Source: Chryseobacterium gleum (GTDB lineage Bacteria > Bacteroidota > Bacteroidia > UBA10329). From it: a DNA stretch of 64,000 nucleotides. Below the pieces are notes generated by a model. It saw only the letters and a list, made by a program, of their open reading frames with translations. It made no database searches and was not told where the DNA came from. A program made the translations under genes and the position numbers. Of this stretch, positions 1 through 64,000 are shown piece by piece. Location: contig CAMDOM010000013.1 of the NCBI GenBank assembly GCA_945903645.1, positions 485-64,484 on the forward strand. Reading direction: 5' to 3'. Numbering within the stretch: the first letter of the stretch is position 1; each line of letters opens with the position of its first letter.

Positions 1-384
1 ATCATTCAATTGCAGGCGAACAGCACCTCTATTGGTGTACAATTCACCGTCTTCATCATTCAGTTCAATTGCATTGCCATAATCGCGTAATGCTGCGTCA
101 AATGATCCAAGTAATGCTGCAATTCGAGCTCTATTGAATAGCGCATCTTCATGTTTTGGATGAAGTTCTAATGCTTTAGTGAAATCAGCGTACGCATTTG
201 CAATATTCTTCCCGAAAAAACTTGCCAATCCGCGATTGTAATACGTATCGGCATTCTTTGGGTCAAGCTCCAAAGCTTCGGTATAATCAGCTACGGCACC
301 ATCAAAGTCCTTGCTTTCGAACTTCAAATCTCCATCAGTAATAAATTCAGCAGCTGATTTCACCACTCGATTTATTGGTTGCAT
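1..384 (-). CDS. TPR-repeat protein, N-terminal part (gene runs off the window start)
   Basis: Own minus-strand translation from the ATG at 384-382, which is immediately preceded by an in-frame TAA: MQPINRVVKSAAEFITDGDLKFESKDFDGAVADYTEALELDPKNADTYYNRGLASFFGKN... with 34-residue TPR periodicity (A..Y.NRG). It is absent from the ORF track because no stop falls inside the window. It overlaps the 3' end of 372..1082 by 13 nt in another frame. Confidence 0.55.
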   Translation of the reverse strand, partial: MQPINRVVKSAAEFITDGDLKFESKDFDGAVADYTEALELDPKNADTYYNRGLASFFGKNIANAYADFTKALELHPKHEDALFNRARIAALLGSFDAALRDYGNAIELNDEDGELYTNRGAVRLQLND

Positions 385-1082
385 TTAGAACGAATGTAAT
401 CGTAAGCCTCAGATGCACCAAGTTCGCCAGCAATGCTCCAATCGATGCACGCACCTGCTTTATCCCCAAGAAAGCTCTTTGAAATTCCTCTGTTCAAATA
501 CGCTAATCCAAACTCGGAATCAATTTTTATGGCTTTGTTGAAATCTTGGACAGCGCCAAGATAATCGCCCAACGCAACTTTAGCGTCTCCACGATTGTAA
601 TGCGCGTCCAAATTGTAGGGATCAAGCTTAATTGCTGCATTGTATGCCTTCATGGCCTCAATGTACTCTTTTTGCTTGGCAAAGGCATTTCCCAATCTAA
701 GGTGCGCTACAGGATTCTGTGAGTTCAGTTCAATTGCCATATTGCAATCCTCAATAGCGCCTTTAAAATCTTTTAGATTCACATAAACTGAACTACGATT
801 GGCATAAGCCATGCTGTTTTTAGGGTCTAGCTCAATTACTTTATTGAAGTCTTGAATAGCACTGATATCATTTCCTAAAGCGATTTTGACTTCTCCACGT
901 TTAAGGAAATATTCAGGTTTTTTTTTGTCTTTACTTATTGCTTTGTCAAATTCGGATAAAGCCTCTATGTATTCTTTGCCCTCTAATTTTTTAACTCCAG
1001 AATTAAAAAGTTCGGGAGCTTCTTGAGCGATACATGCGAAGCTGAAAAACGTAAAGGATACGATAAGTAGTAATCGGTTCAT
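372..1082 (-). CDS. TPR-repeat protein with N-terminal signal peptide
   Basis: 236 aa ORF. Hydrophobic N-terminus MNRLLLIVSFTFFSFACIAQ, then six or more TPR-like 34-aa units (AxxYxNRG/Kxxlg, DxxKAIELDP). Confidence 0.75.
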   Translation of the reverse strand: MNRLLLIVSFTFFSFACIAQEAPELFNSGVKKLEGKEYIEALSEFDKAISKDKKKPEYFLKRGEVKIALGNDISAIQDFNKVIELDPKNSMAYANRSSVYVNLKDFKGAIEDCNMAIELNSQNPVAHLRLGNAFAKQKEYIEAMKAYNAAIKLDPYNLDAHYNRGDAKVALGDYLGAVQDFNKAIKIDSEFGLAYLNRGISKSFLGDKAGACIDWSIAGELGASEAYDYIRSKCNQ

Positions 1083-1155
1083 GCCAGTTTTTGAGAAAGG
1101 CCAAAAGTAATTAACCGAAAGCTTTAAGAAAACTAATAGGCGGAAAGTATTAACA

Positions 1156-1770
1156 CTAGTTGCAACGCTCTTTGAAAGCAGCCATTGGAGGAGAATACCC
1201 TAGTTTTTGGGCTTTCAGCAAGTCGTTGCAAGCTCCCAGAATATCGCCTTTTAACAATTTTACTTGACCACGCAACGAATATGCTTTCCCATAAGCGGGA
1301 TCCATACTCACCGCTTTATTCAAATCTTTCAACGCACCATCGTAGTCAGCCAAATCTTGTTTTGACAAACCTCGACCTAAAAACGCATCCTTTTCATTGG
1401 GATTTAATGCGATGGATGTAGTGAAATCCTCGATAGCACCTTTCAAATCGTTGAGTTTACGCTTCGATTTACCACGATTTGCATAGGCTTCGCTGTAATC
1501 GCCTTTTAGCGAAATGGCCATGTTGTAATCTTTTAATGCACCACGATAATCATCTAGCTCATCCTTAACGTAGCCACGATAGTTAAACGCTTGTATGAGT
1601 TTAGGGTCAAGAGCCAAGGCGGCATCTAAGTCCTTTAAAGCTGATCTATAATTTTGCATCTCCGCTTTGGATTGGGCTCTGCGATAGAGTTCCATTGCAG
1701 ATTGTGCTTGTGCTGTTGCAGCTAAGCAAAACAAAATGCTCAAACGAACAATAAATGAAAGACAATTCAT
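1156..1770 (-). CDS. TPR-repeat protein with signal peptide
   Basis: 204 aa ORF with signal peptide MNCLSFIVRLSILFCLAATAQA and repeated AxxYxNRG / DxxKAxxLDP units. Third tandem paralog of the TPR proteins at the window start. Confidence 0.75.
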   Translation of the reverse strand: MNCLSFIVRLSILFCLAATAQAQSAMELYRRAQSKAEMQNYRSALKDLDAALALDPKLIQAFNYRGYVKDELDDYRGALKDYNMAISLKGDYSEAYANRGKSKRKLNDLKGAIEDFTTSIALNPNEKDAFLGRGLSKQDLADYDGALKDLNKAVSMDPAYGKAYSLRGQVKLLKGDILGACNDLLKAQKLGYSPPMAAFKERCN

Positions 1771-1858
1771 TGTGATGCAAAAATAAAAGATTTATGTGAC
1801 TTTCCACACTCCCAAAATAATTCTAATGACTTAATTTCGCGAAATTTAAGTTTCTGAT

Positions 1859-2098
1859 GTGATGTTCAACGAAGATGCGCTCAAAAAAATAGTACATCAC
1901 CTAATAGATGGAATTGTTGTTATAGACTCGAAAGGCATTATTCTGAATGTCAATCCTGCAATGTATTCCCTGTTTGGCTACAGCCCAAAAGAAATGGTGG
2001 GCAATAACATACGCATGTTAATGCCAGAACCTTATCACAGTCAGCATGATAATTACATTCACAATTACCACCGACAATCTGCTGGGGAATATCTTTAG
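1859..2098 (+). pseudogene. PAS-domain fragment (truncated sensor remnant)
   Basis: 79 aa ORF with PAS hallmarks (IVVIDSKGIILNVNPAMYSLFGYSPKEMVGNNIRMLMP...H..YL) that stops after about two thirds of a PAS fold. No continuation in any frame in 2099-2180, and no kinase or output domain follows. Confidence 0.4.
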
Positions 2099-2180
2099 TA
2101 AGTTTTGTATCGGGAAGTAGGCTTGATTTTTTGGATGCTGAACAATGGGCAGGCTTGGAATCACAATCTGTGATTTCAAA

Positions 2181-3041
2181 CTAGTGGTACAAAGTCACCA
2201 CTGAAACTGGATTTTCGTATTTAGTCATCTTCCTTTTCTTTCGATTGGCAAAGTCGTACATTTTGGGAACCATCAGATAATACTTCTGGTTGGACTTTAA
2301 TGCCTTTTGGTAAATTCGATAGCCATTTTCATCCGTACCCATAGATTTTCCTCTGAAATGTGAGAGCTCCATTTCGCTTACTTCACTTAGGAAGAACTTA
2401 TTTTCAATAAACCACTCATTTTCAAAATTTTCCTTTGTAGACAGTGTGAGAAAGTTGGTAAGATGAATAGGTGAGGAATCCTCCGTAAGCGATTCTTTAT
2501 ATATCGTAGCCATTTTTGAAGGGTTAGACTCATTTGTAGTCGTTTCAATCTGAGTGGTAGAAGGATTCATGAAATAATAGGCTGCATTATTAATTGAATA
2601 TTCATTCCTTGTGATTTTAGAGAATGGTGGAAGAAATGTTATACGTTCCACCGGACGAATTATAGATTCTCCTGCTGAAATGGCAGAACCTACGGACATT
2701 CCATAAGACCCTCTAAAGCTTACTCCAGTACTTATTGATAAGGAGTTAACCACAGTTACGTCCGTCCAATAAACATAAGGTGCTCCGTTGTAAACTAGGT
2801 TTGATTTTTTTCAATCAATGTAGATTGGAGTTGTCATTTTATTCTCAATGGTGAACTCGAATTTCCCATGATGTGCCCAAAAGAAATACGAAATTCTTAC
2901 CGTGTCATTTTCAAATACAAACCCATTTTTTTCCTCGCTAATTTTAGTTCCAATTGGTTTCAAATGCGCCAATTGAATCATTTGCTTGTTGCAAGAAGAT
3001 AATGCCATTGTAGCGAGTAATAGAATGGCTGTACGAATCAT
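2181..3041 (-). pseudogene. hypothetical lipoprotein interrupted by an in-frame TGA (ORFs 2811..3041 and 2181..2753 share one frame)
   Basis: ORF 2811..3041 (lipobox LSSC after MIRTAILLLATMA) ends in TGA at 2811-2813. The next 19 codons (KKSNLVYNGAPYVYWTDVT) have no stop and run in the same frame into ORF 2181..2753. Frame arithmetic: codon first bases 3041, 2813, 2810 and 2753 are all ≡2 mod 3. Confidence 0.45.
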
Positions 3042-3175
3042 GTGTTATGATGTTGAACGACAATGATACAAAACAGATGACTAAGAAAAATAGTCACATT
3101 TCATAGTTCATTTCTGTTTTTCAAGCCCTATTTTATATCATTTGAGCAACCCCACATCTTTCCGACATTTGCCCC

Positions 3176-4444
3176 ATGGACTATCAGAATTCCCTTGAGT
3201 ATGCGCAGCAAATGGATGCCGCAGATGTGTTGAGAGTGTATCGTAGTCGGTTCTTCCATCCGAAATTGAAGAATGTGGAAGCGCGTTATTTCTGTGGCAA
3301 TTCGCTGGGGTTGCAGCCCAAAGCAGTGCAAGCCGCCTTGCAACAAGAGCTTGACGATTGGGCCGATCACGCGGTGGAAGGTCATTTCAAAGCCAAACAT
3401 CCGTGGTTTAGCTATCAAGATATGTTTTCCGGGCCCATTGCGCGCATGGTAGGCGCACAGCCCATGGAGGTAACCGTGATGAACGCCTTGACAGTGAACT
3501 TGCACCTGATGATGGTGTCGTTCTACAGGCCACAGGGCAAGCGCATAAAAATTATTTGCGAAGCCAAAGCGTTTCCATCCGATCAGTATGCCATCGAGTC
3601 GCAAGTGGCTTTTCATGGCCTTCAAGCTTCGGATGCTATTGTGGAAGTAGCCCCTCGTGCGGGCGAGCATCTTATTCGCCACGATGATATTTTGGCGGCC
3701 ATCGAAACGCATGGAAACGAAGTGGCTTTGGTACTTTTTGGCGGAGTGAATTACTACACGGGGCAGCTGTTCGATATGAACGCCATTACCGAAGCAGGGC
3801 ATGCTGTGGGTGCTCAGGTTGGCTTCGATTTGGCGCATGCTGTTGGCAATGTTCCGCTGCACTTGCACGATTGGAATGTGGATTTTGCCACGTGGTGTAC
3901 CTACAAGTATCTGAATAGTGGGCCTGGAGCGGTATCGGGCGTTTATGTGCATCAGCGGCATTGCAACAATCCAAGTTTGCCGCGTTTTGCAGGTTGGTGG
4001 GGTAACAATCCTGACACGCGGTTTAAAATGGAACCTGGTTTTGTGCCTGCCGAAGGCGCTCGTGGGTGGCAAATGAGCAATGTGCCTGTGCTGTCTATGG
4101 CAGCGCACAAGGCAGCACTCGATGTTCATGATGAGGTAGGTATGGAGCAGTTGCGCCAAAAAAGCGTGGCGCTTACAGGGTATTTGGAGTTTTTGGTGGC
4201 ACAAACCGCCCATACTGACGAGGTGGAAATCATCACCCCAACCAACCCTGCACAGCGCGGATGTCAGCTTTCATTATTTGTGAAGAAAAACGCGAAGCAG
4301 TTGCATGCTGTATTATTAGATGCAGGCGTAATTACCGATTATCGCGAGCCGAACGTGATACGCTTGGCACCTGTACCGCTCTACAATTCGTTTGAAGATG
4401 TGTGGGTATTTGCTGATGTGTTAAAGCGCCATTTGCGCGCCTAG
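3176..4444 (+). CDS. kynU: kynureninase
   Basis: 422 aa with a typical kynureninase N-terminus (LDAADVLRVYRSRFFHPK...YFCGNSLGLQPK), PLP-aminotransferase class V-like core and a length matching the family. Confidence 0.85.
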   Translation: MDYQNSLEYAQQMDAADVLRVYRSRFFHPKLKNVEARYFCGNSLGLQPKAVQAALQQELDDWADHAVEGHFKAKHPWFSYQDMFSGPIARMVGAQPMEVTVMNALTVNLHLMMVSFYRPQGKRIKIICEAKAFPSDQYAIESQVAFHGLQASDAIVEVAPRAGEHLIRHDDILAAIETHGNEVALVLFGGVNYYTGQLFDMNAITEAGHAVGAQVGFDLAHAVGNVPLHLHDWNVDFATWCTYKYLNSGPGAVSGVYVHQRHCNNPSLPRFAGWWGNNPDTRFKMEPGFVPAEGARGWQMSNVPVLSMAAHKAALDVHDEVGMEQLRQKSVALTGYLEFLVAQTAHTDEVEIITPTNPAQRGCQLSLFVKKNAKQLHAVLLDAGVITDYREPNVIRLAPVPLYNSFEDVWVFADVLKRHLRA

Positions 4445-4445
4445 A

Positions 4446-5153
4446 CTACAGTTCCATTCTATTCCACGTCACCGATTTCCAAATTTCCACCACTTCGCTC
4501 ACAGCCAAGTTGTAGGGTTTGAATGTGGGATTGGTAGACACCAGTTGCAGTGTGCCATTGGTGGCAATGGCGATGTACACCAGTTTGAACACCACGCCAT
4601 CGTTTCGGGTAACGATAATGCAAGGTGTGCCGGGTTTTATGGTGCTCCAGTCCTCCACAAAAGCGCCAGTAACCCATGCGCCATTGGGAATGGGCAACAT
4701 CGAATCGCCTTTGAGTTGGAAGCAACGATAGGTTTTTTCTCTCGGAAGAAAAGGCAATTGAAAGCGCGGTAGCTGCCCAATAAAATCGGGGTCGCCATAG
4801 CCGTTGGCATAGCCTGCTTGGGCCTTGGTGCCTACAAGCTCGATATTTTCGTTGCCATTTTTATCTACAGTCACCGTTAGCAGCCGCAGCTTTTGGCCTG
4901 TGATGTCGATATCCATGCCGCGCTCCACCTCCGAAAGTTGAAATGCCGAAAGTTTGCTAAGGTCGTAGCGCACCAAGGCATCGAGGCTCATTTTGAAATA
5001 GTCGGCCATGCGCATCAACTTGGCAAAAGGCGGCTGCACCCCTTTTTCGTACCCAATAAGCGTGGTGCGGCTTAGGTCGATGCTTTTTGCAAGTTCGGTT
5101 TGCGAAATGCGGCTGCGTTCGCGCAAAAATTTCAGGTTCGAAGAGAAAAACAT
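4446..5153 (-). CDS. LexA-like repressor: XRE-family HTH fused to S24 peptidase domain
   Basis: N-terminal HTH (LRERSRISQTELAKSIDLSRTTLIGYEKG). C-terminal S24 signature GDSM (FQLKGDSMLPIPNGAWV) with a downstream Lys (VFKLVYI). Divergent from a Y-family polymerase gene. Confidence 0.8.
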   Translation of the reverse strand: MFFSSNLKFLRERSRISQTELAKSIDLSRTTLIGYEKGVQPPFAKLMRMADYFKMSLDALVRYDLSKLSAFQLSEVERGMDIDITGQKLRLLTVTVDKNGNENIELVGTKAQAGYANGYGDPDFIGQLPRFQLPFLPREKTYRCFQLKGDSMLPIPNGAWVTGAFVEDWSTIKPGTPCIIVTRNDGVVFKLVYIAIATNGTLQLVSTNPTFKPYNLAVSEVVEIWKSVTWNRMEL

Positions 5154-5185
5154 GCTTTTTTATTTGGTGGCGAAGATAAAGAATG

Positions 5186-5223
5186 TCTACATTATGGACT
5201 TTAATGTGTCGATATTATAGACT
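5186..5223. promoter_or_regulatory. candidate operator: two direct copies of AATGT..GTCNANATTATNGAC between the LexA-like gene and dinB
   Basis: gtctacattatggac at 5186-5200 and gtcgatattatagac at 5209-5223. Each has inverted GTC/GAC ends around an ATTAT core. They sit in the 78-bp divergent intergenic region. Confidence 0.35.
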
Positions 5224-5231
5224 ACTACGTT

Positions 5232-6440
5232 TTGCCCTCCATCATTCATATCGACCTTGATTCCTTTTTCGTTTCGTGCGAGCGGTTGTTGGATAGCAGC
5301 CTCATGCATCGGCCTGTGTTGATTGGTGGTACATCCGATCGCGGAGTGGTGGCTTCGTGCAGCTACGAAGCGCGGGCGTTTGGTGTGCATGCGGCTATGC
5401 CCATGCGCATGGCGCGGCAGTTGTGTCCGGAGGCCGTGGTTATTCGCGGCAATAGCGGCACCTACAGTAAGTTTTCGCACATGGTTACCGACATTATTCG
5501 TGATCAATCTCCTCTATTTGAAAAATCGTCTATCGATGAATTTTATATCGATGTAACGGGCATGGATCGATTTTTTGGGTGCTACAAATGGGGACAAGAA
5601 CTGCGTGAACGCATCATTCGCGAAACACATTTGCCTATATCTTTTGCGCTATCTACCAGCAAAACTGTAGCTAAAGTGGGCACGGGCGAGGCCAAACCCA
5701 ACAATCATAGAGAAATTCCGAAGAATACAGAAAAGAGTTTTTTGGCTCCGCTGTCGGTAAAGAAAATTCCGATGGTGGGCGATCAAACCTATCGCATGTT
5801 GCGCAGCATGGGCATCGAGCAGGTGCGCACTGTGCAAGAAATGCCAGTAGAACTTATGGAACGCGTGATGGGAAAACCTGGCCTATCGCTATGGCACAAA
5901 GCGCAGGGCATCGATAATTCACCCATTGTGCCGTTTCACGAACGAAAATCCATCTCGCTTGAACGCACATTTGAGCGCGACACCACCGATTTGGTGAAAC
6001 TGAAAAGCATTATCCGCGCCATGGCCGAAAGCTTGGCGTATCAGTTGCGCAACGGGAATAAACTGACGGCTTGTGTATCGGTAAAAATTCGCTATTCCGA
6101 TTTTCAAACCCATAGCCGACAGCGCAGTATAGCCTACACCAGTTCCGACCACACCTTAATAAGTGCTGTGGAAGAGTTGTTTGACCAACTTTTCGACCGC
6201 AGAGTTCTTATTCGTTTGGTAGGTGTGCGCTTTAGCCATTTGGTGGGTGGCGGCCAGCAAATAAACCTTTTTGATGATAGCGAGAAGATGCTAAAACTCT
6301 ATCAAGCCATGGATTTGATGCGCAATCGTTATGGGCAAGATGCAGTGAAACGCGCTGTGACTATGGGTTCCAAAGGCTTGGGCGGCATGAATCCCTTCAA
6401 TGGCGAACCGCCCATCATACCCGCGCATCGCAGGTCATAA
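5232..6440 (+). CDS. dinB: DNA polymerase IV (Y-family, DinB)
   Basis: 402 aa; N-terminus IIHIDLDSFFVSCERL and the SIDEFYIDVTG catalytic motif typical of DinB/UmuC; non-ATG (TTG-type) start per the ORF track. Confidence 0.9.
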   Translation: MPSIIHIDLDSFFVSCERLLDSSLMHRPVLIGGTSDRGVVASCSYEARAFGVHAAMPMRMARQLCPEAVVIRGNSGTYSKFSHMVTDIIRDQSPLFEKSSIDEFYIDVTGMDRFFGCYKWGQELRERIIRETHLPISFALSTSKTVAKVGTGEAKPNNHREIPKNTEKSFLAPLSVKKIPMVGDQTYRMLRSMGIEQVRTVQEMPVELMERVMGKPGLSLWHKAQGIDNSPIVPFHERKSISLERTFERDTTDLVKLKSIIRAMAESLAYQLRNGNKLTACVSVKIRYSDFQTHSRQRSIAYTSSDHTLISAVEELFDQLFDRRVLIRLVGVRFSHLVGGGQQINLFDDSEKMLKLYQAMDLMRNRYGQDAVKRAVTMGSKGLGGMNPFNGEPPIIPAHRRS

Positions 6441-6444
6441 AAAA

Positions 6445-6482
6445 ACCACCCAACTTCTACGGTTAGAAGCGGGTGGTTTCTA
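6445..6482. terminator. hairpin with flanking A/T runs between convergent dinB and ndk (bidirectional terminator candidate)
   Basis: aaaaaaccacccaacttctacggttagaagcgggtggtttc: ccaccc/gggtgg and cttcta/tagaag stems. Confidence 0.4.
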
Positions 6483-6500
6483 TGGATAGGTTCGTTATGC

Positions 6501-6920
6501 TCAGAAACGCTCGAACTTCGAGAAGAAGAATGCACCTTCAATCTCGGCATTCTCATCGCTATCTGAACCGTGAACTGCATTTTTCGCTTTCGATTCTGCA
6601 AACTTGCTACGGATAGTACCAGTAGCAGCCTCAGCTGGATCAGTAGCACCAATCAAAGCGCGGAAATCTGCCACAGCATTGTCTTTTTCTAAAATGGCAG
6701 CCACAATAGGACCAGAGCTCATGTATTCTACTAATTCGCCATAAAACGGACGCGCACTGTGGACTGCATAAAATTCGCCAGCCAATTCGGTAGAAAGGCT
6801 AGTATATTTCATGGCAATGATGCGGAATCCCGCAGTGTTTATCATTTCCAATATGCCGCCAATGCTATTGCTTTCAACTGCATCGGGCTTAATCATTGTA
6901 AAGGTTCTATTCGTAGCCAT
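6501..6920 (-). CDS. ndk: nucleoside diphosphate kinase
   Basis: Internal start [16 protein letters not shown]... (ATG at 6920-6918) gives a ~139 aa Ndk; the 54 upstream codons of the tracked ORF are a probable over-extension. Confidence 0.88.
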
Positions 6921-7049
6921 GGTGTGTTTGAGTGTTTTTTCTATTGAGCCGCGAAAGTAGACAATCTGATTGCTGCTAAAAAGCCGAAATTCAATCAATA
7001 TGCCACCACGGTTCAAAGGGTTATCTTCGCGCCTTATTCCCGCGCTATT

Positions 7050-8060
7050 TTGACTACAGAGAACGTTCATAAATTGAAGCAATTGCTAAGCACACCGCGC
7101 ACCATCGCCATTGTGTCGCACAAGAGTCCAGATGGCGATGCTATTGGCTCGTCATTAGGATTGGGGCATTATCTGCGTGGCAAAGGCCATACCGTAAATG
7201 TGGTGATGCCCAACGATTATCCCGATTTTTTAAAGTGGATGGTGGGCACAGAGCAAGTGTTGTTGCACGATAAAAACACTGTTGCAAGCGAAAAGCTTGT
7301 TCATGATTGCGATGTGCTCTTTTGCCTCGATTTCAACACACCATCGCGGGCATTTGGGTTGGAAAAAAGCATTCGCGAAACCAAAGCCCTCAAGGTAATG
7401 GTAGACCATCATCCGCAGCCCGATGCGTTTTTCGACATCCTAATGTCTGATACATCTTCGGGTTCTACTGCGCAATTGGTGTATCGACTTATTTCCATGA
7501 TGGGCGATAAGGTGCCAAACAAAGATTGTGGCGAATGCTTGTATGCTGGCATTCTCACCGATTCGGGTAGTTTTCGTTTTCCGAGCACCACAGCCGAAAC
7601 ACATCGTATTGTGGCTGATTTGCTTGACGTTGGCGTGGATAATGCTGGGGTGTACGACCATATTCACAACGCCAGTTCGGAGCATCGTTTACGGCTTTTG
7701 GGCTATTGCATTAACGATAAACTTACGGTGCTTCCTCAGTTTGGAACGGGATACATTTCACTTACACTGGCCGAAAAAAACAAGTTTAAATACCAAGCAG
7801 GCGATACTGAAGGCACCGTCAATTATCCGCTATCAATAGAAGGCGTTAATTTCTCGGCCATCTTTATTGAAGACACCGACATGGTGAAAATTTCGTTTCG
7901 TTCCATTGGCAATTTTGATGTGAATGCCTTTGCGCGCAATCATTTTGATGGCGGTGGGCATCGCAACGCAGCAGGCGGTCGTTCCGATTTGAACCTAGCC
8001 GACACCGTTGCCAAGTTTGTAGCCCTATTGCCGCAGTATAGCTCGGATTTATCCAAATGA
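7050..8060 (+). CDS. nrnA: DHH-family phosphoesterase (NrnA-like nanoRNase / pAp phosphatase)
   Basis: 336 aa; DHH motif ([10 protein letters not shown]), Asp-rich N-terminal motifs ([14 protein letters not shown]), and a DHHA1-like C-terminus with [10 protein letters not shown]; TTG start. Confidence 0.7.
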
Positions 8061-8605
8061 ACAACACACGATTCAGTAGCTTAGGCTGTGCACTTGGAGT
8101 AATTATACTTTACCTAAATGCCTGCACGCCAGATGCGCCACAATTGCCCGAACTTAGCCCAGCGGATTATAAAGAGCCGCTGATGGAAGCCAACAAACAA
8201 CTACTTGTTTCTGAGGCTGATGATATTGCTGCCTATGTTTCGCGCCATCATTTAACATTAACTGCCACGGGTTCTGGTTTGCAATATGTGTTAAACAAAA
8301 AAGGCACAGGATTACAGGCAAAGTTTGGCATGCAAGCCCGCATTTTTTACACGCTGAGTTTGTTAGATGGAACCACGTGCTATACTTCTAAAGAACGCGG
8401 ACCAATGGAATTTCTTATTGGAAAAGGCGGTGTGGAAAGCGGATTGGAAGAAGCCATTCTTCTAATGCGCGAAGGCGATAGGGGTCTATTTATTTTACCT
8501 TCGCACCTTGCCCATGGCTTGCTTGGCGATGATGATTGCATTCCTCGAAAGGCCGTTGTGGTTTATGATATAGAACTTTTAACCTTGCTTGCTCCTAATT
8601 CTTAA
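8057..8605 (+). CDS. FKBP-type peptidyl-prolyl cis-trans isomerase, lipoprotein
   Basis: Lipobox LNAC after a hydrophobic leader; single FKBP domain (IFYTLSLLDGTTCYTSKERGPMEFLIGKGGVESGLEEAILLMREGDRGLFILP). Confidence 0.78.
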   Translation: MNNTRFSSLGCALGVIILYLNACTPDAPQLPELSPADYKEPLMEANKQLLVSEADDIAAYVSRHHLTLTATGSGLQYVLNKKGTGLQAKFGMQARIFYTLSLLDGTTCYTSKERGPMEFLIGKGGVESGLEEAILLMREGDRGLFILPSHLAHGLLGDDDCIPRKAVVVYDIELLTLLAPNS

Positions 8606-8637
8606 CGTTTCATTTTCAATCCTTCAAAACCGAATTC

Positions 8638-9474
8638 ATGAAAAAAACATTGCTTTTTGCCACCGTAGCTTGGGTGGTGCTCTCATCTTCCAAGTGCAAC
8701 GACAAAACCACTGGCGCTTCTGGCGATGGTGCCGATGGCAAGGCCAAATCGGGCATCGACACCATCACCACATCAACTGGACTCAAATACATTATCTGGA
8801 AAAAAGGAACTGGAGCAAAAGCTGAAGCTGGCGACAACGTATCAGTACATTATGCTGGACGATTGCTCACAGGTGCACCATTCGATAATTCGTACGACCG
8901 TGGCAAGCCGTTCGATTTTCCTTTGGGTGGTGGCCGCGTTATTAAAGGTTGGGACGAGGGAATTGGCTACATGAATGTGGGCGATTCGGCCACGCTTATC
9001 ATCCCTGCAAATTTGGGATATGGCACTACAGATAGACCAAGTATTCCTGCCAATTCAACTCTTATTTTTGACGTTCAACTAATGAATGTCAAAAAAGTGG
9101 TTAAACCTGTTCCATACGAAGTAAAAGGCCGCGATACTTTATCTACCGCTTCTGGCCTGCGGTATATTCGATTGAACGAAACTCAAGGTGAGCTGGCAGT
9201 TGCTAGCAAAACCGTTGCCGTGCATTATTCGGGCTATTTGGAAAACGGAACGGTTTTCGATAGCTCCATTAGCCGTGGCGAACCTATTTCTTTTCCATTG
9301 GGGCAAGGACGCGTAATAAAAGGATGGGACGAGGGTATTGCACTGCTAAAAGTAGGCGAAAAAGCGCGATTGCTTATTCCTAGCGCATTGGCTTATGGCG
9401 ATCGCGGTGCTGGCGGACTTATTCCCCCAGGTGCTAACTTAATCTTCGATGTAGAGTTAGTCTCTGTTAAATAG
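8638..9474 (+). CDS. FKBP-type peptidyl-prolyl isomerase with two FKBP domains
   Basis: Two copies of the V.VHY.G.L..G..FDSS..RG.P..FPLG.G.VIKGWDEG motif; signal peptide MKKTLLFATVAWVVLSSSKC. Confidence 0.8.
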   Translation: MKKTLLFATVAWVVLSSSKCNDKTTGASGDGADGKAKSGIDTITTSTGLKYIIWKKGTGAKAEAGDNVSVHYAGRLLTGAPFDNSYDRGKPFDFPLGGGRVIKGWDEGIGYMNVGDSATLIIPANLGYGTTDRPSIPANSTLIFDVQLMNVKKVVKPVPYEVKGRDTLSTASGLRYIRLNETQGELAVASKTVAVHYSGYLENGTVFDSSISRGEPISFPLGQGRVIKGWDEGIALLKVGEKARLLIPSALAYGDRGAGGLIPPGANLIFDVELVSVK

Positions 9475-9495
9475 AAACGACTCTCGGATGAAACA

Positions 9496-9526
9496 AAAAG
9501 GGGGCGCAATTCGCGCCCCTTTTTTG
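9496..9526. terminator. rho-independent terminator, bidirectional (A-run, GC hairpin, T-run)
   Basis: aaaaagggggcgcaattcgcgcccctttttt: 7-bp GGGGCGC/GCGCCCC stem with AATTC loop, between convergent FKBP and hbd genes. Confidence 0.6.
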
Positions 9527-9543
9527 TTGGAATAAGTTGGTGT

Positions 9544-10434
9544 CTATTTCTTAAAGAAAGAGCTCACCACTTTGTCTTTACTTCCTGGCGTGTAGGTATA
9601 GAATCCTTGGCCTGTTTTGGCTCCCAGATTGCCAGCAGCAACCATGTTTACGAGCAGCGGACAAGGTGCATATTTCGGATTTCCCAATCCATCATGCAGC
9701 ACGCGGCACACACTTAATACCACATCAAGACCAATGAAATCGGCTAAGTGCAATGGCCCCATAGGATGTGCCATGCCGAGTATCATCACGGTGTCTATTT
9801 CTTCCACACCTGCCACACCATGATAGAGCGTTTCGATGGCTTCGTTTATCATCGGCATTAAAATACGATTGGCCACAAAACCGGGGTAATCATTGGCTTC
9901 TACTGGTATTTTACCCAGCTTGCGCGATAGCTCGAAGATGAGGTCGAGGGTTTCCTGCGAAGTAGAATAGCCGCGAATCACCTCAATCAGTTTCATCACA
10001 GGCACAGGATTCATAAAGTGCATTCCAATCACCTTATCGGCTCGCTTGGTAACTGCCGCAATTTGAGTAATGGAAATGGAAGATGTGTTGGTGGCTAGAA
10101 TGGTGCGCGCTGGGCAAACTTCTTCCAATTGCGCAAAAATCTTCAGTTTCAACGTGATGTTTTCGGTGGCAGCTTCTACTACCAAATCGGCATTCTTAGC
10201 GCCAACGGCAATATCTGTGCAGGTGCTGAGATTGGCAAGTGTAGCTTGCTTTTCGGCCTCTGTTGTAGTGCCTTTGGCTATTAATCGGTCAATGTTTTTG
10301 GCAATGGTAGCCATTCCTTTGTCCAGAGATGCCTGCGAAATATCTGTCAGCACCACGCTAAATCCACTTTGGGCAAATACGTGCGCAATACCATTGCCCA
10401 TGGTGCCTGCGCCTATTACGGTTATGTTTTTCAT
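9544..10434 (-). CDS. hbd: 3-hydroxybutyryl-CoA / 3-hydroxyacyl-CoA dehydrogenase (NAD-binding)
   Basis: Start MKNITVIGAGTMGNGIAHVFAQSGF (Rossmann GxGxxG; ATG at 10434-10432); 3HCDH_N/3HCDH_C-like core. The tracked ORF is extended 32 codons upstream. Confidence 0.85.
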   Translation of the reverse strand: MKNITVIGAGTMGNGIAHVFAQSGFSVVLTDISQASLDKGMATIAKNIDRLIAKGTTTEAEKQATLANLSTCTDIAVGAKNADLVVEAATENITLKLKIFAQLEEVCPARTILATNTSSISITQIAAVTKRADKVIGMHFMNPVPVMKLIEVIRGYSTSQETLDLIFELSRKLGKIPVEANDYPGFVANRILMPMINEAIETLYHGVAGVEEIDTVMILGMAHPMGPLHLADFIGLDVVLSVCRVLHDGLGNPKYAPCPLLVNMVAAGNLGAKTGQGFYTYTPGSKDKVVSSFFKK

Positions 10435-10566
10435 GTCGGTTTTATTTGGCCGCGAAGATAGCTTTCGAGCTGTGCCGCAGTGCAGCGTATTTGGTACATC
10501 AACATGCAATTTGTGTAAAGTGAAGCGCAATTAACTTACTTTGGGCGTCCGTAATCGGAACATGCC

Positions 10567-11727
10567 ATGCAAGTTGCTGAATTGGTTCAGTTAGTTACTA
10601 TGTTGGTTTTTCCAGCTGCCGTTATGGAGTTTGCTAAGCGCAACAAAATGGCGGGGCTCGTTGGTCCAGTTATTCTTTGCTACGCTTTAGGTATTGTGAT
10701 AGGCAATCTGCCCAACTCGCCTGTAATAACCAATGTGAGCCAGAATGTGGCTGAAATAGCCGTACCTATTGCCATTTGCCTTATGCTCCTGTCCACCAAT
10801 TTTGTGAGTTGGTTGCGCTATGCCAAAAAAGCGGTGTTCTCCTTTTCGCTTGCGGTGATTTCAGTTGTGATAGGTTCATTTACGGTAACCTATTTTTTTC
10901 ACGACAACTTTGGCGACCAATTGCAGTTTTGGAAAATGTCTGGGATGCTCATTGGCGTGTACACTGGGGGCACACCCAACCTATCGGCCATTGGCATAGC
11001 GCTAGATGCGGGCAACGAAACTTTTGTGATTCTGAACGCCTGCGACATGGTGCTTAGTAGTATCTATTTGCTGCTTTTGCTAACGGTGGCGCAACGGGTG
11101 GCGCTCAAATTTCTTCCCTCATTTGTGCCAATTCCAACCAACGACAGGGATGAAACCTTTCACTACCAACGCTACCAGAGAAGACTGCCCAAAAAGGCGG
11201 TCGCCCGCTATCTAGCGCTTGCATTTGGTATGGCAGTGGTGTTTTTAGGACTAAGTGTTGGATTTTCTATGCTTGTTGCCAGTAAGATTACTGCACCCAA
11301 TGTTATTTTGGGGGTTACAACCCTCGGCATTGGAGCTTCGTTTTTTAAGCGAGTGCGCTACATACCTCGCACCTACGAGTTTGGCGAATATTTTTTGCTG
11401 GTATTTTGCTTGGGTATTGGTTCTATTTCTAGTGTTAGCGATTTGTTGCAAAGCAGTTGGCTAACCTTCTATTATGTGGCTTGTGTGCTGGTATCGTCCA
11501 TTAGTCTGCATTTCTTGCTGGCGTGGATTTTTAAAGTAGATGCAGATACTACGCTCATCACTTCTGTGGCTGGAATCTTTGGTCCTGCGTTTATTGGCCC
11601 TGTAGCCAGCGTGCTCAAAAACAAAGACATTGTAGTAAGCGGCCTCACCACAGGTTTAGTTGGCTATGCTATTGCCAATTACTTGGGTATAGGAATTGCC
11701 CACTTGTTTCATTGGTTGTTTTATTGA
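10567..11727 (+). CDS. polytopic integral membrane protein (about 10-11 TM; possibly DUF819-like)
   Basis: 386 aa, almost entirely hydrophobic helices with no soluble domain; family assignment uncertain. Confidence 0.55.
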   Translation: MQVAELVQLVTMLVFPAAVMEFAKRNKMAGLVGPVILCYALGIVIGNLPNSPVITNVSQNVAEIAVPIAICLMLLSTNFVSWLRYAKKAVFSFSLAVISVVIGSFTVTYFFHDNFGDQLQFWKMSGMLIGVYTGGTPNLSAIGIALDAGNETFVILNACDMVLSSIYLLLLLTVAQRVALKFLPSFVPIPTNDRDETFHYQRYQRRLPKKAVARYLALAFGMAVVFLGLSVGFSMLVASKITAPNVILGVTTLGIGASFFKRVRYIPRTYEFGEYFLLVFCLGIGSISSVSDLLQSSWLTFYYVACVLVSSISLHFLLAWIFKVDADTTLITSVAGIFGPAFIGPVASVLKNKDIVVSGLTTGLVGYAIANYLGIGIAHLFHWLFY

Positions 11728-11779
11728 TTGCTTACATTACATCGTAGCTAGTACGCGTAGCAACAATTGAAAGCATTAT

Positions 11780-12352
11780 CTAAAACTTAGATTGAATTGT
11801 TTGTGCTTGGTCATTCATTTTAACCCATTGCACGAACATGAGGAAAATGAAAATAGTTGCGATAGTGTTAAAAACATTGTGATGGTCTATAAACTGGTCA
11901 TATCCAGAGCGAATTGTCACGAAACACAAAGCAGTGACCCTCGCTATGTTGATAAGGTGAATTCCAATTATTCCCAAAGGAATAAACCATAGTCTACTTT
12001 TTATTTTCCCGGGAAAAGAAATCACCAGAAATACGAACATTGCCATTAAATCGATGCCAAGGCAAAAATTTCGAATGTGAATATCGATGGGAGTATCGTA
12101 GAGGTCTATGTTTGACCAATTGAACACCTCTGCTTCAAGGCCAAAACCGCGCAAAAGCAATACACCGCCTTCTGTAAGCGTTATCATGGCGTAATGAACA
12201 AAGCGACTGTAGTTGGGGCCAATTATGGGTAAAGTCCAACAGCTGTGCACAAACCATGAAAAATACACAGTTACTAAAATAGCCATCGAAAGCAAAAAGC
12301 GCAGCAGAATTTTTTGGTTTGGAGCTAACGATTTCCAATTTGGTATTTTCAT
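11780..12352 (-). CDS. exosortase-family membrane protein, XrtF-like
   Basis: 190 aa, multi-TM. Candidate catalytic Cys in NFCLGIDLMAMFV (CxG as in the exosortase CSG motif) and NxxR in INIARVTAL. Size matches Bacteroidota XrtF. No XrtF-associated partner gene is adjacent. Confidence 0.45.
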   Translation of the reverse strand: MKIPNWKSLAPNQKILLRFLLSMAILVTVYFSWFVHSCWTLPIIGPNYSRFVHYAMITLTEGGVLLLRGFGLEAEVFNWSNIDLYDTPIDIHIRNFCLGIDLMAMFVFLVISFPGKIKSRLWFIPLGIIGIHLINIARVTALCFVTIRSGYDQFIDHHNVFNTIATIFIFLMFVQWVKMNDQAQTIQSKF

Positions 12353-12364
12353 TCTGTAGTTACG

Positions 12365-13189
12365 TTAAACCATTAGCAATCGGATATCTTCGGCCACTGA
12401 TGTAGTAGTTAAATTATGGGCTTTGTCCAATAAAATTACTCGAACTTTTCCTTCGGAAACCGCATCAAGTTTTCGGGCAAGCGATGGTCGAATAATTTTA
12501 TCGTGCTTTCCGAAAATCAATGTCGTTTTTATGTTGTACCGATGAATTTTGCTTCGAATATCTACCAAATCAGGCGTGATTAGCCGAAATGCCCGCCAAA
12601 CCTTATAAATCCGTTCGCGATTGGTTCGGGATTCCAATTGCTGGCGAATAAACAATTCAATTTTAGCATCTAGTAAACGGATGTTAGCTAGGAGTTTAGC
12701 AGTTGCCAAAACACGACTTGGATTTGTAATTACTCTCCCGTAGAGGTACTTCCCGATTTTTGTATTGGCTGTAAACCGATACAATGGATTTATTTTCAAT
12801 CCATCTGGAGCGATTAGAATCATTTCTACAATTCGTCCAGGCGCCAATTCCACCAATTTAAGAGCAAGTTTACCTCCCAAACTAAATGCAAGAATGGAGC
12901 ATTTTTTTTGGTCTGTAACTTTTAAAATATGACCAATCAGTTCCACCAATTCTGACGGTTTTAGTGATTCCTTGCCTAGAACTGTGTCGCCATGATGTGG
13001 CAAATCGAAATGAATTGCTCGCACGTTAGGTCGAAAATGATGCATGAAATGCGCCATTACTTCCGCACTTTGTCCGTAACCGTGAAAAGTTACCCAAAGG
13101 TCCTCACCTTGGCCAGTTTCCACGTAGCTCCAAGTGGCTTTGCCAACTACCAGTTTTTTTCGTTCGTGTGATGTAGATAAGGTGTTCAA
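12365..13189 (-). CDS. alpha/beta-fold hydrolase
   Basis: 274 aa; HGYGQS oxyanion region, GxSxG nucleophile elbow (AFSLGG), Asp/His later. Confidence 0.7.
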   Translation of the reverse strand: MNTLSTSHERKKLVVGKATWSYVETGQGEDLWVTFHGYGQSAEVMAHFMHHFRPNVRAIHFDLPHHGDTVLGKESLKPSELVELIGHILKVTDQKKCSILAFSLGGKLALKLVELAPGRIVEMILIAPDGLKINPLYRFTANTKIGKYLYGRVITNPSRVLATAKLLANIRLLDAKIELFIRQQLESRTNRERIYKVWRAFRLITPDLVDIRSKIHRYNIKTTLIFGKHDKIIRPSLARKLDAVSEGKVRVILLDKAHNLTTTSVAEDIRLLMV

Positions 13190-13307
13190 AAAAAGCAGGT
13201 ATTTCCGCCAAAGGTACTACGTGTAGGATTGTACTTTCGCAGGGTTTAAATGGGAGGATTATCTCAGCCATATTTCTTTAGAATTCAAGCTAAATTAGAC
13301 CTTATCT

Positions 13308-16124
13308 ATGCCCAAAGATTTCTCCATTAAATCAGTATTAATTATTGGTAGCGGCCCCATTGTTATTGGCCAAGCGTGCGAATTTGATTATGCTGGGTCT
13401 CAAGCGGCACGTTCGTTGCGCGAAGAGGGAATTGAGGTGACTCTAATCAATTCCAACCCAGCTACAATTATGACCGATAAGGTAACTGCAGACAATATTT
13501 ATCTGCTGCCTTTGGAGCCAAAAAGCATCATCAAAATTCTAGAATCGCACAAAATTGATTGTGTATTGCCAACAATGGGTGGGCAAACGGCACTCAATTT
13601 AGCTATCAAGTGCAAAGAAATGGGCATTTGGGCAAAGTATGGCGTTCGTATGGTTGGGGTTGATGTTGAAGCTATCGAGATTACTGAAGATCGAGAGAAG
13701 TTCCGGAAATTGATGGAGAAAATTGGTGTTGGCATGGCACCTCAGGCAACAGCAAAGTCCTTTTTGGAAGGAAAGGAAGTGGCGCAACGCTTCGGGTTTC
13801 CGTTATGTATACGCGCTTCATTTACGTTGGGTGGAGCAGGGGCAAGTATTGTTCATGACCCAGCTGAATTCGACAAACTTCTTAATCGTGGATTGCAACT
13901 TTCACCTATTCACGAGGTGATGATTGACAAAGCGCTTTTGGGCTGGAAAGAATTTGAGCTTGAATTGTTACGTGATGCCAATGACAATGTGGTTATCATT
14001 TGCTCCATCGAGAATTTCGACCCGATGGGCATTCACACAGGCGATAGTATCACAGTTGCTCCAGCAATGACGTTGAGCGATAAAACGTATCAACGAATGC
14101 GCGACATGGCTATTCTGATGATGCGGTCTATTGGAAATTTTGCTGGTGGTTGTAACGTTCAATTCGCAGTGAGTCCAGATGAAAATGAGGATATAATTGC
14201 CATAGAGATTAACCCAAGGGTTAGTCGTTCATCTGCATTGGCTTCGAAAGCCACGGGTTATCCAATTGCTAAAATTGCCTCTAAGTTGGCCATTGGCTAC
14301 CACTTGGACGAATTGGAGAATCAAATCACCAAGACAACTTCAGCCTTTTTTGAGCCAACACTTGACTATGTAATTGTGAAAATTCCACGTTGGAATTTTG
14401 ATAAGTTTAAAGGAAGCGATCGCAGACTGGGTTTGCAAATGAAGAGTGTGGGTGAGGTAATGGGCATTGGTCGTACTTTTCAGGAAGCGCTTCAAAAGGC
14501 TTGTCAATCGCTCGAAATAAAACGCAATGGTTTGGGTGCCGATGGCAAGGAATTACGAGATCAGCAGCAAATTCTGCACAGCCTTGGCAATGCAAGTTGG
14601 AACAGACTATTTCATGTCTATGATGCTTTCAAAATGGGCATTGCGCTCAAAACCATACAATCAATTACGAAAATTGATAAGTGGTTTTTAGAGCAAATTC
14701 AGGAGCTGATAGCGCTAGAGGAGGAGATTAGTCGGCATAGGTTAGAAACGCTTCCTCGCGAATTGCTTTATGAAGCAAAACAGAAGGGATATGCCGACCG
14801 ACAGATTGCGCATTTACTGAACTGTTGGGAAAGTGAAGTTTTTAATCGAAGGCAAGATCAGGGAATTCAGCGTGTATATAAACTTGTAGATACTTGCGCA
14901 GCTGAATTCCCAGCCCAAACCCCCTATTACTATTCCACATTTGAGGACGAAAACGAAAGTGTAAGATCCGAGAAAAAGAAGATTGTAGTGCTTGGGAGCG
15001 GGCCAAATCGAATTGGTCAGGGTATTGAATTCGACTATTCATGTGTACATGGCGTGCTGGCTGCCAAAGAGTGTGGCTATGAAACCATCATGATTAACTG
15101 CAATCCCGAAACGGTGAGCACGGATTTCGATACATCCGACAAGCTCTATTTTGAGCCGGTGTTTTGGGAACACATCTACGACATCATTCTACACGAAAAA
15201 CCAGAAGGTGTTATTGTGCAATTGGGAGGGCAAACAGCTTTGAAGCTTGCCGAAAAGCTGGAGCGCTATGGTATCAAGATTATTGGAACAGATTTCCAAA
15301 GCTTGGATTTGGCAGAAGATCGCGGAAGGTTCTCTAATCTTCTCAAAGAGTACAATATTCCGTATCCCAAATTTGGAGTGGCCGAAGATGCGGATACAGC
15401 CATAAAACTCTCACGAGAACTTGGATTTCCAATGCTAGTGCGTCCAAGCTATGTGCTTGGAGGTCAAAGTATGAAAATAGTTATTAATGAGCAAGAGCTT
15501 GAAGAACACGTAGTTAATCTCCTGAAAGACTTGCCGGGTAACAGAATATTGTTGGACAACTTTCTGGAGAATGCCATAGAAGCCGAAGCAGATGCAATTT
15601 GTGATGGTGAAGACGTATACATCATCGGAATTATGGAGCATATTGAGCCTGCGGGTATTCACTCAGGCGATTCGTATGCCGTGTTGCCTCCGTTCGATTT
15701 GAGCCAGAATGTGATGAATTTAATAGATCAATACACGCGAACTATTGCGGTAGCACTCAAAACAGTTGGACTAATTAATATCCAATTTGCGGTGAAAGAT
15801 GAAGTGGTTTACATCATCGAAGCCAACCCACGTGCATCGCGCACTGTGCCGTTCATTGCCAAGGCTTATGATGAACCTTATGTGAACTATGCCACCAAAG
15901 TAATGCTACGCGAAAAGAAGGTGAAAGACTTCAACTTTAATCCACGAAAGAAGGGTTACGCCATCAAAATACCAGTGTTTAGCTACGAAAAGTTCCCAGA
16001 TGTAACTAAAGAACTCGGTCCAGAAATGAAATCAACAGGTGAAGCAATCCGCTTTATTGACGACCTTCACGATGAGTTTTTTCAAGAAGTGTACTCCGAG
16101 CGTAACCTCTACCTTAGCCGCTAA
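13308..16124 (+). CDS. carB: carbamoyl-phosphate synthase large subunit (938 aa form lacking the C-terminal MGS-like domain)
   Basis: Duplicated ATP-grasp halves (GSGPIVIGQACEFDYAGSQA... and VLGSGPNRIGQGIEFDYSCVH...) and the oligomerisation domain between them. Confidence 0.93.
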   Translation: MPKDFSIKSVLIIGSGPIVIGQACEFDYAGSQAARSLREEGIEVTLINSNPATIMTDKVTADNIYLLPLEPKSIIKILESHKIDCVLPTMGGQTALNLAIKCKEMGIWAKYGVRMVGVDVEAIEITEDREKFRKLMEKIGVGMAPQATAKSFLEGKEVAQRFGFPLCIRASFTLGGAGASIVHDPAEFDKLLNRGLQLSPIHEVMIDKALLGWKEFELELLRDANDNVVIICSIENFDPMGIHTGDSITVAPAMTLSDKTYQRMRDMAILMMRSIGNFAGGCNVQFAVSPDENEDIIAIEINPRVSRSSALASKATGYPIAKIASKLAIGYHLDELENQITKTTSAFFEPTLDYVIVKIPRWNFDKFKGSDRRLGLQMKSVGEVMGIGRTFQEALQKACQSLEIKRNGLGADGKELRDQQQILHSLGNASWNRLFHVYDAFKMGIALKTIQSITKIDKWFLEQIQELIALEEEISRHRLETLPRELLYEAKQKGYADRQIAHLLNCWESEVFNRRQDQGIQRVYKLVDTCAAEFPAQTPYYYSTFEDENESVRSEKKKIVVLGSGPNRIGQGIEFDYSCVHGVLAAKECGYETIMINCNPETVSTDFDTSDKLYFEPVFWEHIYDIILHEKPEGVIVQLGGQTALKLAEKLERYGIKIIGTDFQSLDLAEDRGRFSNLLKEYNIPYPKFGVAEDADTAIKLSRELGFPMLVRPSYVLGGQSMKIVINEQELEEHVVNLLKDLPGNRILLDNFLENAIEAEADAICDGEDVYIIGIMEHIEPAGIHSGDSYAVLPPFDLSQNVMNLIDQYTRTIAVALKTVGLINIQFAVKDEVVYIIEANPRASRTVPFIAKAYDEPYVNYATKVMLREKKVKDFNFNPRKKGYAIKIPVFSYEKFPDVTKELGPEMKSTGEAIRFIDDLHDEFFQEVYSERNLYLSR

Positions 16125-16135
16125 TACCTCTATCG

Positions 16136-16414
16136 ATGACTGGACTTCTAAAAACTATTCTGTTCTTACTAGTGCTTTACTATGCATGGAAACTGATGTT
16201 CAGACTGATGTTCCCCGTGGTGTTGAAAAAAGCAACAGAGAAGGCCCAACGCTCTATGAATGAGCGAATGCAGCAGGCTTTTGAGCAGCAGCAAAACCAA
16301 GGTAGGACCCAATTCGAAGGCGATATAACCATTAAAAGAGGTGCGGAAAAAGCACCTTCAGTGGCTAAAAATGATGGCGAATATGTAGAGTATGTGGAAG
16401 TTAAAGACAAGTAA
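16136..16414 (+). CDS. small membrane-anchored protein (DUF4834-like)
   Basis: 92 aa; one N-terminal TM (LLKTILFLLVLYYAWKLMFRLMF) then a charged tail ending GEYVEYVEVKDK. Starts 12 nt after the carB stop. Confidence 0.45.
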   Translation: MTGLLKTILFLLVLYYAWKLMFRLMFPVVLKKATEKAQRSMNERMQQAFEQQQNQGRTQFEGDITIKRGAEKAPSVAKNDGEYVEYVEVKDK

Positions 16415-16504
16415 TTCAAGTTATTATCATCTCAATTCTCACCTTTTACATTACGTTAATTTCCTTCTTGGTCTCGTGATTTCTAATCTTTCAAATTCAT
16501 CTAA

Positions 16505-18928
16505 ATGAGTTCTAAATTGAAAAGCCTTCTTCCTCACTTTTTGGTGTTGCTGTCGTTCATGGCGCTTTCGCTAATGTACATGCAACCGTTGTTGGAGGGC
16601 AAAGAACTGATGCAATCGGATATCATTCAGTTTAAGGGAATGAGTCAAGAAATTGTTGAATTCAGGGAAGAAACAGGAGAGGAACCACTTTGGACAAACT
16701 CGATGTTTGGAGGAATGCCAGCCTATCAAATCTCTGTGCTTTATCCCAATAACTGGAGCAAAAAACTGCTTGACATTTGCAATCTAGGTTTGCCTCGTCC
16801 AGCCAATTATTTGTTTCTGCTCATGGCAGGAGCTTATTTTCTATTTATTGTTCTTGGAATGGGATGGAGGTATGCGCTGGTTGGGGCATTTGGGGTGGCT
16901 TTTGCTTCTTTTTCGGTAATTGTGATTGAAGTGGGGCACAACTCTCAGATACACGCGATTTCATTCATGGCTCCAGTTCTAGGCAGTATTCTTCTGGCCT
17001 ACAGAGGAGTGTATCTGCTCGGTGCGGCCCTCACTGCGCTGTTTCTTTCTCTTCAGATCGCTACGAATCACCTCCAGATTACCTACTACCTTCTGATGAT
17101 TGTGCTGCTGCTGGGTCTAGTTAAGCTCATTGAGGCGGTGAAACAGGGACAATTGCCACATTTCGCCAAGGCCACAGGCATTTTGGTCATCGGGGCTTTG
17201 GTTGCCATTGGGCCCAATATCTCAGCTCTCTGGACCACCGCAGATTATGGTGCCGAGACCATTCGTGGAAAATCTGAGTTGAGCACTATGCAGGAAAGCA
17301 GCGGTCTGGATAAGTTTTACGCTACGCGTTGGAGCTATGGGGTTGCTGAAACCTTCACCATCCTAATTCCAAACTTTATGGGAGGAAGTTCATCCGCCAG
17401 CTTAACCGAAGAATCGAGTGTTTATGATGCGCTCACAGAAAACCGCATTCCGAAGCCACAAGCACGCGATATCATTTCAAACATGCCGCTCTATTTTGGC
17501 ACGCAGCCGTTTACATCTGGCCCTGTGTATCTCGGAGCAATCATTTGTTTGTTAGCCATGCTCGGTTTGCTGCTTTCTAAGGGAATGGACAGATGGTGGT
17601 TGCTGGCTGCTTTCGTACTTTCGTTAGTGCTTTCTTGGGGGCACAACTTTGCACCAGTCACCGATTTCTTCTTCGATTATGTGCCAGGCTACAACAAGTT
17701 TAGAGCGGTGAGTATGACGCTGGTAATTGCCCAAGTGGTGTTGCCAGTTCTCGCAGTTTTTGGCCTGAAAGCAGTTCTAGAGTTGCAAAACAAAGAACTC
17801 CTTAAACGTAACTTGGGCGTAGCATTCGGCATTGTTGGTGGTTTGTGCCTTTTGTTTGCTCTTATCCCCACGTTATTCTCCGATTTTACGTCTACCAACG
17901 ATGCACAACTTCTAAAGTCGGGCTATCCAGATTGGTTGGTAAATGCACTTGTAGAAGATCGCGAATCTATTTTTCAATCAGATGCGCTGCGTTCTTTAGT
18001 GCTGGTTTCATTGGCAAGCGGTTTATTGTTTCTTGCTGGTTTAGGAAAGCTGAAAGCTCCCCTAGTTGCGATGTTGATATCTGGATTGGTGCTCGTGGAC
18101 CTTTGGCAAGTGGACAAACGCTATTTGCATAATGACGATTTCGTGAGTGCACGACAAGGTAAAGCTGCGTTTGCTCCAAGTCCAGCCAATCAGCAAATTC
18201 TTGCCGATACTGACCCCAATTTCCGTGTGTTAAACCTAACTGTGAGCACTTTCAACGATGCTTCTACATCATATCATCACAAAAGTATTGGGGGCTACCA
18301 CGGAGCCAAACTCAAGCGCTACCAAGAGTTGATAGATTCGTGTATTAGCAGAAATAATATGCAAGTGCTGAATATGCTCAATACCAAGTATGTTATCATG
18401 CGTGGTGAGCAAGGACCTCAAGTGCGCCCCAATCCATTGGCTTTGGGTAACGCGTGGTTTGTGGACAAGTTTGTGGTAGTTCAAAATGCCGATGAAGAAT
18501 TGGCTGCTTTGAATATGCCCGATTTTGAAGCGCGTAAAACTGCAATTATTGATAAACGGTATTCAGCTCAATTGCTTGATTTTCAAGTACAATTGGATTC
18601 TAATGCAACTATTGCATTAACGGACTACAAGCCGAACTACCTGAAGTATTCAAGCAAATCTAATGGGGCAAGCTTGGCGATTTTCTCCGAAATTTATTTT
18701 GAAAATGGCTGGAACGCCTATGTTGATGGCGAGCTTAAACCGCATTTCCGGGCCAATTATGTGTTGCGTGGAATGACCCTTCCACAGGGTGAACATACCA
18801 TAGAATTCAAGTTCGAACCAAAAGTATATGCCACTGGAGAACAGTATTCTTTGCTTGGATCCGTATTCTTAATAGTCTTTGTTGGTGGAGGAATATTCTT
18901 CGGTTTGCGCGAGAAAAAAGCAGCTTAG
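16505..18928 (+). CDS. YfhO-family polytopic membrane protein (putative glycosyl/lipid-linked transferase)
   Basis: 807 aa; N-terminal half 10+ TM helices, large C-terminal extracytoplasmic region, final TM (FLIVFVGGGIFFGL); pattern typical of Bacteroidota YfhO homologs. Confidence 0.55.
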   Translation: MSSKLKSLLPHFLVLLSFMALSLMYMQPLLEGKELMQSDIIQFKGMSQEIVEFREETGEEPLWTNSMFGGMPAYQISVLYPNNWSKKLLDICNLGLPRPANYLFLLMAGAYFLFIVLGMGWRYALVGAFGVAFASFSVIVIEVGHNSQIHAISFMAPVLGSILLAYRGVYLLGAALTALFLSLQIATNHLQITYYLLMIVLLLGLVKLIEAVKQGQLPHFAKATGILVIGALVAIGPNISALWTTADYGAETIRGKSELSTMQESSGLDKFYATRWSYGVAETFTILIPNFMGGSSSASLTEESSVYDALTENRIPKPQARDIISNMPLYFGTQPFTSGPVYLGAIICLLAMLGLLLSKGMDRWWLLAAFVLSLVLSWGHNFAPVTDFFFDYVPGYNKFRAVSMTLVIAQVVLPVLAVFGLKAVLELQNKELLKRNLGVAFGIVGGLCLLFALIPTLFSDFTSTNDAQLLKSGYPDWLVNALVEDRESIFQSDALRSLVLVSLASGLLFLAGLGKLKAPLVAMLISGLVLVDLWQVDKRYLHNDDFVSARQGKAAFAPSPANQQILADTDPNFRVLNLTVSTFNDASTSYHHKSIGGYHGAKLKRYQELIDSCISRNNMQVLNMLNTKYVIMRGEQGPQVRPNPLALGNAWFVDKFVVVQNADEELAALNMPDFEARKTAIIDKRYSAQLLDFQVQLDSNATIALTDYKPNYLKYSSKSNGASLAIFSEIYFENGWNAYVDGELKPHFRANYVLRGMTLPQGEHTIEFKFEPKVYATGEQYSLLGSVFLIVFVGGGIFFGLREKKAA

Positions 18929-18977
18929 CGAAAAGTATATTCGGAATCTAACCATCTCATTCTTGTGATTTTTTCCA

Positions 18978-20186
18978 ATGAAAGATGCCTTTATAATTGA
19001 TGCCATTCGCACACCGATTGGAAGTTTTGGCGGCAGTTTAGCACCTGTGCGTGCAGATGATTTAGCTGCAATTCCGCTGAAAGCATTGCTGCTTAGGAAT
19101 CCAAACCTAGACCCATCTGCAATAGAAGATGTTATTTTGGGTAGCGCAAACCAAGCTGGCGAAGACAATCGCAATGTGGCGCGGATGGCGCTGCTTTTAG
19201 CTGGATATCCTGTAACGGTTGGAGGTGAAACTGTAAATCGTTTGTGTGCCTCTGGAATGGCGGCTACGGTGCAAGCAGCGCATGCCCTTCAAACGGGCAA
19301 TGGCGATGTGTATATCAGCGGTGGAACGGAACACATGACGCGTGGACCATGGGTCATTTCTAAAGCCAGCACTCCATTTGGACGCGATGCCGAAATGCAC
19401 GATACAAGTTTCGGGTGGCGTTTCATCAATCCTATGATGAAGGAATTGTATGGCACAGATGCCATGGGCGTAACAGCTGAAAATCTTGTAGAATTGTATG
19501 GAATCGAACGCGAGGCGCAAGATCAATTTTCACTTTGGTCGCAAACCAAAGCCACTGCTGCCCAAGCCAACGGTCGATTGGCAGAGGAAATAACTGCTGT
19601 CACGATTCCATCGCGCAAGGGCAATGCTATGGTGTTTGCTCAAGATGAATTCATTAAGTCAAACACAACGCTAGAAGGTTTAGGCAAATTGCGACCAGCT
19701 TTCAAGAAAGAAAGTGGTTCGGTAACGGCTGGAAATAGTTCGGGGCTAAATGACGGAGCAGCGGCAATTCTCATGGCTTCAACTCAAGGAATTAAAGACC
19801 ATAACCTAAAACCGTTGGCACGCTTCGTTTCTTCAGCGGTGGCTGGAGTAGAACCTCGAATTATGGGCATCGGTCCAGTGCATGCATCCAAAAAAGCACT
19901 GCAACGCGCAGGATTGACGCTCAACGACATGGATATTATTGAGTTGAATGAAGCATTTGCCGCGCAAGTGCTTTCTTGTACGCGTAAATGGTGTATTCCC
20001 GACAACGATTCTCGATTGAACCCGAACGGTGGCGCCATTGCTATTGGTCATCCGCTTGGAATGAGCGGTGCACGCCTTATCCAAACTGCTACTTTAGAAT
20101 TGCAAAAGCAACAAAAACGATATGCGTTAATTACTTTGTGCATTGGAGTTGGGCAAGGATATGCCACTATAATCGAACGGTGCTAA
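18978..20186 (+). CDS. acetyl-CoA C-acyltransferase (thiolase)
   Basis: 402 aa; active-site Cys region VNRLCASGM, NEAFAAQ, C-terminal GHPLGMSGAR and CIGVGQG thiolase signatures. Confidence 0.9.
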   Translation: MKDAFIIDAIRTPIGSFGGSLAPVRADDLAAIPLKALLLRNPNLDPSAIEDVILGSANQAGEDNRNVARMALLLAGYPVTVGGETVNRLCASGMAATVQAAHALQTGNGDVYISGGTEHMTRGPWVISKASTPFGRDAEMHDTSFGWRFINPMMKELYGTDAMGVTAENLVELYGIEREAQDQFSLWSQTKATAAQANGRLAEEITAVTIPSRKGNAMVFAQDEFIKSNTTLEGLGKLRPAFKKESGSVTAGNSSGLNDGAAAILMASTQGIKDHNLKPLARFVSSAVAGVEPRIMGIGPVHASKKALQRAGLTLNDMDIIELNEAFAAQVLSCTRKWCIPDNDSRLNPNGGAIAIGHPLGMSGARLIQTATLELQKQQKRYALITLCIGVGQGYATIIERC

Positions 20187-20351
20187 TGTAGTTTGAGTAT
20201 AGGAGTCGGATAGCTGAAATTACACCATCAAAGTCCTAACCGCATTTAACATTCCCATAACTCATTCGTTACTCAACCATAAAGATTAAGGTAGTTGGCC
20301 TTAATACAGTGAGCGTTCTTTTGCCGCAACCAAAACGCAAAACAAAACGCG

Positions 20352-21671
20352 ATGAAAATCACCTACTTAAACATGTTTACAGTTGCCACCTTGATTGGTG
20401 CTGCAGCAATGCTTCCTGCTTGTTCAGACAAAGAAGGATGTACTGATTCCTCGGCCGTTAACTTCGATTCAGAAGCTGATACCGACAACGGTTCTTGCTT
20501 GTATGATGCCGCTGTAAAATCAGGAACGCTTTCTGCGAATGAAACTTGGACAAACGACCGCATTTGGGTTATCAGTGGCCGTGTGGTTGTTCCAAATGGC
20601 ATTACACTAACAATTGAAGCCGGAACTATTATTAAAGCAGAAGAAGGACAGGATGCTAACGCTTCTGCACTTATAGTTGCTCGAGGAGGAATGATACTAG
20701 CTGCTGGAACTGCCGATGCACCTATCATTTTCACTTCGATACTTGACAATATTGCTTTGGGCGAAAAAGTTGGAACCAATCTTACAAGCATCGACAACGA
20801 AAAATGGGGTGGTGTTGTAGTTCTTGGAGCTGCACCAATCAGCGCTGTTGCTGGTGATGTTGAAACCAACATCGAAGGCATACCTGCTGGATCAGGCGAA
20901 GGTCTTTTCGGTGGTAGCAATGCAGCCGATAATTCTGGCACACTTAGTTTTGTTTCTATTCGTCATGGTGGTATCTCCATTGGTGAAGGAAACGAATTGA
21001 ATGGTCTTACGCTTGGAGGAGTTGGTTCAGGTACAACCATCTCAAACATCGAAATTTACTCTACACTGGATGACGGTATCGAATGCTTTGGTGGCACAGT
21101 TAATTTGTCAAATGTGTTGGTATTCTTCCAAGGTGATGACGGACTTGATATAGATATGAATTATAGCGGTACCATCGAAAACTTCATTGTTCACCAAGGT
21201 GATGGTGTTGGTACAGATAAAGGTTTAGAAGTTGATGGTCCTGAAGGAACAACCAACACAACTGGAAAATTCACTCTTCGCAATGGTTTAGTAATGTGCG
21301 AAGGTGTTGATGGCAATGCTGCCGATTTCAAAGACAAAGCTCAAGGAACGGTTGAAAATGTAAGTTTCGATTATTCTTCTAAAGGTGGTTCAGTAGTTAA
21401 AGTTCGTGCTAAATATGACGCAGCAGCAGCTTGTGCGCCTTTAACAGACGCTTTTACACGCTTGATGAGCAATAATTTGGAATTCGTTAACATTGATGCC
21501 ATGGATGTGCCATTAACTGTATACACAGCGGTAACACCAGCTTGCGATGGTTCCGTTCCTGCAGATCAACTTTTGGGTGAAACCAAATACAATGCTGCTG
21601 GTGCAGGTTCTACAGTTGCTGCAACGCTATTCTCATGGACAGCAGCTTCTATCAAAGGTGAATTGGAATAA
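20352..21671 (+). CDS. hypothetical lipoprotein, Gly/Thr/Asn-rich (beta-rich) secreted protein
   Basis: Lipobox LPACSD after a hydrophobic leader; 439 aa; immediately upstream of a TonB-dependent receptor. Confidence 0.55.
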   Translation: MKITYLNMFTVATLIGAAAMLPACSDKEGCTDSSAVNFDSEADTDNGSCLYDAAVKSGTLSANETWTNDRIWVISGRVVVPNGITLTIEAGTIIKAEEGQDANASALIVARGGMILAAGTADAPIIFTSILDNIALGEKVGTNLTSIDNEKWGGVVVLGAAPISAVAGDVETNIEGIPAGSGEGLFGGSNAADNSGTLSFVSIRHGGISIGEGNELNGLTLGGVGSGTTISNIEIYSTLDDGIECFGGTVNLSNVLVFFQGDDGLDIDMNYSGTIENFIVHQGDGVGTDKGLEVDGPEGTTNTTGKFTLRNGLVMCEGVDGNAADFKDKAQGTVENVSFDYSSKGGSVVKVRAKYDAAAACAPLTDAFTRLMSNNLEFVNIDAMDVPLTVYTAVTPACDGSVPADQLLGETKYNAAGAGSTVAATLFSWTAASIKGELE

Positions 21672-21761
21672 TTCACAATCTAATTTTTAGTTTAACAACC
21701 GTGCCCTGCATCCATTTTGGTTGCGGGGCATCGTTTTTATAATAACTCCCAACTATTGAGC

Positions 21762-24608
21762 ATGAATTTTAGAAGCATATTTACCATCGTAGTTACATTA
21801 TTTACCCTTTCGAGCTATGCTCAAGAAAAAGGATTTCTTCGCGGAAATTTAGCCGATGGTCAGTTTAGCGGCCCACTCATTGGCGCTTCCGTTCGAGTTG
21901 TAGAATTGGCCGGTGTAGGTGCCACTACAGACTTTGATGGTAACTATTCGGTATCGCTTAATCCCGGCAAATACACCATCGAAATTTCGTACATCTCTTT
22001 TGCTACTCAAGTTTTTAAAGATGTGGTAATCACCGCTGGGCAAGTAACTAAAATTGATGCTACGCTGCAAATGGCCACCGCACAATTGGCGATGGTAGAA
22101 GTGACCGCCCAAGCTCGAAAAAACTCTGAATCTGCTGTGCTTATGGAACGGAAAAATGCTACCAATGTAACCGATGGCTTGTCCGCTCAAGCATTCCGAA
22201 AAGTGGGTGATAGTGATCTTTCGGGAGCAATGAAACGCATCACAGGCGTTACCATTCAAGATGGGAAGTATGTGTATGTGCGTGGTTTGGGCGACAGATA
22301 CACCGTTACAACGCTAAACGGAATGGTTCTTCCGGGTCTCGACCCAGATGTGAATTCCGTGCAAATGGATATCTTCCCTACTTCAATGCTCGACAATGTA
22401 GGCGTATTCAAAACCTTCTCGCCAGAACTCTTTGGCGATTTTACGGGAGGATTGGTAAACATTGTAACAAAGAAATTTCCGGAGGAGAAAACTACCGAAT
22501 TGGGCATTAGTGTTACCTATAATCCATCCATGCATTTCAACAGCGATTTCATCCTCTACAATGGCGGAAAGCTAGATTGGTTGGGAGTTGATGATGGCTC
22601 AAGAGCATTGCCTTTTGATGGAACAAGCAAAGTACCCGATGAAACAAGCAACGACCCCAGGTTGGAGCAAATTACAAGGTCCTTTAATCAAGAGCTTGGT
22701 GCAAAATCTAAAACTTCATTGCCAAATGGTTCCTTCTCGTTCAATCATGGCAATCAGTTTAATAAAGAAAATGGCCTTATTATGGGCTACAATGTAGTTC
22801 TTAACTATTCGAACGAACACATTTTCTATTCCGATTTTCAATCAAATGACTATTTGAAAAGTGATAATAGATCACAAAACGAATTAGATCCTTGGGTAAC
22901 CAGAAAAGGTACAGTGGGTAAGAATAATGTGCTTTGGAGTGGTCTTGTGTCGGGCTCATTAAAGAAACGCGGCAATAGCTTTTCACTTACGTTTTTGCAT
23001 TCGCAAAATGGGGAACGGACTGCCGCGCAACGTGTAAATCAAGACATCAATCAAAACGTATCTACGCTGATTGAAGATGTGCTAACGTTCAGTTCCAAAC
23101 GGTTGAGCACCCTTATTCTCAATGGCGGACATCGCATTGGCAAGGTGGATTTGACATGGGCTAATGCCACATCCTTTTCAGGTGTATATGATCCCGACTT
23201 TCGTGAAACCCGAATATCTGTAACCAATGGAGATACCACTCTAAGTCCTGGCACTGGTGCGGGTATCGACCGTTTTTGGAGAGACCTATCTGAGATTGGC
23301 GAATCGTTCAAAGTGGATTTGAACATAGCGCTTCCTAAACAAATTGAACTAAAAATTGGTGTGGCTGGCAATCTAAAATGGCGCGATTTCGAGGTGTTCA
23401 ACTACAAGAACAGGAGAAACAACTTGAATGATATTGAATCGAACCCCGATTGGTTTCTTCAAGATGACAACTATTGGTCGTCAGACCCTTCTAATCTCAA
23501 CAACGCGAATGGCACCTACACCATTGGCAATTACCAACCTTCCAACTCCTTCTCCGCGCGCCAACACATCTTTGGACACTACGTTATGGTGCAGCAAGAA
23601 CTGATGAAAGTGCTGAAACTGATTTATGGTATCCGCTTGGAAAAAGCAGATATGTATTATACAGGCGTTCCACAAAGTTCTTCAGGCACACGCTACAACG
23701 ATAGCCGCACGTTGAATGAGTGGAACATCATGCCTTCGTTAAACGTGGTATACAATTTCACTCCCAAAATGAATATCCGCTTTGGTATAAATCAAACTGT
23801 AGCGCGACCTAACTTTAAAGAAAAGTCGATTGCCGAAATTTATGACCCCATTACCAAGCGCACATTTATAGGCAATATCGACTTGCAACAAACTAAGATT
23901 AACAATATCGATTTTCGCTACGAGTGGTACATTTCTCCCAAAGAGATTGCAGCAGTATCAGGGTTCTACAAGCAGTTTACGGGGCATATCGAATTGGTAT
24001 CGTTCGTTACAGCCCCCGAAAACATTACCCCACGAAATTCGGGTACAGCACATGTGGCAGGTACCGAATTTGAACTTCGCAAAAGCATTGGTTCGTGGGT
24101 AGATAAGAAGTCGAACAATCATGGATTTTTCTTCAATGGCAATGCCTCTATCGTGTGGTCGTTTGTCGATTTGAAAACTGTAGCAGTTGACAAACAAGGC
24201 ACCACAGAGTTTGCTATAAGAGATTCGGTAAGACGCGATGGTGAAGCATTGCAGTACTTCCGCCCCATGGCAGGCCAATCGCCTTATGCTATAAATGCTG
24301 GCATTAGCTACGAAATTCAAGAAACCCAAACCAGTATTGCAGTTTCATACAACGTGCAAGGTGCACAGCTTTCTGTTATCGGTTCGGGGCGCACTCCCGA
24401 TGTGTATACCGTACCATTTCATAGCCTAAATTTTAATGCGTATCACAGTTTTGGTAAAAAGCGCAACTCGCGTCTCACGCTTAGCATCGACAACATTCTT
24501 GATGACGACCGCACGCTAATGTACCGTTCCTACGAAGCCACCGACCAAATTTATACCACCTACAAACCCGGAATGGCATTCACGTTGAAGTACAATTTCA
24601 AGTTCTAG
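21762..24608 (+). CDS. TonB-dependent receptor with N-terminal carboxypeptidase-regulatory-like domain
   Basis: Start at MNFRSIFTIVVTLFTLSSYAQ signal (tracked ORF begins 15 codons earlier); plug region (DGKYVYVRGLGDRY); C-terminal beta-barrel ending ...AFTLKYNFKF (terminal Phe). Confidence 0.85.
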   Translation: MNFRSIFTIVVTLFTLSSYAQEKGFLRGNLADGQFSGPLIGASVRVVELAGVGATTDFDGNYSVSLNPGKYTIEISYISFATQVFKDVVITAGQVTKIDATLQMATAQLAMVEVTAQARKNSESAVLMERKNATNVTDGLSAQAFRKVGDSDLSGAMKRITGVTIQDGKYVYVRGLGDRYTVTTLNGMVLPGLDPDVNSVQMDIFPTSMLDNVGVFKTFSPELFGDFTGGLVNIVTKKFPEEKTTELGISVTYNPSMHFNSDFILYNGGKLDWLGVDDGSRALPFDGTSKVPDETSNDPRLEQITRSFNQELGAKSKTSLPNGSFSFNHGNQFNKENGLIMGYNVVLNYSNEHIFYSDFQSNDYLKSDNRSQNELDPWVTRKGTVGKNNVLWSGLVSGSLKKRGNSFSLTFLHSQNGERTAAQRVNQDINQNVSTLIEDVLTFSSKRLSTLILNGGHRIGKVDLTWANATSFSGVYDPDFRETRISVTNGDTTLSPGTGAGIDRFWRDLSEIGESFKVDLNIALPKQIELKIGVAGNLKWRDFEVFNYKNRRNNLNDIESNPDWFLQDDNYWSSDPSNLNNANGTYTIGNYQPSNSFSARQHIFGHYVMVQQELMKVLKLIYGIRLEKADMYYTGVPQSSSGTRYNDSRTLNEWNIMPSLNVVYNFTPKMNIRFGINQTVARPNFKEKSIAEIYDPITKRTFIGNIDLQQTKINNIDFRYEWYISPKEIAAVSGFYKQFTGHIELVSFVTAPENITPRNSGTAHVAGTEFELRKSIGSWVDKKSNNHGFFFNGNASIVWSFVDLKTVAVDKQGTTEFAIRDSVRRDGEALQYFRPMAGQSPYAINAGISYEIQETQTSIAVSYNVQGAQLSVIGSGRTPDVYTVPFHSLNFNAYHSFGKKRNSRLTLSIDNILDDDRTLMYRSYEATDQIYTTYKPGMAFTLKYNFKF

Positions 24609-24633
24609 CATGAGATTTTAGTACTAAATCAAA

Positions 24634-24668
24634 GCCGCCAACTTTCTCATAGTTGGCGGTTTTGTTCT
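24634..24668 (+). terminator. rho-independent terminator after the TonB-dependent receptor
   Basis: gccgccaact-ttctcat-agttggcggt hairpin followed by tttgttcttt. Confidence 0.5.
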
Positions 24669-24701
24669 TTATAGCTTTGCCCCGCATTTCAAAATAGCAG
24701 A

Positions 24702-25484
24702 ATGGACAACAACATTATCGAAGCTGGCAGCGTAGCCCTAGAGATAGATTCCAATGGAATAGGTTCAATCACCTTTGCTCATCCATTAAGCAATTCACTT
24801 CCAGGTAATCTCTTGCGCAAACTGGCCAGAACTATTGAGGAAGCAGGCGAAAACCCAGAAATAACGGTAATTGTATTGCGTAGCGAGGGTGAGAAAGCAT
24901 TTTGTGCCGGTGCTTCGTTTGACGAACTGGTGTCTATTGATAATTTAGATCAGGGTAAAGTGTTCTTTTCGGGATTTGCAGCTGTGATTAATGCGATGCG
25001 CAAAGCCCCAAAGTTTGTGCTGTGCCGTGTGCAAGGCAAGGCCGTGGGCGGTGGTGTAGGGCTAGCATCTGCTGCCGATTACACCTTAGCAACCACCAAA
25101 GCCGATGTGAAACTAAGCGAATTAGCAGTGGGTATTGGCCCATTTGTAGTTGGGCCTGCGGTAGAGCGAAAAATTGGAACTTCGGCATTTACCCAACTTT
25201 CTATTGATGCTACAGCATGGAAACCTGCTGATTGGGCGCGCGAAAAAGGACTGTACACCGCGTGTTTCGATTCACTAGAAGAACTGGATGCAGCCCTTGA
25301 TGCGTTAGCACTTCAGTTGGCGAAAAGCAATCCCGAAGCCATGCGAATGCTAAAGAAAGTGTTTTGGGAAGGAACAGACCATTGGGACCAACTTCTTATT
25401 GAACGCGCTGAAATGAGCGGTACTTTGGTCTTATCTGACTTTACGCGCAGCGCCATTTCAAAGTTTAAGAAAGGCGAACGCTAA
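24702..25484 (+). CDS. enoyl-CoA hydratase/isomerase family (crotonase fold)
   Basis: 260 aa; FCAGASFDEL oxyanion-hole motif, GKAVGGGVGLA second motif. Confidence 0.8.
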   Translation: MDNNIIEAGSVALEIDSNGIGSITFAHPLSNSLPGNLLRKLARTIEEAGENPEITVIVLRSEGEKAFCAGASFDELVSIDNLDQGKVFFSGFAAVINAMRKAPKFVLCRVQGKAVGGGVGLASAADYTLATTKADVKLSELAVGIGPFVVGPAVERKIGTSAFTQLSIDATAWKPADWAREKGLYTACFDSLEELDAALDALALQLAKSNPEAMRMLKKVFWEGTDHWDQLLIERAEMSGTLVLSDFTRSAISKFKKGER

Positions 25485-25508
25485 GATTGCTAAGAACCGC
25501 AGTGGTTC

Positions 25509-27905
25509 TTATATTTCGATTACTATGCCAAAGGACGGCACTACAGTTCCCGTCACGTTTTTCACCTCGCGTAGCAAATAGCGACTTTGGTCATTGGGGT
25601 CTTTTACCTTCTCTCCTTGGTCATTTGTTTCCACTACATAAAACGGAGCTTGTTCAGCTTTGAAGTTGTAGGCATTCTGAATATCAAGGTAGATATTGAG
25701 TGCCCATTTCTTAAAGAACCATTTCTTGTCCACTCGTAAATCGAGGAAGTGAGCAGGCGAAAGCCTACCTTGGTTGAGTCTTGTAAAATCTTGCTGCGCA
25801 TTGCGATTTACCTCCCAAACTTTAATAAGCGAAGAATTGCCTACATCGGCTGGTGTGTAAGGGTTTCCTCCGTTGAAACGCCAGCGCAAGCCCAATTCCC
25901 AGTTACGCTTGAATTTCTTTCCTCCGGTAAATGAAATCAGATGTTGTGCATCCCAACTGGAGGGAACAAACTCGCCTGAACCGTTCTGAAATTCACTGCG
26001 CACCCATGTATAGGCCAAGATTCCGTAGAATCCTTTCCATAACTTTTGCTGCGCTAAGAACTCCACACCGTAGGAGCGGCCTTCGTTGGTGCTCACCACT
26101 TCTTCGTTGCCAATCACGCCAAAGTCAGCTCCAAAATTGGCAAGCGACACACCATTGGCCACTAAAAACGGATAGTTTTCCCAATACTTGAAAAAGCCTT
26201 CTACAGATAGTTTTAGCGCTGTTGGTGAGATGTATTCTACGCCAGCAACAGCATGGTTTCCGATGATATAGCTAATGCCATTGTCGCGGTTTACGAGCGT
26301 ACCTGCATTGTTCCGAAATCCCATAGCAGTGTAGGGGGGGAGCTGGGCATAGCGCCCCACGTTGAAATTGAGATTAAATCTGTCGGATAGAGAATAAGAA
26401 GCCGAAATGCGTGGGGAGAAAGTCTTGTATGTACTGGCCATTTCAGCTGAATAGCTATTGCCATCAAAGCGCGCTCCTACGCTCAACAAGAGCCGTCCGT
26501 TTAGCATGGATCTGCTCAACTGACCAAAACCAGCCCATTTATGAATGTCTATTGCAGAGCTGAAATTGATAGTGATAGTGTCAATGGTTTGCCCATCGGG
26601 TAATGTAATTCGATTAAATGTGGAATTGGTGTATCGTGCATATTCATACGCCACGCCATAGTTTAATTTCCATCCTTTTCCGCGCCAGTTGTTTTCTACC
26701 CGCAATCTATTTTCAATTTCTTGCGATTGATAGTTGAGCAATAAATTGGCTGCATCTTCCACATTTCCTTTATACTTCTCCGCTTGATTATTCAGCATAT
26801 TTCGGCTTACAACCACTTCTGTGAAACCGGATTCGCGATAGTTTTTCCAAACTGCACCAATGGTGTAGTTCCATTGTGAGTTCACAGGCAACAACTCCAC
26901 AATGCGTTTTTGCTCTTCATCCAAATCATCGTCAAGGTTCAAACTAAATTGGTCAATAGCTCCCAATCCAATTACCACCAATTCGTTTTTATCATTGATT
27001 TTCCATTTGTATTTCAACTGAAAGTCATCATACGTAGGAAGAAATGGTAAGCCAATCAAACGGAATAAAAACTGAAGGTATGACCTCCGATAGCTGAACA
27101 TAAAGGAATGTCCCTTTGCAATTGGGCCTTCTATTGTAAGGCCTGCATCGTTTGCGCCAAGGGTAAAATTGCCTCCAATTCTGTCTGTGCGTGGGTCTTT
27201 CATCTTAAAGTTGAGCACCGAACTGATGGCATTGCCGCGATTTGAAGGAAATGCTCCCGAAAAGAATTCTACTTCTCGAATGAAATTGACATTGATTAGG
27301 CCAACAGGTCCACCAGATGCACCTTGCGTGGCAAAATGGTTGATGTTTGGCACCTCAACACCATCCAAGAAAAAACGATTCTCATTGGGCGCACCACCGC
27401 GAATAATCAAGTCATTTCGAAATGCTACCGAACTCTGCACGCCAGGCAGCGACTGCAATGCTTTAGATATATCTCTATTGCCTCCAGGATTGCGCTCTAT
27501 TTCATTTACTCCAATTGTGCGCAGCGACACAGGGCTCTCTTCCTTCTTCTCGAAGGGATTAGCGCGCACTTCCACAACCTCGAGAGTTTTGCTGTCGGCT
27601 TCGAGCGAGAAATCTACTTTGGCGGGCTTGTTATTAAGCACCTGCACCTCAAATTCTACCTTACCCTTGTAGCCAATATATGATACTTCAATATTGTAAA
27701 GGCCGGGTTTGATGCCCGCTATTTTGTAATTTCCATCAATATCGGAAGTAGCTCCTGTAGTTGTTCCTTGAACAACAACATTGGCAAATGGCACAGGTTC
27801 ATTGCTCTTGGCATCAGATATGCGGCCTTCCACCACACCAGTTTGAGCTAGCATGTTTGAAGTGAATGCAATAAAAAATAGGATGGAAAAGCCTAAACGT
27901 TTCAT
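25509..27905 (-). CDS. TonB-dependent receptor (CarbopepD_reg-like N-domain + plug + barrel)
   Basis: Start MKRLGFSILFFIAFTSNMLAQ (ATG at 27905-27903); NVVVQGTTTGATSDIDGNYKI carboxypeptidase-regulatory-like domain; barrel ends ...SFGIVIEI. Confidence 0.85.
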   Translation of the reverse strand: MKRLGFSILFFIAFTSNMLAQTGVVEGRISDAKSNEPVPFANVVVQGTTTGATSDIDGNYKIAGIKPGLYNIEVSYIGYKGKVEFEVQVLNNKPAKVDFSLEADSKTLEVVEVRANPFEKKEESPVSLRTIGVNEIERNPGGNRDISKALQSLPGVQSSVAFRNDLIIRGGAPNENRFFLDGVEVPNINHFATQGASGGPVGLINVNFIREVEFFSGAFPSNRGNAISSVLNFKMKDPRTDRIGGNFTLGANDAGLTIEGPIAKGHSFMFSYRRSYLQFLFRLIGLPFLPTYDDFQLKYKWKINDKNELVVIGLGAIDQFSLNLDDDLDEEQKRIVELLPVNSQWNYTIGAVWKNYRESGFTEVVVSRNMLNNQAEKYKGNVEDAANLLLNYQSQEIENRLRVENNWRGKGWKLNYGVAYEYARYTNSTFNRITLPDGQTIDTITINFSSAIDIHKWAGFGQLSRSMLNGRLLLSVGARFDGNSYSAEMASTYKTFSPRISASYSLSDRFNLNFNVGRYAQLPPYTAMGFRNNAGTLVNRDNGISYIIGNHAVAGVEYISPTALKLSVEGFFKYWENYPFLVANGVSLANFGADFGVIGNEEVVSTNEGRSYGVEFLAQQKLWKGFYGILAYTWVRSEFQNGSGEFVPSSWDAQHLISFTGGKKFKRNWELGLRWRFNGGNPYTPADVGNSSLIKVWEVNRNAQQDFTRLNQGRLSPAHFLDLRVDKKWFFKKWALNIYLDIQNAYNFKAEQAPFYVVETNDQGEKVKDPNDQSRYLLREVKNVTGTVVPSFGIVIEI

Positions 27906-28125
27906 GGAGGATTTCTTTAGTAATAAAGACCAAAAAATGGTGAAATTGTTTAACCAAATTTCGATTTCAGAAAACCGATTGAATTCTGAAACTAAGTGCA
28001 TTTGAATAGCTGCTTCAAATCTGGAGACAAACGAGTAGGGTAGGAGCATCCCTGCACGAAAATTGATGTACGCATTTAACTAGAGTCGCTCTTTATTTTC
28101 TGATATCAGAAGTACGATTCACAAA

Positions 28126-31100
28126 TTAGGCTTTAGAAAATGCCAAACGAATCTTCTCTACTAACAAATACATCACAGGAACCAACACCAAGGTGAGGAA
28201 TGTGGCAAAAGTGAGTCCGAAAATTACCGTCCATGACAATGGTCCCCAAAACGATACGCTATCACCGCCAAAATATATCTGTGGGTCAAGGTCGCTCATC
28301 AAGGTATAAAAATTGATGTTCATACCTGTAGCAAGTGGAATCAAACCAAGCACTGTGGTAATTGCTGTGAGCAAAACTGGACGTAAACGCGTGCGCCCTG
28401 AATGAACGATAGCACCAATCATTTCATTGGCAGGTAGGTTTTTATCTGTAGCAATTCCAAGCTCTTCTTTTCTGCGGGCTATACTTAAATCAATATAGTC
28501 AATAAGCACAATGGCGTTGTTTACCACCACACCGGCCAACGATACAATGCCAATTCCAGTCATGATTACCGATATTTTCATTCCGAAAATGGCAACACCC
28601 AGGAATACGCCAATGGTGCTAAATAAAACCGTCATCATAATAATTACTGGTTTTATCACGCTATTGAACTGCGAAACCAAGATGAGCGTAATCAGGAATA
28701 TGGCTATCAAAAACGCATTTTTCAAGAAAGCTTGGGCCTTGTCTTGTTCCATGGCTTTGCCTGTGTAGCTAACCACATAGCCTTCTGGCACAGTGTAGCT
28801 GGCAAACATTTCTTGTATTTGGGCATTGATTTCGGTTTCGTTGTAACCTTCCAATACGTTGCTGTAAATAGTTACCGTGCGGTTTTGGTCTTTGCGTTTT
28901 ACCGCTCCAAACGAAGAGGAATAGCTAATATCTGCTACTGCCGAAATAGGTATTTGCTTCACACGCCCATCGGTCATGTCCCGAAACGTGATTTTTTGAT
29001 TGAGCAATGTGCTTACATCATAACGGTAATCATCTTTGAGGCGTAGCATGATAGGAAATTCGTCTTCCCCGTCTTTGAATTTGCTGACTTCCTTGCCAAA
29101 CAATGCCGTACGAATAGTGCTGCCAATTTGCGCTGTGCTCAAGCCAAAGCGCCTTGCCCGAGTGCGATCCACGTGCACCAATACTTCTGGCTTGCCCAAT
29201 TCTAGGTCAGTTTTTAAGCCTTCAATACCTGGAATATCTGCCTTCTGTAAACGATTGGTAATATCGTCTGATATTTCAATCAACTTATCATAGTCATCGC
29301 CACTAACCTCAATGTTGATAGGTTTACCTACGGGAGGACCGTCTTGGTTTTTCTCCACACTTACAATTACACCTGGATATTTCGTTAGTTTCTGGGCTAG
29401 CACCTTCATTACCTCAGAGCTCTTTATACCTTCACGTAATTGAAATTCTTTGAAGGAGATGGTAATTCTGGCTTTGTTTGGTGTTTCACCTGCTGGTGGC
29501 CCGGCTACAGGGTCGCTCGCACCTTCGCCAATGTTGGTTACAACTGAATTTACCGCTGCGAGATAAGGTTTTATAATACTGTCAATATCGGTTTCAAGGT
29601 CACGAATAGATTTGTTAGTTTTTTCAATGTCTGTACCTATTGGAACTTCTACAAACACATTGATGTATTTAGGCTCGTTGGCAGGGAAAAACTCCACCTC
29701 TGGCTTCACTATGCCAAGCAAGACTATAGAGAAAACTAATAAAACGCCTGTTCCAAAAAAGAATAAGGTAGGTTTCCATCCAGACAGAGCAAAATTCAAA
29801 AACTTCTCGTAAGCCGAATCTTGCCATGGCAAAAACGATTTCTGAAATTTATTGCTGGCTGGTCGAAAAAAGAATGCATTGATAAGCGTGATAATTGCCA
29901 CGGTTGCCATCATTGTTCCTAAACTGAAATTGCCAAACACATAGCCCAGAATAGATAGCACTGTTGATACTCCAGCCCAAACCATAACTCGCTTGAGATT
30001 GAGCGGAACTTCGCCTTCTGTTTTAATAAACATAGAGGCAAGTACTGGATTTACTACCAACGCTACGAACAAAGAAGAGCCCAATACTGCAATAAGCGTT
30101 ATGGGTAAGAATTTCATGAATTCGCCCATAATGCTGTCCCAGAACAGAAGCGGTAAAAATGCAGCCAAAGTGGTAGCAGTAGACGAAATAATTGGAATGG
30201 CAATTTCGCCTACACCATATTTCGAAGCGTTGTCGGCACTGCGGCCTTGACTATAAAATCGGTAGATATTTTCAATGGTTACAATGCCGTTATCGACCAG
30301 CATACCTAGGGCTAGGATCAGTCCGAATAGCACCATCATATTGATGGTAACTCCCAAGAAGCTGAGAATAATAAAACTCATCAGCATACTCATTGGGATG
30401 GCGATGCCTACAAACAGTGCATTTCGAACCCCGAGATAGAAGAGTAAGATGAGCACCACAAGAATAATACCCGAGAAAATATTGTTCTCTAAGTTGAGCA
30501 GTTGTCCGCGTACCTCATCACTCTGGTCGTTGGTTATGGTAACTTTTAGATCTGAAGGGAAGTGATTTTCTTTCACCTCTGCTAAAATCTTTGAAATGGT
30601 TTCGGTAGCAATCAATAGGTTTTCTCCCGATTTCTTTACCACATCGAGTGATACCACTTGCTCGCCATTTAGGCGAGCATAGCTACTACGTTCTTTGTAA
30701 CTATCGGTTACGGTAGCTACATCTCGAAGGTAAACGATATAGCCCAATTCTGATTTTACTATGGTATTCATCAGTTCGTCCACATCCTCATATTCGCCTG
30801 ATACGCGTATGTTTCTGCGGGTTCCATCCATTAAGATGTCTCCACCAGATATGTTCATGTTTTCATACCCAATAGCACTTTCAATATCGGTAAATGACAC
30901 CTTAACCATTTCCATGCGGTGTTGGTCTACCATGATATTTATTTCACGGTCTAATCCACCACGCAAATCCACAGATGAAAGCTGCGGGATAACTTCCAAT
31001 TTTTCTTGCAGGTATTCGGCATATTCCTTTAGGTCGTCCACGCTGTAATCTCCCGAAAGGTTGATGTTCATTACGGGCATATCAGCAAAGTTGATGTCGG

Positions 31101-31545
31101 TAACAAATGGCTCAATGTCCAAATCGCTAGGAAGCTCGCCTTTGGCCTTGTCTACCGCGTCTTTCACGTCTTGCAGGGCTTCTTCAACAGGCACATCGGT
31201 ATTGAATTCTACAATGATGATGGAGTTGTCTTGCACCGAAGTGGAACTCATATCATTGATGCCTTTTATGGGCTTAATTTCTTTCTCTATTACACGCGTA
31301 ACGAGATTTTCGATGTCCAAAGGAGAGTTACCGGGATAAACTGTGCGCACATAAATTTTGGGCATCACAATCTCAGGATACAGCTCTTTTGGCATTGACT
31401 CGTAAGCCATAAAGCCACCAATGGCAATAAGCAACATCATCAAAAGCACACTTATTTTATTGTTAAGTGCCCAGGTACTCAGCCAATAATCTTTGTCAAG
31501 CAGACCAGCGTCTGTTTGTGTATTCGTATTTTGAATCTCTGACAT
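28126..31545 (-). CDS. RND efflux transporter permease (AcrB/CzcA superfamily)
   Basis: 1139 aa, 12-TM RND topology with two large periplasmic loops; adjacent to membrane-fusion and TolC-like genes. Confidence 0.9.
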   Translation of the reverse strand: MSEIQNTNTQTDAGLLDKDYWLSTWALNNKISVLLMMLLIAIGGFMAYESMPKELYPEIVMPKIYVRTVYPGNSPLDIENLVTRVIEKEIKPIKGINDMSSTSVQDNSIIIVEFNTDVPVEEALQDVKDAVDKAKGELPSDLDIEPFVTDINFADMPVMNINLSGDYSVDDLKEYAEYLQEKLEVIPQLSSVDLRGGLDREINIMVDQHRMEMVKVSFTDIESAIGYENMNISGGDILMDGTRRNIRVSGEYEDVDELMNTIVKSELGYIVYLRDVATVTDSYKERSSYARLNGEQVVSLDVVKKSGENLLIATETISKILAEVKENHFPSDLKVTITNDQSDEVRGQLLNLENNIFSGIILVVLILLFYLGVRNALFVGIAIPMSMLMSFIILSFLGVTINMMVLFGLILALGMLVDNGIVTIENIYRFYSQGRSADNASKYGVGEIAIPIISSTATTLAAFLPLLFWDSIMGEFMKFLPITLIAVLGSSLFVALVVNPVLASMFIKTEGEVPLNLKRVMVWAGVSTVLSILGYVFGNFSLGTMMATVAIITLINAFFFRPASNKFQKSFLPWQDSAYEKFLNFALSGWKPTLFFFGTGVLLVFSIVLLGIVKPEVEFFPANEPKYINVFVEVPIGTDIEKTNKSIRDLETDIDSIIKPYLAAVNSVVTNIGEGASDPVAGPPAGETPNKARITISFKEFQLREGIKSSEVMKVLAQKLTKYPGVIVSVEKNQDGPPVGKPINIEVSGDDYDKLIEISDDITNRLQKADIPGIEGLKTDLELGKPEVLVHVDRTRARRFGLSTAQIGSTIRTALFGKEVSKFKDGEDEFPIMLRLKDDYRYDVSTLLNQKITFRDMTDGRVKQIPISAVADISYSSSFGAVKRKDQNRTVTIYSNVLEGYNETEINAQIQEMFASYTVPEGYVVSYTGKAMEQDKAQAFLKNAFLIAIFLITLILVSQFNSVIKPVIIMMTVLFSTIGVFLGVAIFGMKISVIMTGIGIVSLAGVVVNNAIVLIDYIDLSIARRKEELGIATDKNLPANEMIGAIVHSGRTRLRPVLLTAITTVLGLIPLATGMNINFYTLMSDLDPQIYFGGDSVSFWGPLSWTVIFGLTFATFLTLVLVPVMYLLVEKIRLAFSKA

Positions 31546-31607
31546 GAGAGCAGTTTTTTAAATCAGAATGATAAATTGTTTGTTCGAACGTTGTGACATA
31601 AACAGCC

Positions 31608-32744
31608 TTATTTGCTGGTCTTCACTTCATCGCCAGTGGCCACCTCGTTGTAGCCTTCCACAATTACCTGCATACCAGCAGTTAGCCCTTCGGATATAAG
31701 GATGGAACCTTGACTCGATTTATCCAGTTTTACGTAGGTTTTTATGGCTGTTTCTTTCCCATCAGCTTTTTGCACTGTAAATACATAATCGCCTTTGGGG
31801 TCTTTGCTCACGCATTTAGCGGGAACAATCAATGCTCCATTGGCCTCAAAGTCTTTGATTTTTAGGGTAGCGATACCATTGGGTTTGAGGAGTCCGTTGC
31901 TATTATTTACTAATACCTCTACAGCAAATGCACGATTTGCAGGATTTATCATGCTGCTTACCATGCGAATGGGCGCCTTGGTAGAAAAACCAAACGATGG
32001 AAAATCAATATCCACCATGCTATTAGGCTTCACGCTTTGTACATAGTTTTCGGACACATCCGCTTTCACCTTCATCTGGTTCATGTTTACCACAGTGAGT
32101 ATTGGCATACCCGGTGCGGCCAATTCGCCTTCTTTTTGGTAGAGACGGTCTACAACACCCGAAAACGGTGCTTTTATGGTAGCCATATCCATTTGCGCCA
32201 CCACGGTAGCACGTTTCTTTTGTGCTTGCTCTAAGTTGCTTTTGGCTTCCAAGTACTGAATTTCCGAGCCTATTTTGCTTTCCCACAAGCGGCTTTGACG
32301 GTCATAAACAATTTGCGCCATGGCAATGCCGTTGTCCAATTCTTCCAAACTTTTTTGGATAACGTTAGTGCTCAATGTGGCAAGGGTTTGCCCTGCCGAA
32401 ACGCGGTCGCCTTCGCGCACTGTGATGCGTTTAATTTGTCCGCCTTGCTCGGGGCTAACATTGGCTACTTCCACCGCTTCGATGGTACCGTTTACTTCAA
32501 AGAAATGCTCAAACTTCTCTGGGGTAATGTTTTTAACGGTTACCAACAAACGGCCATCTTTTACATCAGAAAAACTTGAATCTGCAGCCAGAATTGTTGC
32601 TTCCAAAAGGCGAATCTCATTCTCCAATTTCGCAAGCTCGGTGCGTTTCTCAGTGAGAAGCGATTTTTTGCCTTCAATAGAATCGTCAGAACCACAGGCG
32701 GCAAAAAGGAGTAGTGTTGAAAGGGTAATCAAATAGGGTTTCAT
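31608..32744 (-). CDS. RND efflux membrane-fusion (periplasmic adaptor) lipoprotein
   Basis: Lipobox LFAACGSD, coiled-coil hairpin region, beta-barrel/lipoyl-like domains (GQTLATL...GMPILTVV). Confidence 0.85.
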   Translation of the reverse strand: MKPYLITLSTLLLFAACGSDDSIEGKKSLLTEKRTELAKLENEIRLLEATILAADSSFSDVKDGRLLVTVKNITPEKFEHFFEVNGTIEAVEVANVSPEQGGQIKRITVREGDRVSAGQTLATLSTNVIQKSLEELDNGIAMAQIVYDRQSRLWESKIGSEIQYLEAKSNLEQAQKKRATVVAQMDMATIKAPFSGVVDRLYQKEGELAAPGMPILTVVNMNQMKVKADVSENYVQSVKPNSMVDIDFPSFGFSTKAPIRMVSSMINPANRAFAVEVLVNNSNGLLKPNGIATLKIKDFEANGALIVPAKCVSKDPKGDYVFTVQKADGKETAIKTYVKLDKSSQGSILISEGLTAGMQVIVEGYNEVATGDEVKTSK

Positions 32745-32793
32745 TTCGTGGAATTAAGGATGTTGAATTGTGGATTAAATGTTTAAGGAGGTT

Positions 32794-34146
32794 TTACTGA
32801 TTAAAAGAGCGGCTTAAGCTCAGTTTGGCGTCCATAGTGGCAAAAAGCTTATTGATGTAGTCGCCTTGAGCTTGTGCCAATTGGTTTTCTGCTTGGGTCA
32901 AGTCCATGCTTGTGCTCATGCCTTCGTTATATTTTACAAGGATGGTAGCACGAATGCTTTGAGCCAATTTCAATCCTCGTTCGGCATTGGCAAGTTGTTC
33001 CATAGCCGATACATAACTGTCACGTGAGGTTTTGTATTTCAGTTTTAAGCCTTCTTTCACATTAAACAATTGGTCGCGCTTGCGTTGCTCTTCCAATTTA
33101 GCTTTTTGAATGGAAGCCAAATTGCCAAGGTTGTCCCAAATTGGAATTTTAAGGCTGATGCCCCAAAGCGAATTGGGAAACCATGTGCCAGCACTGCTAA
33201 AGAAGTTAAACTCGTTTCCGAACGCCTGTTGCTTGTATGAATAGTAGGCTGCAAGTGTGGGCATGTATTTAGACTGTTCCAACTGGGTGAGGTACTTGTG
33301 CATCTTCACATCTTGACTCACAATGTCGTAGTTGATGTTTTTCTCCACTGAAAATTCTTGGGTAAGCAGCTTCTCTGGGTCAGCGGTTTTCCACATGGTT
33401 TCGAGGCCATCGGTTAGTGTCACTTCGGTATCCACATCCATACCTATGGTGTATTTCAATAGGTTTTTTGCAGCCTCTGCTTGACGTGTTGCCATGCTTA
33501 TTTGGGTACGCATGTTGGTTACCAGAAGGTCTATTTGATCCACATCCATTTGCTCCGCAAAGCCATTTTGAAACAAGGCAGTAGTTTCCGAAAGCGTTTT
33601 CTCTAAATTCTTGAGGTTCGAACTAAGGATAGCCACATTTTCTGCTGCTACCAAGGCAGTGTAATAGTTTTGCTCGGCTGCAGCAGCAACGTTGTAATTA
33701 ATCATATTGCCTTTGCTGGCTTGCAATTTTTGCAATCCTTTTGCACCACGCAATCCTATTATATATGAACCATTGAAGAGCACTTGACTCACTGTTCCGC
33801 CCACATCCATAGTGTAAGGCTGGCCAAATTGGACGGGTTGTGCAGGCGTACCAGCAGGCGCACCAAACAGCGTGGCATCAATAAGGCTTGTGGGCAAATC
33901 GATGAAATTGTTAAAAGCCACCTCGGCATTCACCTGCGGCAACAATCGCGCTGTGGCCATCCAAATGTCTTTGTCGGCTTGCTTAATGTCGATAACAGCA
34001 CCTTTGGCCTCGTAGCTGTTTTGGATGGCGTAATCTTTGGCTTGCTGCAAGCTCAACTGCATCGCAGGCTTGTCTTGCGCCCACAGTGCTAAGGGAAAAA
34101 ATAGAATAGAAAGTTGTACTGCTGCTGTTCGCATGGTATTATTCAA
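32794..34146 (-). CDS. TolC-family outer-membrane efflux protein
   Basis: 450 aa, signal peptide, two internal repeats of the outer-membrane-efflux-protein helix pattern. Confidence 0.85.
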   Translation of the reverse strand: MNNTMRTAAVQLSILFFPLALWAQDKPAMQLSLQQAKDYAIQNSYEAKGAVIDIKQADKDIWMATARLLPQVNAEVAFNNFIDLPTSLIDATLFGAPAGTPAQPVQFGQPYTMDVGGTVSQVLFNGSYIIGLRGAKGLQKLQASKGNMINYNVAAAAEQNYYTALVAAENVAILSSNLKNLEKTLSETTALFQNGFAEQMDVDQIDLLVTNMRTQISMATRQAEAAKNLLKYTIGMDVDTEVTLTDGLETMWKTADPEKLLTQEFSVEKNINYDIVSQDVKMHKYLTQLEQSKYMPTLAAYYSYKQQAFGNEFNFFSSAGTWFPNSLWGISLKIPIWDNLGNLASIQKAKLEEQRKRDQLFNVKEGLKLKYKTSRDSYVSAMEQLANAERGLKLAQSIRATILVKYNEGMSTSMDLTQAENQLAQAQGDYINKLFATMDAKLSLSRSFNQ

Positions 34147-34179
34147 AATGTTGGGTTTCCTTACTACTTAAATCTCTAT

Positions 34180-34812
34180 TTAAAAAATCGCCTGATTCTG
34201 CGCGTTCATCGCCTTGAACTTATCCTGCAAGTAAATAATGCCCTTTTCACTTGCAATGCCGCGAATGTGGTATCGTATTGTTTCGGTATAAATCTGAGCG
34301 GCATTAAACTGCGCCCTTGGAAACAATGCCTCGTCAAAAATCACATCCATGCGCCCCACGTACAAACCCGAAATAATATCGGCATTCAAATTGACGCGAT
34401 ACAACCCTTGTTCGATACCCACTTGCATGTTGCGGGTCAATACCCCACGAATGGTTTTTAGCTTGTAATCCATAAACAGCTTGTGCGCCTTGGGGTAGTA
34501 TTTCTCCAAATCAAAGAGAATGCTGGGATGCATTTTGGTGAGGTGCTCGCTTACGTGCTGGGCCATCAAAAACATTTCATCTATGGCATTGGCGGCATCC
34601 ACATGTATTTGCTCCATCATGGCAATGTCTTTTTCCATGTAGGCGGTCATAGTGAGTTCTACCAGTTCGGCTTTGTCGGCTACGCAGAGGTAAAGTGTCT
34701 TTTTGGATATACCCAAATGTCGGGCTATATCGTCCATAGTTAGACTGCGTACACCATACTGCATAAACAAGCCTGTGACTTGCTCCAACAGTTGCTGACA
34801 TTTCATTTCCAT
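34180..34812 (-). CDS. TetR/AcrR-family transcriptional regulator (likely regulator of the downstream efflux operon)
   Basis: N-terminal HTH (GVRSLTMDDIARHLGISKKTLY); 210 aa; first gene of the tetR-tolC-MFP-RND cluster. Confidence 0.8.
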   Translation of the reverse strand: MEMKCQQLLEQVTGLFMQYGVRSLTMDDIARHLGISKKTLYLCVADKAELVELTMTAYMEKDIAMMEQIHVDAANAIDEMFLMAQHVSEHLTKMHPSILFDLEKYYPKAHKLFMDYKLKTIRGVLTRNMQVGIEQGLYRVNLNADIISGLYVGRMDVIFDEALFPRAQFNAAQIYTETIRYHIRGIASEKGIIYLQDKFKAMNAQNQAIF

Positions 34813-34930
34813 ATTGCAAAAGTACTAATCTGGAAACGATGGAAACGTTTTTAATAACAAAAGTTTCCAAAGTTTATAATTCCTTAACATAAAGCAGCGG
34901 AAAGGGAATTACTGGCCAAACAGAGGGCCA

Positions 34931-36391
34931 CTAATTATCCCCGTAGTACTGCTTGGTGCCTGTGGCGTCAAACTGAAAGGCTTTGTCGCTTTCGGTTTTG
35001 TCGAGTTTATTTGCTGCGGATAGGCTCCATAGCACCAATTCCATGCAAAACAGTTTTTCGGCTTCGGTGCGCTTTCCGCAATGGGTTTCTACCACCTTCA
35101 CCAGCGGTGTTATGGAGAGTAGATTGGCATTGAATTCAGCGTCTGTGTCTGTATAGTTCAGTTCTACCATGTCGTTGGTGTCAAACCAAGCAATCACATC
35201 GGTGTAAGGTGTTTTTACACCCTGCTTCTCCAGCTTTGGTATGCGCGGAAAAAGCTTCTCAAACTCGGTGGTAACAGCCTTGTCAATAAGGTGCTTTGCC
35301 ACACCAGTTGCGCCTTCTTGCTCGCCTTCATATACCAGTTCAATCTTGCCGGTGATGGAGGGGATTATTGAATTAAAATCCACCAATCGGATTACGGTCT
35401 TTTGCTCACCTGTTTCTATGAGGCGAAGATTGGCCGCTGCCATTAGGTTTTCCATTGCGCTGATGGTGAGTCGTGCACTAACTCCGCTTTTGGCGTCTAC
35501 ATATTCGCTGTCGCGTGCTTCAAAAGATACTTGTTCTAGCAGGTCTTTGGCCAATTCGCACATGGATATATTCTCCTTATCGTGTGCAGATATGCGGGCC
35601 TCTTGCTGGGTTATTTTCTTAGCCAGCTCAATGCTTTTGGGGTAGTGCGTGAAGATTTGAGATCCAATCCGGTCTTTTAAAGGAGTAACAATGCTGCCTC
35701 TATTTGTGTAGTCCTCTGGATTGGCAGTGAAAATGAACTGTATGTCCAAAGGCATACGCAACTGAAAACCACGTATTTGAATATCGCCTTCTTGCAATAT
35801 ATTGAATAGCGAAACTTGGATACGTGCCTGCAAATCGGGCAACTCATTTAATACGAAAATGCAGCGATTGGCCCGTGGAATCATGCCATAATGCAGCACG
35901 CGCTCGTCTGAGTAAGGCAATTTGAGCGTTGCGGCTTTTATGGGGTCTATATCGCCTATTAAGTCAGACACATTCACATCGGGTGTAGCCAATTTCTCAA
36001 AGAAACGGTCGGAGCGATGTACCCAACTTATAGGGGTAGCATCGCCCATTTCGGTAAGCGTATCTTTTGCGTATTTGGAGATAGGGCGGTAAGGGCTATC
36101 GTTTATCTCCGAACCTTTCACAATGGGCATGTACTCGTCCAGGAGGGCAATCATATTACGCGCAATGCGTGTTTTTGCCTGACCGCGCAATCCCAATAGG
36201 TTAATGTGATGCCCTGCGAGTATGGCCTTTTTCAATTGCGGAACCACGGTATCATCGTAGCCCCATAGGCCATCAAATGCTGGATTACCCGCCCTTATCC
36301 GTGCAATTAGGTTTTCCTTTAGCTCTTGGTTTATGGTACGCTCTTGATATCCAGACTGCTTTAGCGCTCCAAACGTAATTTCTTGTTTCAT
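34931..36391 (-). CDS. AAA+ ATPase, Mg-chelatase ChlI-like family
   Basis: Walker A-like GLRGQAKT, Walker B/sensor VLNELPDL, arginine-finger region KDRIGSQIF; likely start MKQEIT (tracked ORF is 13 codons longer). Confidence 0.6.
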   Translation of the reverse strand: MKQEITFGALKQSGYQERTINQELKENLIARIRAGNPAFDGLWGYDDTVVPQLKKAILAGHHINLLGLRGQAKTRIARNMIALLDEYMPIVKGSEINDSPYRPISKYAKDTLTEMGDATPISWVHRSDRFFEKLATPDVNVSDLIGDIDPIKAATLKLPYSDERVLHYGMIPRANRCIFVLNELPDLQARIQVSLFNILQEGDIQIRGFQLRMPLDIQFIFTANPEDYTNRGSIVTPLKDRIGSQIFTHYPKSIELAKKITQQEARISAHDKENISMCELAKDLLEQVSFEARDSEYVDAKSGVSARLTISAMENLMAAANLRLIETGEQKTVIRLVDFNSIIPSITGKIELVYEGEQEGATGVAKHLIDKAVTTEFEKLFPRIPKLEKQGVKTPYTDVIAWFDTNDMVELNYTDTDAEFNANLLSITPLVKVVETHCGKRTEAEKLFCMELVLWSLSAANKLDKTESDKAFQFDATGTKQYYGDN

Positions 36392-36392
36392 C

Positions 36393-37601
36393 TTATATTT
36401 TTTTGACTCTGTTTTTCTCGTAATCCTCAAATAGCATGTCGCCCAAACCTTTCAAACCTGTTAGGAAAGCTTTGCCGTTGTTTTGAGCGGTAAACATCTT
36501 TATAAACTGCTTCAAATAGGGGTCTGATGCAATCATGAAGGTGGTGATTGGTATTTTCAGTTTCCTCGCTTGCGCTGCCTTGTTTAGGCATTGCGCTACT
36601 ATCATTTCATCTAATCCGTTGCTATTCATGTAATACTCTCCGTTTGGCAACCGCACGCAGCTGGGTTTTCCATCTGTAATCATGAATATCTGCTTGTTGG
36701 TGTTGCGTTTACGCCTCAATATGTCCATCGCCAATTCCAAGCCGGCCACTGTGTTGGTGTGGTATGGCCCTACTTTCAGATAGGGGAGGTCTTTTATCTG
36801 AATGGGCCAAGCATCGTTGCCAAATACGATGATGTCAATAGAGTCTTTAGGGTATTTGCGATGTATCATTTCTACCAACGCCATAGCTACTTTTTTGGCA
36901 GGCGTTATGCGGTCTTCACCATACAATATCATCGAATGGCTAATGTCAATCATCAGCACGGTGCTCATTTGGGCCTTGTGCTTGGTTTCCTCTACTACAA
37001 GGTCGTTTTCGGTCAGCTTTAGGTCGCTTATCCCATGATTGATTTGGGCGTTCTTTAAACTCTCGGTCATATCCACTCGCGAAAAATCGTCCCCATAGCT
37101 GTACGGGCGATTTTCGCCATCGCGTTCGTCCCCTTGACCTACTTTTTTGGTTCGATGATTGCCAGCGCCACTTTTTTGGAGTTTGCCAAAAATCTGTTCC
37201 AAGGCATATTGGCGCAGTGCCGATTCCAATTTGGGAGTAAGAATATTCCTACCTTTTCCTTTGCCCGAGTTTCCACCTTCTGGGTCTATCTCTTCTTTGA
37301 TGTAGCCCCGCTTTTTGAGGTCTTCTTCAAAATCGGCAAGGGTATATGCATCGGTGAAAATGTCATATTCGTTGTCCAGTTCCTTCAGCCAAGCAAACGC
37401 TTCTTCAATATCGCCAGAAGTATGAGTAAGCAGCTCTTTGAAAGTGCTAAACACCTTGTCGAAAGGGGAGATTTCCTTCGGGTTGTGCTTGCTAAATATG
37501 AATCCTTTGCCGAGGTTAAATTGAATTCCGTCCATCCTATCGGCTAAAATACTACCGTAACCAACAAACAGCACAACGGGGGTATTGTTTTGTAGGGGCA
37601 A
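36393..37601 (-). CDS. von Willebrand factor A (VWA) domain protein, partner of the ChlI-like ATPase
   Basis: C-terminal VWA/MIDAS region (VLMIDISHSM...FMITDGKPS). Its stop abuts the start of the ATPase gene. Confidence 0.6.
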   Translation of the reverse strand: MPLQNNTPVVLFVGYGSILADRMDGIQFNLGKGFIFSKHNPKEISPFDKVFSTFKELLTHTSGDIEEAFAWLKELDNEYDIFTDAYTLADFEEDLKKRGYIKEEIDPEGGNSGKGKGRNILTPKLESALRQYALEQIFGKLQKSGAGNHRTKKVGQGDERDGENRPYSYGDDFSRVDMTESLKNAQINHGISDLKLTENDLVVEETKHKAQMSTVLMIDISHSMILYGEDRITPAKKVAMALVEMIHRKYPKDSIDIIVFGNDAWPIQIKDLPYLKVGPYHTNTVAGLELAMDILRRKRNTNKQIFMITDGKPSCVRLPNGEYYMNSNGLDEMIVAQCLNKAAQARKLKIPITTFMIASDPYLKQFIKMFTAQNNGKAFLTGLKGLGDMLFEDYEKNRVKKI

Positions 37602-37816
37602 CGCATCAAAATGATATTTCTGGACCGAGGATATGGTTTTTCGAGATAAGCAAGGTGGAGTGAGAAATCTTCATTAAATTGATTTTTAATTACATAGATA
37701 CATAGGCGTAACAAATGAAAAGATAGAGAGATGCCTCGGAATTCACGTAGTAGTGCGCGTAAATGCCGATTTTTCAGGATAATATCTAACACCAACGCTC
37801 TTAACTATGTGTCTAT

Positions 37817-38545
37817 GTGGTTGAGAATCAGTTCCCTTTGCTTGAAGGAAGAGATGTAGATCGCTACCAAGTGAAATGGGACAATAAATGGGTTAAATAC
37901 GGCTTTCATTTAGCTGAACCTCGAAACTTAGAGTTATTTCAGGATGAGCGATTGCTTGCAAGAAGAACAATGGGTGAAAAAATTATCGCAGCATGGTGTA
38001 ATGAGGATATGATTTCGAATGCCTTGTTGCATGTGGTAAAAATTCCCTCAAATTATTCTGGGAAGTCGGTTTTAAGTATTGTCATATCCAAGTTATTGGC
38101 GTATTACTTCAGAAAAATGTCAGGAAGAGATGACAAAGCTTTTCCAGAGATTAAAGTGCACCAACTTCGTTCACTACCAATCATGTTTGACTGTAATCAT
38201 GATTTTAAGGTAGATTCAATTATGACATCTGTAAAAGATTTTGAAGAATCAGTTTCTAACCTTTTGAATTTACTCCAAACCCAATTCGACATCCCGAAAC
38301 CGAGCACGAAGTTGCAGCAGTGGCCGAGTTTAGATTTTAAGGGCTTTATGGCAGAGTTGGGCAAGGCCAAGGTGGTGTTGAGCTTAGAGAAACAGGAGGA
38401 ATGGATGGCTTACTTCACTAAAAAGAAAACAGAAGCCAACGCCCTGCAAAGTGAAATAGATAGAATAGATAAAGAGATTGATAAGATGGTGTATGGGTTG
38501 TATGGGCTTACACAAGAAGAAATCGCCATAGTTGAGAACGCATAA
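37817..38545 (+). pseudogene. C-terminal target-recognition fragment of a type IIG restriction-modification enzyme (TaqI_C-like), N-terminal domains missing
   Basis: LLEGRDVDRYQVKWDNKWVKYG matches the GxDIxRY motif of TaqI-like C-terminal specificity domains. C-terminus ...MVYGLYGLTQEEIAIVENA is typical of these enzymes. An in-frame TAA lies five codons upstream of the GTG start (37802-37804). No MTase or nuclease domain is present in 37602-37816. Confidence 0.45.
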
Positions 38546-38621
38546 AAACCCCGATGATCGCTTCGTGAATACCTTATTCCATTTCATTTTGCCAGTCGCA
38601 AATTGATAGTATGGTGCATGG

Positions 38622-38718
38622 GTTGTAGAGACGTTGCATGCAACGCCTCTACAACCAAATTCCGATAACCTATAGAGACGTTGCATGCAACGTCTCCACC
38701 GCATGCAACGTCTCTACC
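38622..38718. repeat. REP palindromes (GTAGAGACGTTGCATGCAACGTCTCTAC core), two or more copies, immediately 5' of the RAYT gene
   Basis: 38622-38655 is a 34-bp near-perfect palindrome; 38683-38718 has a second copy with the internal duplication gcatgcaacgtctc x2. Confidence 0.65.
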
Positions 38719-38739
38719 GAAAATCATGATATTTACCCC

Positions 38740-39330
38740 ATGGCCGATCTATTTCGCGACAAATACCGCGTCCCGTCTGCCCGCGCCCCATGGTGGGATT
38801 ATGGGCGCGATGCTGCCTATTTCATCACCATCTGCACCCAAGACCGTCAACATTTCTTCGGAGAGGTAGAGCAAGGGGAGATGCTTCTCACGGAGATTGG
38901 ACAGATTGCCCATGATTGTTGGTATACCATACCTGACCATTTTCCATTTGTTCACCTTCATGAATTCGTGGTGATGCCAAATCATGTGCATGGCATTGTC
39001 ATCATTGATCGGTATGGATCTGGTCTTCCGCCTGCAGAGACGTTGCATGTTGTGGAGACGTTGCATGCAACGTCTCTACCACCACAACCACCCAAAAACG
39101 AAAAAATGGCAGCCATATCCCCTAAATCAGGGTCGTTGTCCACCATAATCAGGTCATACAAATCTGCGGTATCAAAACAGGCGCGCGCTATCCATGCCGA
39201 TTTTGCATGGCAATCGCGTTTTCATGAACACATCATCCGTGATACCCAGAAACTCGAAAAGATCCGTTTTTACATCCTGAACAACCCTTTGTTGTGGGAA
39301 AAGGACAAATTCAATCTGAATAATCAGTAA
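38740..39330 (+). mobile_element. REP-associated tyrosine transposase (RAYT, IS200/Y1 HUH family)
   Basis: N-terminus MADLFRDKYRVPSARAPWWDYGRDAAYFITICT; HUH motif MPNHVHGIV; C-terminal WQSRFHEHIIRDTQKLEKIRFYILNNPLLW aligning with the catalytic-Tyr region of E. coli TnpA_REP; flanked by its REPs. Start at 38740 (tracked ORF 38638 reads through REPs). Confidence 0.8.
39034..39090. repeat. REP copy embedded in-frame inside the RAYT coding sequence
   Basis: gcagagacgttgcatgttgtggagacgttgcatgcaacgtctctacc encodes PAETLHVVETLHATSLP between the HUH motif and the catalytic region. Confidence 0.55.
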
Positions 39331-39404
39331 TCCTTCAAAACCTGCATTAAAATGCTCAGTCGGATTAAGTCTTCCGAAGGATTACTCGTGTGGAACTAGA
39401 CGCT

Positions 39405-39535
39405 GCCTGACTAAGTGTTATCATGCTCGTTGCAGCGTTTCCAAGGGGTATCTTCAAGGGAATAGTGCACGCACAGTTTTCTACATTCGGCAGAGAGATT
39501 GCTGCGCTAAGTAGTAACTGGGCAAAACCCGCACA
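39405..39535. repeat. intergenic repeat R1 (repeat family: ...CTAAGTGTT..GTTGCAGCGTTCC.AAGGGGT.TCTTCAA.GGAAtAgTaCACGC.CAGTTTTC.ACATTCGGCA.AGAGA..GCTGCGCT.AGTAGTAACTGGGCAA)
   Basis: About 90% identical over about 65 nt to 40920-40985 in the same orientation on the other side of the nuclease gene. Shares the CTAAGTGTT/GTTGCAGCGTTCC modules with repeats at 41.3-47.3 kb. Confidence 0.5.
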
Positions 39536-39542
39536 GCCGTTG

Positions 39543-40811
39543 TTACAATTCTGCACTAACTTCCACAGCCTTCCCATTCCCAATATACATGGTTGGCTTT
39601 CCGCCCAAATCTGCAATTCTGCCATTAACGGCTATGCGTTTACCGTCTAAAAATTCAACGGGGTCATACTCAAAATTTATAAGGTCTTCTTTTTTAATGA
39701 ATATCGTAAAAATTTCATTGGGGTATTGCTTATCCAAATTCAATAGCACATTCCCAGCACGGCTCGCGCGGCCACTTACCACTTTACCCACAACGGTGGA
39801 GTTTTTGCTACCTCCCGCGGCACGCGCAGCCATAATGGTGCTAATCTGCCCGCGCTTTAGTTGCTCAATGGGCACAGGCGGCACATCGCCACTTGCTACT
39901 TCGCTAAACCAATCGCTCGTAATTTTTTGGTGGGCTATTTCAGCCTTTTCATCGGCTCGCAGTGCCGTAAAAAAAGATAAACCTGTCAGGTGTTCAACGC
40001 TGTCAATGTCCACGGCATAAAGTTCTAAAGGCTTTGTGCCCGGTGCATTGGGCAACACAAAACCAATGGCTTTCATCTGCACTCTATCCAGCACAACCTT
40101 CCAATAATAGTTCGGGATGCTCACTTTGTTTATGCCTCGTTCTATTCTGGGCAAACCATCAGTGAGTATTGGCCCCGTCACCACATACAACATACTACCG
40201 GGATGCTGATAGATATACTCCCGTATTTTATCTTCCAAATCACCCCAAATGCCGCGGTTAAAATCACCTAACTGCGGGCTCATATTGCTATACAAATAGC
40301 TTTCGCTTAGGGCCTGCGCACTCCATCGAAAATCTGCACTGGGTGCCAAATGGCCGCGATCATATCCAAAGCCATCATAGGTATAGCTGCTGTCGGGTTG
40401 CAGCTGCTTCAAAAAATAATCGGCTTCTACCGCGCTGCCTGTGGTTACCAAACTATCCGCCCTAAAATCGTTGGTACGGCTGACGGCACCTTCTGTAACA
40501 TCAGGCAAAATAATATGTGCCACCCATCGAGCTTGTTCATGTTTTTCAGCATACGCTAGTGCCATGCTGCTATGCCATAACAACTGATCGCCCGGTTTTA
40601 CATCTGGCAATCCAATTTGCATCAGGTCATTACCTACTTTTTCCAGTTTCAGTGTTTCACGGTGTCTGTTCAATATACCTTTCTGCGCTTCCAGATGGGC
40701 AATGTTCTTTTCCGTTTCTGCAATGTTTTTCGCTATACTTTGAGCAGAAGCAAAGCTTCCTCCCAAGCAAAAAATCCAAATAAAATAAAATGCTACGAAT
40801 GCTTTTTTCAA
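39543..40811 (-). CDS. secreted DNA/RNA non-specific endonuclease (Serratia NucA-like DRGH family) with C-terminal OB-fold-like domain
   Basis: Signal peptide MKKAFVAFYFIWIFCLGGSFASA; catalytic DRGHLAPSADF motif; C-terminal region (GKVVSGRASRAGNVLLNL...IAVNGRIADLGGKPTMYIGN) looks OB-fold-like. Confidence 0.8.
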   Translation of the reverse strand: MKKAFVAFYFIWIFCLGGSFASAQSIAKNIAETEKNIAHLEAQKGILNRHRETLKLEKVGNDLMQIGLPDVKPGDQLLWHSSMALAYAEKHEQARWVAHIILPDVTEGAVSRTNDFRADSLVTTGSAVEADYFLKQLQPDSSYTYDGFGYDRGHLAPSADFRWSAQALSESYLYSNMSPQLGDFNRGIWGDLEDKIREYIYQHPGSMLYVVTGPILTDGLPRIERGINKVSIPNYYWKVVLDRVQMKAIGFVLPNAPGTKPLELYAVDIDSVEHLTGLSFFTALRADEKAEIAHQKITSDWFSEVASGDVPPVPIEQLKRGQISTIMAARAAGGSKNSTVVGKVVSGRASRAGNVLLNLDKQYPNEIFTIFIKKEDLINFEYDPVEFLDGKRIAVNGRIADLGGKPTMYIGNGKAVEVSAEL

Positions 40812-40876
40812 GCGTCCAAGTTACTGCCGTAATAGAGCTGATAGTTTTAATTGTTCGTAATCAGTATGTGAAGTTA

Positions 40877-40990
40877 TCCCGCAGGTGTGCGGGTTAAGTG
40901 TGCCGCAGAGTCTCTTCAATGGAACATTACACGCTCAGTTTTCCACATTCGGCATAGAGAACGCTGCGCTTAGTAGTAACTGGGCAATAA
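40877..40990. repeat. intergenic repeat R2 (direct copy of R1) with 6-bp-stem hairpin cccgcaggtgtgcggg
   Basis: tcttcaatggaacattacacgctcagttttccacattcggcatagagaacgctgcgcttagtagtaactgggcaa aligns with R1. Confidence 0.5.
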
Positions 40991-41095
40991 ACAAAACCAA
41001 AAATGCTACTAACCTCCGCCCAAGAAACCTACCACTACAATAGGACCAAAGGCCGAGTGGCATTAGCCTTATCTTTGTTTGTTAAAATTTAGGTC

Positions 41096-41332
41096 ATGAC
41101 AGCAAAACAGCTTATAGCGCTACTGCAACAGTTGCCTCCCGATACTCAAATGGTAGTAAGAGGATATGAAGATGGCTACAACGACATATCGCAATTGAAG
41201 CATAGGAAAGTGCAACCCCACGAAGGAAGAGCAGATGACTGGAATGGAAGTTATCAGGATGCTACCAGCACCAAATCGGCAACAATTGCAGTAGAGCTTT
41301 TTGGTAAAAACACAGCGGCTAAATCCAACTAA
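41096..41332 (+). CDS. hypothetical small protein (78 aa), first module of the cassette-like array
   Basis: ORF preceded by a TATCTTTG -7-like box (41070-41077) and followed by repeat R3; no recognisable domain. Confidence 0.4.
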   Translation: MTAKQLIALLQQLPPDTQMVVRGYEDGYNDISQLKHRKVQPHEGRADDWNGSYQDATSTKSATIAVELFGKNTAAKSN

Positions 41333-41440
41333 TGCCCCCGCTGGCGCAAGTGTTCCTAATGCGCTTGGTGCAGCGACCAAAGGGGGTCTCTTTATCCCGT
41401 TCCGTTCCTTTCCGAAGCTTCGGAACTGACATCTGACTAG
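41333..41440. repeat. repeat R3 (CCCCCGCTGG..CAAGTGTTCC..GCGCTTGGTGCAGCG..AAGGGGGTCTCTTTATCC + GTTCC/TTCCGAAGCTTCGGAA palindrome)
   Basis: Imperfect long-range inverted symmetry (ccccc..tgg.cgc..aag / ctt..gcagcg..ccaaaggggg) plus the perfect 16-bp palindrome ttccgaagcttcggaa. Confidence 0.5.
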
Positions 41441-41472
41441 AATACTTATATTTGATTCCAAACTTTTTAGTT

Positions 41473-41703
41473 ATGACCAGACAAGCAATTATTGAACGCA
41501 CCGTAAAGGCGATAAATCAGCTACCTGAGGAAAAAGCGGAAGAAATCTCTGATTTTGCCGATTTTGTCATTAAACGTTATGAGGAAAGTGTTTTGATAAA
41601 AGGAGTGCAGACCCTTAGCGCACAAAGTCATGCATTTGATTTCTTAAACGAGGAAGAGGACCTGTATTCCTTGTCCGACTTAAAAAAGGTGTATAATGGC
41701 TAA
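41473..41703 (+). CDS. putative antitoxin of the MazF/PemK module
   Basis: 76 aa from MTRQAIIERTVKAINQLPEEKAEEISDFADFVIKRYEES... Its 3' end overlaps the toxin start by 8 nt. Tracked ORF begins at TTG 41452; a TATATTTG box at 41447-41454 favours the ATG at 41473. Confidence 0.5.
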   Translation: MTRQAIIERTVKAINQLPEEKAEEISDFADFVIKRYEESVLIKGVQTLSAQSHAFDFLNEEEDLYSLSDLKKVYNG

Positions 41704-42013
41704 AGGTGACGTTGTGTTAGTAACCTTTCCGTTTACAGATTTAACAGGTAGTAAATTACGCCCTGCTGTTGTTTTAACAGAGACATCACTTGATGTAACT
41801 GTTTGCTTTATTACAACCCAAATTGGGTGGCAAGAAAGTACTGATGTAGTACTAAATCCATCTATGGTTTCAGGAATTAGAAAGCAATCGCTTATCAGAA
41901 CAAGTAAAATTGCGACAATAGATCAAACGTTGTGCAAGGGCCTTTTGGGTATTTTGACAGCTATAGAAATTCAAGAGCTTAACCAAAAATTAAAGCAACT
42001 GCTCCAGTTGTAA
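41696..42013 (+). CDS. type II toxin, MazF/PemK family endoribonuclease
   Basis: MAKGDVVLVTFPFTDLTGSKLRPAVVLTE matches the PemK/MazF N-terminal signature (GDIVxVxFPFTDxSGxKxRPAxVL). Confidence 0.8.
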   Translation: MAKGDVVLVTFPFTDLTGSKLRPAVVLTETSLDVTVCFITTQIGWQESTDVVLNPSMVSGIRKQSLIRTSKIATIDQTLCKGLLGILTAIEIQELNQKLKQLLQL

Positions 42014-42039
42014 ATTATGGGCGACCTTTCGTGCTAAGC

Positions 42040-42360
42040 TGTGCAAAGCTGGCTAAGAACAGCTCCCTTTCCGTTCCGTTCCGAAGCTTCGGAACTTCGG
42101 AAACAAGCGAAGTTGCCCCAGCTGGACTAAGTGTTCCTGATGCGCTCATTGAAGAGTTCCGTAGGGTCTCTTCATTGGAATAGTACACGGACGGTTTGTA
42201 ACCGTCCACAACCCCTAGCTTAATTAAGTGTACCCGATGCGCTCGTTGCAGCATTCCGAAGGGGTCTCTTTATCCGAACCCGTTCCGTTCCTTTCCGTTC
42301 CGAAGCTTCGGAACTTCGGAAACAAGCGAAGTTGCACAACAAACCCTAAGCTTTTGTTAC
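42040..42360. repeat. repeat R4: two tandem units of the family (each: GTTCCGAAGCTTCGGAAC palindrome ... CCCCAGCTGGACTAAGTGTTCC.GATGCGCTC.TTG.AG..TTCCG.AGGGGTCTCTT...)
   Basis: Unit a 42046-42210 contains hairpins gaagagttccgtagggtctcttc and ggacggtttgtaaccgtcc. Unit b 42215-42350 repeats the ...TTAAGTGTACCCGATGCGCTCGTTGCAGCATTCCGAAGGGGTCTCTTTATCC.. GTTCCGTTCCTTTCCGTTCCGAAGCTTCGGAAC motif. Confidence 0.55.
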
Positions 42361-42404
42361 CCTTTTAATCATGCCTAAAATGGAGAAAAGCCTACTTTTG
42401 AGAT

Positions 42405-42965
42405 ATGAAAAACATCGATGGTAAAAGCTTGGAAAATGCTTTTCGGTTATTTGAATCGGGTGATATAACCACTATAGAAATTGGCACAACCAAAGGGTTG
42501 CAGCAACTACATCGCTATCTATTTGATGGCCTGTTTGAGTTTGCAGGCGAGTTGCGGACCAAAAACATATCAAAAGGCGGTTTTCGGTTTGCGACAGCTT
42601 TGTATTTGAATGAGATTTTGGCAAAAGTGGAATTGATGCCCGAAAACACATTTGAAGAGATAATTACCAAATATGTAGAAATGAATATTGCCCACCCTTT
42701 TATGGAAGGCAATGGCAGAACAATGCGGATATGGCTCGATATGATTTTGAAAGCACGCCTGCAAAAAATGGTAAATTGGCAGTTTGTGAGTAAAGAACTT
42801 TACCTACAAGCCATGGAACGCAGCCCCATTAACGATTTGGAATTAAGAACCTTGCTTGTTGCCAATTTAACGGACGAAGTAAACAACCGCGAAATCATTT
42901 TTAAGGGCATAGAGCAATCCTATTATTACGAAGGCTACGAAAAAGGAAGCGATGATGAAGAGTAG
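42405..42965 (+). CDS. Fic-family protein (AMPylator/Doc-like toxin fold)
   Basis: Canonical Fic motif [12 protein letters not shown]; 186 aa. Confidence 0.85.
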
Positions 42966-43025
42966 CCCCAACCGGCTAGTGTTCCCGGGCTTGTTGCAGC
43001 GTTCCTTAGAAAGTAGGGTAATCTT
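42966..43025. repeat. repeat R5 (short member: CCCCAACCGGCTAGTGTTCCCGGGCTTGTTGCAGCGTTCC...)
   Basis: Shares GTGTTCC and GTTGCAGCGTTCC modules with R1/R3/R4. Confidence 0.45.
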
Positions 43026-43112
43026 TCATAATTAAAAATTCCTAATTCCTAGCTCCCTTGCCAAGGTTAGGTGTGGCAATAGCCTTATCTTTGCTTTATA
43101 AATGCATAGGTC

Positions 43113-43530
43113 ATGAGCGAGGAAGACATCCGCTGGAAGCAGCATTTTGCCAATTACGACAGGGCTTTTGAGCGCCTGCACGAATCAATGGAAGAAAAGG
43201 AACTAAACGAGCTGGAGCGCAATGGTTTGGTGCAGCGCTTTGAGTCTACACTCGAGCTGGCCTGGAAAACCATGAAAGATTTTTTAGAAGAAAAGGGCTT
43301 TGCCTTCAAGCCATCGCCCAAAGACACCTTCCGTCAGGCACAGCAAGCGCAATATATTACCTATGCACAAGCGCTCATTGACGGGCTTGACCTTCGCAAC
43401 GAACTAGCGCACGATTATGATGGGTAACAAGTTTCTAAAAGCCGAAACACATCTGCGCACCGAAACCTTTCCTGCGCTCAAAAACCTACACCGTTTCTTT
43501 GTGCAGCAGCTAAACGAAACTTAAGGCAAT
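43113..43530 (+). pseudogene. HEPN-like nucleotidyltransferase substrate-binding protein (HI0074 family) with a +1 frameshift near 43425
   Basis: ORF 43113..43427 (104 aa) ends ...RNELAHDYDG*. The next frame (43426-43527) reads NKFLKAETHLRTETFPALKNLHRFFVQQLNET*, a plausible family C-terminus ending 10 nt before the NTase start. Confidence 0.5.
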
Positions 43531-43537
43531 CTGTTCA

Positions 43538-43915
43538 ATGACTGATAAAATCCCCTCGCTTTACGGTTTAACAGAGCGCAATATTAAAACCCTGTATGCT
43601 GTTTTTAGTAAGTATTCAGATATCAAACAGGTGCATCTGTTCGGCAGTCGCGCCAAAGGCAACTTTAAAATAGGTAGCGATATAGATTTGGCTGTAATGA
43701 ACAAAGAGTTACAAGCCATAACTATAGCCCACGTGCTTGCAGATTGTGCCGAAAGCGACCTACCGGTGGCAGTTGATATAGTAGATTTTAATACCCTTAC
43801 CAACCCCGAATTTATAGACCATATACAGCGCGTAGGTGTTTTGTTTTATCCCCCAGCAGATCTAAGTGTTCCCAATGCTAGTTGCCCCCGCCCGCCAAAG
43901 TCCGTGCGAAGATGA
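43538..43915 (+). CDS. minimal nucleotidyltransferase (MNT; HI0073-like), partner of the HEPN-like protein
   Basis: GSRAKGNFKIGSDIDLAV motif (GSxxxGxxxxxSDxDL). The last ~17 codons (…LSVPNASCPRPPKSVRR) are encoded by repeat R6. Confidence 0.75.
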   Translation: MTDKIPSLYGLTERNIKTLYAVFSKYSDIKQVHLFGSRAKGNFKIGSDIDLAVMNKELQAITIAHVLADCAESDLPVAVDIVDFNTLTNPEFIDHIQRVGVLFYPPADLSVPNASCPRPPKSVRR

Positions 43916-43920
43916 CGCTC
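43850..43920. repeat. repeat R6 overlapping the 3' end of the MNT gene
   Basis: agatctaagtgttcccaatgctagttgcccccgcccgcc carries the CTAAGTGTTCC module. Confidence 0.4.
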
Positions 43921-44048
43921 TCCATACCCAGTAAGGACGAGTGTTTGCTCTTCTAAAATCGTTTCATTTAGCATCATTTACGCTGTTTTACACTCGTTAA
44001 TGCGATTGTTGTTAAGGGTATGCGCAGCTTTGCGGAAAATCACGAACC

Positions 44049-44948
44049 ATGACCTACAATCGTTCAATTTCCACTATGCTCTCCATGCTACTCATCTTTG
44101 GTTCATGCAGCAGTCAAGAAACCGCCAATGAGCAACCAGCAGCGCCTAACAAAGAAGCTGTGAAGAAGCAAACCCACAGCTACGGAGGCTGGTATTGTCC
44201 AGACAATTTCGGTTTTGTTCCTGTGGATATACAAAAGCTTAGTGAAGTTCCTGCCATTGCCAATCGGCTACCAACAGATCAGGAACTGACCGACCACAAA
44301 TCGCTCATCAAAGTCGATACAGCGCTTTATCCCGATGCACGGGCTTTGAACATGAACCTTCCACGTGTAGCTAGCATTTACTCCGAACACAAGGGCATGA
44401 GCGAGCTCATTATCGTCATTCAGGCCATTGTGGTGGAAGAAGATACCGTTGTGGGCTATCGTTTTATGAACGGTGGAAATGGTTCTGCACGGTTGAGCGA
44501 GGTTAGTTTTCTATCGGATGATGCGATTGCAAAGATGGGTTCGCAACCCTTCTTTTATTCCAAGGCGGTGCTCCATGCCACACCTGAGAACATCTGGAAT
44601 GCCCTCATCAAAACCGATTACTTCCTAAAACTTGGGGTGAAATTCGACAGGAAAGTGTTCTTCTCTTCTGCATGGAATCCAAATTCTGAAACGAAATTGA
44701 CTCTAGACACCAAGTCCGAAAAGGCAACAGGCTATGTTGGAGTGGTGTACGGCAATTTTTACTTGCAAATCGATTACCTTAAAGATGAGGTTCATTATTC
44801 AGAGAAGATGCTCCTCGCTGAGAATATGGAAGACCACACCACCGAACTCTACTTTGCAAGCGGTCCTTTCCCAAAGGACTTTGCTAAACAAAAGTTGAAA
44901 TGGGATAATTGGGTTGAAGCAGTGTCGAAGGCCAGCGATACTCACTGA
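44049..44948 (+). CDS. hypothetical lipoprotein
   Basis: Lipobox LIFGSCSS after a hydrophobic leader; 299 aa; no confident domain call. Confidence 0.55.
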   Translation: MTYNRSISTMLSMLLIFGSCSSQETANEQPAAPNKEAVKKQTHSYGGWYCPDNFGFVPVDIQKLSEVPAIANRLPTDQELTDHKSLIKVDTALYPDARALNMNLPRVASIYSEHKGMSELIIVIQAIVVEEDTVVGYRFMNGGNGSARLSEVSFLSDDAIAKMGSQPFFYSKAVLHATPENIWNALIKTDYFLKLGVKFDRKVFFSSAWNPNSETKLTLDTKSEKATGYVGVVYGNFYLQIDYLKDEVHYSEKMLLAENMEDHTTELYFASGPFPKDFAKQKLKWDNWVEAVSKASDTH

Positions 44949-45060
44949 CCCCCGGCTGATGCAGGTGTTCACGCTGGGCTCGTTGCACCGACCAAACCGA
45001 CCAACAGGAGCTCATTGCGGAACGCAATAACGGAGCTCACTGCAGCATGCACAGCCAAAA
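44949..45060. repeat. repeat R7 (~105 bp, imperfect terminal inverted repeats cggctgatgcag...ctgcagcatgcacagcc; internal hairpin attgcg-gaa-cgcaat)
   Basis: cccccggctgatgcaggtgttcacgctgggctcgttgcaccgaccaaaccgaccaacaggagctcattgcggaacgcaataacggagctcactgcagcatgcacagcc. An inverted near-copy is at 53630-53720. Confidence 0.5.
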
Positions 45061-45133
45061 AGTTACGCAGTGCCCCGAGCAACGGAAGTGTTGATTGTAA
45101 GACAGCATTGTTCGAAAAGCATCTGGGAAATGC

Positions 45134-47074
45134 TCAGTTTTTATGTACTACCAATTTAGCAACTTGGCGAACGGCCTGTCCGGTTATCTCAACGAAATAG
45201 AGCCCACTAGCCAAAGACGGTAGCATAAATGCATTATTCTGAATTGCTGAAATCGGGTAGGAATAGACCATCTTTCCGCTAAGATTGTGTAGCTGTATAG
45301 AAGATACCCGAGGATCAACTCGGGATAGCGAAAAAGATTCGGAGACTGGATTTGGGAGAATTTCAATGCGTTCAAACTTCGGATTCTCCGAAATAGAGGT
45401 GATACTATTGTTTGCCGAAATAATTCGAAGTTCTGGATCGAAAACCACATCATTCACCTCAAAGGGCAATGGTGTGGTAAAAACTTGTCCACTAAAGGTA
45501 TGATTGAATGTGATGATGGTATCTTGTGACTGATTTGAAAATCGAATAGGTATCGGAAGTTCAAAGAAGTCTACGCTGCTATGCGATTGGCTTTGATTAA
45601 CAGTTAAACTTACCACACCATTGGGAGTCTGCTGCCAATCAACGGTATACGAAGGGTAGCCCTCACCTGTAAACCAGTCGTCAAAATACCATGAAAGATT
45701 TTGACCACTTGCTGCTTCCATGTTCGCTTTAAGCTCTGGAGTTCGTGCAAATGCGTAGGCATTTCCTGCATCAGTAAGGTAATTGCGCGTGGCAGCAAAA
45801 AATGCGCTATCGCCAATTACCCAGCGCATCATGTGCAATACCATGGCTCCCTTGGCATAAGATAGCCTACCACTAAAAATACGCCCAATATCGGACGTGT
45901 CACCACATAGCACCGAGCCATCTGGTTGGCTTACCACATTGGCAATGCGCTGCTCTTTGAAAGACATCCAGTATTGCGGCAAAAGAAATTCGTAGCACAA
46001 ACCTGAGAGATAGGTAGCGAATCCTTCATTGAGCCAAATATCTTCCCAGCTACCACAGGTCACTTTGTCGCCAAACCAATGATGGGCCAGTTCATGCGCC
46101 ATAAGTTCGTAATTCCAACCTCCCATAAATGTAATGGTTTGATGCTCCATGCCACCGCCCCAACCCATTTGAGCATGACCATATTTCTCCAACTTAAAAG
46201 GATAATCCCCAAAAAGCGATGCATACAGTTGCATTTGCGCCACCACATCTGGTGTTACGCTTTGAGCGGTGGCAAAATCTTCAGGATAAACGTAATTAAC
46301 CACTTCCACGGTGTGATTGTCAAAGGGTACAAGGTTGGTATACACTTCGTAGTCCGTTACTGCCATGCAAATGAGATACGTTGCTATTGGATAGCGATGC
46401 TTCCAATGAAATACTTTGTTGGAACCTTCATCAGTTTCTGAAACCAGAAGCCCATTGCTTACTGCTTTATAGGCTTGTGGAGTGGTAATAAATACATCCA
46501 TAGAATCCACTTTATCTTGCAAATTCTGTTTGCAGGGCCACCAGTCTTTTGCACCATAAGGCTCCGAAAGCGTCCAAATTATAGGGGCTCCATTGTGTGT
46601 AGACTGCACAAACGAACCTAAACCAGTATTTGGAGGCGTTCCTTCATAGTTTATCAATACCGAATCTAGCTGCATTGCAGCAACCTCAATGGGTAAAGTA
46701 ATACGAAGTATATCGCCAGCTATTTGACTAAACTGCGCAGGCGAACCATGATAAGTAACGCTGTTTACTATCAAATCCGTACTCAAATCAAACTCCAAGT
46801 GACTTAAGTTTTCTGTGGGCTTAAAATGAGAACTAACATTTCCCGTTATATAATTCACATTTGGATTCACCTCCCAATCCATTCGCTGATACACAAGGTC
46901 GTAATTGTTTGTTGCCTGGCGTTCGGGCGCCTGCAGCAAGCCCAAATAGGCTTTTTCTTCCAATTCATATAGTCGTGAAAGGTCTGTAGGCTGTGCCAAA
47001 CACATAGTAGAAACTGGGGAAAATAGGAGCGAAGTGATTATAATTCTGAGCATGACATGAAACAGGTTGTTCAA
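45134..47074 (-). CDS. M1-family zinc aminopeptidase with T9SS C-terminal sorting domain
   Basis: HEXXH (HELAHHWFGD) plus downstream WLNEGFATY Glu; signal peptide; C-terminal ~80 aa beta-sandwich CTD (...LYFVEITGQAVRQVAKLVVHK) typical of T9SS type-A cargo. Confidence 0.85.
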   Translation of the reverse strand: MNNLFHVMLRIIITSLLFSPVSTMCLAQPTDLSRLYELEEKAYLGLLQAPERQATNNYDLVYQRMDWEVNPNVNYITGNVSSHFKPTENLSHLEFDLSTDLIVNSVTYHGSPAQFSQIAGDILRITLPIEVAAMQLDSVLINYEGTPPNTGLGSFVQSTHNGAPIIWTLSEPYGAKDWWPCKQNLQDKVDSMDVFITTPQAYKAVSNGLLVSETDEGSNKVFHWKHRYPIATYLICMAVTDYEVYTNLVPFDNHTVEVVNYVYPEDFATAQSVTPDVVAQMQLYASLFGDYPFKLEKYGHAQMGWGGGMEHQTITFMGGWNYELMAHELAHHWFGDKVTCGSWEDIWLNEGFATYLSGLCYEFLLPQYWMSFKEQRIANVVSQPDGSVLCGDTSDIGRIFSGRLSYAKGAMVLHMMRWVIGDSAFFAATRNYLTDAGNAYAFARTPELKANMEAASGQNLSWYFDDWFTGEGYPSYTVDWQQTPNGVVSLTVNQSQSHSSVDFFELPIPIRFSNQSQDTIITFNHTFSGQVFTTPLPFEVNDVVFDPELRIISANNSITSISENPKFERIEILPNPVSESFSLSRVDPRVSSIQLHNLSGKMVYSYPISAIQNNAFMLPSLASGLYFVEITGQAVRQVAKLVVHKN

Positions 47075-47094
47075 ATGTACATGAAAAATGAAGC

Positions 47095-47280
47095 ATCACG
47101 CAGCTAGTAAACCCCCCAGCTGGACTAAGTGTTCCAGCGCTCGTTGAACCAAACGTAGGGAGCTCATTGCGGTATGCAATAACAAAAAGTTCTGGAGTGT
47201 CTGCCCAGCGCTAAGTTGTGACTTCGCAATAATCTCACCCCCACCCAGCCAGACTAAGTGTTTCTTTCCTTAGGCCAAAG
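47095..47280. repeat. repeat R8 (CCCCCCAGCTGGACTAAGTGTTCCAGCGCTCGTTG ... GGGAGCTCATTGCGGTATGCAAT ... CCAGCCAGACTAAGTGTTTC)
   Basis: Contains two ACTAAGTGTT modules and the GAGCTCATTGCGG.A.GCAAT hairpin module shared with R7/R9. Confidence 0.5.
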
Positions 47281-47345
47281 TTTTCTAAGTTCCAAAAAAT
47301 ACTATCTTACTCGCAACTACTATCTATTTAAACACACAATAAACA

Positions 47346-47726
47346 ATGGGATTTTTTTCAGCATTGCTCGGCAACGCGGGCGCAGTAAGTCAAGACGACC
47401 TAAACAAAGAATATGAAACACTACTCTGCGAAGGCGAACAGTTTGAACTTGGATTCAAGCTTATCCGCGACATGTTTCTATTCACCAACAAGCGGCTTAT
47501 CTTAATAGACAAGCAAAGCATCACCAGTAGTAAGGTTGAGTATATGTCGGTGGCATATAAGAGTATATCTCGGTTTAGTGTAGAAACTGCTGGCACCTTT
47601 GACCTTGATGCCGAACTTAAAATCTGGGTATCTAGCGAATTGCAGCCAAGTATTAAGAAGCAGTTTAATAAATCAGTCAATGTCTATGATGTACAACGTG
47701 TGTTAGCTCAGCATGTGCTGCAATAG
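47346..47726 (+). CDS. bacterial PH-domain protein (bPH/YokE-like)
   Basis: 126 aa; FLFTNKRLILIDKQ... pattern typical of bacterial PH (GRAM-like) domains. Confidence 0.5.
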   Translation: MGFFSALLGNAGAVSQDDLNKEYETLLCEGEQFELGFKLIRDMFLFTNKRLILIDKQSITSSKVEYMSVAYKSISRFSVETAGTFDLDAELKIWVSSELQPSIKKQFNKSVNVYDVQRVLAQHVLQ

Positions 47727-47858
47727 ATAATGCTGCAGAAACCTTTGAGCTTGACGAAGGGCAACACCTTGGGTACAGTGAGTGCGCGTGCACCACAACT
47801 GGGTAAAATGGCAACAAATTATGCTGCACAGTAATTTTCGTCAGGGATAGGGTGTGGC

Positions 47859-47884
47859 AAAGCGGCTAATCTTGAACCGCTTTT
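47859..47884. terminator. weak hairpin + T-run between convergent genes (PH-domain gene and mpl)
   Basis: ggcaaagcggctaatcttgaaccgctttt. Confidence 0.3.
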
Positions 47885-47918
47885 AACGAAATACCAAGAT
47901 TTCGGTAATGACTCCAGT

Positions 47919-49280
47919 TTAATTCCCTGCTACTTTACTGGCAAGCTTGCTCAACTCTAACCCGTCAAAATTGCCCGAGCTCATCATAAGCAGATTGCGC
48001 TTACGCCACTTTTCACTCAGCAAGTGTTTGCGCAGTTCTTCGATATCGGTATACACTTCCACATCCTTGCGTCCAAAGGCTTTCTTTACATCCTTTTTAT
48101 GCAGTTCGGGTAGCTTTTTATGCTTCAAAGTATGCGGATTGAAATATACAATGGCCTCATCTGCCGCATCCATGCTGCCAGCATACTCTTTCATAAAGTC
48201 AGCATTGAGCGAACTGAATGTATGCAGTTCCATGCAGGCCGTAAGCTTGCGGTCGGGAAACTGTTCTTTTACTGCGTTTACAGTCGCTTTAAGCTTGGAT
48301 GGCGAATGTGCAAAGTCTTTGAACACTGAAACTCTACCATTTTCTGCTAGTAATTCGAGGCGGTTATTGGCGCCCTTAAAGCTCTGTATAGCTTCATAAA
48401 ACTGCTTGTTGCTTAACCCAACGCTAAGGCAAATTAGCCGCGCTCCATTGAGGTTTGTAAGGTTGTGCTTGCCAAATATCTGCAACGGCACTTTGCCTTC
48501 ATCGGTAAGCAAAAAGGTTTTTCCGTCTTTAGTAATATGCGAAGGCACACTGTAGGGCAATTTTGTTATTTTATTGAGGCATTCATCGGCCACATGGTTC
48601 ACTTCTTCATCGTCTATGCAATAGATAAGTGTGCCGTTTTTCTCAATCAAATCGACAAACATGCTGAATTGCTCTACATAGTTTTCGAAGGTGTGAAACA
48701 CGTTTACATGGTCCCACGCTATGCCACTAATAAGGGCAATGTGCGGTTGATAGAGATGAAACTTTGGGCGTCTATCTATTGGGCTTGAGAGGTATTCGTC
48801 ACCTTCCAACACCACTATTTTGGCTTTGTCGGTAAGGCGTACCATGGTATCGAATCCCGCCAATTGGGCACCCACCATATAGTCGCAATCTACTTTACTG
48901 TGGCTAAGGGCATGCAACACCATTGCGGTGATGGTGGTTTTTCCGTGGCTACCGCCTATCACTATTCGCTTTTTCTTTTTGGTTTGCTCATAGATGTATT
49001 CGGGGTATGAAAAAATACGCAGATTGAGCTCTTGTGCCCGAAGCAATTCGGGATTGTCGGCACGTGCATGCATACCCAATATCACCGCTTCTATATCTGG
49101 CGTAATGCTATCTGCATTCCAACCCATTGTTTCGGGCATTAGCCCAAAAGTAGCCAATCGGGTTTTGGAAGGTTCAAACACTTCATCATCAGAGCCCGAA
49201 ACCTTGTAGCCCATGTGATGCAGCGCCAAAGCCAAATTGTGCATCGCACTTCCTCCAATTGCAATAAAATGAACTCGCAT
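47919..49280 (-). CDS. mpl: Mur-ligase family: UDP-N-acetylmuramate:L-Ala-gamma-D-Glu-meso-DAP ligase (Mpl-like)
   Basis: MRVHFIAIGGSAMHNLALALHHMGYKVSGSDDEVFEPS N-terminus (Mpl/MurC type), central GSHGKTTIT P-loop, Mur ligase C-domain. Confidence 0.75.
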   Translation of the reverse strand: MRVHFIAIGGSAMHNLALALHHMGYKVSGSDDEVFEPSKTRLATFGLMPETMGWNADSITPDIEAVILGMHARADNPELLRAQELNLRIFSYPEYIYEQTKKKKRIVIGGSHGKTTITAMVLHALSHSKVDCDYMVGAQLAGFDTMVRLTDKAKIVVLEGDEYLSSPIDRRPKFHLYQPHIALISGIAWDHVNVFHTFENYVEQFSMFVDLIEKNGTLIYCIDDEEVNHVADECLNKITKLPYSVPSHITKDGKTFLLTDEGKVPLQIFGKHNLTNLNGARLICLSVGLSNKQFYEAIQSFKGANNRLELLAENGRVSVFKDFAHSPSKLKATVNAVKEQFPDRKLTACMELHTFSSLNADFMKEYAGSMDAADEAIVYFNPHTLKHKKLPELHKKDVKKAFGRKDVEVYTDIEELRKHLLSEKWRKRNLLMMSSGNFDGLELSKLASKVAGN

Positions 49281-49630
49281 GCTGCTAATGTTATTTTAAT
49301 GTTAACCGACTGCAAATTAAAGCAACTCTTGCGGTGTAGGTATGTTAAGTTTTTGTGGTAGAAATAAGAGGAGTATGCCTCTAAACTTGATGTACTTTCG
49401 AGTTATACGAATCCGAATAGGCGGTACTAGGTTTTTGAATTTTAACCTAATCCAATCGAATAGCTTTCTAAAGCGTTTAGGAATGATTAGTTACCTGATA
49501 ATCAATTGTTAAAAACAAAGATGTAAGTCTGGGCTTCCCGTTTTTGAAAAAGGAGTTAGTGCTGGGCAAAGGCCCCGCTGCATATATCCAGAAGATTACT
49601 AAGCAAAACAAAAAAGTTAGGACATACAGC

Positions 49631-49834
49631 CTAAGCCAATAGCCACGCCAGCAGCACTACGCAGCCCTTGGTGGTGCGGTTATATACCCTATTGTAGGCT
49701 GCTTTTTTGGGGTTAGTAAGCCAGCCCATGCCGCGTGGGGCTTTTATGCCAAGGTTGTGGCGCACTATGCGTTTTAACGAAGTGCGCGCTGCGATGCGCT
49801 TGTTAAGGCTGGGTTTGCGAAATCCGAATTTCAT
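49631..49834 (-). CDS. small basic protein with C-terminal hydrophobic tail (hypothetical)
   Basis: MKFGFRKPSLNKRIAARTSLKRIVRHNLGIKAPRGMGWLTNPKKAAYNRVYNRTTKGCVVLLAWLLA; ATG/TGA 2-nt overlap with the upstream GNAT gene suggests translational coupling. Confidence 0.35.
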   Translation of the reverse strand: MKFGFRKPSLNKRIAARTSLKRIVRHNLGIKAPRGMGWLTNPKKAAYNRVYNRTTKGCVVLLAWLLA

Positions 49835-50337
49835 GGGCTGGGAGGCAAGGTGAGTTGCATAAACTGCAAATCCAGCCATCGGTCGAATTTGAAGCCCACT
49901 TCTTTCATCAGCCCTACTTCTACAAATCCAAATTTGCGATGAAACGCAATGCTGTGGGCGTTTGTAGCATCTATGCCCGCCATCATGGTGTGCAAACCTT
50001 GGGCCTTGGCTTGGGCAATAAGGGCGTGCAACATGGCCGAACCAATGCCCTTGCCTTGGGCCGCATCATTTATATATATAGAATGCTCCACGCAAAAGCG
50101 ATAGCCTTCTTTGGGGCGAAATATGCCATAGGTGCCATAGCCCATCACGCCACTGTTGACCTTGGCTACCAGCACGGGCATGGTATCGTTTTGCTTGGCG
50201 GAAAACCATAGCTCCAGTTGTTCCATTGTCCAAGGCGTGTAGGAATAAATAGCGGTGGAGGTAAGGATGTTGTGGTTTAGTATGGCCAATATGCCCGCAA
50301 GGTCGCTGGCTGTGGCTGGGCAGATGGTTGGGTTCAT
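49831..50337 (-). CDS. GNAT N-acetyltransferase, phosphinothricin/methionine-sulfoximine acetyltransferase-like
   Basis: 168 aa; PAT-like N-terminus (ATASDLAGILAILNHNILTSTAIYSYTPWTMEQ), acetyl-CoA site QGKGIGSAMLHALIAQAK. Confidence 0.75.
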   Translation of the reverse strand: MNPTICPATASDLAGILAILNHNILTSTAIYSYTPWTMEQLELWFSAKQNDTMPVLVAKVNSGVMGYGTYGIFRPKEGYRFCVEHSIYINDAAQGKGIGSAMLHALIAQAKAQGLHTMMAGIDATNAHSIAFHRKFGFVEVGLMKEVGFKFDRWLDLQFMQLTLPPSP

Positions 50338-50356
50338 GGGCGAAAGATGTGATTAT

Positions 50357-51562
50357 TTATCCCACCACACACACAAACAACCCCTGTGTTTTATCGCCAA
50401 AAAGATGGAATAACGATGCGAAGCGCACCGTGCCCACCACATAGTTGAAACTGGGCGAGCGGTATTCTTCTTCGATGCTTATAATATCTATGGCATCGAG
50501 ATGGGCGCGGTTGACATAGCGCACATACACCTTTAGCTCGAAGTCGGTATCGAGCTGGGTTTCGGGGCTGTGGCTGCCGTTTTTGAGGGCTTTGCGCAGC
50601 TTTTTGTGTTCGTATTTGTAACCGTATGTCAGGGCCGATATGTCCGAAAGCACCGCGCTGCCAGTGGGGTAGGAGCCTGCACCCTTGCCAGCCAAGGTTT
50701 GACGGTCGCTGTAGGCGCCTTCCACTTCCACGGCATTGTATTCGTCCATAATGTTGTAGAGGGTGCGGCCGCGTTCCACAAAATGGGGCAACACGTAGGC
50801 CCGCACTTTGTCGCCCTGCTTGTGCGCTTTGGCCACTAGCTTGATGCGGCTATCGCGCTGGCGGGCATAGCGAATATCATCAAACGTTACGTTTTGAATG
50901 CCCAAGTTGAGGATTTGCTCTGGTTTTAGCACCAAACCAAAGGCATGCACAGTGAGCAACAGCAGCTTGTATTTGCTGTCGTAGCCCGCCACATCTAGCC
51001 AAGGATCGGTTTCGGCAAAGCCTTTATCTTTAGCAAGATTAAGCGCTTCGGGGTAGCCGAGGTTGTCGCGCTCCATGCGGGTAAGAATGTAGTTGCTTGA
51101 GCCGTTGACTATGCCTTCCACGCTATCCAGCAGTTCGTTGTCGTAGTATTCCTCCAAGTTGCGAATGATCGGGATGCTGCCACCAGCCGAACCTTCGTAC
51201 AGCAATGCCACGCCATATTTTAAAGATAAGTGATAGAGTTCTTCAAAGTGCTCGGCCAGCATTTTTTTGTTGGCAGTCACCACATTCACCCCTTTGCGAA
51301 TGGCGGTACTCACTATGCGATAGGCCTCATCTGCATCGTCAATCAATTCCACCACCACGTCAAGGTTGTCGCGCTTTAGAATGTCTTCCTTATCGTAGGT
51401 AAACATTTCCATGGGCAGTCTGCGCTGCTTATGGCGGTCTTTTACGCATATTTTGGCAATGGTAGCTTCGAGCACCTGCGAGTGGTTCAGCACATCATAG
51501 AGCCCTTGGCCCACACAGCCAAAGCCAAACAGGCCGATTGTTATTTTCTTTTGGTCAGACAT
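50357..51562 (-). CDS. hom: homoserine dehydrogenase
   Basis: N-terminal NAD(P) Rossmann IGLFGFGCVGQG; catalytic region GKGAGSYPTGSAVLSDI; C-terminal ACT-like domain. Confidence 0.85.
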   Translation of the reverse strand: MSDQKKITIGLFGFGCVGQGLYDVLNHSQVLEATIAKICVKDRHKQRRLPMEMFTYDKEDILKRDNLDVVVELIDDADEAYRIVSTAIRKGVNVVTANKKMLAEHFEELYHLSLKYGVALLYEGSAGGSIPIIRNLEEYYDNELLDSVEGIVNGSSNYILTRMERDNLGYPEALNLAKDKGFAETDPWLDVAGYDSKYKLLLLTVHAFGLVLKPEQILNLGIQNVTFDDIRYARQRDSRIKLVAKAHKQGDKVRAYVLPHFVERGRTLYNIMDEYNAVEVEGAYSDRQTLAGKGAGSYPTGSAVLSDISALTYGYKYEHKKLRKALKNGSHSPETQLDTDFELKVYVRYVNRAHLDAIDIISIEEEYRSPSFNYVVGTVRFASLFHLFGDKTQGLFVCVVG

Positions 51563-51903
51563 TGGAAGAGGAGTAAGGAGTAAGTCACGTAATGGATGTG
51601 GATGTCTTGCCGCGTGGTGGCGTGCAGGGTTCCGCTGGCAAATTCGTCCGATAGGTCCGCAATGGTCATCAACTGGTCAGGGTTGATACGCCCGAACGGG
51701 ATTTTGACGCACACCATCTACACGCCTTGCTACCGCTGGCCATAGACCCCGTGTGCCAACCGCAGACTACGGAATTTCTCCTCGTTCACCGTGCCCTCGC
51801 GGAACTGTCGAATTTTCTTATCTAGATTGATGATGTCCTTAGCCACAATGGCCTGTTTTCCTGTTAGGTCGGGATTTTCGAGTTCGGTACGGAAGCTTTG
51901 CAT
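51556..51903 (-). pseudogene. N-terminal remnant of a sulfite/nitrite reductase (NIR_SIR ferredoxin-like half-domain) with two in-frame TAG codons, truncated against hom
   Basis: Own minus-strand translation from ATG 51903: MQSFRTELENPDLTGKQAIVAKDIINLDKKIRQFREGTVNEEKFRSLRLAHGVYGQR*QGV*MVCVKIPFGRINPDQLMTIADLSDEFASGTLHATTRQDIHIHYVTYSSSNV*. The LRLAHGVYxQR..G.YMVRVKIPgG...L......FA.G.LHlTtRQ pattern is characteristic of siroheme sulfite/nitrite reductases. The fragment ends 7 nt inside the hom start. Confidence 0.45.
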
Positions 51904-52514
51904 TGTAATAAGTTTAAAGCGTTAGTCGTAAGTCAAAATTCAATCAATAAAAAAAGCCTCCCAGTTTCCTGAAAGGCTAGCATCGCACAAGAGTTATGTT
52001 ACGCTTTAGCCTTTCAGTATAGCATACAACAGGTACAGCACTTTGAGTGACATGCAATTGAAGTAGCAAATGAAATGGTGAAGGCGTTCATGGCTGCAAA
52101 TATATGCTTTATGTGATTTTCATCGCATTGAATAAAAATTTAATTTGCTACTCCTTATCTTTCCAAAAGGTGATTCCAGCTGCATGAGACTGCACTAATG
52201 ATGGCCAGGTCGAACTTCTAGGTCAAACGTCAGTTCGCTAATATTATCCTTTTGTTAGCTCAGGTATACTGCCTTGAGCTTGAAATCCCTGTCATGTTTT
52301 CTTCTTGTTTCTGATATGTAATTTTAGGTTAAACCGCTTTACTAAAACTTCAATTACTATCTAATCAAGGTTAGCAGGTACAGTTGCAAGTCCACTTTAG
52401 TCGGTTTCTTCGGTCATATTTCACTGTCAATGAAACTGTATTTTGGTTTAGGAGAAGCACTGTTCTGTTTTACGCTTTAGGTTTGCAGTGTTCAAACTAA
52501 CTTCGTTTACACCC

Positions 52515-53462
52515 ATGACTTTTGCCCGTAAAGCCCTGCTTGCGCTTGTACTTATTCCCATCGTTTCGCTTGGTATGTATGCCATGTTTCGCCAAGACCT
52601 CACCTTGTCGAAGGCCGAGGTGAAGGCTACCTACAGGCTTCCCAACTCGCATTTCCTTAGCTGGAAAGGGGGCGAATTGCATTACACCGAGAGTGGCGCA
52701 GGCATGCCCGTGCTTATGATTCATGGCTTTGGGGGCAGCAACCGCGATTTTGTGGCGCTCGATTCGCTCATCCAGTCCAACTATCGTATCATACGAGTAG
52801 ACTTGCCTGGGTTTGGGTTGTCGGACTATCCGTTTTCCTATACCTCCGACACCACATTGATGGAAGCCCATACGGCTTATTTCAATTTTTTACTCGATAC
52901 GCTACACATCGACTCGTGCTATGTGATGGGCAATTCTATGGGTGGACTTATGGCGATGGCGCTAGCGCTGCAACATCCAGATGTAGTGCGCAAATTGGTG
53001 TTGTTTAACAGTGCGGGCTATGATATGGAAGAGGTGAAAAAGAGCGCCAATGCCGATTTTTTCACCCTTTGGCCGGTGCGGAAGTTCTCCGAAAGAGGAT
53101 TGCCCGAGTTTATGACCGCCAAAGGCATAGAGCGGGTGCCTTACGACAAAACTATGGTGACCCCAGAGAAGATAACCCGTGTGAATAGCCTATGGAACCG
53201 CGAAGGCAATTTGCGCCACATTGTAGAAATGGCCAATGCTACCGATGTGTTTGACCAAAATAGGATTGCTGAAATTGCTTGTCCAACGATGATTGTGTGG
53301 GGCAAACAAGATAAGATTGTGAATGTGAAGTATGCCGAGCGTTTTCATCAGGATATTAAAGGCAGCCAATTGGTGGTTTATGACAAATGCGGTCATGTGC
53401 CCATGATGGAGAAGCCCGAGGAAGTGAAACGCGATGTGTTGCAGTTTTTAACGGCCAACTAA
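52515..53462 (+). CDS. alpha/beta-fold hydrolase
   Basis: Start MTFARKALLALVLIPIVSLGMYAMF (TM/signal); HGFGGS oxyanion region; GNSMGG nucleophile elbow; C-terminal His (GHVPMMEKP). Confidence 0.75.
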   Translation: MTFARKALLALVLIPIVSLGMYAMFRQDLTLSKAEVKATYRLPNSHFLSWKGGELHYTESGAGMPVLMIHGFGGSNRDFVALDSLIQSNYRIIRVDLPGFGLSDYPFSYTSDTTLMEAHTAYFNFLLDTLHIDSCYVMGNSMGGLMAMALALQHPDVVRKLVLFNSAGYDMEEVKKSANADFFTLWPVRKFSERGLPEFMTAKGIERVPYDKTMVTPEKITRVNSLWNREGNLRHIVEMANATDVFDQNRIAEIACPTMIVWGKQDKIVNVKYAERFHQDIKGSQLVVYDKCGHVPMMEKPEEVKRDVLQFLTAN

Positions 53463-53589
53463 AGCTCACCGTTTGAGTTCGAGAAAAGAAACGAAATCTT
53501 CTATCTAATTATCTCGCTTAAAGTCTATTGCAATAGCTACCGAGCAGAACCATAAAAGACATCTTATTGCCACAGAAGCACAGATTTTC

Positions 53590-53830
53590 ACAGACAATAG
53601 ACACAGATTTTATTGCGTTTCGCAATGAGCTCCGTTATTGCGTTCCGCAATGATTCCGAGACTTCGCAACTCGTTGGTCGGTTTGGTCGGTTCAGTGAAA
53701 TTACTGCGTTCCGCAATGAACTCCCGTTGGTCGGTTCAGTGAAGTTCTGTGTTTCTTTGACTGTCACCCTGTTTTCCGCTCGCGCGAGGTTCTGCCTCGT
53801 GCAGAGTATTCCGAACCGTTCACGGTTCAA
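53590..53830. repeat. repeat cluster R9: inverted copies of the R7/R8 modules with internal tandem duplication and several hairpins
   Basis: aatgagctccgttattgcgttccgcaatga ... gttggtcggtttggtcggttcagtgaa is the reverse complement of ttcactgaaccgaccaaaccgaccaac..cattgcggaacgcaataacggagctc in R7 (44980-45040). attgcgttccgcaatga occurs three times; palindromes ctcgcgcgag and gaaccgttcacggttc. Confidence 0.5.
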
Positions 53831-53897
53831 TACTTAGGTCAGCATGACTTTCTAAAATTTTCGCCATGTTTGTCGCACAACCATAACCCACCATCGC

Positions 53898-54233
53898 ATG
53901 TCGCTTACTGCCAAAGAACTCATCCAAGCTCTACCATCCCGCTTAAAAGTAGACAAGGCCAAAAAGGGAAACCACACAGCACACGTTCATTTCATATTTA
54001 CGGGAGATGGCGCCTGCGAACTCACCGCAGTGTTGGCAAATGGCGTATGTACCGTTACGGATGGATTGCAAGGCACACCAGATAGTGTGGTAACCGCCAA
54101 AGCAAAGGATTGGGCAGATTTAGAGCTGGGACGAATAAACGCAGCCACCGCCTTTCTTTTTGGCAAGATAAAAGTGTCGAAATCGAGTATGATGATGACG
54201 TTTATCGACTTGTTTGAGCGGGCGAAGGAGTAG
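53898..54233 (+). CDS. SCP2 (sterol-carrier-protein-2-like) domain protein
   Basis: 111 aa; pattern ...A.V.F.F.G.....T.....G.C.V..G.......V.......W..L..G..N...AFL.GK.KV.GS similar to SCP2/alkyl-sulfatase C-terminal domains. Confidence 0.65.
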   Translation: MSLTAKELIQALPSRLKVDKAKKGNHTAHVHFIFTGDGACELTAVLANGVCTVTDGLQGTPDSVVTAKAKDWADLELGRINAATAFLFGKIKVSKSSMMMTFIDLFERAKE

Positions 54234-54432
54234 CGTATAAGGTTGGTTTAGCATGGAACCAAATTTGAGAGAGCTAGAATTGAGCTGTTATCTCGAAAGC
54301 GTTACATCTCTGATTGATAACTTCTTCTAAAGTTTCCAAACAGCTATAACGTATTATTGCTTTGAAATTGGATGTAGTTAAAGCACCAATCATATTTACG
54401 TATGACGTTCGTCAGTATTTTCATCTTCATCA

Positions 54433-56847
54433 ATGGGAATTTTGCGCCACGTTCCAATGGAAACCCCACACACATTGACCGCCTGCTATCATTGCGGTGA
54501 GGACTGCAAGGAAGAGGTTATTCCTTTAAAAGGCAAAGAGTTTTGCTGCGAGGGCTGCAAAACAGTATTCGACCTCCTGGATCAGAATGGCATGTGCGCC
54601 TACTACGATATGGAAGGTAGTCCGGGTGCGCAAATGCTTAAGTCAGAAATTGGCAATCGCTTCGTCTTTCTCGACTTAGAAGATATTCGCACGCACCTGG
54701 TTGATTTCTCCGATGGGCGGATGACCAAACTCACGCTGTTTGTACCCAATATTCATTGCAGCAGCTGCATTTGGCTGTTGGAACATTTGGACCATTTGCA
54801 CTCAGGCGTGGTTTCTTCGCAAGTCAATTTCCTCAAGAAATCTGTGACAGTAAATTTCCATCACGATGCGATTTCATTGCGTCAGGTGGTTGAATTACTC
54901 ACTTCCATAGGATATGAACCCTATCTCTCGCTCAAGGATTTAAGCAAGAAGAGTGAATCGAACTACAACCGCGATTTGATTACGCGATTGGCCGTGGCAG
55001 GCTTTGCGTTTGGCAATATCATGTTGCTCAGTCTTCCCGATTATCTCTCGTTTGGCACAGATGTAGAAACCTCGTATCAAACCATATTTAACTGGATAAA
55101 CTTAGGCTTGGGCACGTTGGTGTTTGCCTATCCCGCGGGGTTATTCCTCAAATCGGCCTACAAAGCCATCACGCACAAAACAGTAAATATTGATGTGCCT
55201 TTGGCCTTAGGCATTTTTGCGTTGTATGGGCGAAGTGTGGCAGAAATTGCATCTGGGGCAGGAGTGGGGTACATGGATAGTTTGGCTGGACTCATCTTTT
55301 TCTTGTTGATAGGAAGATGGTATCAGGATAGAACCTACAAGGCCTTATCGTTCGACCGCGATTTTAGTGCCTATTTCCCCATGGCGGTAACGCGTGTAAA
55401 AAATGGAGTGGAGGAGAGCGTGGCGCTGCAAAACATTAAGAAAGGCGATGAACTCATCATTCTGTCCAATGGCTTGATACCCGCAGATGCCGTGCTAGTT
55501 AGCGAACATGCAAGCATTGATTACAGCTTTGTTACCGGAGAATCGGAACCCATTAGCAAGCACAAAAATGATGCACTGTTTGCCGGTGGACGCCAAGTGG
55601 GGGGTGCTGTGCATGTGGTGCTCACCAAAGAGGTTTCGCAGAGTTATTTAACAAGTTTGTGGGACCAAGATGTGTTTAAGAAAGAGCGTAAATCGCTGGT
55701 ATCACTTATGGACAATGTGGCCAGACGGTTCACCATTTCTATCTTGATTATCGCCACAATAGCAGCAGGTGCATGGTTGTTTATAGATGCTTCGCGAGCA
55801 GTTGATGTGTTTACTGCGGTGCTCATCATTTCGTGCCCTTGCGCATTGGCGCTCACCATGCCGTTTGCGCTAGGCAATGGCATTCGCATATTGGGGCGCA
55901 ATGGCCTTTTTCTTAAAGATTCAACCATTATCGAACGGTTGGCTAGTATCACCACTATTATATTCGATAAAACAGGCACATTAACTACCTCCGAACGCCC
56001 CGAAGTGCAGTTTTCAGGCGAATTGACCCCAGATGAAGCAGCCATGGTGCATGCCCTTGCGGCCAATAGCTCGCATCCTTTAAGTAGGGCTTTGTCGCAA
56101 CACCTGAAAGGGCTGAATTATAGCGTCAATCAGTTTGAAGAAGTGGCCAATAAAGGGCTGCAAGCCGTTGTAAAAGGAATTCCATTGCGCATAGGTTCGG
56201 CAGAGTGGGTGGGAAGTGCCTTGCCAGTAGCGGAAACCCACGGTTCGTTGGTCTACGTGCAAATTGCAAATCAGGTGAAAGGCTATTTCAGTATTCGCAA
56301 GCAATACAGAATTGGATTGGAGGAAATGTTTGCCAAACTGAGCCCCAAGTTTGGATTGCAAGTGCTTTCTGGAGATAATGACCGCGAGCGCAACTTCTTG
56401 GCAAAAACCTACGGTGTAAGCGACTTGTTTTTTGCCCAATCGCCCTTCGATAAGCTGCATCATGTGAAACACCAACAAGACCAAGGGAAACAAGTATTGA
56501 TGGTAGGTGATGGACTCAACGATGCTGGTGCACTAAAACAAGCAGATATTGGATTTTCTGTGGTAGAAGATGTGCATGGTTTTTCTCCTTCGTGTGATGG
56601 AATTCTCGAAGCCGATGCGCTTGCTGCCTTGCCAAGACTCATGCAATTTTCTAAAGCGTGTATTCGTATAGTGAAATGGAGTTTTGTGGTGTCGTTTCTT
56701 TATAATTTCGTAGGTGTTTCGATGGCAGTTCAAGGACTCATTTCTCCACTGTTTGCGGCTATTCTCATGCCTTTAAGCAGTATTACGATAATCGCTTTTA
56801 GCACCCTTGGCACTGGGTGGATGGCCCACCGCAACGGCTTCAAATAA
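54433..56847 (+). CDS. heavy-metal (copper) translocating P1B-type ATPase, FixI/CcoI-like
   Basis: N-terminal Cys-rich module CYHCGEDC...CCEGCKTVFDLL typical of CcoI/FixI; CPC motif (SCPCAL), DKTGTLT phosphorylation site, GDGLNDAGAL hinge. Confidence 0.88.
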   Translation: MGILRHVPMETPHTLTACYHCGEDCKEEVIPLKGKEFCCEGCKTVFDLLDQNGMCAYYDMEGSPGAQMLKSEIGNRFVFLDLEDIRTHLVDFSDGRMTKLTLFVPNIHCSSCIWLLEHLDHLHSGVVSSQVNFLKKSVTVNFHHDAISLRQVVELLTSIGYEPYLSLKDLSKKSESNYNRDLITRLAVAGFAFGNIMLLSLPDYLSFGTDVETSYQTIFNWINLGLGTLVFAYPAGLFLKSAYKAITHKTVNIDVPLALGIFALYGRSVAEIASGAGVGYMDSLAGLIFFLLIGRWYQDRTYKALSFDRDFSAYFPMAVTRVKNGVEESVALQNIKKGDELIILSNGLIPADAVLVSEHASIDYSFVTGESEPISKHKNDALFAGGRQVGGAVHVVLTKEVSQSYLTSLWDQDVFKKERKSLVSLMDNVARRFTISILIIATIAAGAWLFIDASRAVDVFTAVLIISCPCALALTMPFALGNGIRILGRNGLFLKDSTIIERLASITTIIFDKTGTLTTSERPEVQFSGELTPDEAAMVHALAANSSHPLSRALSQHLKGLNYSVNQFEEVANKGLQAVVKGIPLRIGSAEWVGSALPVAETHGSLVYVQIANQVKGYFSIRKQYRIGLEEMFAKLSPKFGLQVLSGDNDRERNFLAKTYGVSDLFFAQSPFDKLHHVKHQQDQGKQVLMVGDGLNDAGALKQADIGFSVVEDVHGFSPSCDGILEADALAALPRLMQFSKACIRIVKWSFVVSFLYNFVGVSMAVQGLISPLFAAILMPLSSITIIAFSTLGTGWMAHRNGFK

Positions 56848-56930
56848 TTGCAACAGGTTGTACATATTGCGAAATAAATTACGCGAAACACCTATTGCAT
56901 TGAAAAAATGCCTAATTATGAGTCGAAGTT

Positions 56931-58565
56931 TTGCTCATGAAGAAACCATTACTAGCCATTTGTATAGTGTTTTGTATGACGAGTGTGGGCATAGCTCAGG
57001 ATTTTACCTTGCAGCCCGTTCGCACATTCTACGGACACGAATATGGCGTGAAAAAGGCAGTGTTTGCCCCTAACGGGAAAACCTTTGCTAGCGGTGGTAC
57101 GCGTGGTGAGCTGATGGTTTGGAATGTCGAAACCGGAGAGGTCAAGCAGCGCATGGAAGGGCACTACAGCTCCATTACCGATTTGCGCTACACCAAAGAT
57201 GGAAAGTTCATTATCACCGCAGCCAACGATGGACACGTAAAGGTTTGGGATGCTGCTACGGGTAAAATGGTGCGTAAATTCAATACGGCCGAGAATGTAG
57301 CTTCCGTAAAAAACACGCATTTCGCATTGCTTTCAGAAGATGGGCAAGTGGTTTATTTTGGTGGAGACGACCGCAGACTGCAAATTGGTTTGGTGGGTAG
57401 CGATGAGCCTTGCAGAACGCTCTACACCGACAAAAAAGACCCCATTCGCTGTGCTGCCTTAAGTCCAAACGGAAGGGAAATCATATTTGCAGCAGGGCAA
57501 TACCTGATTGTATTTGATTTGGCTACCAACAAATTGGCTCGCGAATACAATACGGGAACTTGCGATATCAACGCATTGCAGTTTTCTGAAGATGGCAAGA
57601 TATTGCTTTCGTGGTGCGCCAATGCTAGGGTAGACATACGCAATGCACAAACGTTTTTGCTCAAAACCAGTTTTAGGGCAGGCACTGGTGGACGTAAATT
57701 CAGCAACATCTCACTCTCAGATGATCAGAAATATGTGATTACAGGCGACCACGCTTCTCGGTTCAATATGTGGGACCTATCCGCCAAGCGATTAGTGATG
57801 GACGAAGGTGCGGATCAAGGCACTATCCAAGATTTTGATGTGGAAACAAGTCTTAACTATGTGCTTTCAGCTAGCTTAGATAAAACCATCAAGCTGTGGA
57901 AGATAACGGAGAAAATCATAGAAGAAGAACCTAAGAAAAAAGCCAAAGATTCTCCAGTCGTTGAGCCTGCGCCACAGGTGGTTATCTTAACGCAGGACGA
58001 AACGCAGGATGATTTAACACCGATGGAAACCCGCGAACCTGAGGCGCCAACTCAGGTAGTTAAAGTTGCACCAGTTCCAGTTCCTGCGGTTGTAGCAAGT
58101 GTTCCCGCAGAAACTCCGAAGGAAGTGCAGGAGCAGAAAGTGGAGGCATCTGCATCACCAACCCCAACCGCCAGTGCAAAAGGCGATAGCATAAGCGTAA
58201 TTCCAGACAGGCTTAATGGCCGAAGCATTCGCCCTCTAAGAAGTGATCACCGGTTGAATTTACTTTCGCACAATCTAACGTTTCAAATATGGGATGCGCA
58301 AATTATTGATGGCGATATTATCTCTATCTACATCAACGATCAAATTATCGTGAAAGAGTACAGCATCATCAACGAACATCTTACCGTGAAATTCAACGCC
58401 AAGGATTTCAAGAAAGCCTACCTCTATTTGCATGCGCACAACGTGGGAAGTATTCCTCCAAACACTGCCACTATGATGATTTCGGATGGTGTGCAAGAAA
58501 TTCAAGTAGAACTTCGGTCGGACCTTACGGGTTCTGCCGCAGTGGAGTTGAATTTTGTGGATTAA
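56931..58565 (+). CDS. secreted WD40/beta-propeller repeat protein with Pro/Ala/Val-rich linker and unassigned ~130-aa C-terminal domain
   Basis: Signal peptide MLMKKPLLAICIVFCMTSVGIAQ; repeated GH..(V/I)..(L/V)....DG..(I/F).T...DG..K(V/L)WD WD40 signatures; linker EEEPKKKAKDSPVVEPAPQVV...APVPVPAVVASVPAE. Confidence 0.7.
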   Translation: MLMKKPLLAICIVFCMTSVGIAQDFTLQPVRTFYGHEYGVKKAVFAPNGKTFASGGTRGELMVWNVETGEVKQRMEGHYSSITDLRYTKDGKFIITAANDGHVKVWDAATGKMVRKFNTAENVASVKNTHFALLSEDGQVVYFGGDDRRLQIGLVGSDEPCRTLYTDKKDPIRCAALSPNGREIIFAAGQYLIVFDLATNKLAREYNTGTCDINALQFSEDGKILLSWCANARVDIRNAQTFLLKTSFRAGTGGRKFSNISLSDDQKYVITGDHASRFNMWDLSAKRLVMDEGADQGTIQDFDVETSLNYVLSASLDKTIKLWKITEKIIEEEPKKKAKDSPVVEPAPQVVILTQDETQDDLTPMETREPEAPTQVVKVAPVPVPAVVASVPAETPKEVQEQKVEASASPTPTASAKGDSISVIPDRLNGRSIRPLRSDHRLNLLSHNLTFQIWDAQIIDGDIISIYINDQIIVKEYSIINEHLTVKFNAKDFKKAYLYLHAHNVGSIPPNTATMMISDGVQEIQVELRSDLTGSAAVELNFVD

Positions 58566-58586
58566 GAATTGAATCACACCTAGTTA

Positions 58587-64000: not shown

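Follow-up and report, generated by a model that had tools for sequence, protein, structure and literature searches.

REP palindromes read in frame within a RAYT gene of Chryseobacterium gleum and within its homologs

The closest described counterparts of the locus analysed here are the TnpA_REP proteins of subclass 2.4, which the available text of Quentin, Siguier, Chandler and Fichant (2018; BMC Genomics 19:475, PMC6006769) defines and equates with the RAYT group 4 of Bertels. As given in that text and its Table 1, the subclass is found in Cyanobacteria, Bacteroidetes and various other phyla, carries the signature NH[IFV]H, WQ and YIxNNP, and has a mean length of 194 aa. Its REPs have a 'double foot' (GT[AG]G...C[TC]AC), and the same text singles out the occurrence of REPs within the tnpAREP genes themselves as a striking trait peculiar to this subclass: these intragenic REPs keep the frame and generally lie between HuH and Y, and in a structural model the resulting insertion forms an extension at the periphery that probably affects activity little. 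Bertels, Gallie and Rainey (2017) reported group 4 RAYTs to be accompanied by modestly abundant flanking 16-mers, at about 14 per replicon. Additionally, GTAG REPs have been described inside other genes (Di Nocera et al. 2013; PMC3733652), and neither Nunvar (2010) nor Corneloup (2021) was found to mention REPs located within RAYT genes.

The RAYT locus and its REP copies

The window, by which we mean the whole 64-kb stretch of Chryseobacterium gleum DNA that was analysed, contains a RAYT gene together with full and half copies of a REP palindrome, the latter being assigned to neither strand:

38740..39330, + strand: RAYT gene that fits TnpA_REP subclass 2.4, 196 aa, start MADLF
38621..38656, no strand: REP copy 1 of the upstream cluster, palindromic over 36 nt (18-bp stem, 1 mismatch) and belonging to the 'double-foot' GTAG...CTAC type
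38673..38699, no strand: upstream REP copy 2, an exact 22-nt core with imperfect feet (TATA.../...CCAC)
38701..38717, no strand: extra right arm (half REP), GCATGCAACGTCTCTAC, which with upstream copy 2 makes up a '1.5-REP' unit
39034..39049, no strand: extra left arm (half REP) inside the gene, GCAGAGACGTTGCATG, which encodes A99-ETLH-V104
39052..39079, no strand: full REP inside the gene, GTGGAGACGTTGCATGCAACGTCTCTAC, translated in frame to VETLHATSL(P), with feet GTGG...CTAC

The encoded protein displays an HUH motif (H82-V-H84, positions 38983–38991, in the context MPNHVHGI), a W motif (AWQSRF, with W157-Q158) and a catalytic-type Tyr178 (39271–39273) in FYILNNP, a motif that also supplies N182. 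In an alignment of 33 homologs, H82, H84, W157, Q158, R160, Y178 and N182 are invariant. The NCBIfam model NF047646 (REP_Tyr_transpos) recovers the protein with 61.4 bits (E=8e-17), below its curated cutoff of 80 bits; judged by sequence, the protein is thus related to this model and is not an equivalog of the proteins behind it. It has no Pfam match at E≤0.01 (PF01797, Y1_Tnp, is not reached), and precomputed PF01797 matches are present on some of its homologs. A search of the PDB by sequence with a homolog profile returned E. coli TnpA_REP (4er8) as the sole match, and the same structure (4er8_A; E=2.6e-6, probability 1.00) is the top Foldseek match of an AlphaFold (AF2) model of the protein, followed by the ISDra2 and IS608 TnpA. 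The profile and fold matches thus bear out the initial annotation of the gene as a RAYT. Across residues 1–96, dN/dS is 0.26 against the closest relative, L081, and 0.06 against the more distant L082, the estimates being restricted to these N-terminal 96 codons and the C-terminal value against L082 being discarded as misaligned by one codon. Taken together, the invariant residues, the match to the TnpA_REP fold and the low dN/dS make the gene look functional, and its product a putative single-strand-DNA HUH/Tyr nuclease.

The REP family is represented in the window by a 22-nt palindrome, GAGACGTTGCATGCAACGTCTC, with three sites as against 0.01 expected from shuffles, namely 38628–38649 (1 mismatch), 38675–38696 (exact) and 39055–39076 (exact). 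All of them lie at the RAYT locus, with no further copies in the 64 kb, and half-site searches of the same stretch yielded the extra right arm at 38701–38717 and the extra left arm at 39034–39049 and no other convincing arm. This low REP density fits the group 4 figure of Bertels et al. (2017). Two full copies and one half copy, spanning 38621–38717, are thus situated 5′ of the gene, where a REP cluster had been noted earlier; the GTAG...CTAC feet of the first of these are at 38625–38652. A half and a full copy are situated inside the gene in the frame of ORF 38740–39330, and encode A99–P114 (AETLHVVETLHATSLP) between the HUH and Tyr regions, again as originally read. Unlike many of its relatives, the window gene has no REP on its 3′ side. 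When folded as single-stranded DNA, the upstream cluster reaches −32.3 kcal/mol (z = −8.8 versus shuffles) and the internal 1.5-REP unit −16.4 kcal/mol (z = −4.9 versus shuffles). An Rfam scan of 38300–39600 gave sub-threshold miRNA-like matches only, caused by the hairpins. A 43-nt inverted repeat connects the upstream and internal 1.5-REP units; the possibility that it constitutes an inversion switch was rejected, and we treat it as incidental, because L081 is devoid of this symmetry.

The AlphaFold model has a pLDDT of 80, with 114 residues above 90, and is confident in the core of the TnpA_REP fold; residues 97–114, in contrast, fall below 50. The REP-encoded residues are accordingly predicted to form a disordered surface loop that connects the HUH strand to the helix after it, such that, on this model, the enzyme, otherwise conserved and selected, is seen to hold the REP in a disordered loop. 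The distance from the HUH motif to the W motif (H84 to W157) is 73 aa in the window protein as compared to ~31 aa in 4er8. Hence, the linker is indeed ~40 aa longer than that of E. coli TnpA_REP, as had been pointed out, with only ~16 residues of the 73-aa stretch being REP-derived.

The centre of the REP (GCATGC) contains an ATG, which makes in-frame false starts ('MQRLY…') across 38638–38739 of the window, and the apparent in-frame upstream extension of the RAYT from ATG 38638 is an artefact of this ATG. The same REP-centre ATG was used by gene callers in the homologs P0002, P0003, P0009, P0044 and P0067, resulting in spurious REP-made N-terminal extensions. At the other end of the gene, the RAYT stop codon is overlapped by a perfect inverted repeat of 11 bp (AGTAATCCTTC / GAAGGATTACT, 39326–39336 / 39376–39386, loop of 39 nt), which is not a REP.

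The ORF upstream of the locus (37817–38545, + strand, 242 aa, GTG start) contains a TaqI_C specificity domain only (Pfam E=1e-19), and, there being no methylase or endonuclease part upstream of it, probably represents a type IIG R-M gene that was truncated. A 26-nt stretch at its 3′ end (38477–38502, encoding …IDKMVYGL…) is repeated with 88% identity 125 nt downstream, at 38602–38627. This second copy passes without a gap into the first REP at its GTAG foot (GGGTTGTA followed by GAGACG), and the junction is the same in L081; the repeat looks like either what is left of another R-M gene end or the product of a duplication that accompanied the arrival of the REP/RAYT. The juxtaposition of RAYTs or REPs with R-M genes recurs elsewhere: the RAYT of L029 abuts hsdM, and in L182 a REP lies inside hsdS.

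Internal REPs among homologs and the dispersed REP family

The closest relative, L081 (protein P0001), shares 89% aa identity and the same flanking DNA with the window gene (dS ~0.1), and its linker contains two complete internal REPs with a spacer between them; relative to it, the window shows a 33-nt in-frame indel, with the half copy remaining. In L082 (P0003), at 74% aa identity and dS ~1.8, a complete REP begins from exactly the same position and is followed by 12-nt arm reiterations. A three-way DNA alignment places the REP start at the identical codon position in the window, L081 and L082, and the first REP arm is identical at 19/20 positions between the window and L082 despite the saturated synonymous sites. 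That relatives at 89% and 74% aa identity share this codon position shows, on this comparison, that the internal REP of the window was inherited and is not recent; the three aligned loci likewise show its length to vary by in-frame indels and arm duplications.

Such insertions extend well beyond these three genes. Among the best 120 protein homologs, 96 have a parsable linker, and REP-derived peptides are found in nearly all of these, in copies ranging from 1 to 5–7. The linker is 40–140 aa long across the 96 and contains peptides of the ETLHATS type in 57, ETL(H/Q)CNVS in 22 and RDAINRVS in 2, with the remaining 15 being degenerate or showing different palindrome-derived peptides. The internal REPs of the homologs are positioned 3–83 aa after the HUH motif and number 1–7. 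We also surveyed 80 homologous genome loci, coming from Bacteroidota, Cyanobacteria, Chloroflexota, Ignavibacteria, the candidate phyla radiation (CPR) and Gammaproteobacteria. Defining a perfect palindrome as one with a stem of ≥10 bp and a loop of ≤4 nt, the linker contains one in 52/80 loci, with ~13 more showing 1–2 mismatches (~65/80 in all). Thus, comparison with homologs, which had been suggested as a check on whether the insert is unique to this copy, shows the opposite.

Across these loci, a GTAG...CTAC palindrome sits in the same post-HUH loop, with its sequence, frame and copy number differing by lineage. It is typically a 28-mer of the form GTAGAGAC-N6/N6′-GTCTCTAC, for which at least 22 different central sequences were seen, each of them self-complementary. 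Perfect palindromes reach a density of 4.75 per kb in the linker versus 0.063 per kb in flanking DNA (1.16 Mb); the rest of the RAYT gene has 0.175 per kb, amounting to six copies, all at aa 42–47. These linker and hot-spot densities were obtained by alignment-based mapping, since locating the HUH and helix motifs by regular expressions missed many loci and its counts are lower bounds. The cognate REP of each locus is found 2.03 times per kb of gene sequence, as against 0.86 per kb in the 400 nt around it and 0.021 per kb beyond. Two reading frames of the palindrome, VETxxxxSL and RDxxxxVST, are used in a ratio of 23 to 14; the third, which starts with TAG, was never observed (23:14:0). Hence, the surveyed sequences show the post-HUH loop to be a clade-wide hot spot for REPs in which only stop-free frames are occupied. 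The 400-nt flanks of the 52 loci contain the same REP in 22 cases, a different palindrome in 5 and no palindrome in 25, so that in 25/52 loci the intragenic palindrome is the sole local copy. Conversely, about a dozen intact members have flanking REPs and lack an internal one (L021, L043, L047, L050, L054, L058 and L063 among them), and degenerate internal copies are common among the homologs.

The copies at aa 42–47 (query numbering) constitute a second in-frame REP hot spot, located upstream of the HUH motif in the turn of a β-hairpin (E41-44/E47-50) and seen in L018, L035, L053, L073 and L079. Some genomes and loci combine REP types: one MAG codes for two RAYT paralogs, P0007 and P0053 (K9G46_09805 and K9G46_06385), whose internal REPs are of differing types (ETLHATSL versus RDAINRVST), and P0044 has an upstream REP of the ETLHATSL type and internal REPs of the RDAINRVST type. 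Thus, internal and flanking REPs need not match. Regular arrays of cognate REPs with a period of ~177–179 nt are present in L029 (12093–13016) and L136 (2075–2629). The L029 array lies between hsdM and hsdS and comprises 5.2 units of 95% identity, each with two or three left-arm reiterations (19-nt period) and a complete REP; to this '(arm)n + full REP' layout correspond the 1.5-REP units of the window and the (VETLHx)n-VETLHATSL peptides of many homologs.

The REP family is also encountered away from RAYT genes. The exact 28-mer GTAGAGACGTTGCATGCAACGTCTCTAC has 129 copies in 120 metagenome stretches, of which 13 are inside RAYT ORFs, 13 are within 500 nt of one and 1 is beyond 500 nt, while for 102 there is no RAYT in the available stretch. 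With 103/129 copies (80%) having no RAYT nearby, the family is dispersed in general, and GTAGAGACGTTGCATGCAACGTCTCTAC, itself scattered, shows strong enrichment at RAYT loci. Moreover, the identical 28-nt REP is found in frame inside the genes for MutS2, aspartate kinase, MiaA, PheS and HsdS (metagenome contigs L148, L176, L180, L142 and L182), at sites between or within Pfam domains, splitting domain V in the case of MutS2. Its presence in such unrelated genes indicates that survival in frame at permissive sites is a general property of this REP.

Origin and persistence of the internal REPs

Based on the above, we propose, with a probability of about 0.78, that the window holds an ordinary REPtron of subclass 2.4, consisting of the RAYT, a cluster of cognate double-foot REPs upstream of it and 1.5 passenger REPs in a hypervariable, disordered loop. 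We know of no RAYT for which REP transposition in vivo has been demonstrated. We posit that REPs would spread when the RAYT cleaves and joins their single-stranded hairpins, and that new copies would be strongly biased toward the RAYT locus. Those landing in the RAYT gene itself would survive only in frame and in the two permissive loops, and might then persist, duplicate, decay and be replaced while enzyme and genomic REP consensus co-evolve. Their peptide product would be a passenger and not a functional module, because its frame, sequence and presence vary and it is predicted to be disordered.

Some observations sit uneasily with the passenger view: 38/51 internal palindromes have no stem mismatches even though they lie in a hypervariable loop (these are lower-bound counts in a set chosen for being palindromic), the first arm is kept at 19/20 positions between the window and L082, and 25/52 loci have only an internal copy. 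One might hence consider the internal hairpin to be a selected cis or nucleic-acid element, be it a site at which the RAYT binds or cleaves its own gene and thereby limits it, an mRNA hairpin throttling translation, or a protected seed or master copy. In this last version, enzyme and substrate would be co-inherited and a transferred RAYT may re-found a REP population; the patchy distribution of the subclass across phyla, as seen among the surveyed loci and as presented in the available text of Quentin et al. (PMC6006769), fits such horizontal transfer. Occupation of the same loop in ~80% of the clade, the lack of a REP in the 400-nt flanks of about half of the loci and the retention of the sequence across saturated synonymous divergence would likewise be in keeping with selection on the hairpin. 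However, the intact RAYTs with flanking but no internal REPs, the frequent degenerate copies and the wide variation in position, copy number and frame all argue against an element under such constraint. Further, any of these roles is implausible in the unrelated housekeeping genes that contain the same REP in frame, and the conservation of sequence is common to all copies of the REP family rather than confined to the internal ones. The well-kept internal palindromes, the retained first arm and the loci with an internal copy only fit continual re-homogenisation as well as they fit hairpin selection. We regard a selected hairpin as an unlikely explanation.

The remaining readings fare far worse. 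The initial annotation had offered two of them, a recent self-targeting event and domestication of the REP-encoded peptide. A recent insertion peculiar to this gene copy might be suspected from the identity of the internal full copy with the upstream core and from the 43-nt inverted repeat that links the two 1.5-REP units, but it is refuted by the orthologous position shared with L081 and L082. The divergence from L082 (dS ~1.8) and the presence of the feature, already published, in most of the clade speak against it as well; we give it practically no credence. Domestication, for which one could invoke the recurrence of VETLHATSL(P/Q) in many homologs, is highly improbable, as what recurs is the DNA: in L007, L008 and L052 the other frame of the same palindromes gives RDVACNVST, and other palindromes in other lineages give the unrelated peptides ETQNFASL, RDAINRVST and GARHAVPL. 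The use of two frames (23 versus 14), the lineage-variable centre, the degenerate copies, the intact members devoid of an internal REP and the predicted disorder speak against it as well. Finally, the direction could be reversed, with the linker as ancestral coding sequence and the RAYT gene as the source of the genomic REP family, in line with the near-universal internal copies and the loci that lack a flanking one. Of the earlier proviso that a linker shared by all orthologs would mark it as the ancestral source of the REP, the first part holds, in that the orthologs do share a REP-derived linker. The second part does not, because copy number, frame and position, together with the palindrome sequence itself, differ between relatives; the same REPs also occur at the second hot spot (aa 42–47), and there are members with flanking REPs but no internal one. 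We consider such a reversal scarcely credible.

Our preferred reading of the internal REPs as passengers bears on annotation: ETLHATSL- and RDVACNVST-type peptides, 'MQRLY' extensions and variable linkers are REP DNA read through and not protein motifs, and such read-through explains the under-scoring of the family by Pfam and NCBIfam models. Should the internal hairpin prove functional after all, the RAYT would be a mobile-element enzyme that, unusually, has its own substrate inside its reading frame, and would offer an experimental handle on how RAYT and REP stay together, a standing question of REP/REPIN biology.

Relation to known systems

The window RAYT shares with E. coli TnpA_REP (YafM, REP/BIME; PDB 4ER8) the fold, the HUH and Tyr motifs, the WQxRF region reading the GTAG foot, and the flanking GTAG REP hairpins. 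It differs in that the E. coli enzyme belongs to subclass 2.2 (DHLH, WE, YIHYNP) and its HUH-to-W spacing is ~42 aa shorter, and in that the E. coli REPs are single-footed with a bulge in the stem, none of them lying inside the gene, as far as the available text of Quentin et al. (PMC6006769) describes them. With the TnpA of IS200/IS605 elements (IS608, ISDra2), which occupy ranks 2–24 of the structural matches, the window protein has in common the Y1 HUH transposase fold and subterminal single-strand hairpins. In those elements, however, the transposase gene itself moves between the hairpin ends, whereas RAYTs are present in a single copy, their hairpins being dispersed apart from them.

Short palindromic repeats lying in frame within protein-coding genes are also reportedly represented by the Rickettsia palindromic elements (RPEs), said to have been described by Ogata and colleagues in 2000. 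These and the GTAG REPs inside other genes (PMC3733652) resemble the internal REPs of the window in being short palindromic repeats placed in frame at permissive sites of coding genes. The differences are that the host gene in the window codes for the enzyme believed to mobilise the repeat, and that the enrichment in RAYT genes is far higher, at ~2 copies per kb of gene.

Closest of all is subclass 2.4 itself. The window protein has NHVH, WQ, YILNNP and a length of 196 aa, a hypervariable insertion domain follows its HuH strand, and double-foot REPs both adjoin the gene and lie in frame between HuH and Y. With every listed feature present, the protein fits subclass 2.4 / RAYT group 4, an assignment based on its motif signature together with homologs that come from the phyla of the subclass. 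Beyond what the available text of Quentin et al. (2018; PMC6006769) contains, the present analysis provides the REP densities, the second hot spot, the frame usage and the loci whose only local REP is internal. The window differs from the described members in nothing essential, its particular arrangement being a half plus a full internal REP with none downstream. The in-frame internal REP is thus an already published hallmark of the subclass, and the window locus is another ordinary member of it.

Follow-up and report, generated by a model that had tools for sequence, protein, structure and literature searches.

The closest described counterparts of the repeats analysed here are the REPs of subclass 2.6 (Bertels group 5) RAYT genes, in which a GCT[AG]G foot is combined with CGCGAGCG-TCC-CGCTCGTG (PMC6006769, Suppl. 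Table S1). These genes are flanked by inverted REP copies with 'atypical secondary structures', and further copies occur elsewhere in the genome (PMC6006769). The REPs, BIMEs and REPINs of E. coli and Pseudomonas are extragenic, multi-copy elements that form mosaics with short motifs, and their mobilisation by a Y1 transposase is presumed. Such REPs can abut or overlap stop codons, and their clusters are reiterated in tandem with flanking DNA (PMC3733652). BIMEs and REPINs consist of inverted REP pairs dispersed through the core genome, which classical REPs mark, whereas islands of mobile or strain-specific DNA are 'REP deserts' (PMC3390384).

Integron attC arrays and CALINs iterate an ORF plus a repeat on one strand, with toxin-antitoxin (TA) cargo, a repeat that starts at the stop codon, and blocks found in some genomes and missing from others. 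In Neisseria, dRS3/RS mosaic elements and 'minimal mobile elements' form spacer repeat arrays at points where strains exchange gene blocks, and dRS3 is a phage integration site; repeat sequence, phylum and associated enzyme all differ from those of the present locus. PATEs are non-autonomous derivatives of IS200/IS605. The ends of both are substrates of Y1 HUH enzymes, with strand-specific, direct subterminal hairpins and no target duplication (for the IS200/IS605 mechanism, see PMC6006769, background section).

In the window (the whole 64-kb stretch of DNA analysed), a repeat family accompanies the genes of an accessory island. We hold with moderate confidence that this is a REP/BIME-type small non-coding family derived from the REP of a subclass 2.6 RAYT, and that recombination shuffles blocks of gene plus repeat.

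Genes of the island and the neighbouring RAYT

Genes were annotated by Pfam/NCBIfam searches. The locus is a 9-kb variable accessory-gene island containing an RM remnant, a RAYT, a nuclease, MazEF, Fic, HEPN-MNT, a lipoprotein and an exchanged peptidase. All ORFs from 41096 to 44948 lie on the + strand, and the cargo first assigned to them agrees with the profile searches. A 78-aa hypothetical gene (41096..41332) is followed by a DUF2281-like antitoxin (41473-41703; Pfam) paired with a PemK/MazF toxin (41696-42013; Pfam; the pair spans 41473..42013), a class III (NmFic-type) Fic adenylyltransferase gene (42405..42965; NCBIfam NF046029, E = 1e-86, above cut-off), a HEPN (NTase_sub_bind) gene (43113..43524; Pfam), an MNT nucleotidyltransferase gene (43538..43915; Pfam PF18765) and a 299-aa lipoprotein gene of no known family (44049..44948). 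Neither the lipoprotein nor the 78-aa ORF gave a Pfam or NCBIfam match. On the minus strand are a DNA/RNA non-specific endonuclease gene within the array (39543..40811; Pfam PF01223, E = 6e-47) and an M1 aminopeptidase gene with a T9SS tail (45134..47074). The HEPN gene, whose first ORF spans 43113-43427, is frameshifted near 43425: its C-terminal 32 codons lie in the +1 frame, its Pfam match is limited to profile positions 1-98 of 126, and its orthologue at L053, 96% identical at the nucleotide level, is intact at 136 aa.

A RAYT gene of the subclass 2.4 type (38740..39330, +; NCBIfam NF047646, E = 8e-17, below the curated cut-off) adjoins the array, as the original prediction had stated. It has NHVH, WQ and YILNNP motifs and carries its own REP palindromes, inserted in frame, in agreement with Quentin et al. 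2018 (Table 1; PMC6006769). The repeat search located three copies of this double-foot palindrome, GTAGAGACGTTGCATGCAACGTCTCTAC, upstream of the gene (38621..38718) and two more within it (39031-39084); the Runella/Solitalea REP GTAGAGACAAGGCATGCCTTGTCTCTAC has the same architecture (PMC6006769, Suppl. Table S1). Since this RAYT is of subclass 2.4 and has a different REP, it is unlikely to be the cognate enzyme of the array's repeat units. Neither the 64-kb window nor L053 yielded a subclass 2.6 RAYT, so a cognate enzyme in this genome is hypothetical.

Extent and structure of the repeat family

The repeat unit is ~80 nt long, has the form CCCCnGCTGG-nnn-AAGTGTTCC-GATGCGCTCGTTGCAGCGTTCC-GGGGTCTCTT... 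and is located 3' of small + strand genes. At least one copy was found in each of the eight consecutive spacers between 39.3 and 47.3 kb, always on the + strand, and none in the remaining 56 kb of the window. A profile of the 5' head detected eight copies with nhmmer (E = 1e-9 to 4e-14), at 39404, 41335, 42116, 42213, 42966, 43851, 44950 and 47114; a partial head (47244) and a footless unit (40866-40995) lie beyond these. Thus, the shared family originally proposed is real, and the array is wider than the 41000-45130 assigned to it, taking in two minus-strand genes. The 22-nt motif had seven matches with at most three mismatches within the island, compared to 0–2 per whole-window shuffle. Nine heads fall in 1.9 kb of island spacer versus none in 5.0 kb of spacer elsewhere, and all nine are direct, whichever way the neighbouring genes point.

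The claim that a repeat follows each stop codon within a few nucleotides holds for the 78-aa ORF (2 nt), Fic (0 nt) and the lipoprotein (0–1 nt). It does not hold for MNT, whose 3' end is overlapped by a head, nor for MazF, where repeat material begins ~18 nt and the first head 102 nt downstream of the stop. Across ~40 independent heads, five begin no more than 2 nt from a stop codon of the same orientation.

The units form a mosaic family, in which heads are joined to TTCCGAAGCTTCGGAA and TCATTGCGGAACGCAATGA palindromes. The former, the shared palindrome reported earlier, is present at 41410, 42079 and 42298; the latter is found in the opposite orientation outside the island as well. All eight elements lie on the + strand. 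R1 (39404..39530; E = 5.5e-11), in the spacer where the RAYT and endonuclease genes converge, is a full-length unit (alignment), with a degenerate foot, head, middle and tail ...GCGCTAAGTAGTAACTGGGCAA. R2 (40866..41039; alignment and blastn) lacks the CCCC-GCTGG foot, has an internal deletion and carries in addition a tail and tail extension; it is 86% identical to R1 (repeat search), and its last 52 nt have 86.5% identity to L041/L044/L045 (blastn). R3 (41335..41432; E = 4e-13), 2 nt past a stop, is a type 2 head unit ending in TTCCGAAGCTTCGGAA. The R4 complex (42031..42335; nhmmer) comprises a type 2 unit truncated at its 5' end, a copy of the first part of the Fic leader (42057-42116), the type 1 unit R4a with hairpin ACGGACGGTTTGTAACCGTCC (42116-42212; E = 6e-13) and the type 2 unit R4b (42213-42335; E = 4e-14). 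R5 (42966..43025; E = 4e-10), directly at the Fic stop, is degenerate beyond ~45 nt. R6 (43851..43890; E = 2e-10) is a head cut off after ~28–40 nt, from which the last ~21 codons of MNT are read (…YPPADLSVPNAS…), as they also are in L053 and L062. R7 (44949..45130; E = 2e-9) combines ~40 nt of head, a CCGACCAAACCGACCAAC module, the palindrome GGAGCTCATTGCGGAACGCAATAACGGAGCTC (45007-45038) and a degenerate tail; relatives of this palindrome lie at 47160-47189, 53610-53719 (minus orientation) and 63979. R8 (47114..47270; E = 2e-13 and 0.05), in the divergent spacer between the M1 and bPH genes, has a perfect 22-mer head, a TCATTGCGGTATGCAATAAC palindrome, a tail-like segment and a second, degenerate head at 47243.

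Local multiplication is apparent within the array. The units inserted in R4 are bracketed by a 60-nt direct duplication (42057-42116 / 42276-42335, 90% identical), and R4a-R4b is kept as a two-unit block in L063 (88%) and L053 (85%). Head-to-tail units without an intervening ORF include five in a row in L053, and tandem junctions abut precisely (...ACAT|CCCC in L053 and L063; R4a|R4b in the window). In addition, a + strand module GTGGCAnTAGCCTTATCTTTG...AGGTCATGA at 41057..41098 recurs upstream of HEPN (43073-43115, 87% identical; repeat search). Its TAnnTTTG box matches the known Bacteroidetes -7 promoter consensus, from which a promoter or leader role may be proposed.

These duplications, along with the confinement of the heads to the island in one orientation, are what would be expected if the units were immobile 3'-UTR or spacer elements, putatively mRNA-stabilising or regulatory, that had spread within the island only, through gene conversion, segmental duplication and unequal crossing-over. 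The units would then travel passively with genes, and their likeness to a RAYT REP would go back to a single ancestral insertion. We regard this as unlikely. Units lie 3' of many unrelated genes in several genomes; they fall into subfamilies, with repeated independent truncations and a restart always at CCCC; and the signal of an intrinsic terminator was not found in them.

Relation of the head to the subclass 2.6 REP

The 22-mer CCCCnGCTGGnnnAAGTGTTCC is present in ~22 Bacteroidota genomes. It represents the foot and 5' stem arm of the REP found beside subclass 2.6 RAYT (Y1 HUH transposase) genes in Chitinophagaceae, Cyclobacteriaceae and other Bacteroidota. Within each unit, conservation is strongest in exactly this foot plus arm. 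In 17 of the elements from these genomes, a perfect (9/9) complementary arm follows after 10–44 nt, its sequence covarying with the arm type (GTTTAAGTG/CACTTAAA versus GCGCAAGTG/CACTTGTG). A RAYT-like gene lies within ~150 nt at 6 of the ~22 loci, with the motifs NHVHLI, FWQQDNH and Y[IL]H[EQ]NP and REP_Tyr_transpos as top NCBIfam match; at L019, it is placed between two inverted heads.

The window units thus share the GCT[AG]G foot and CGCnnGnG arm of the subclass 2.6 REPs, a system of the same phylum, but differ from them in being all direct, clustered in an accessory island and without a cognate RAYT within 64 kb. Their 3' partner arm reaches at most 8/9, no better than shuffles, and the defining REP hairpin is absent; they are therefore half-REPs, interspersed with other small palindromes to form a BIME-like mosaic. 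Put differently, the units are degenerate copies, all on the same strand, of a repeat found on the flanks of a domesticated transposase elsewhere in Bacteroidota. The alternative offered in the original prediction, a MITE/BIME family at gene 3' ends, comes close to this, except that the family is not lineage-specific at its 5' end, which is that of the widespread subclass 2.6 REP.

We infer a RAYT-mediated origin for the units and recombination as the mechanism that shuffles them with genes. Each unit starts with the conserved C-run, GCTGG foot and 5' stem arm (nnnAAGTGTTCC); the matching 3' arm has been lost in this lineage, its place being taken by a conserved, lineage-specific body of ~55 nt with a short internal hairpin, and units are truncated in various ways or broken up by other small palindromic modules. 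A Y1 HUH enzyme may have seeded the units through strand-specific cut-and-paste of single-strand DNA, which would explain the uniform polarity, head-to-tail tandems and lack of target duplications, with later local multiplication by duplication. At present, the units may serve mostly as portable homology patches, at which recombination, including with incoming DNA of related lineages, would swap gene-plus-repeat blocks and make the island resemble a cassette array without a dedicated integrase or att site.

Several observations count against this reading. A subclass 2.6 RAYT is missing from both the window and L053. Enrichment of heads in an island is the reverse of REP deserts. The units are hairpin-less, their consensus fold is weak (-6.8 kcal/mol), and all are direct, whereas classical BIMEs and REPINs alternate in orientation. 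Finally, three independent gene-plus-head blocks in new contexts are more modular than ordinary REP biology predicts.

Gene-plus-repeat blocks in other genomes

Modules are independently present or absent among relatives, as would be looked for in a cassette array, and hence some cassette-like behaviour is real. The HEPN-MNT block with its repeat occurs in three gene contexts (96% identity), as does Fic with its repeat (87%). The M1 peptidase is 95% identical at the nucleotide level to L041/L044/L045, compared to 77% for its flanks and 75–79% for the adjacent AAA and VWA genes; at third codon positions the values are 90% versus 51% and 48%, and the head keeps the same relative orientation across contexts. 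Judging from these identities, segment 45125-47134 is the product of a recent exchange with another lineage.

Homology between contexts stops 0, ~22, ~28 or ~75 nt into the unit (in R6, the match with L053/L062 reaches 43878), so the crossover point is not fixed. Such variable breakpoints are more in keeping with recombination at dispersed repeats than with site-specific capture of cassettes. This bears on a reading in which a trans-acting single-strand DNA enzyme (a Y1 HUH RAYT) or another, unrecognised recombinase would excise and insert gene-plus-head blocks, making the locus a true, non-attC cassette array. A unit in every spacer, on the + strand regardless of gene orientation, would fit such a system, as would the exact foot-plus-arm conservation, the concentration of heads in accessory rather than core DNA, the [cargo + 5' head part] blocks common to different contexts, and L053, a second array with seven co-oriented heads among TA-type genes; IS200/IS605 ends are likewise direct on one strand. 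However, no shared segment extends from one head to the next: that of HEPN-MNT begins at the start codon, that of M1 does not include the R7 head, and the segments lack the LE/RE pair of IS200/IS605 and PATEs. Cargo-less tandem units are common, the hairpin that Y1 enzymes bind is absent from the window copies, and no candidate enzyme was found near either array (window, L053). On balance, we consider head-dependent mobilisation improbable, slightly more so than local amplification.

A sedentary chromosomal integron or CALIN with divergent attC sites, which the small same-strand ORFs, TA-type cargo and repeats starting at stop codons had suggested, is rejected as extremely improbable: there are no R''(RYYYAAC)...R'(GTTRRRY) pairs on either strand in the eight spacers, as the original prediction had itself observed for the core sites; no integrase family (IntI-like) match among the ORFs scanned across the 64 kb, three very large ORFs left out; several units per spacer, some in ORF-less tandems; and a motif linked to RAYT genes elsewhere. 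Folding of the units as single-stranded DNA gave no common or significant structure and no shared bulged hairpin. The z-scores ranged from +0.35 to -3.6, and only R4a beat all 200 shuffles, so the hairpin-rich character and long-range inverted symmetry once ascribed to the elements are weak.

The preferred reading, a half-REP family shuffled by recombination, takes in the same blocks. A contig of 1219 nt from another sample (L001), identical to the window, extends from inside the MNT gene to a point inside R7.

Extent and composition of the repeat array

A head profile search (the head being the 5' part of a unit) recovered eight copies of the repeat at E = 1e-9 to 4e-14 and one partial copy, confirming that the family is real. 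The original prediction had confined the array to 41000–45130. An array is indeed present, but this extent is too small; copies span 39.3–47.3 kb, a stretch that includes minus-strand genes. Heads or units lie at 39404 (R1), 40866 (R2, which has no foot), 41335, 42116, 42213, 42966, 43851, 44950, 47114 and 47244. All are on the + strand, although the enclosed genes for a non-specific endonuclease and for an M1 aminopeptidase both have minus orientation. All eight consecutive spacers (39.3–47.3 kb) contain one or more copies, and the remaining 56 kb of the window hold none. Spacer DNA of the island carries 9 heads in 1.9 kb, compared to 0 heads in 5.0 kb of other window spacer. The 9–10 copies within 64 kb are clustered, and each is extragenic or overlaps the 3' end of a gene.

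The gene content predicted for 41000–45130, all on the + strand, was upheld when we read the region 40.5–45.7 kb, listed its ORFs and scanned them for families. The genes encode, in order, a 78-aa hypothetical protein, a DUF2281-like antitoxin with a PemK/MazF toxin, an NmFic-type Fic protein, a HEPN (NTase_sub_bind)/MNT pair and a 299-aa lipoprotein. The HEPN gene (43113–43524) is frameshifted, with its last 32 codons in the +1 frame; the intact orthologue in L053, a related locus with a second repeat array, encodes 136 aa. The shift in this toxin-like gene falls directly after the Rx4H motif (…RNELAHDYDG*). The MNT ORF is intact, and its C-terminal extension is repeat-encoded, with ~21 codons read into the next repeat. 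A leader of ~45 nt with a Bacteroidetes-type TAnnTTTG box is duplicated (41057–41098 and 43073–43115); its two copies extend into the ATG codons of genes that are unrelated to each other. HEPN codons 1–3 differ from those of the L053 orthologue, as though the leader module at 43073–43115 had replaced the 5' end. At the left edge of the island, the ORF at 37817–38545 comprises a TaqI-like C-terminal specificity domain alone, and probably represents what is left of a type IIG restriction-modification gene.

Aligning the window copies with those of related loci defines a unit of ~80 nt, CCCCnGCTGG-nnn-AAGTGTTCC-cgATGCGCTCGTTGCAGCGTTCCGcAGGGGTCTCTTCAatGGAAyAnnACACGcAC, with two subtypes distinguished by their 3' ends (...GGAATAGTACAC or ...TATCC...TTCCGAAGCTTCGGAA). 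Units are frequently truncated, after 22–60 nt, and are joined with further modules, namely the TCATTGCGGAACGCAATGA palindrome, CCGACCAAACCGACCAAC and a long tail ...GCGCTAAGTAGTAACTGGGCAATAAACAAAACC. The build is a mosaic of the BIME/REPIN kind, in which the order of units and of the TTCCGAAGCTTCGGAA, TCATTGCGGAACGCAATGA and CCGACCAAACCGACCAAC modules varies. Head-to-tail abutment with no intervening ORF is seen for R4a and R4b in the window and in a five-unit row in L053, where ...ACAT is directly followed by CCCC at the junctions. Beyond the island, the TCATTGCG palindrome family is found again at 63979 and, with reversed orientation, at 53.6 kb.

Five of ~40 independent heads begin within 2 nt of a co-oriented stop codon, and no target consensus is apparent in the 5' flank of the heads. 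Abutment of stop codons is a known behaviour of REPs (PMC3733652). A scan for intrinsic terminators and sigma-70 promoters showed no enrichment, and nothing inside units. Of 7 independent heads that abut a stop codon or extend across one, 5 (R5, R6 and R7; L030 at 4852; L013 at 1994) stand in the frame that would encode P-P-A-G-x-S-V-P (p about 0.05), a preference that may be due to chance.

Relation of the heads to REPs of RAYT subclass 2.6

The first 22 nt of the unit comprise a foot and a 5' stem arm. When a single genome of each GTDB species was scanned for CCCCnGCTGGnnnAAGTGTTCC, 39 loci emerged, of which ~17 are chance-like matches in GC-rich coding DNA of other phyla and ~22 belong to Bacteroidota (Chitinophagaceae, Segetibacter, Ferruginibacter, Cyclobacteriaceae and Flavobacteriales). 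Within the window, the 22-mer is perfect or has at most 1 mismatch in R3, R4a, R6, R7 and R8. In the Bacteroidota loci it is followed by a loop of 3–40 nt, a perfectly complementary arm and then a second small hairpin. This arm covaries with a variable triplet (GTTTAAGTG...CACTTAAA versus GCGCAAGTG...CACTTGTG), and a 9/9 partner arm with covariation is found in 17 canonical copies from other genomes. In six Bacteroidota loci a RAYT-like gene (motifs NHVHLI, FWQQDNH and Y[IL]H[EQ]NP) lies no more than ~150 nt from a head; the top NCBIfam match of these genes is REP-associated tyrosine transposase. Inverted heads stand on both sides of the gene in L019, and heads are adjacent to it in L011, L017, L018, L020 and L022.

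A foot and arm of this kind with an adjoining RAYT characterise RAYT subclass 2.6 (Bertels group 5), as defined by Quentin et al. (PMC6006769). Published Aequorivita REPs, with GCTAG/GCTGG plus CGCGAGCG-TCC-CGCTCGTG, have the same foot-plus-stem build (Quentin et al., supplementary table, PMC6006769), and the 22-mer agrees in foot and arm with these and with the ~22 Bacteroidota loci. The subclass 2.6 foot (a C-run and GCT[AG]G), with the stem arm CGCnnGnG / nnnAAGTG directly behind it, is present in the window. For comparison, the 16-mers flanking group 5 genes number ~31 copies per replicon (Bertels et al. 2017, PMC5581495).

The subclass 2.6 hairpin, in which a 3' arm pairs with the 5' arm beside the foot, is not formed by the window copies. 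The 3' arm is absent from copies in the window, L053, L062, L063 and L044, where the best partner reaches at most 8/9 and does not exceed what shuffles give. Because the foot and 5' arm are kept and the 3' arm is missing, we class the copies of the window lineage as REP-derived half sites rather than canonical REPs. The hairpin symmetry claimed in the original prediction proved weak on folding as single-stranded DNA; ten units share no fold (z-scores +0.35 to –3.6), and the sole significant fold is a local hairpin in R4a. A consensus fold of eight full units (RNAalifold) contains just an internal stem of 7 bp, in which two changes are compensatory.

The inverted REP pair that forms the basic unit of a BIME or REPIN was not found, as all heads are on the + strand and there is no significant long hairpin. 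The tails of R1, R2 and R8 resemble a second head, in direct rather than inverted orientation. Head units have neither the TIR nor the TSD of a DDE-type MITE. Short inserts inside units of L053 (3900–3960) and L063 (1530–1560) are bracketed by direct duplications of 7–8 nt, TTCCG[CT]AG, suggesting that another, MITE-like element, which duplicates its target site, is nested in the units.

No subclass 2.6 RAYT was found in the 64-kb window or in any array locus, including L053. The RAYT next to the array (38740–39330) is a different enzyme, of subclass 2.4, with motifs NHVH, WQ and YILNNP and its own 'double-foot' REP, GTAGAGACGTTGCATGCAACGTCTCTAC. This palindrome occurs three times upstream of the RAYT and twice in frame within the gene, where it encodes ...ETLHVVETLHATSL... 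(38621–39330). A REP inserted in tnpAREP is a hallmark of subclass 2.4 (PMC6006769), with which this RAYT agrees.

Gene-plus-head blocks in other contexts

Three blocks consisting of gene and head, namely HEPN-MNT, Fic and M1 peptidase, were found elsewhere beside different neighbours. The HEPN-MNT-head block (43123–43878) is 96% identical to L053 and L062. In L053 it is flanked by an EEP-nuclease fragment and a Phd/Doc pair, within an array of seven co-oriented heads. L062 and L053 are 98% identical until 75 nt into the head and divergent beyond. A 73%-identical HEPN-MNT pair in L058 lies beside a type I RM operon, with no head. The second block, made up of the Fic leader, the gene and a head at or near its stop codon, is found again in L069 and, with 87% nucleotide identity, in L063/L064, where it follows an hsdR C-terminus. 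The two-unit block R4a–R4b is kept upstream of Fic in L063 and occurs also in L053 (L063 versus L053, 92%). More distant Fic homologues reside in RM operons or defence islands and have no heads.

The M1 peptidase segment (45125–47134) ends ~21 nt into the R8 head and is 95% identical in nucleotide sequence to L041/L044/L045, compared to 75–79% for the neighbouring AAA and VWA genes. At third codon positions, the corresponding identities are 90% and 48–51%. These differences indicate that the 2-kb segment was exchanged recently between lineages, replacing one housekeeping-type gene. The 7.5-kb island is missing from L041/L044/L045, and M1 directly adjoins VWA there, inverted relative to the window; the position of the head relative to the gene is unchanged.

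Homology ends at 0, ~22, ~28 or ~75 nt into units, and on the other side at a start codon or ~10 nt beyond a stop codon. The block limits are therefore not fixed sites, and no shared segment spans head to head.

Locus L001 is identical to window 43788–45006, and its contig end lies in R7. Metagenome contigs with these modules (L001; P0121–P0127, P0222–P0234) are typically 0.5–2.5 kb long, some ending inside a repeat unit, and the repeats, or variation in the neighbouring modules, may fragment assemblies.

Origin of the array

The best-supported reading, which we regard as probable, is a REP/BIME-type, RAYT-derived repeat family that colonised a flexible accessory island and was amplified there. 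Units would have been seeded by a strand-specific Y1 enzyme acting on single-stranded DNA and then duplicated locally, given their uniform polarity, exact head-to-tail tandems, lack of target duplications and frequent starts at stop codons. The local-duplication step is directly visible in a 60-nt duplication that brackets R4a–R4b and in the promoter-like module duplicated at 41057 and 43073. Because breakpoints are variable, the units probably now serve chiefly as dispersed homology, with recombination, including with imported DNA, swapping blocks.

In Pseudomonas, accessory DNA forms 'REP deserts' (PMC3390384), and the window heads reverse this pattern, lying in accessory rather than core DNA. 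Unlike usual REPs, they are also hairpin-less and strictly direct. These three features, all odd for REPs, keep two rivals alive. One, which we consider unlikely, holds that immobile spacer elements were merely amplified locally. The other, to our minds improbable, is a genuinely head-dependent cassette mechanism, with half-REP heads as working sites of cassette-like exchange in Bacteroidota; however, breakpoints vary, and shared segments never run head to head. Under such a mechanism, a trans-acting single-strand DNA enzyme, with a subclass 2.6 RAYT or another partner as the candidate, would cut foot and arm, or recombination would be targeted to heads. Toxin-antitoxin and defence genes, and even the M1 peptidase, would then move as cargo between arrays and lineages.

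A divergent integron or CALIN is effectively excluded. As the original prediction had stated, canonical core sites are absent: a scan for inverse pairs 50–140 nt apart found no R'' (RYYYAAC)/R' (GTTRRRY) pair on either strand of the eight spacers, where lone motifs occur only at 40893 and 47143. The 50 ORFs scanned across the window likewise bore out the absence of an integrase, with no Phage_integrase match, and no integrase family was found in L053. A CALIN needs no IntI. Neither single-strand nor consensus folds revealed a shared attC architecture of bulged hairpins with extrahelical bases, and the presence of several units per spacer and of ORF-less tandems argues further against an integron. 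Rfam, which contains no attC model, gave nothing at gathering thresholds for the window and 15 related loci; at E ≤ 5 there were only weak, chance-level matches, none within repeat units, and two group II intron matches in L018 are unrelated to the repeats. When PLSDB and INPHARED were searched with the array, the Fic gene was the sole match. IMG/VR returned 13 matches to the 22-mer, all chance-like and in coding DNA. Of 12 matches to a lineage-specific head pattern in JGI metagenomes, only L053 and, weakly, L047 and L055 are informative. A CRISPR-like array, tRNA/tmRNA att-site remnants and a coding origin of the head were also considered and rejected.

The usual view of RAYT/REP systems is that they reside in the core genome and are inherited vertically. 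RAYT-associated extragenic repeats are already known as a kind, and the subclass 2.6 REP of Bacteroidota has been noted only in passing ('atypical structures'). The hairpin-less, co-oriented, island-restricted array form that meets module boundaries appears undescribed in the literature searched. At this locus, units that have shed the hairpin stand co-oriented at every gene junction of a toxin-antitoxin/defence island. They coincide with the edges of gene blocks that are near-identical in other contexts, including lineages in which the adjacent genes are saturated at synonymous sites. If homology alone is at work, the locus is a clear natural case in which small repeats organise a flexible stretch of accessory DNA. 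If the repeats are enzyme substrates, they would represent a second, non-integron path to cassette arrays, and cassette exchange would give RAYT/REP systems a gene-shuffling role analogous to that of integrons. In practice, such arrays will pass by eye for CALINs or attC arrays.

Several other elements were seen in passing. A second small palindromic family, TCATTGCGGAACGCAATAA flanked by CCGACCAA(A)C, occurs at 53600–53760 (three copies, minus orientation) and at 63979–63997 (one copy), and R7 and R8 contain this module as well. In L044, a further spacer palindrome family (TCCCGATAGCTATCGGGACGGGA) lies between small HNH and NYN accessory genes (9780–9810, 14280–14320 and 15245–15275). At 4446–6440 of the window, the genes for a LexA-like HTH/S24 repressor and a Y-family (IMS) DNA polymerase are divergent neighbours; this SOS-type cassette has no connection with the array.
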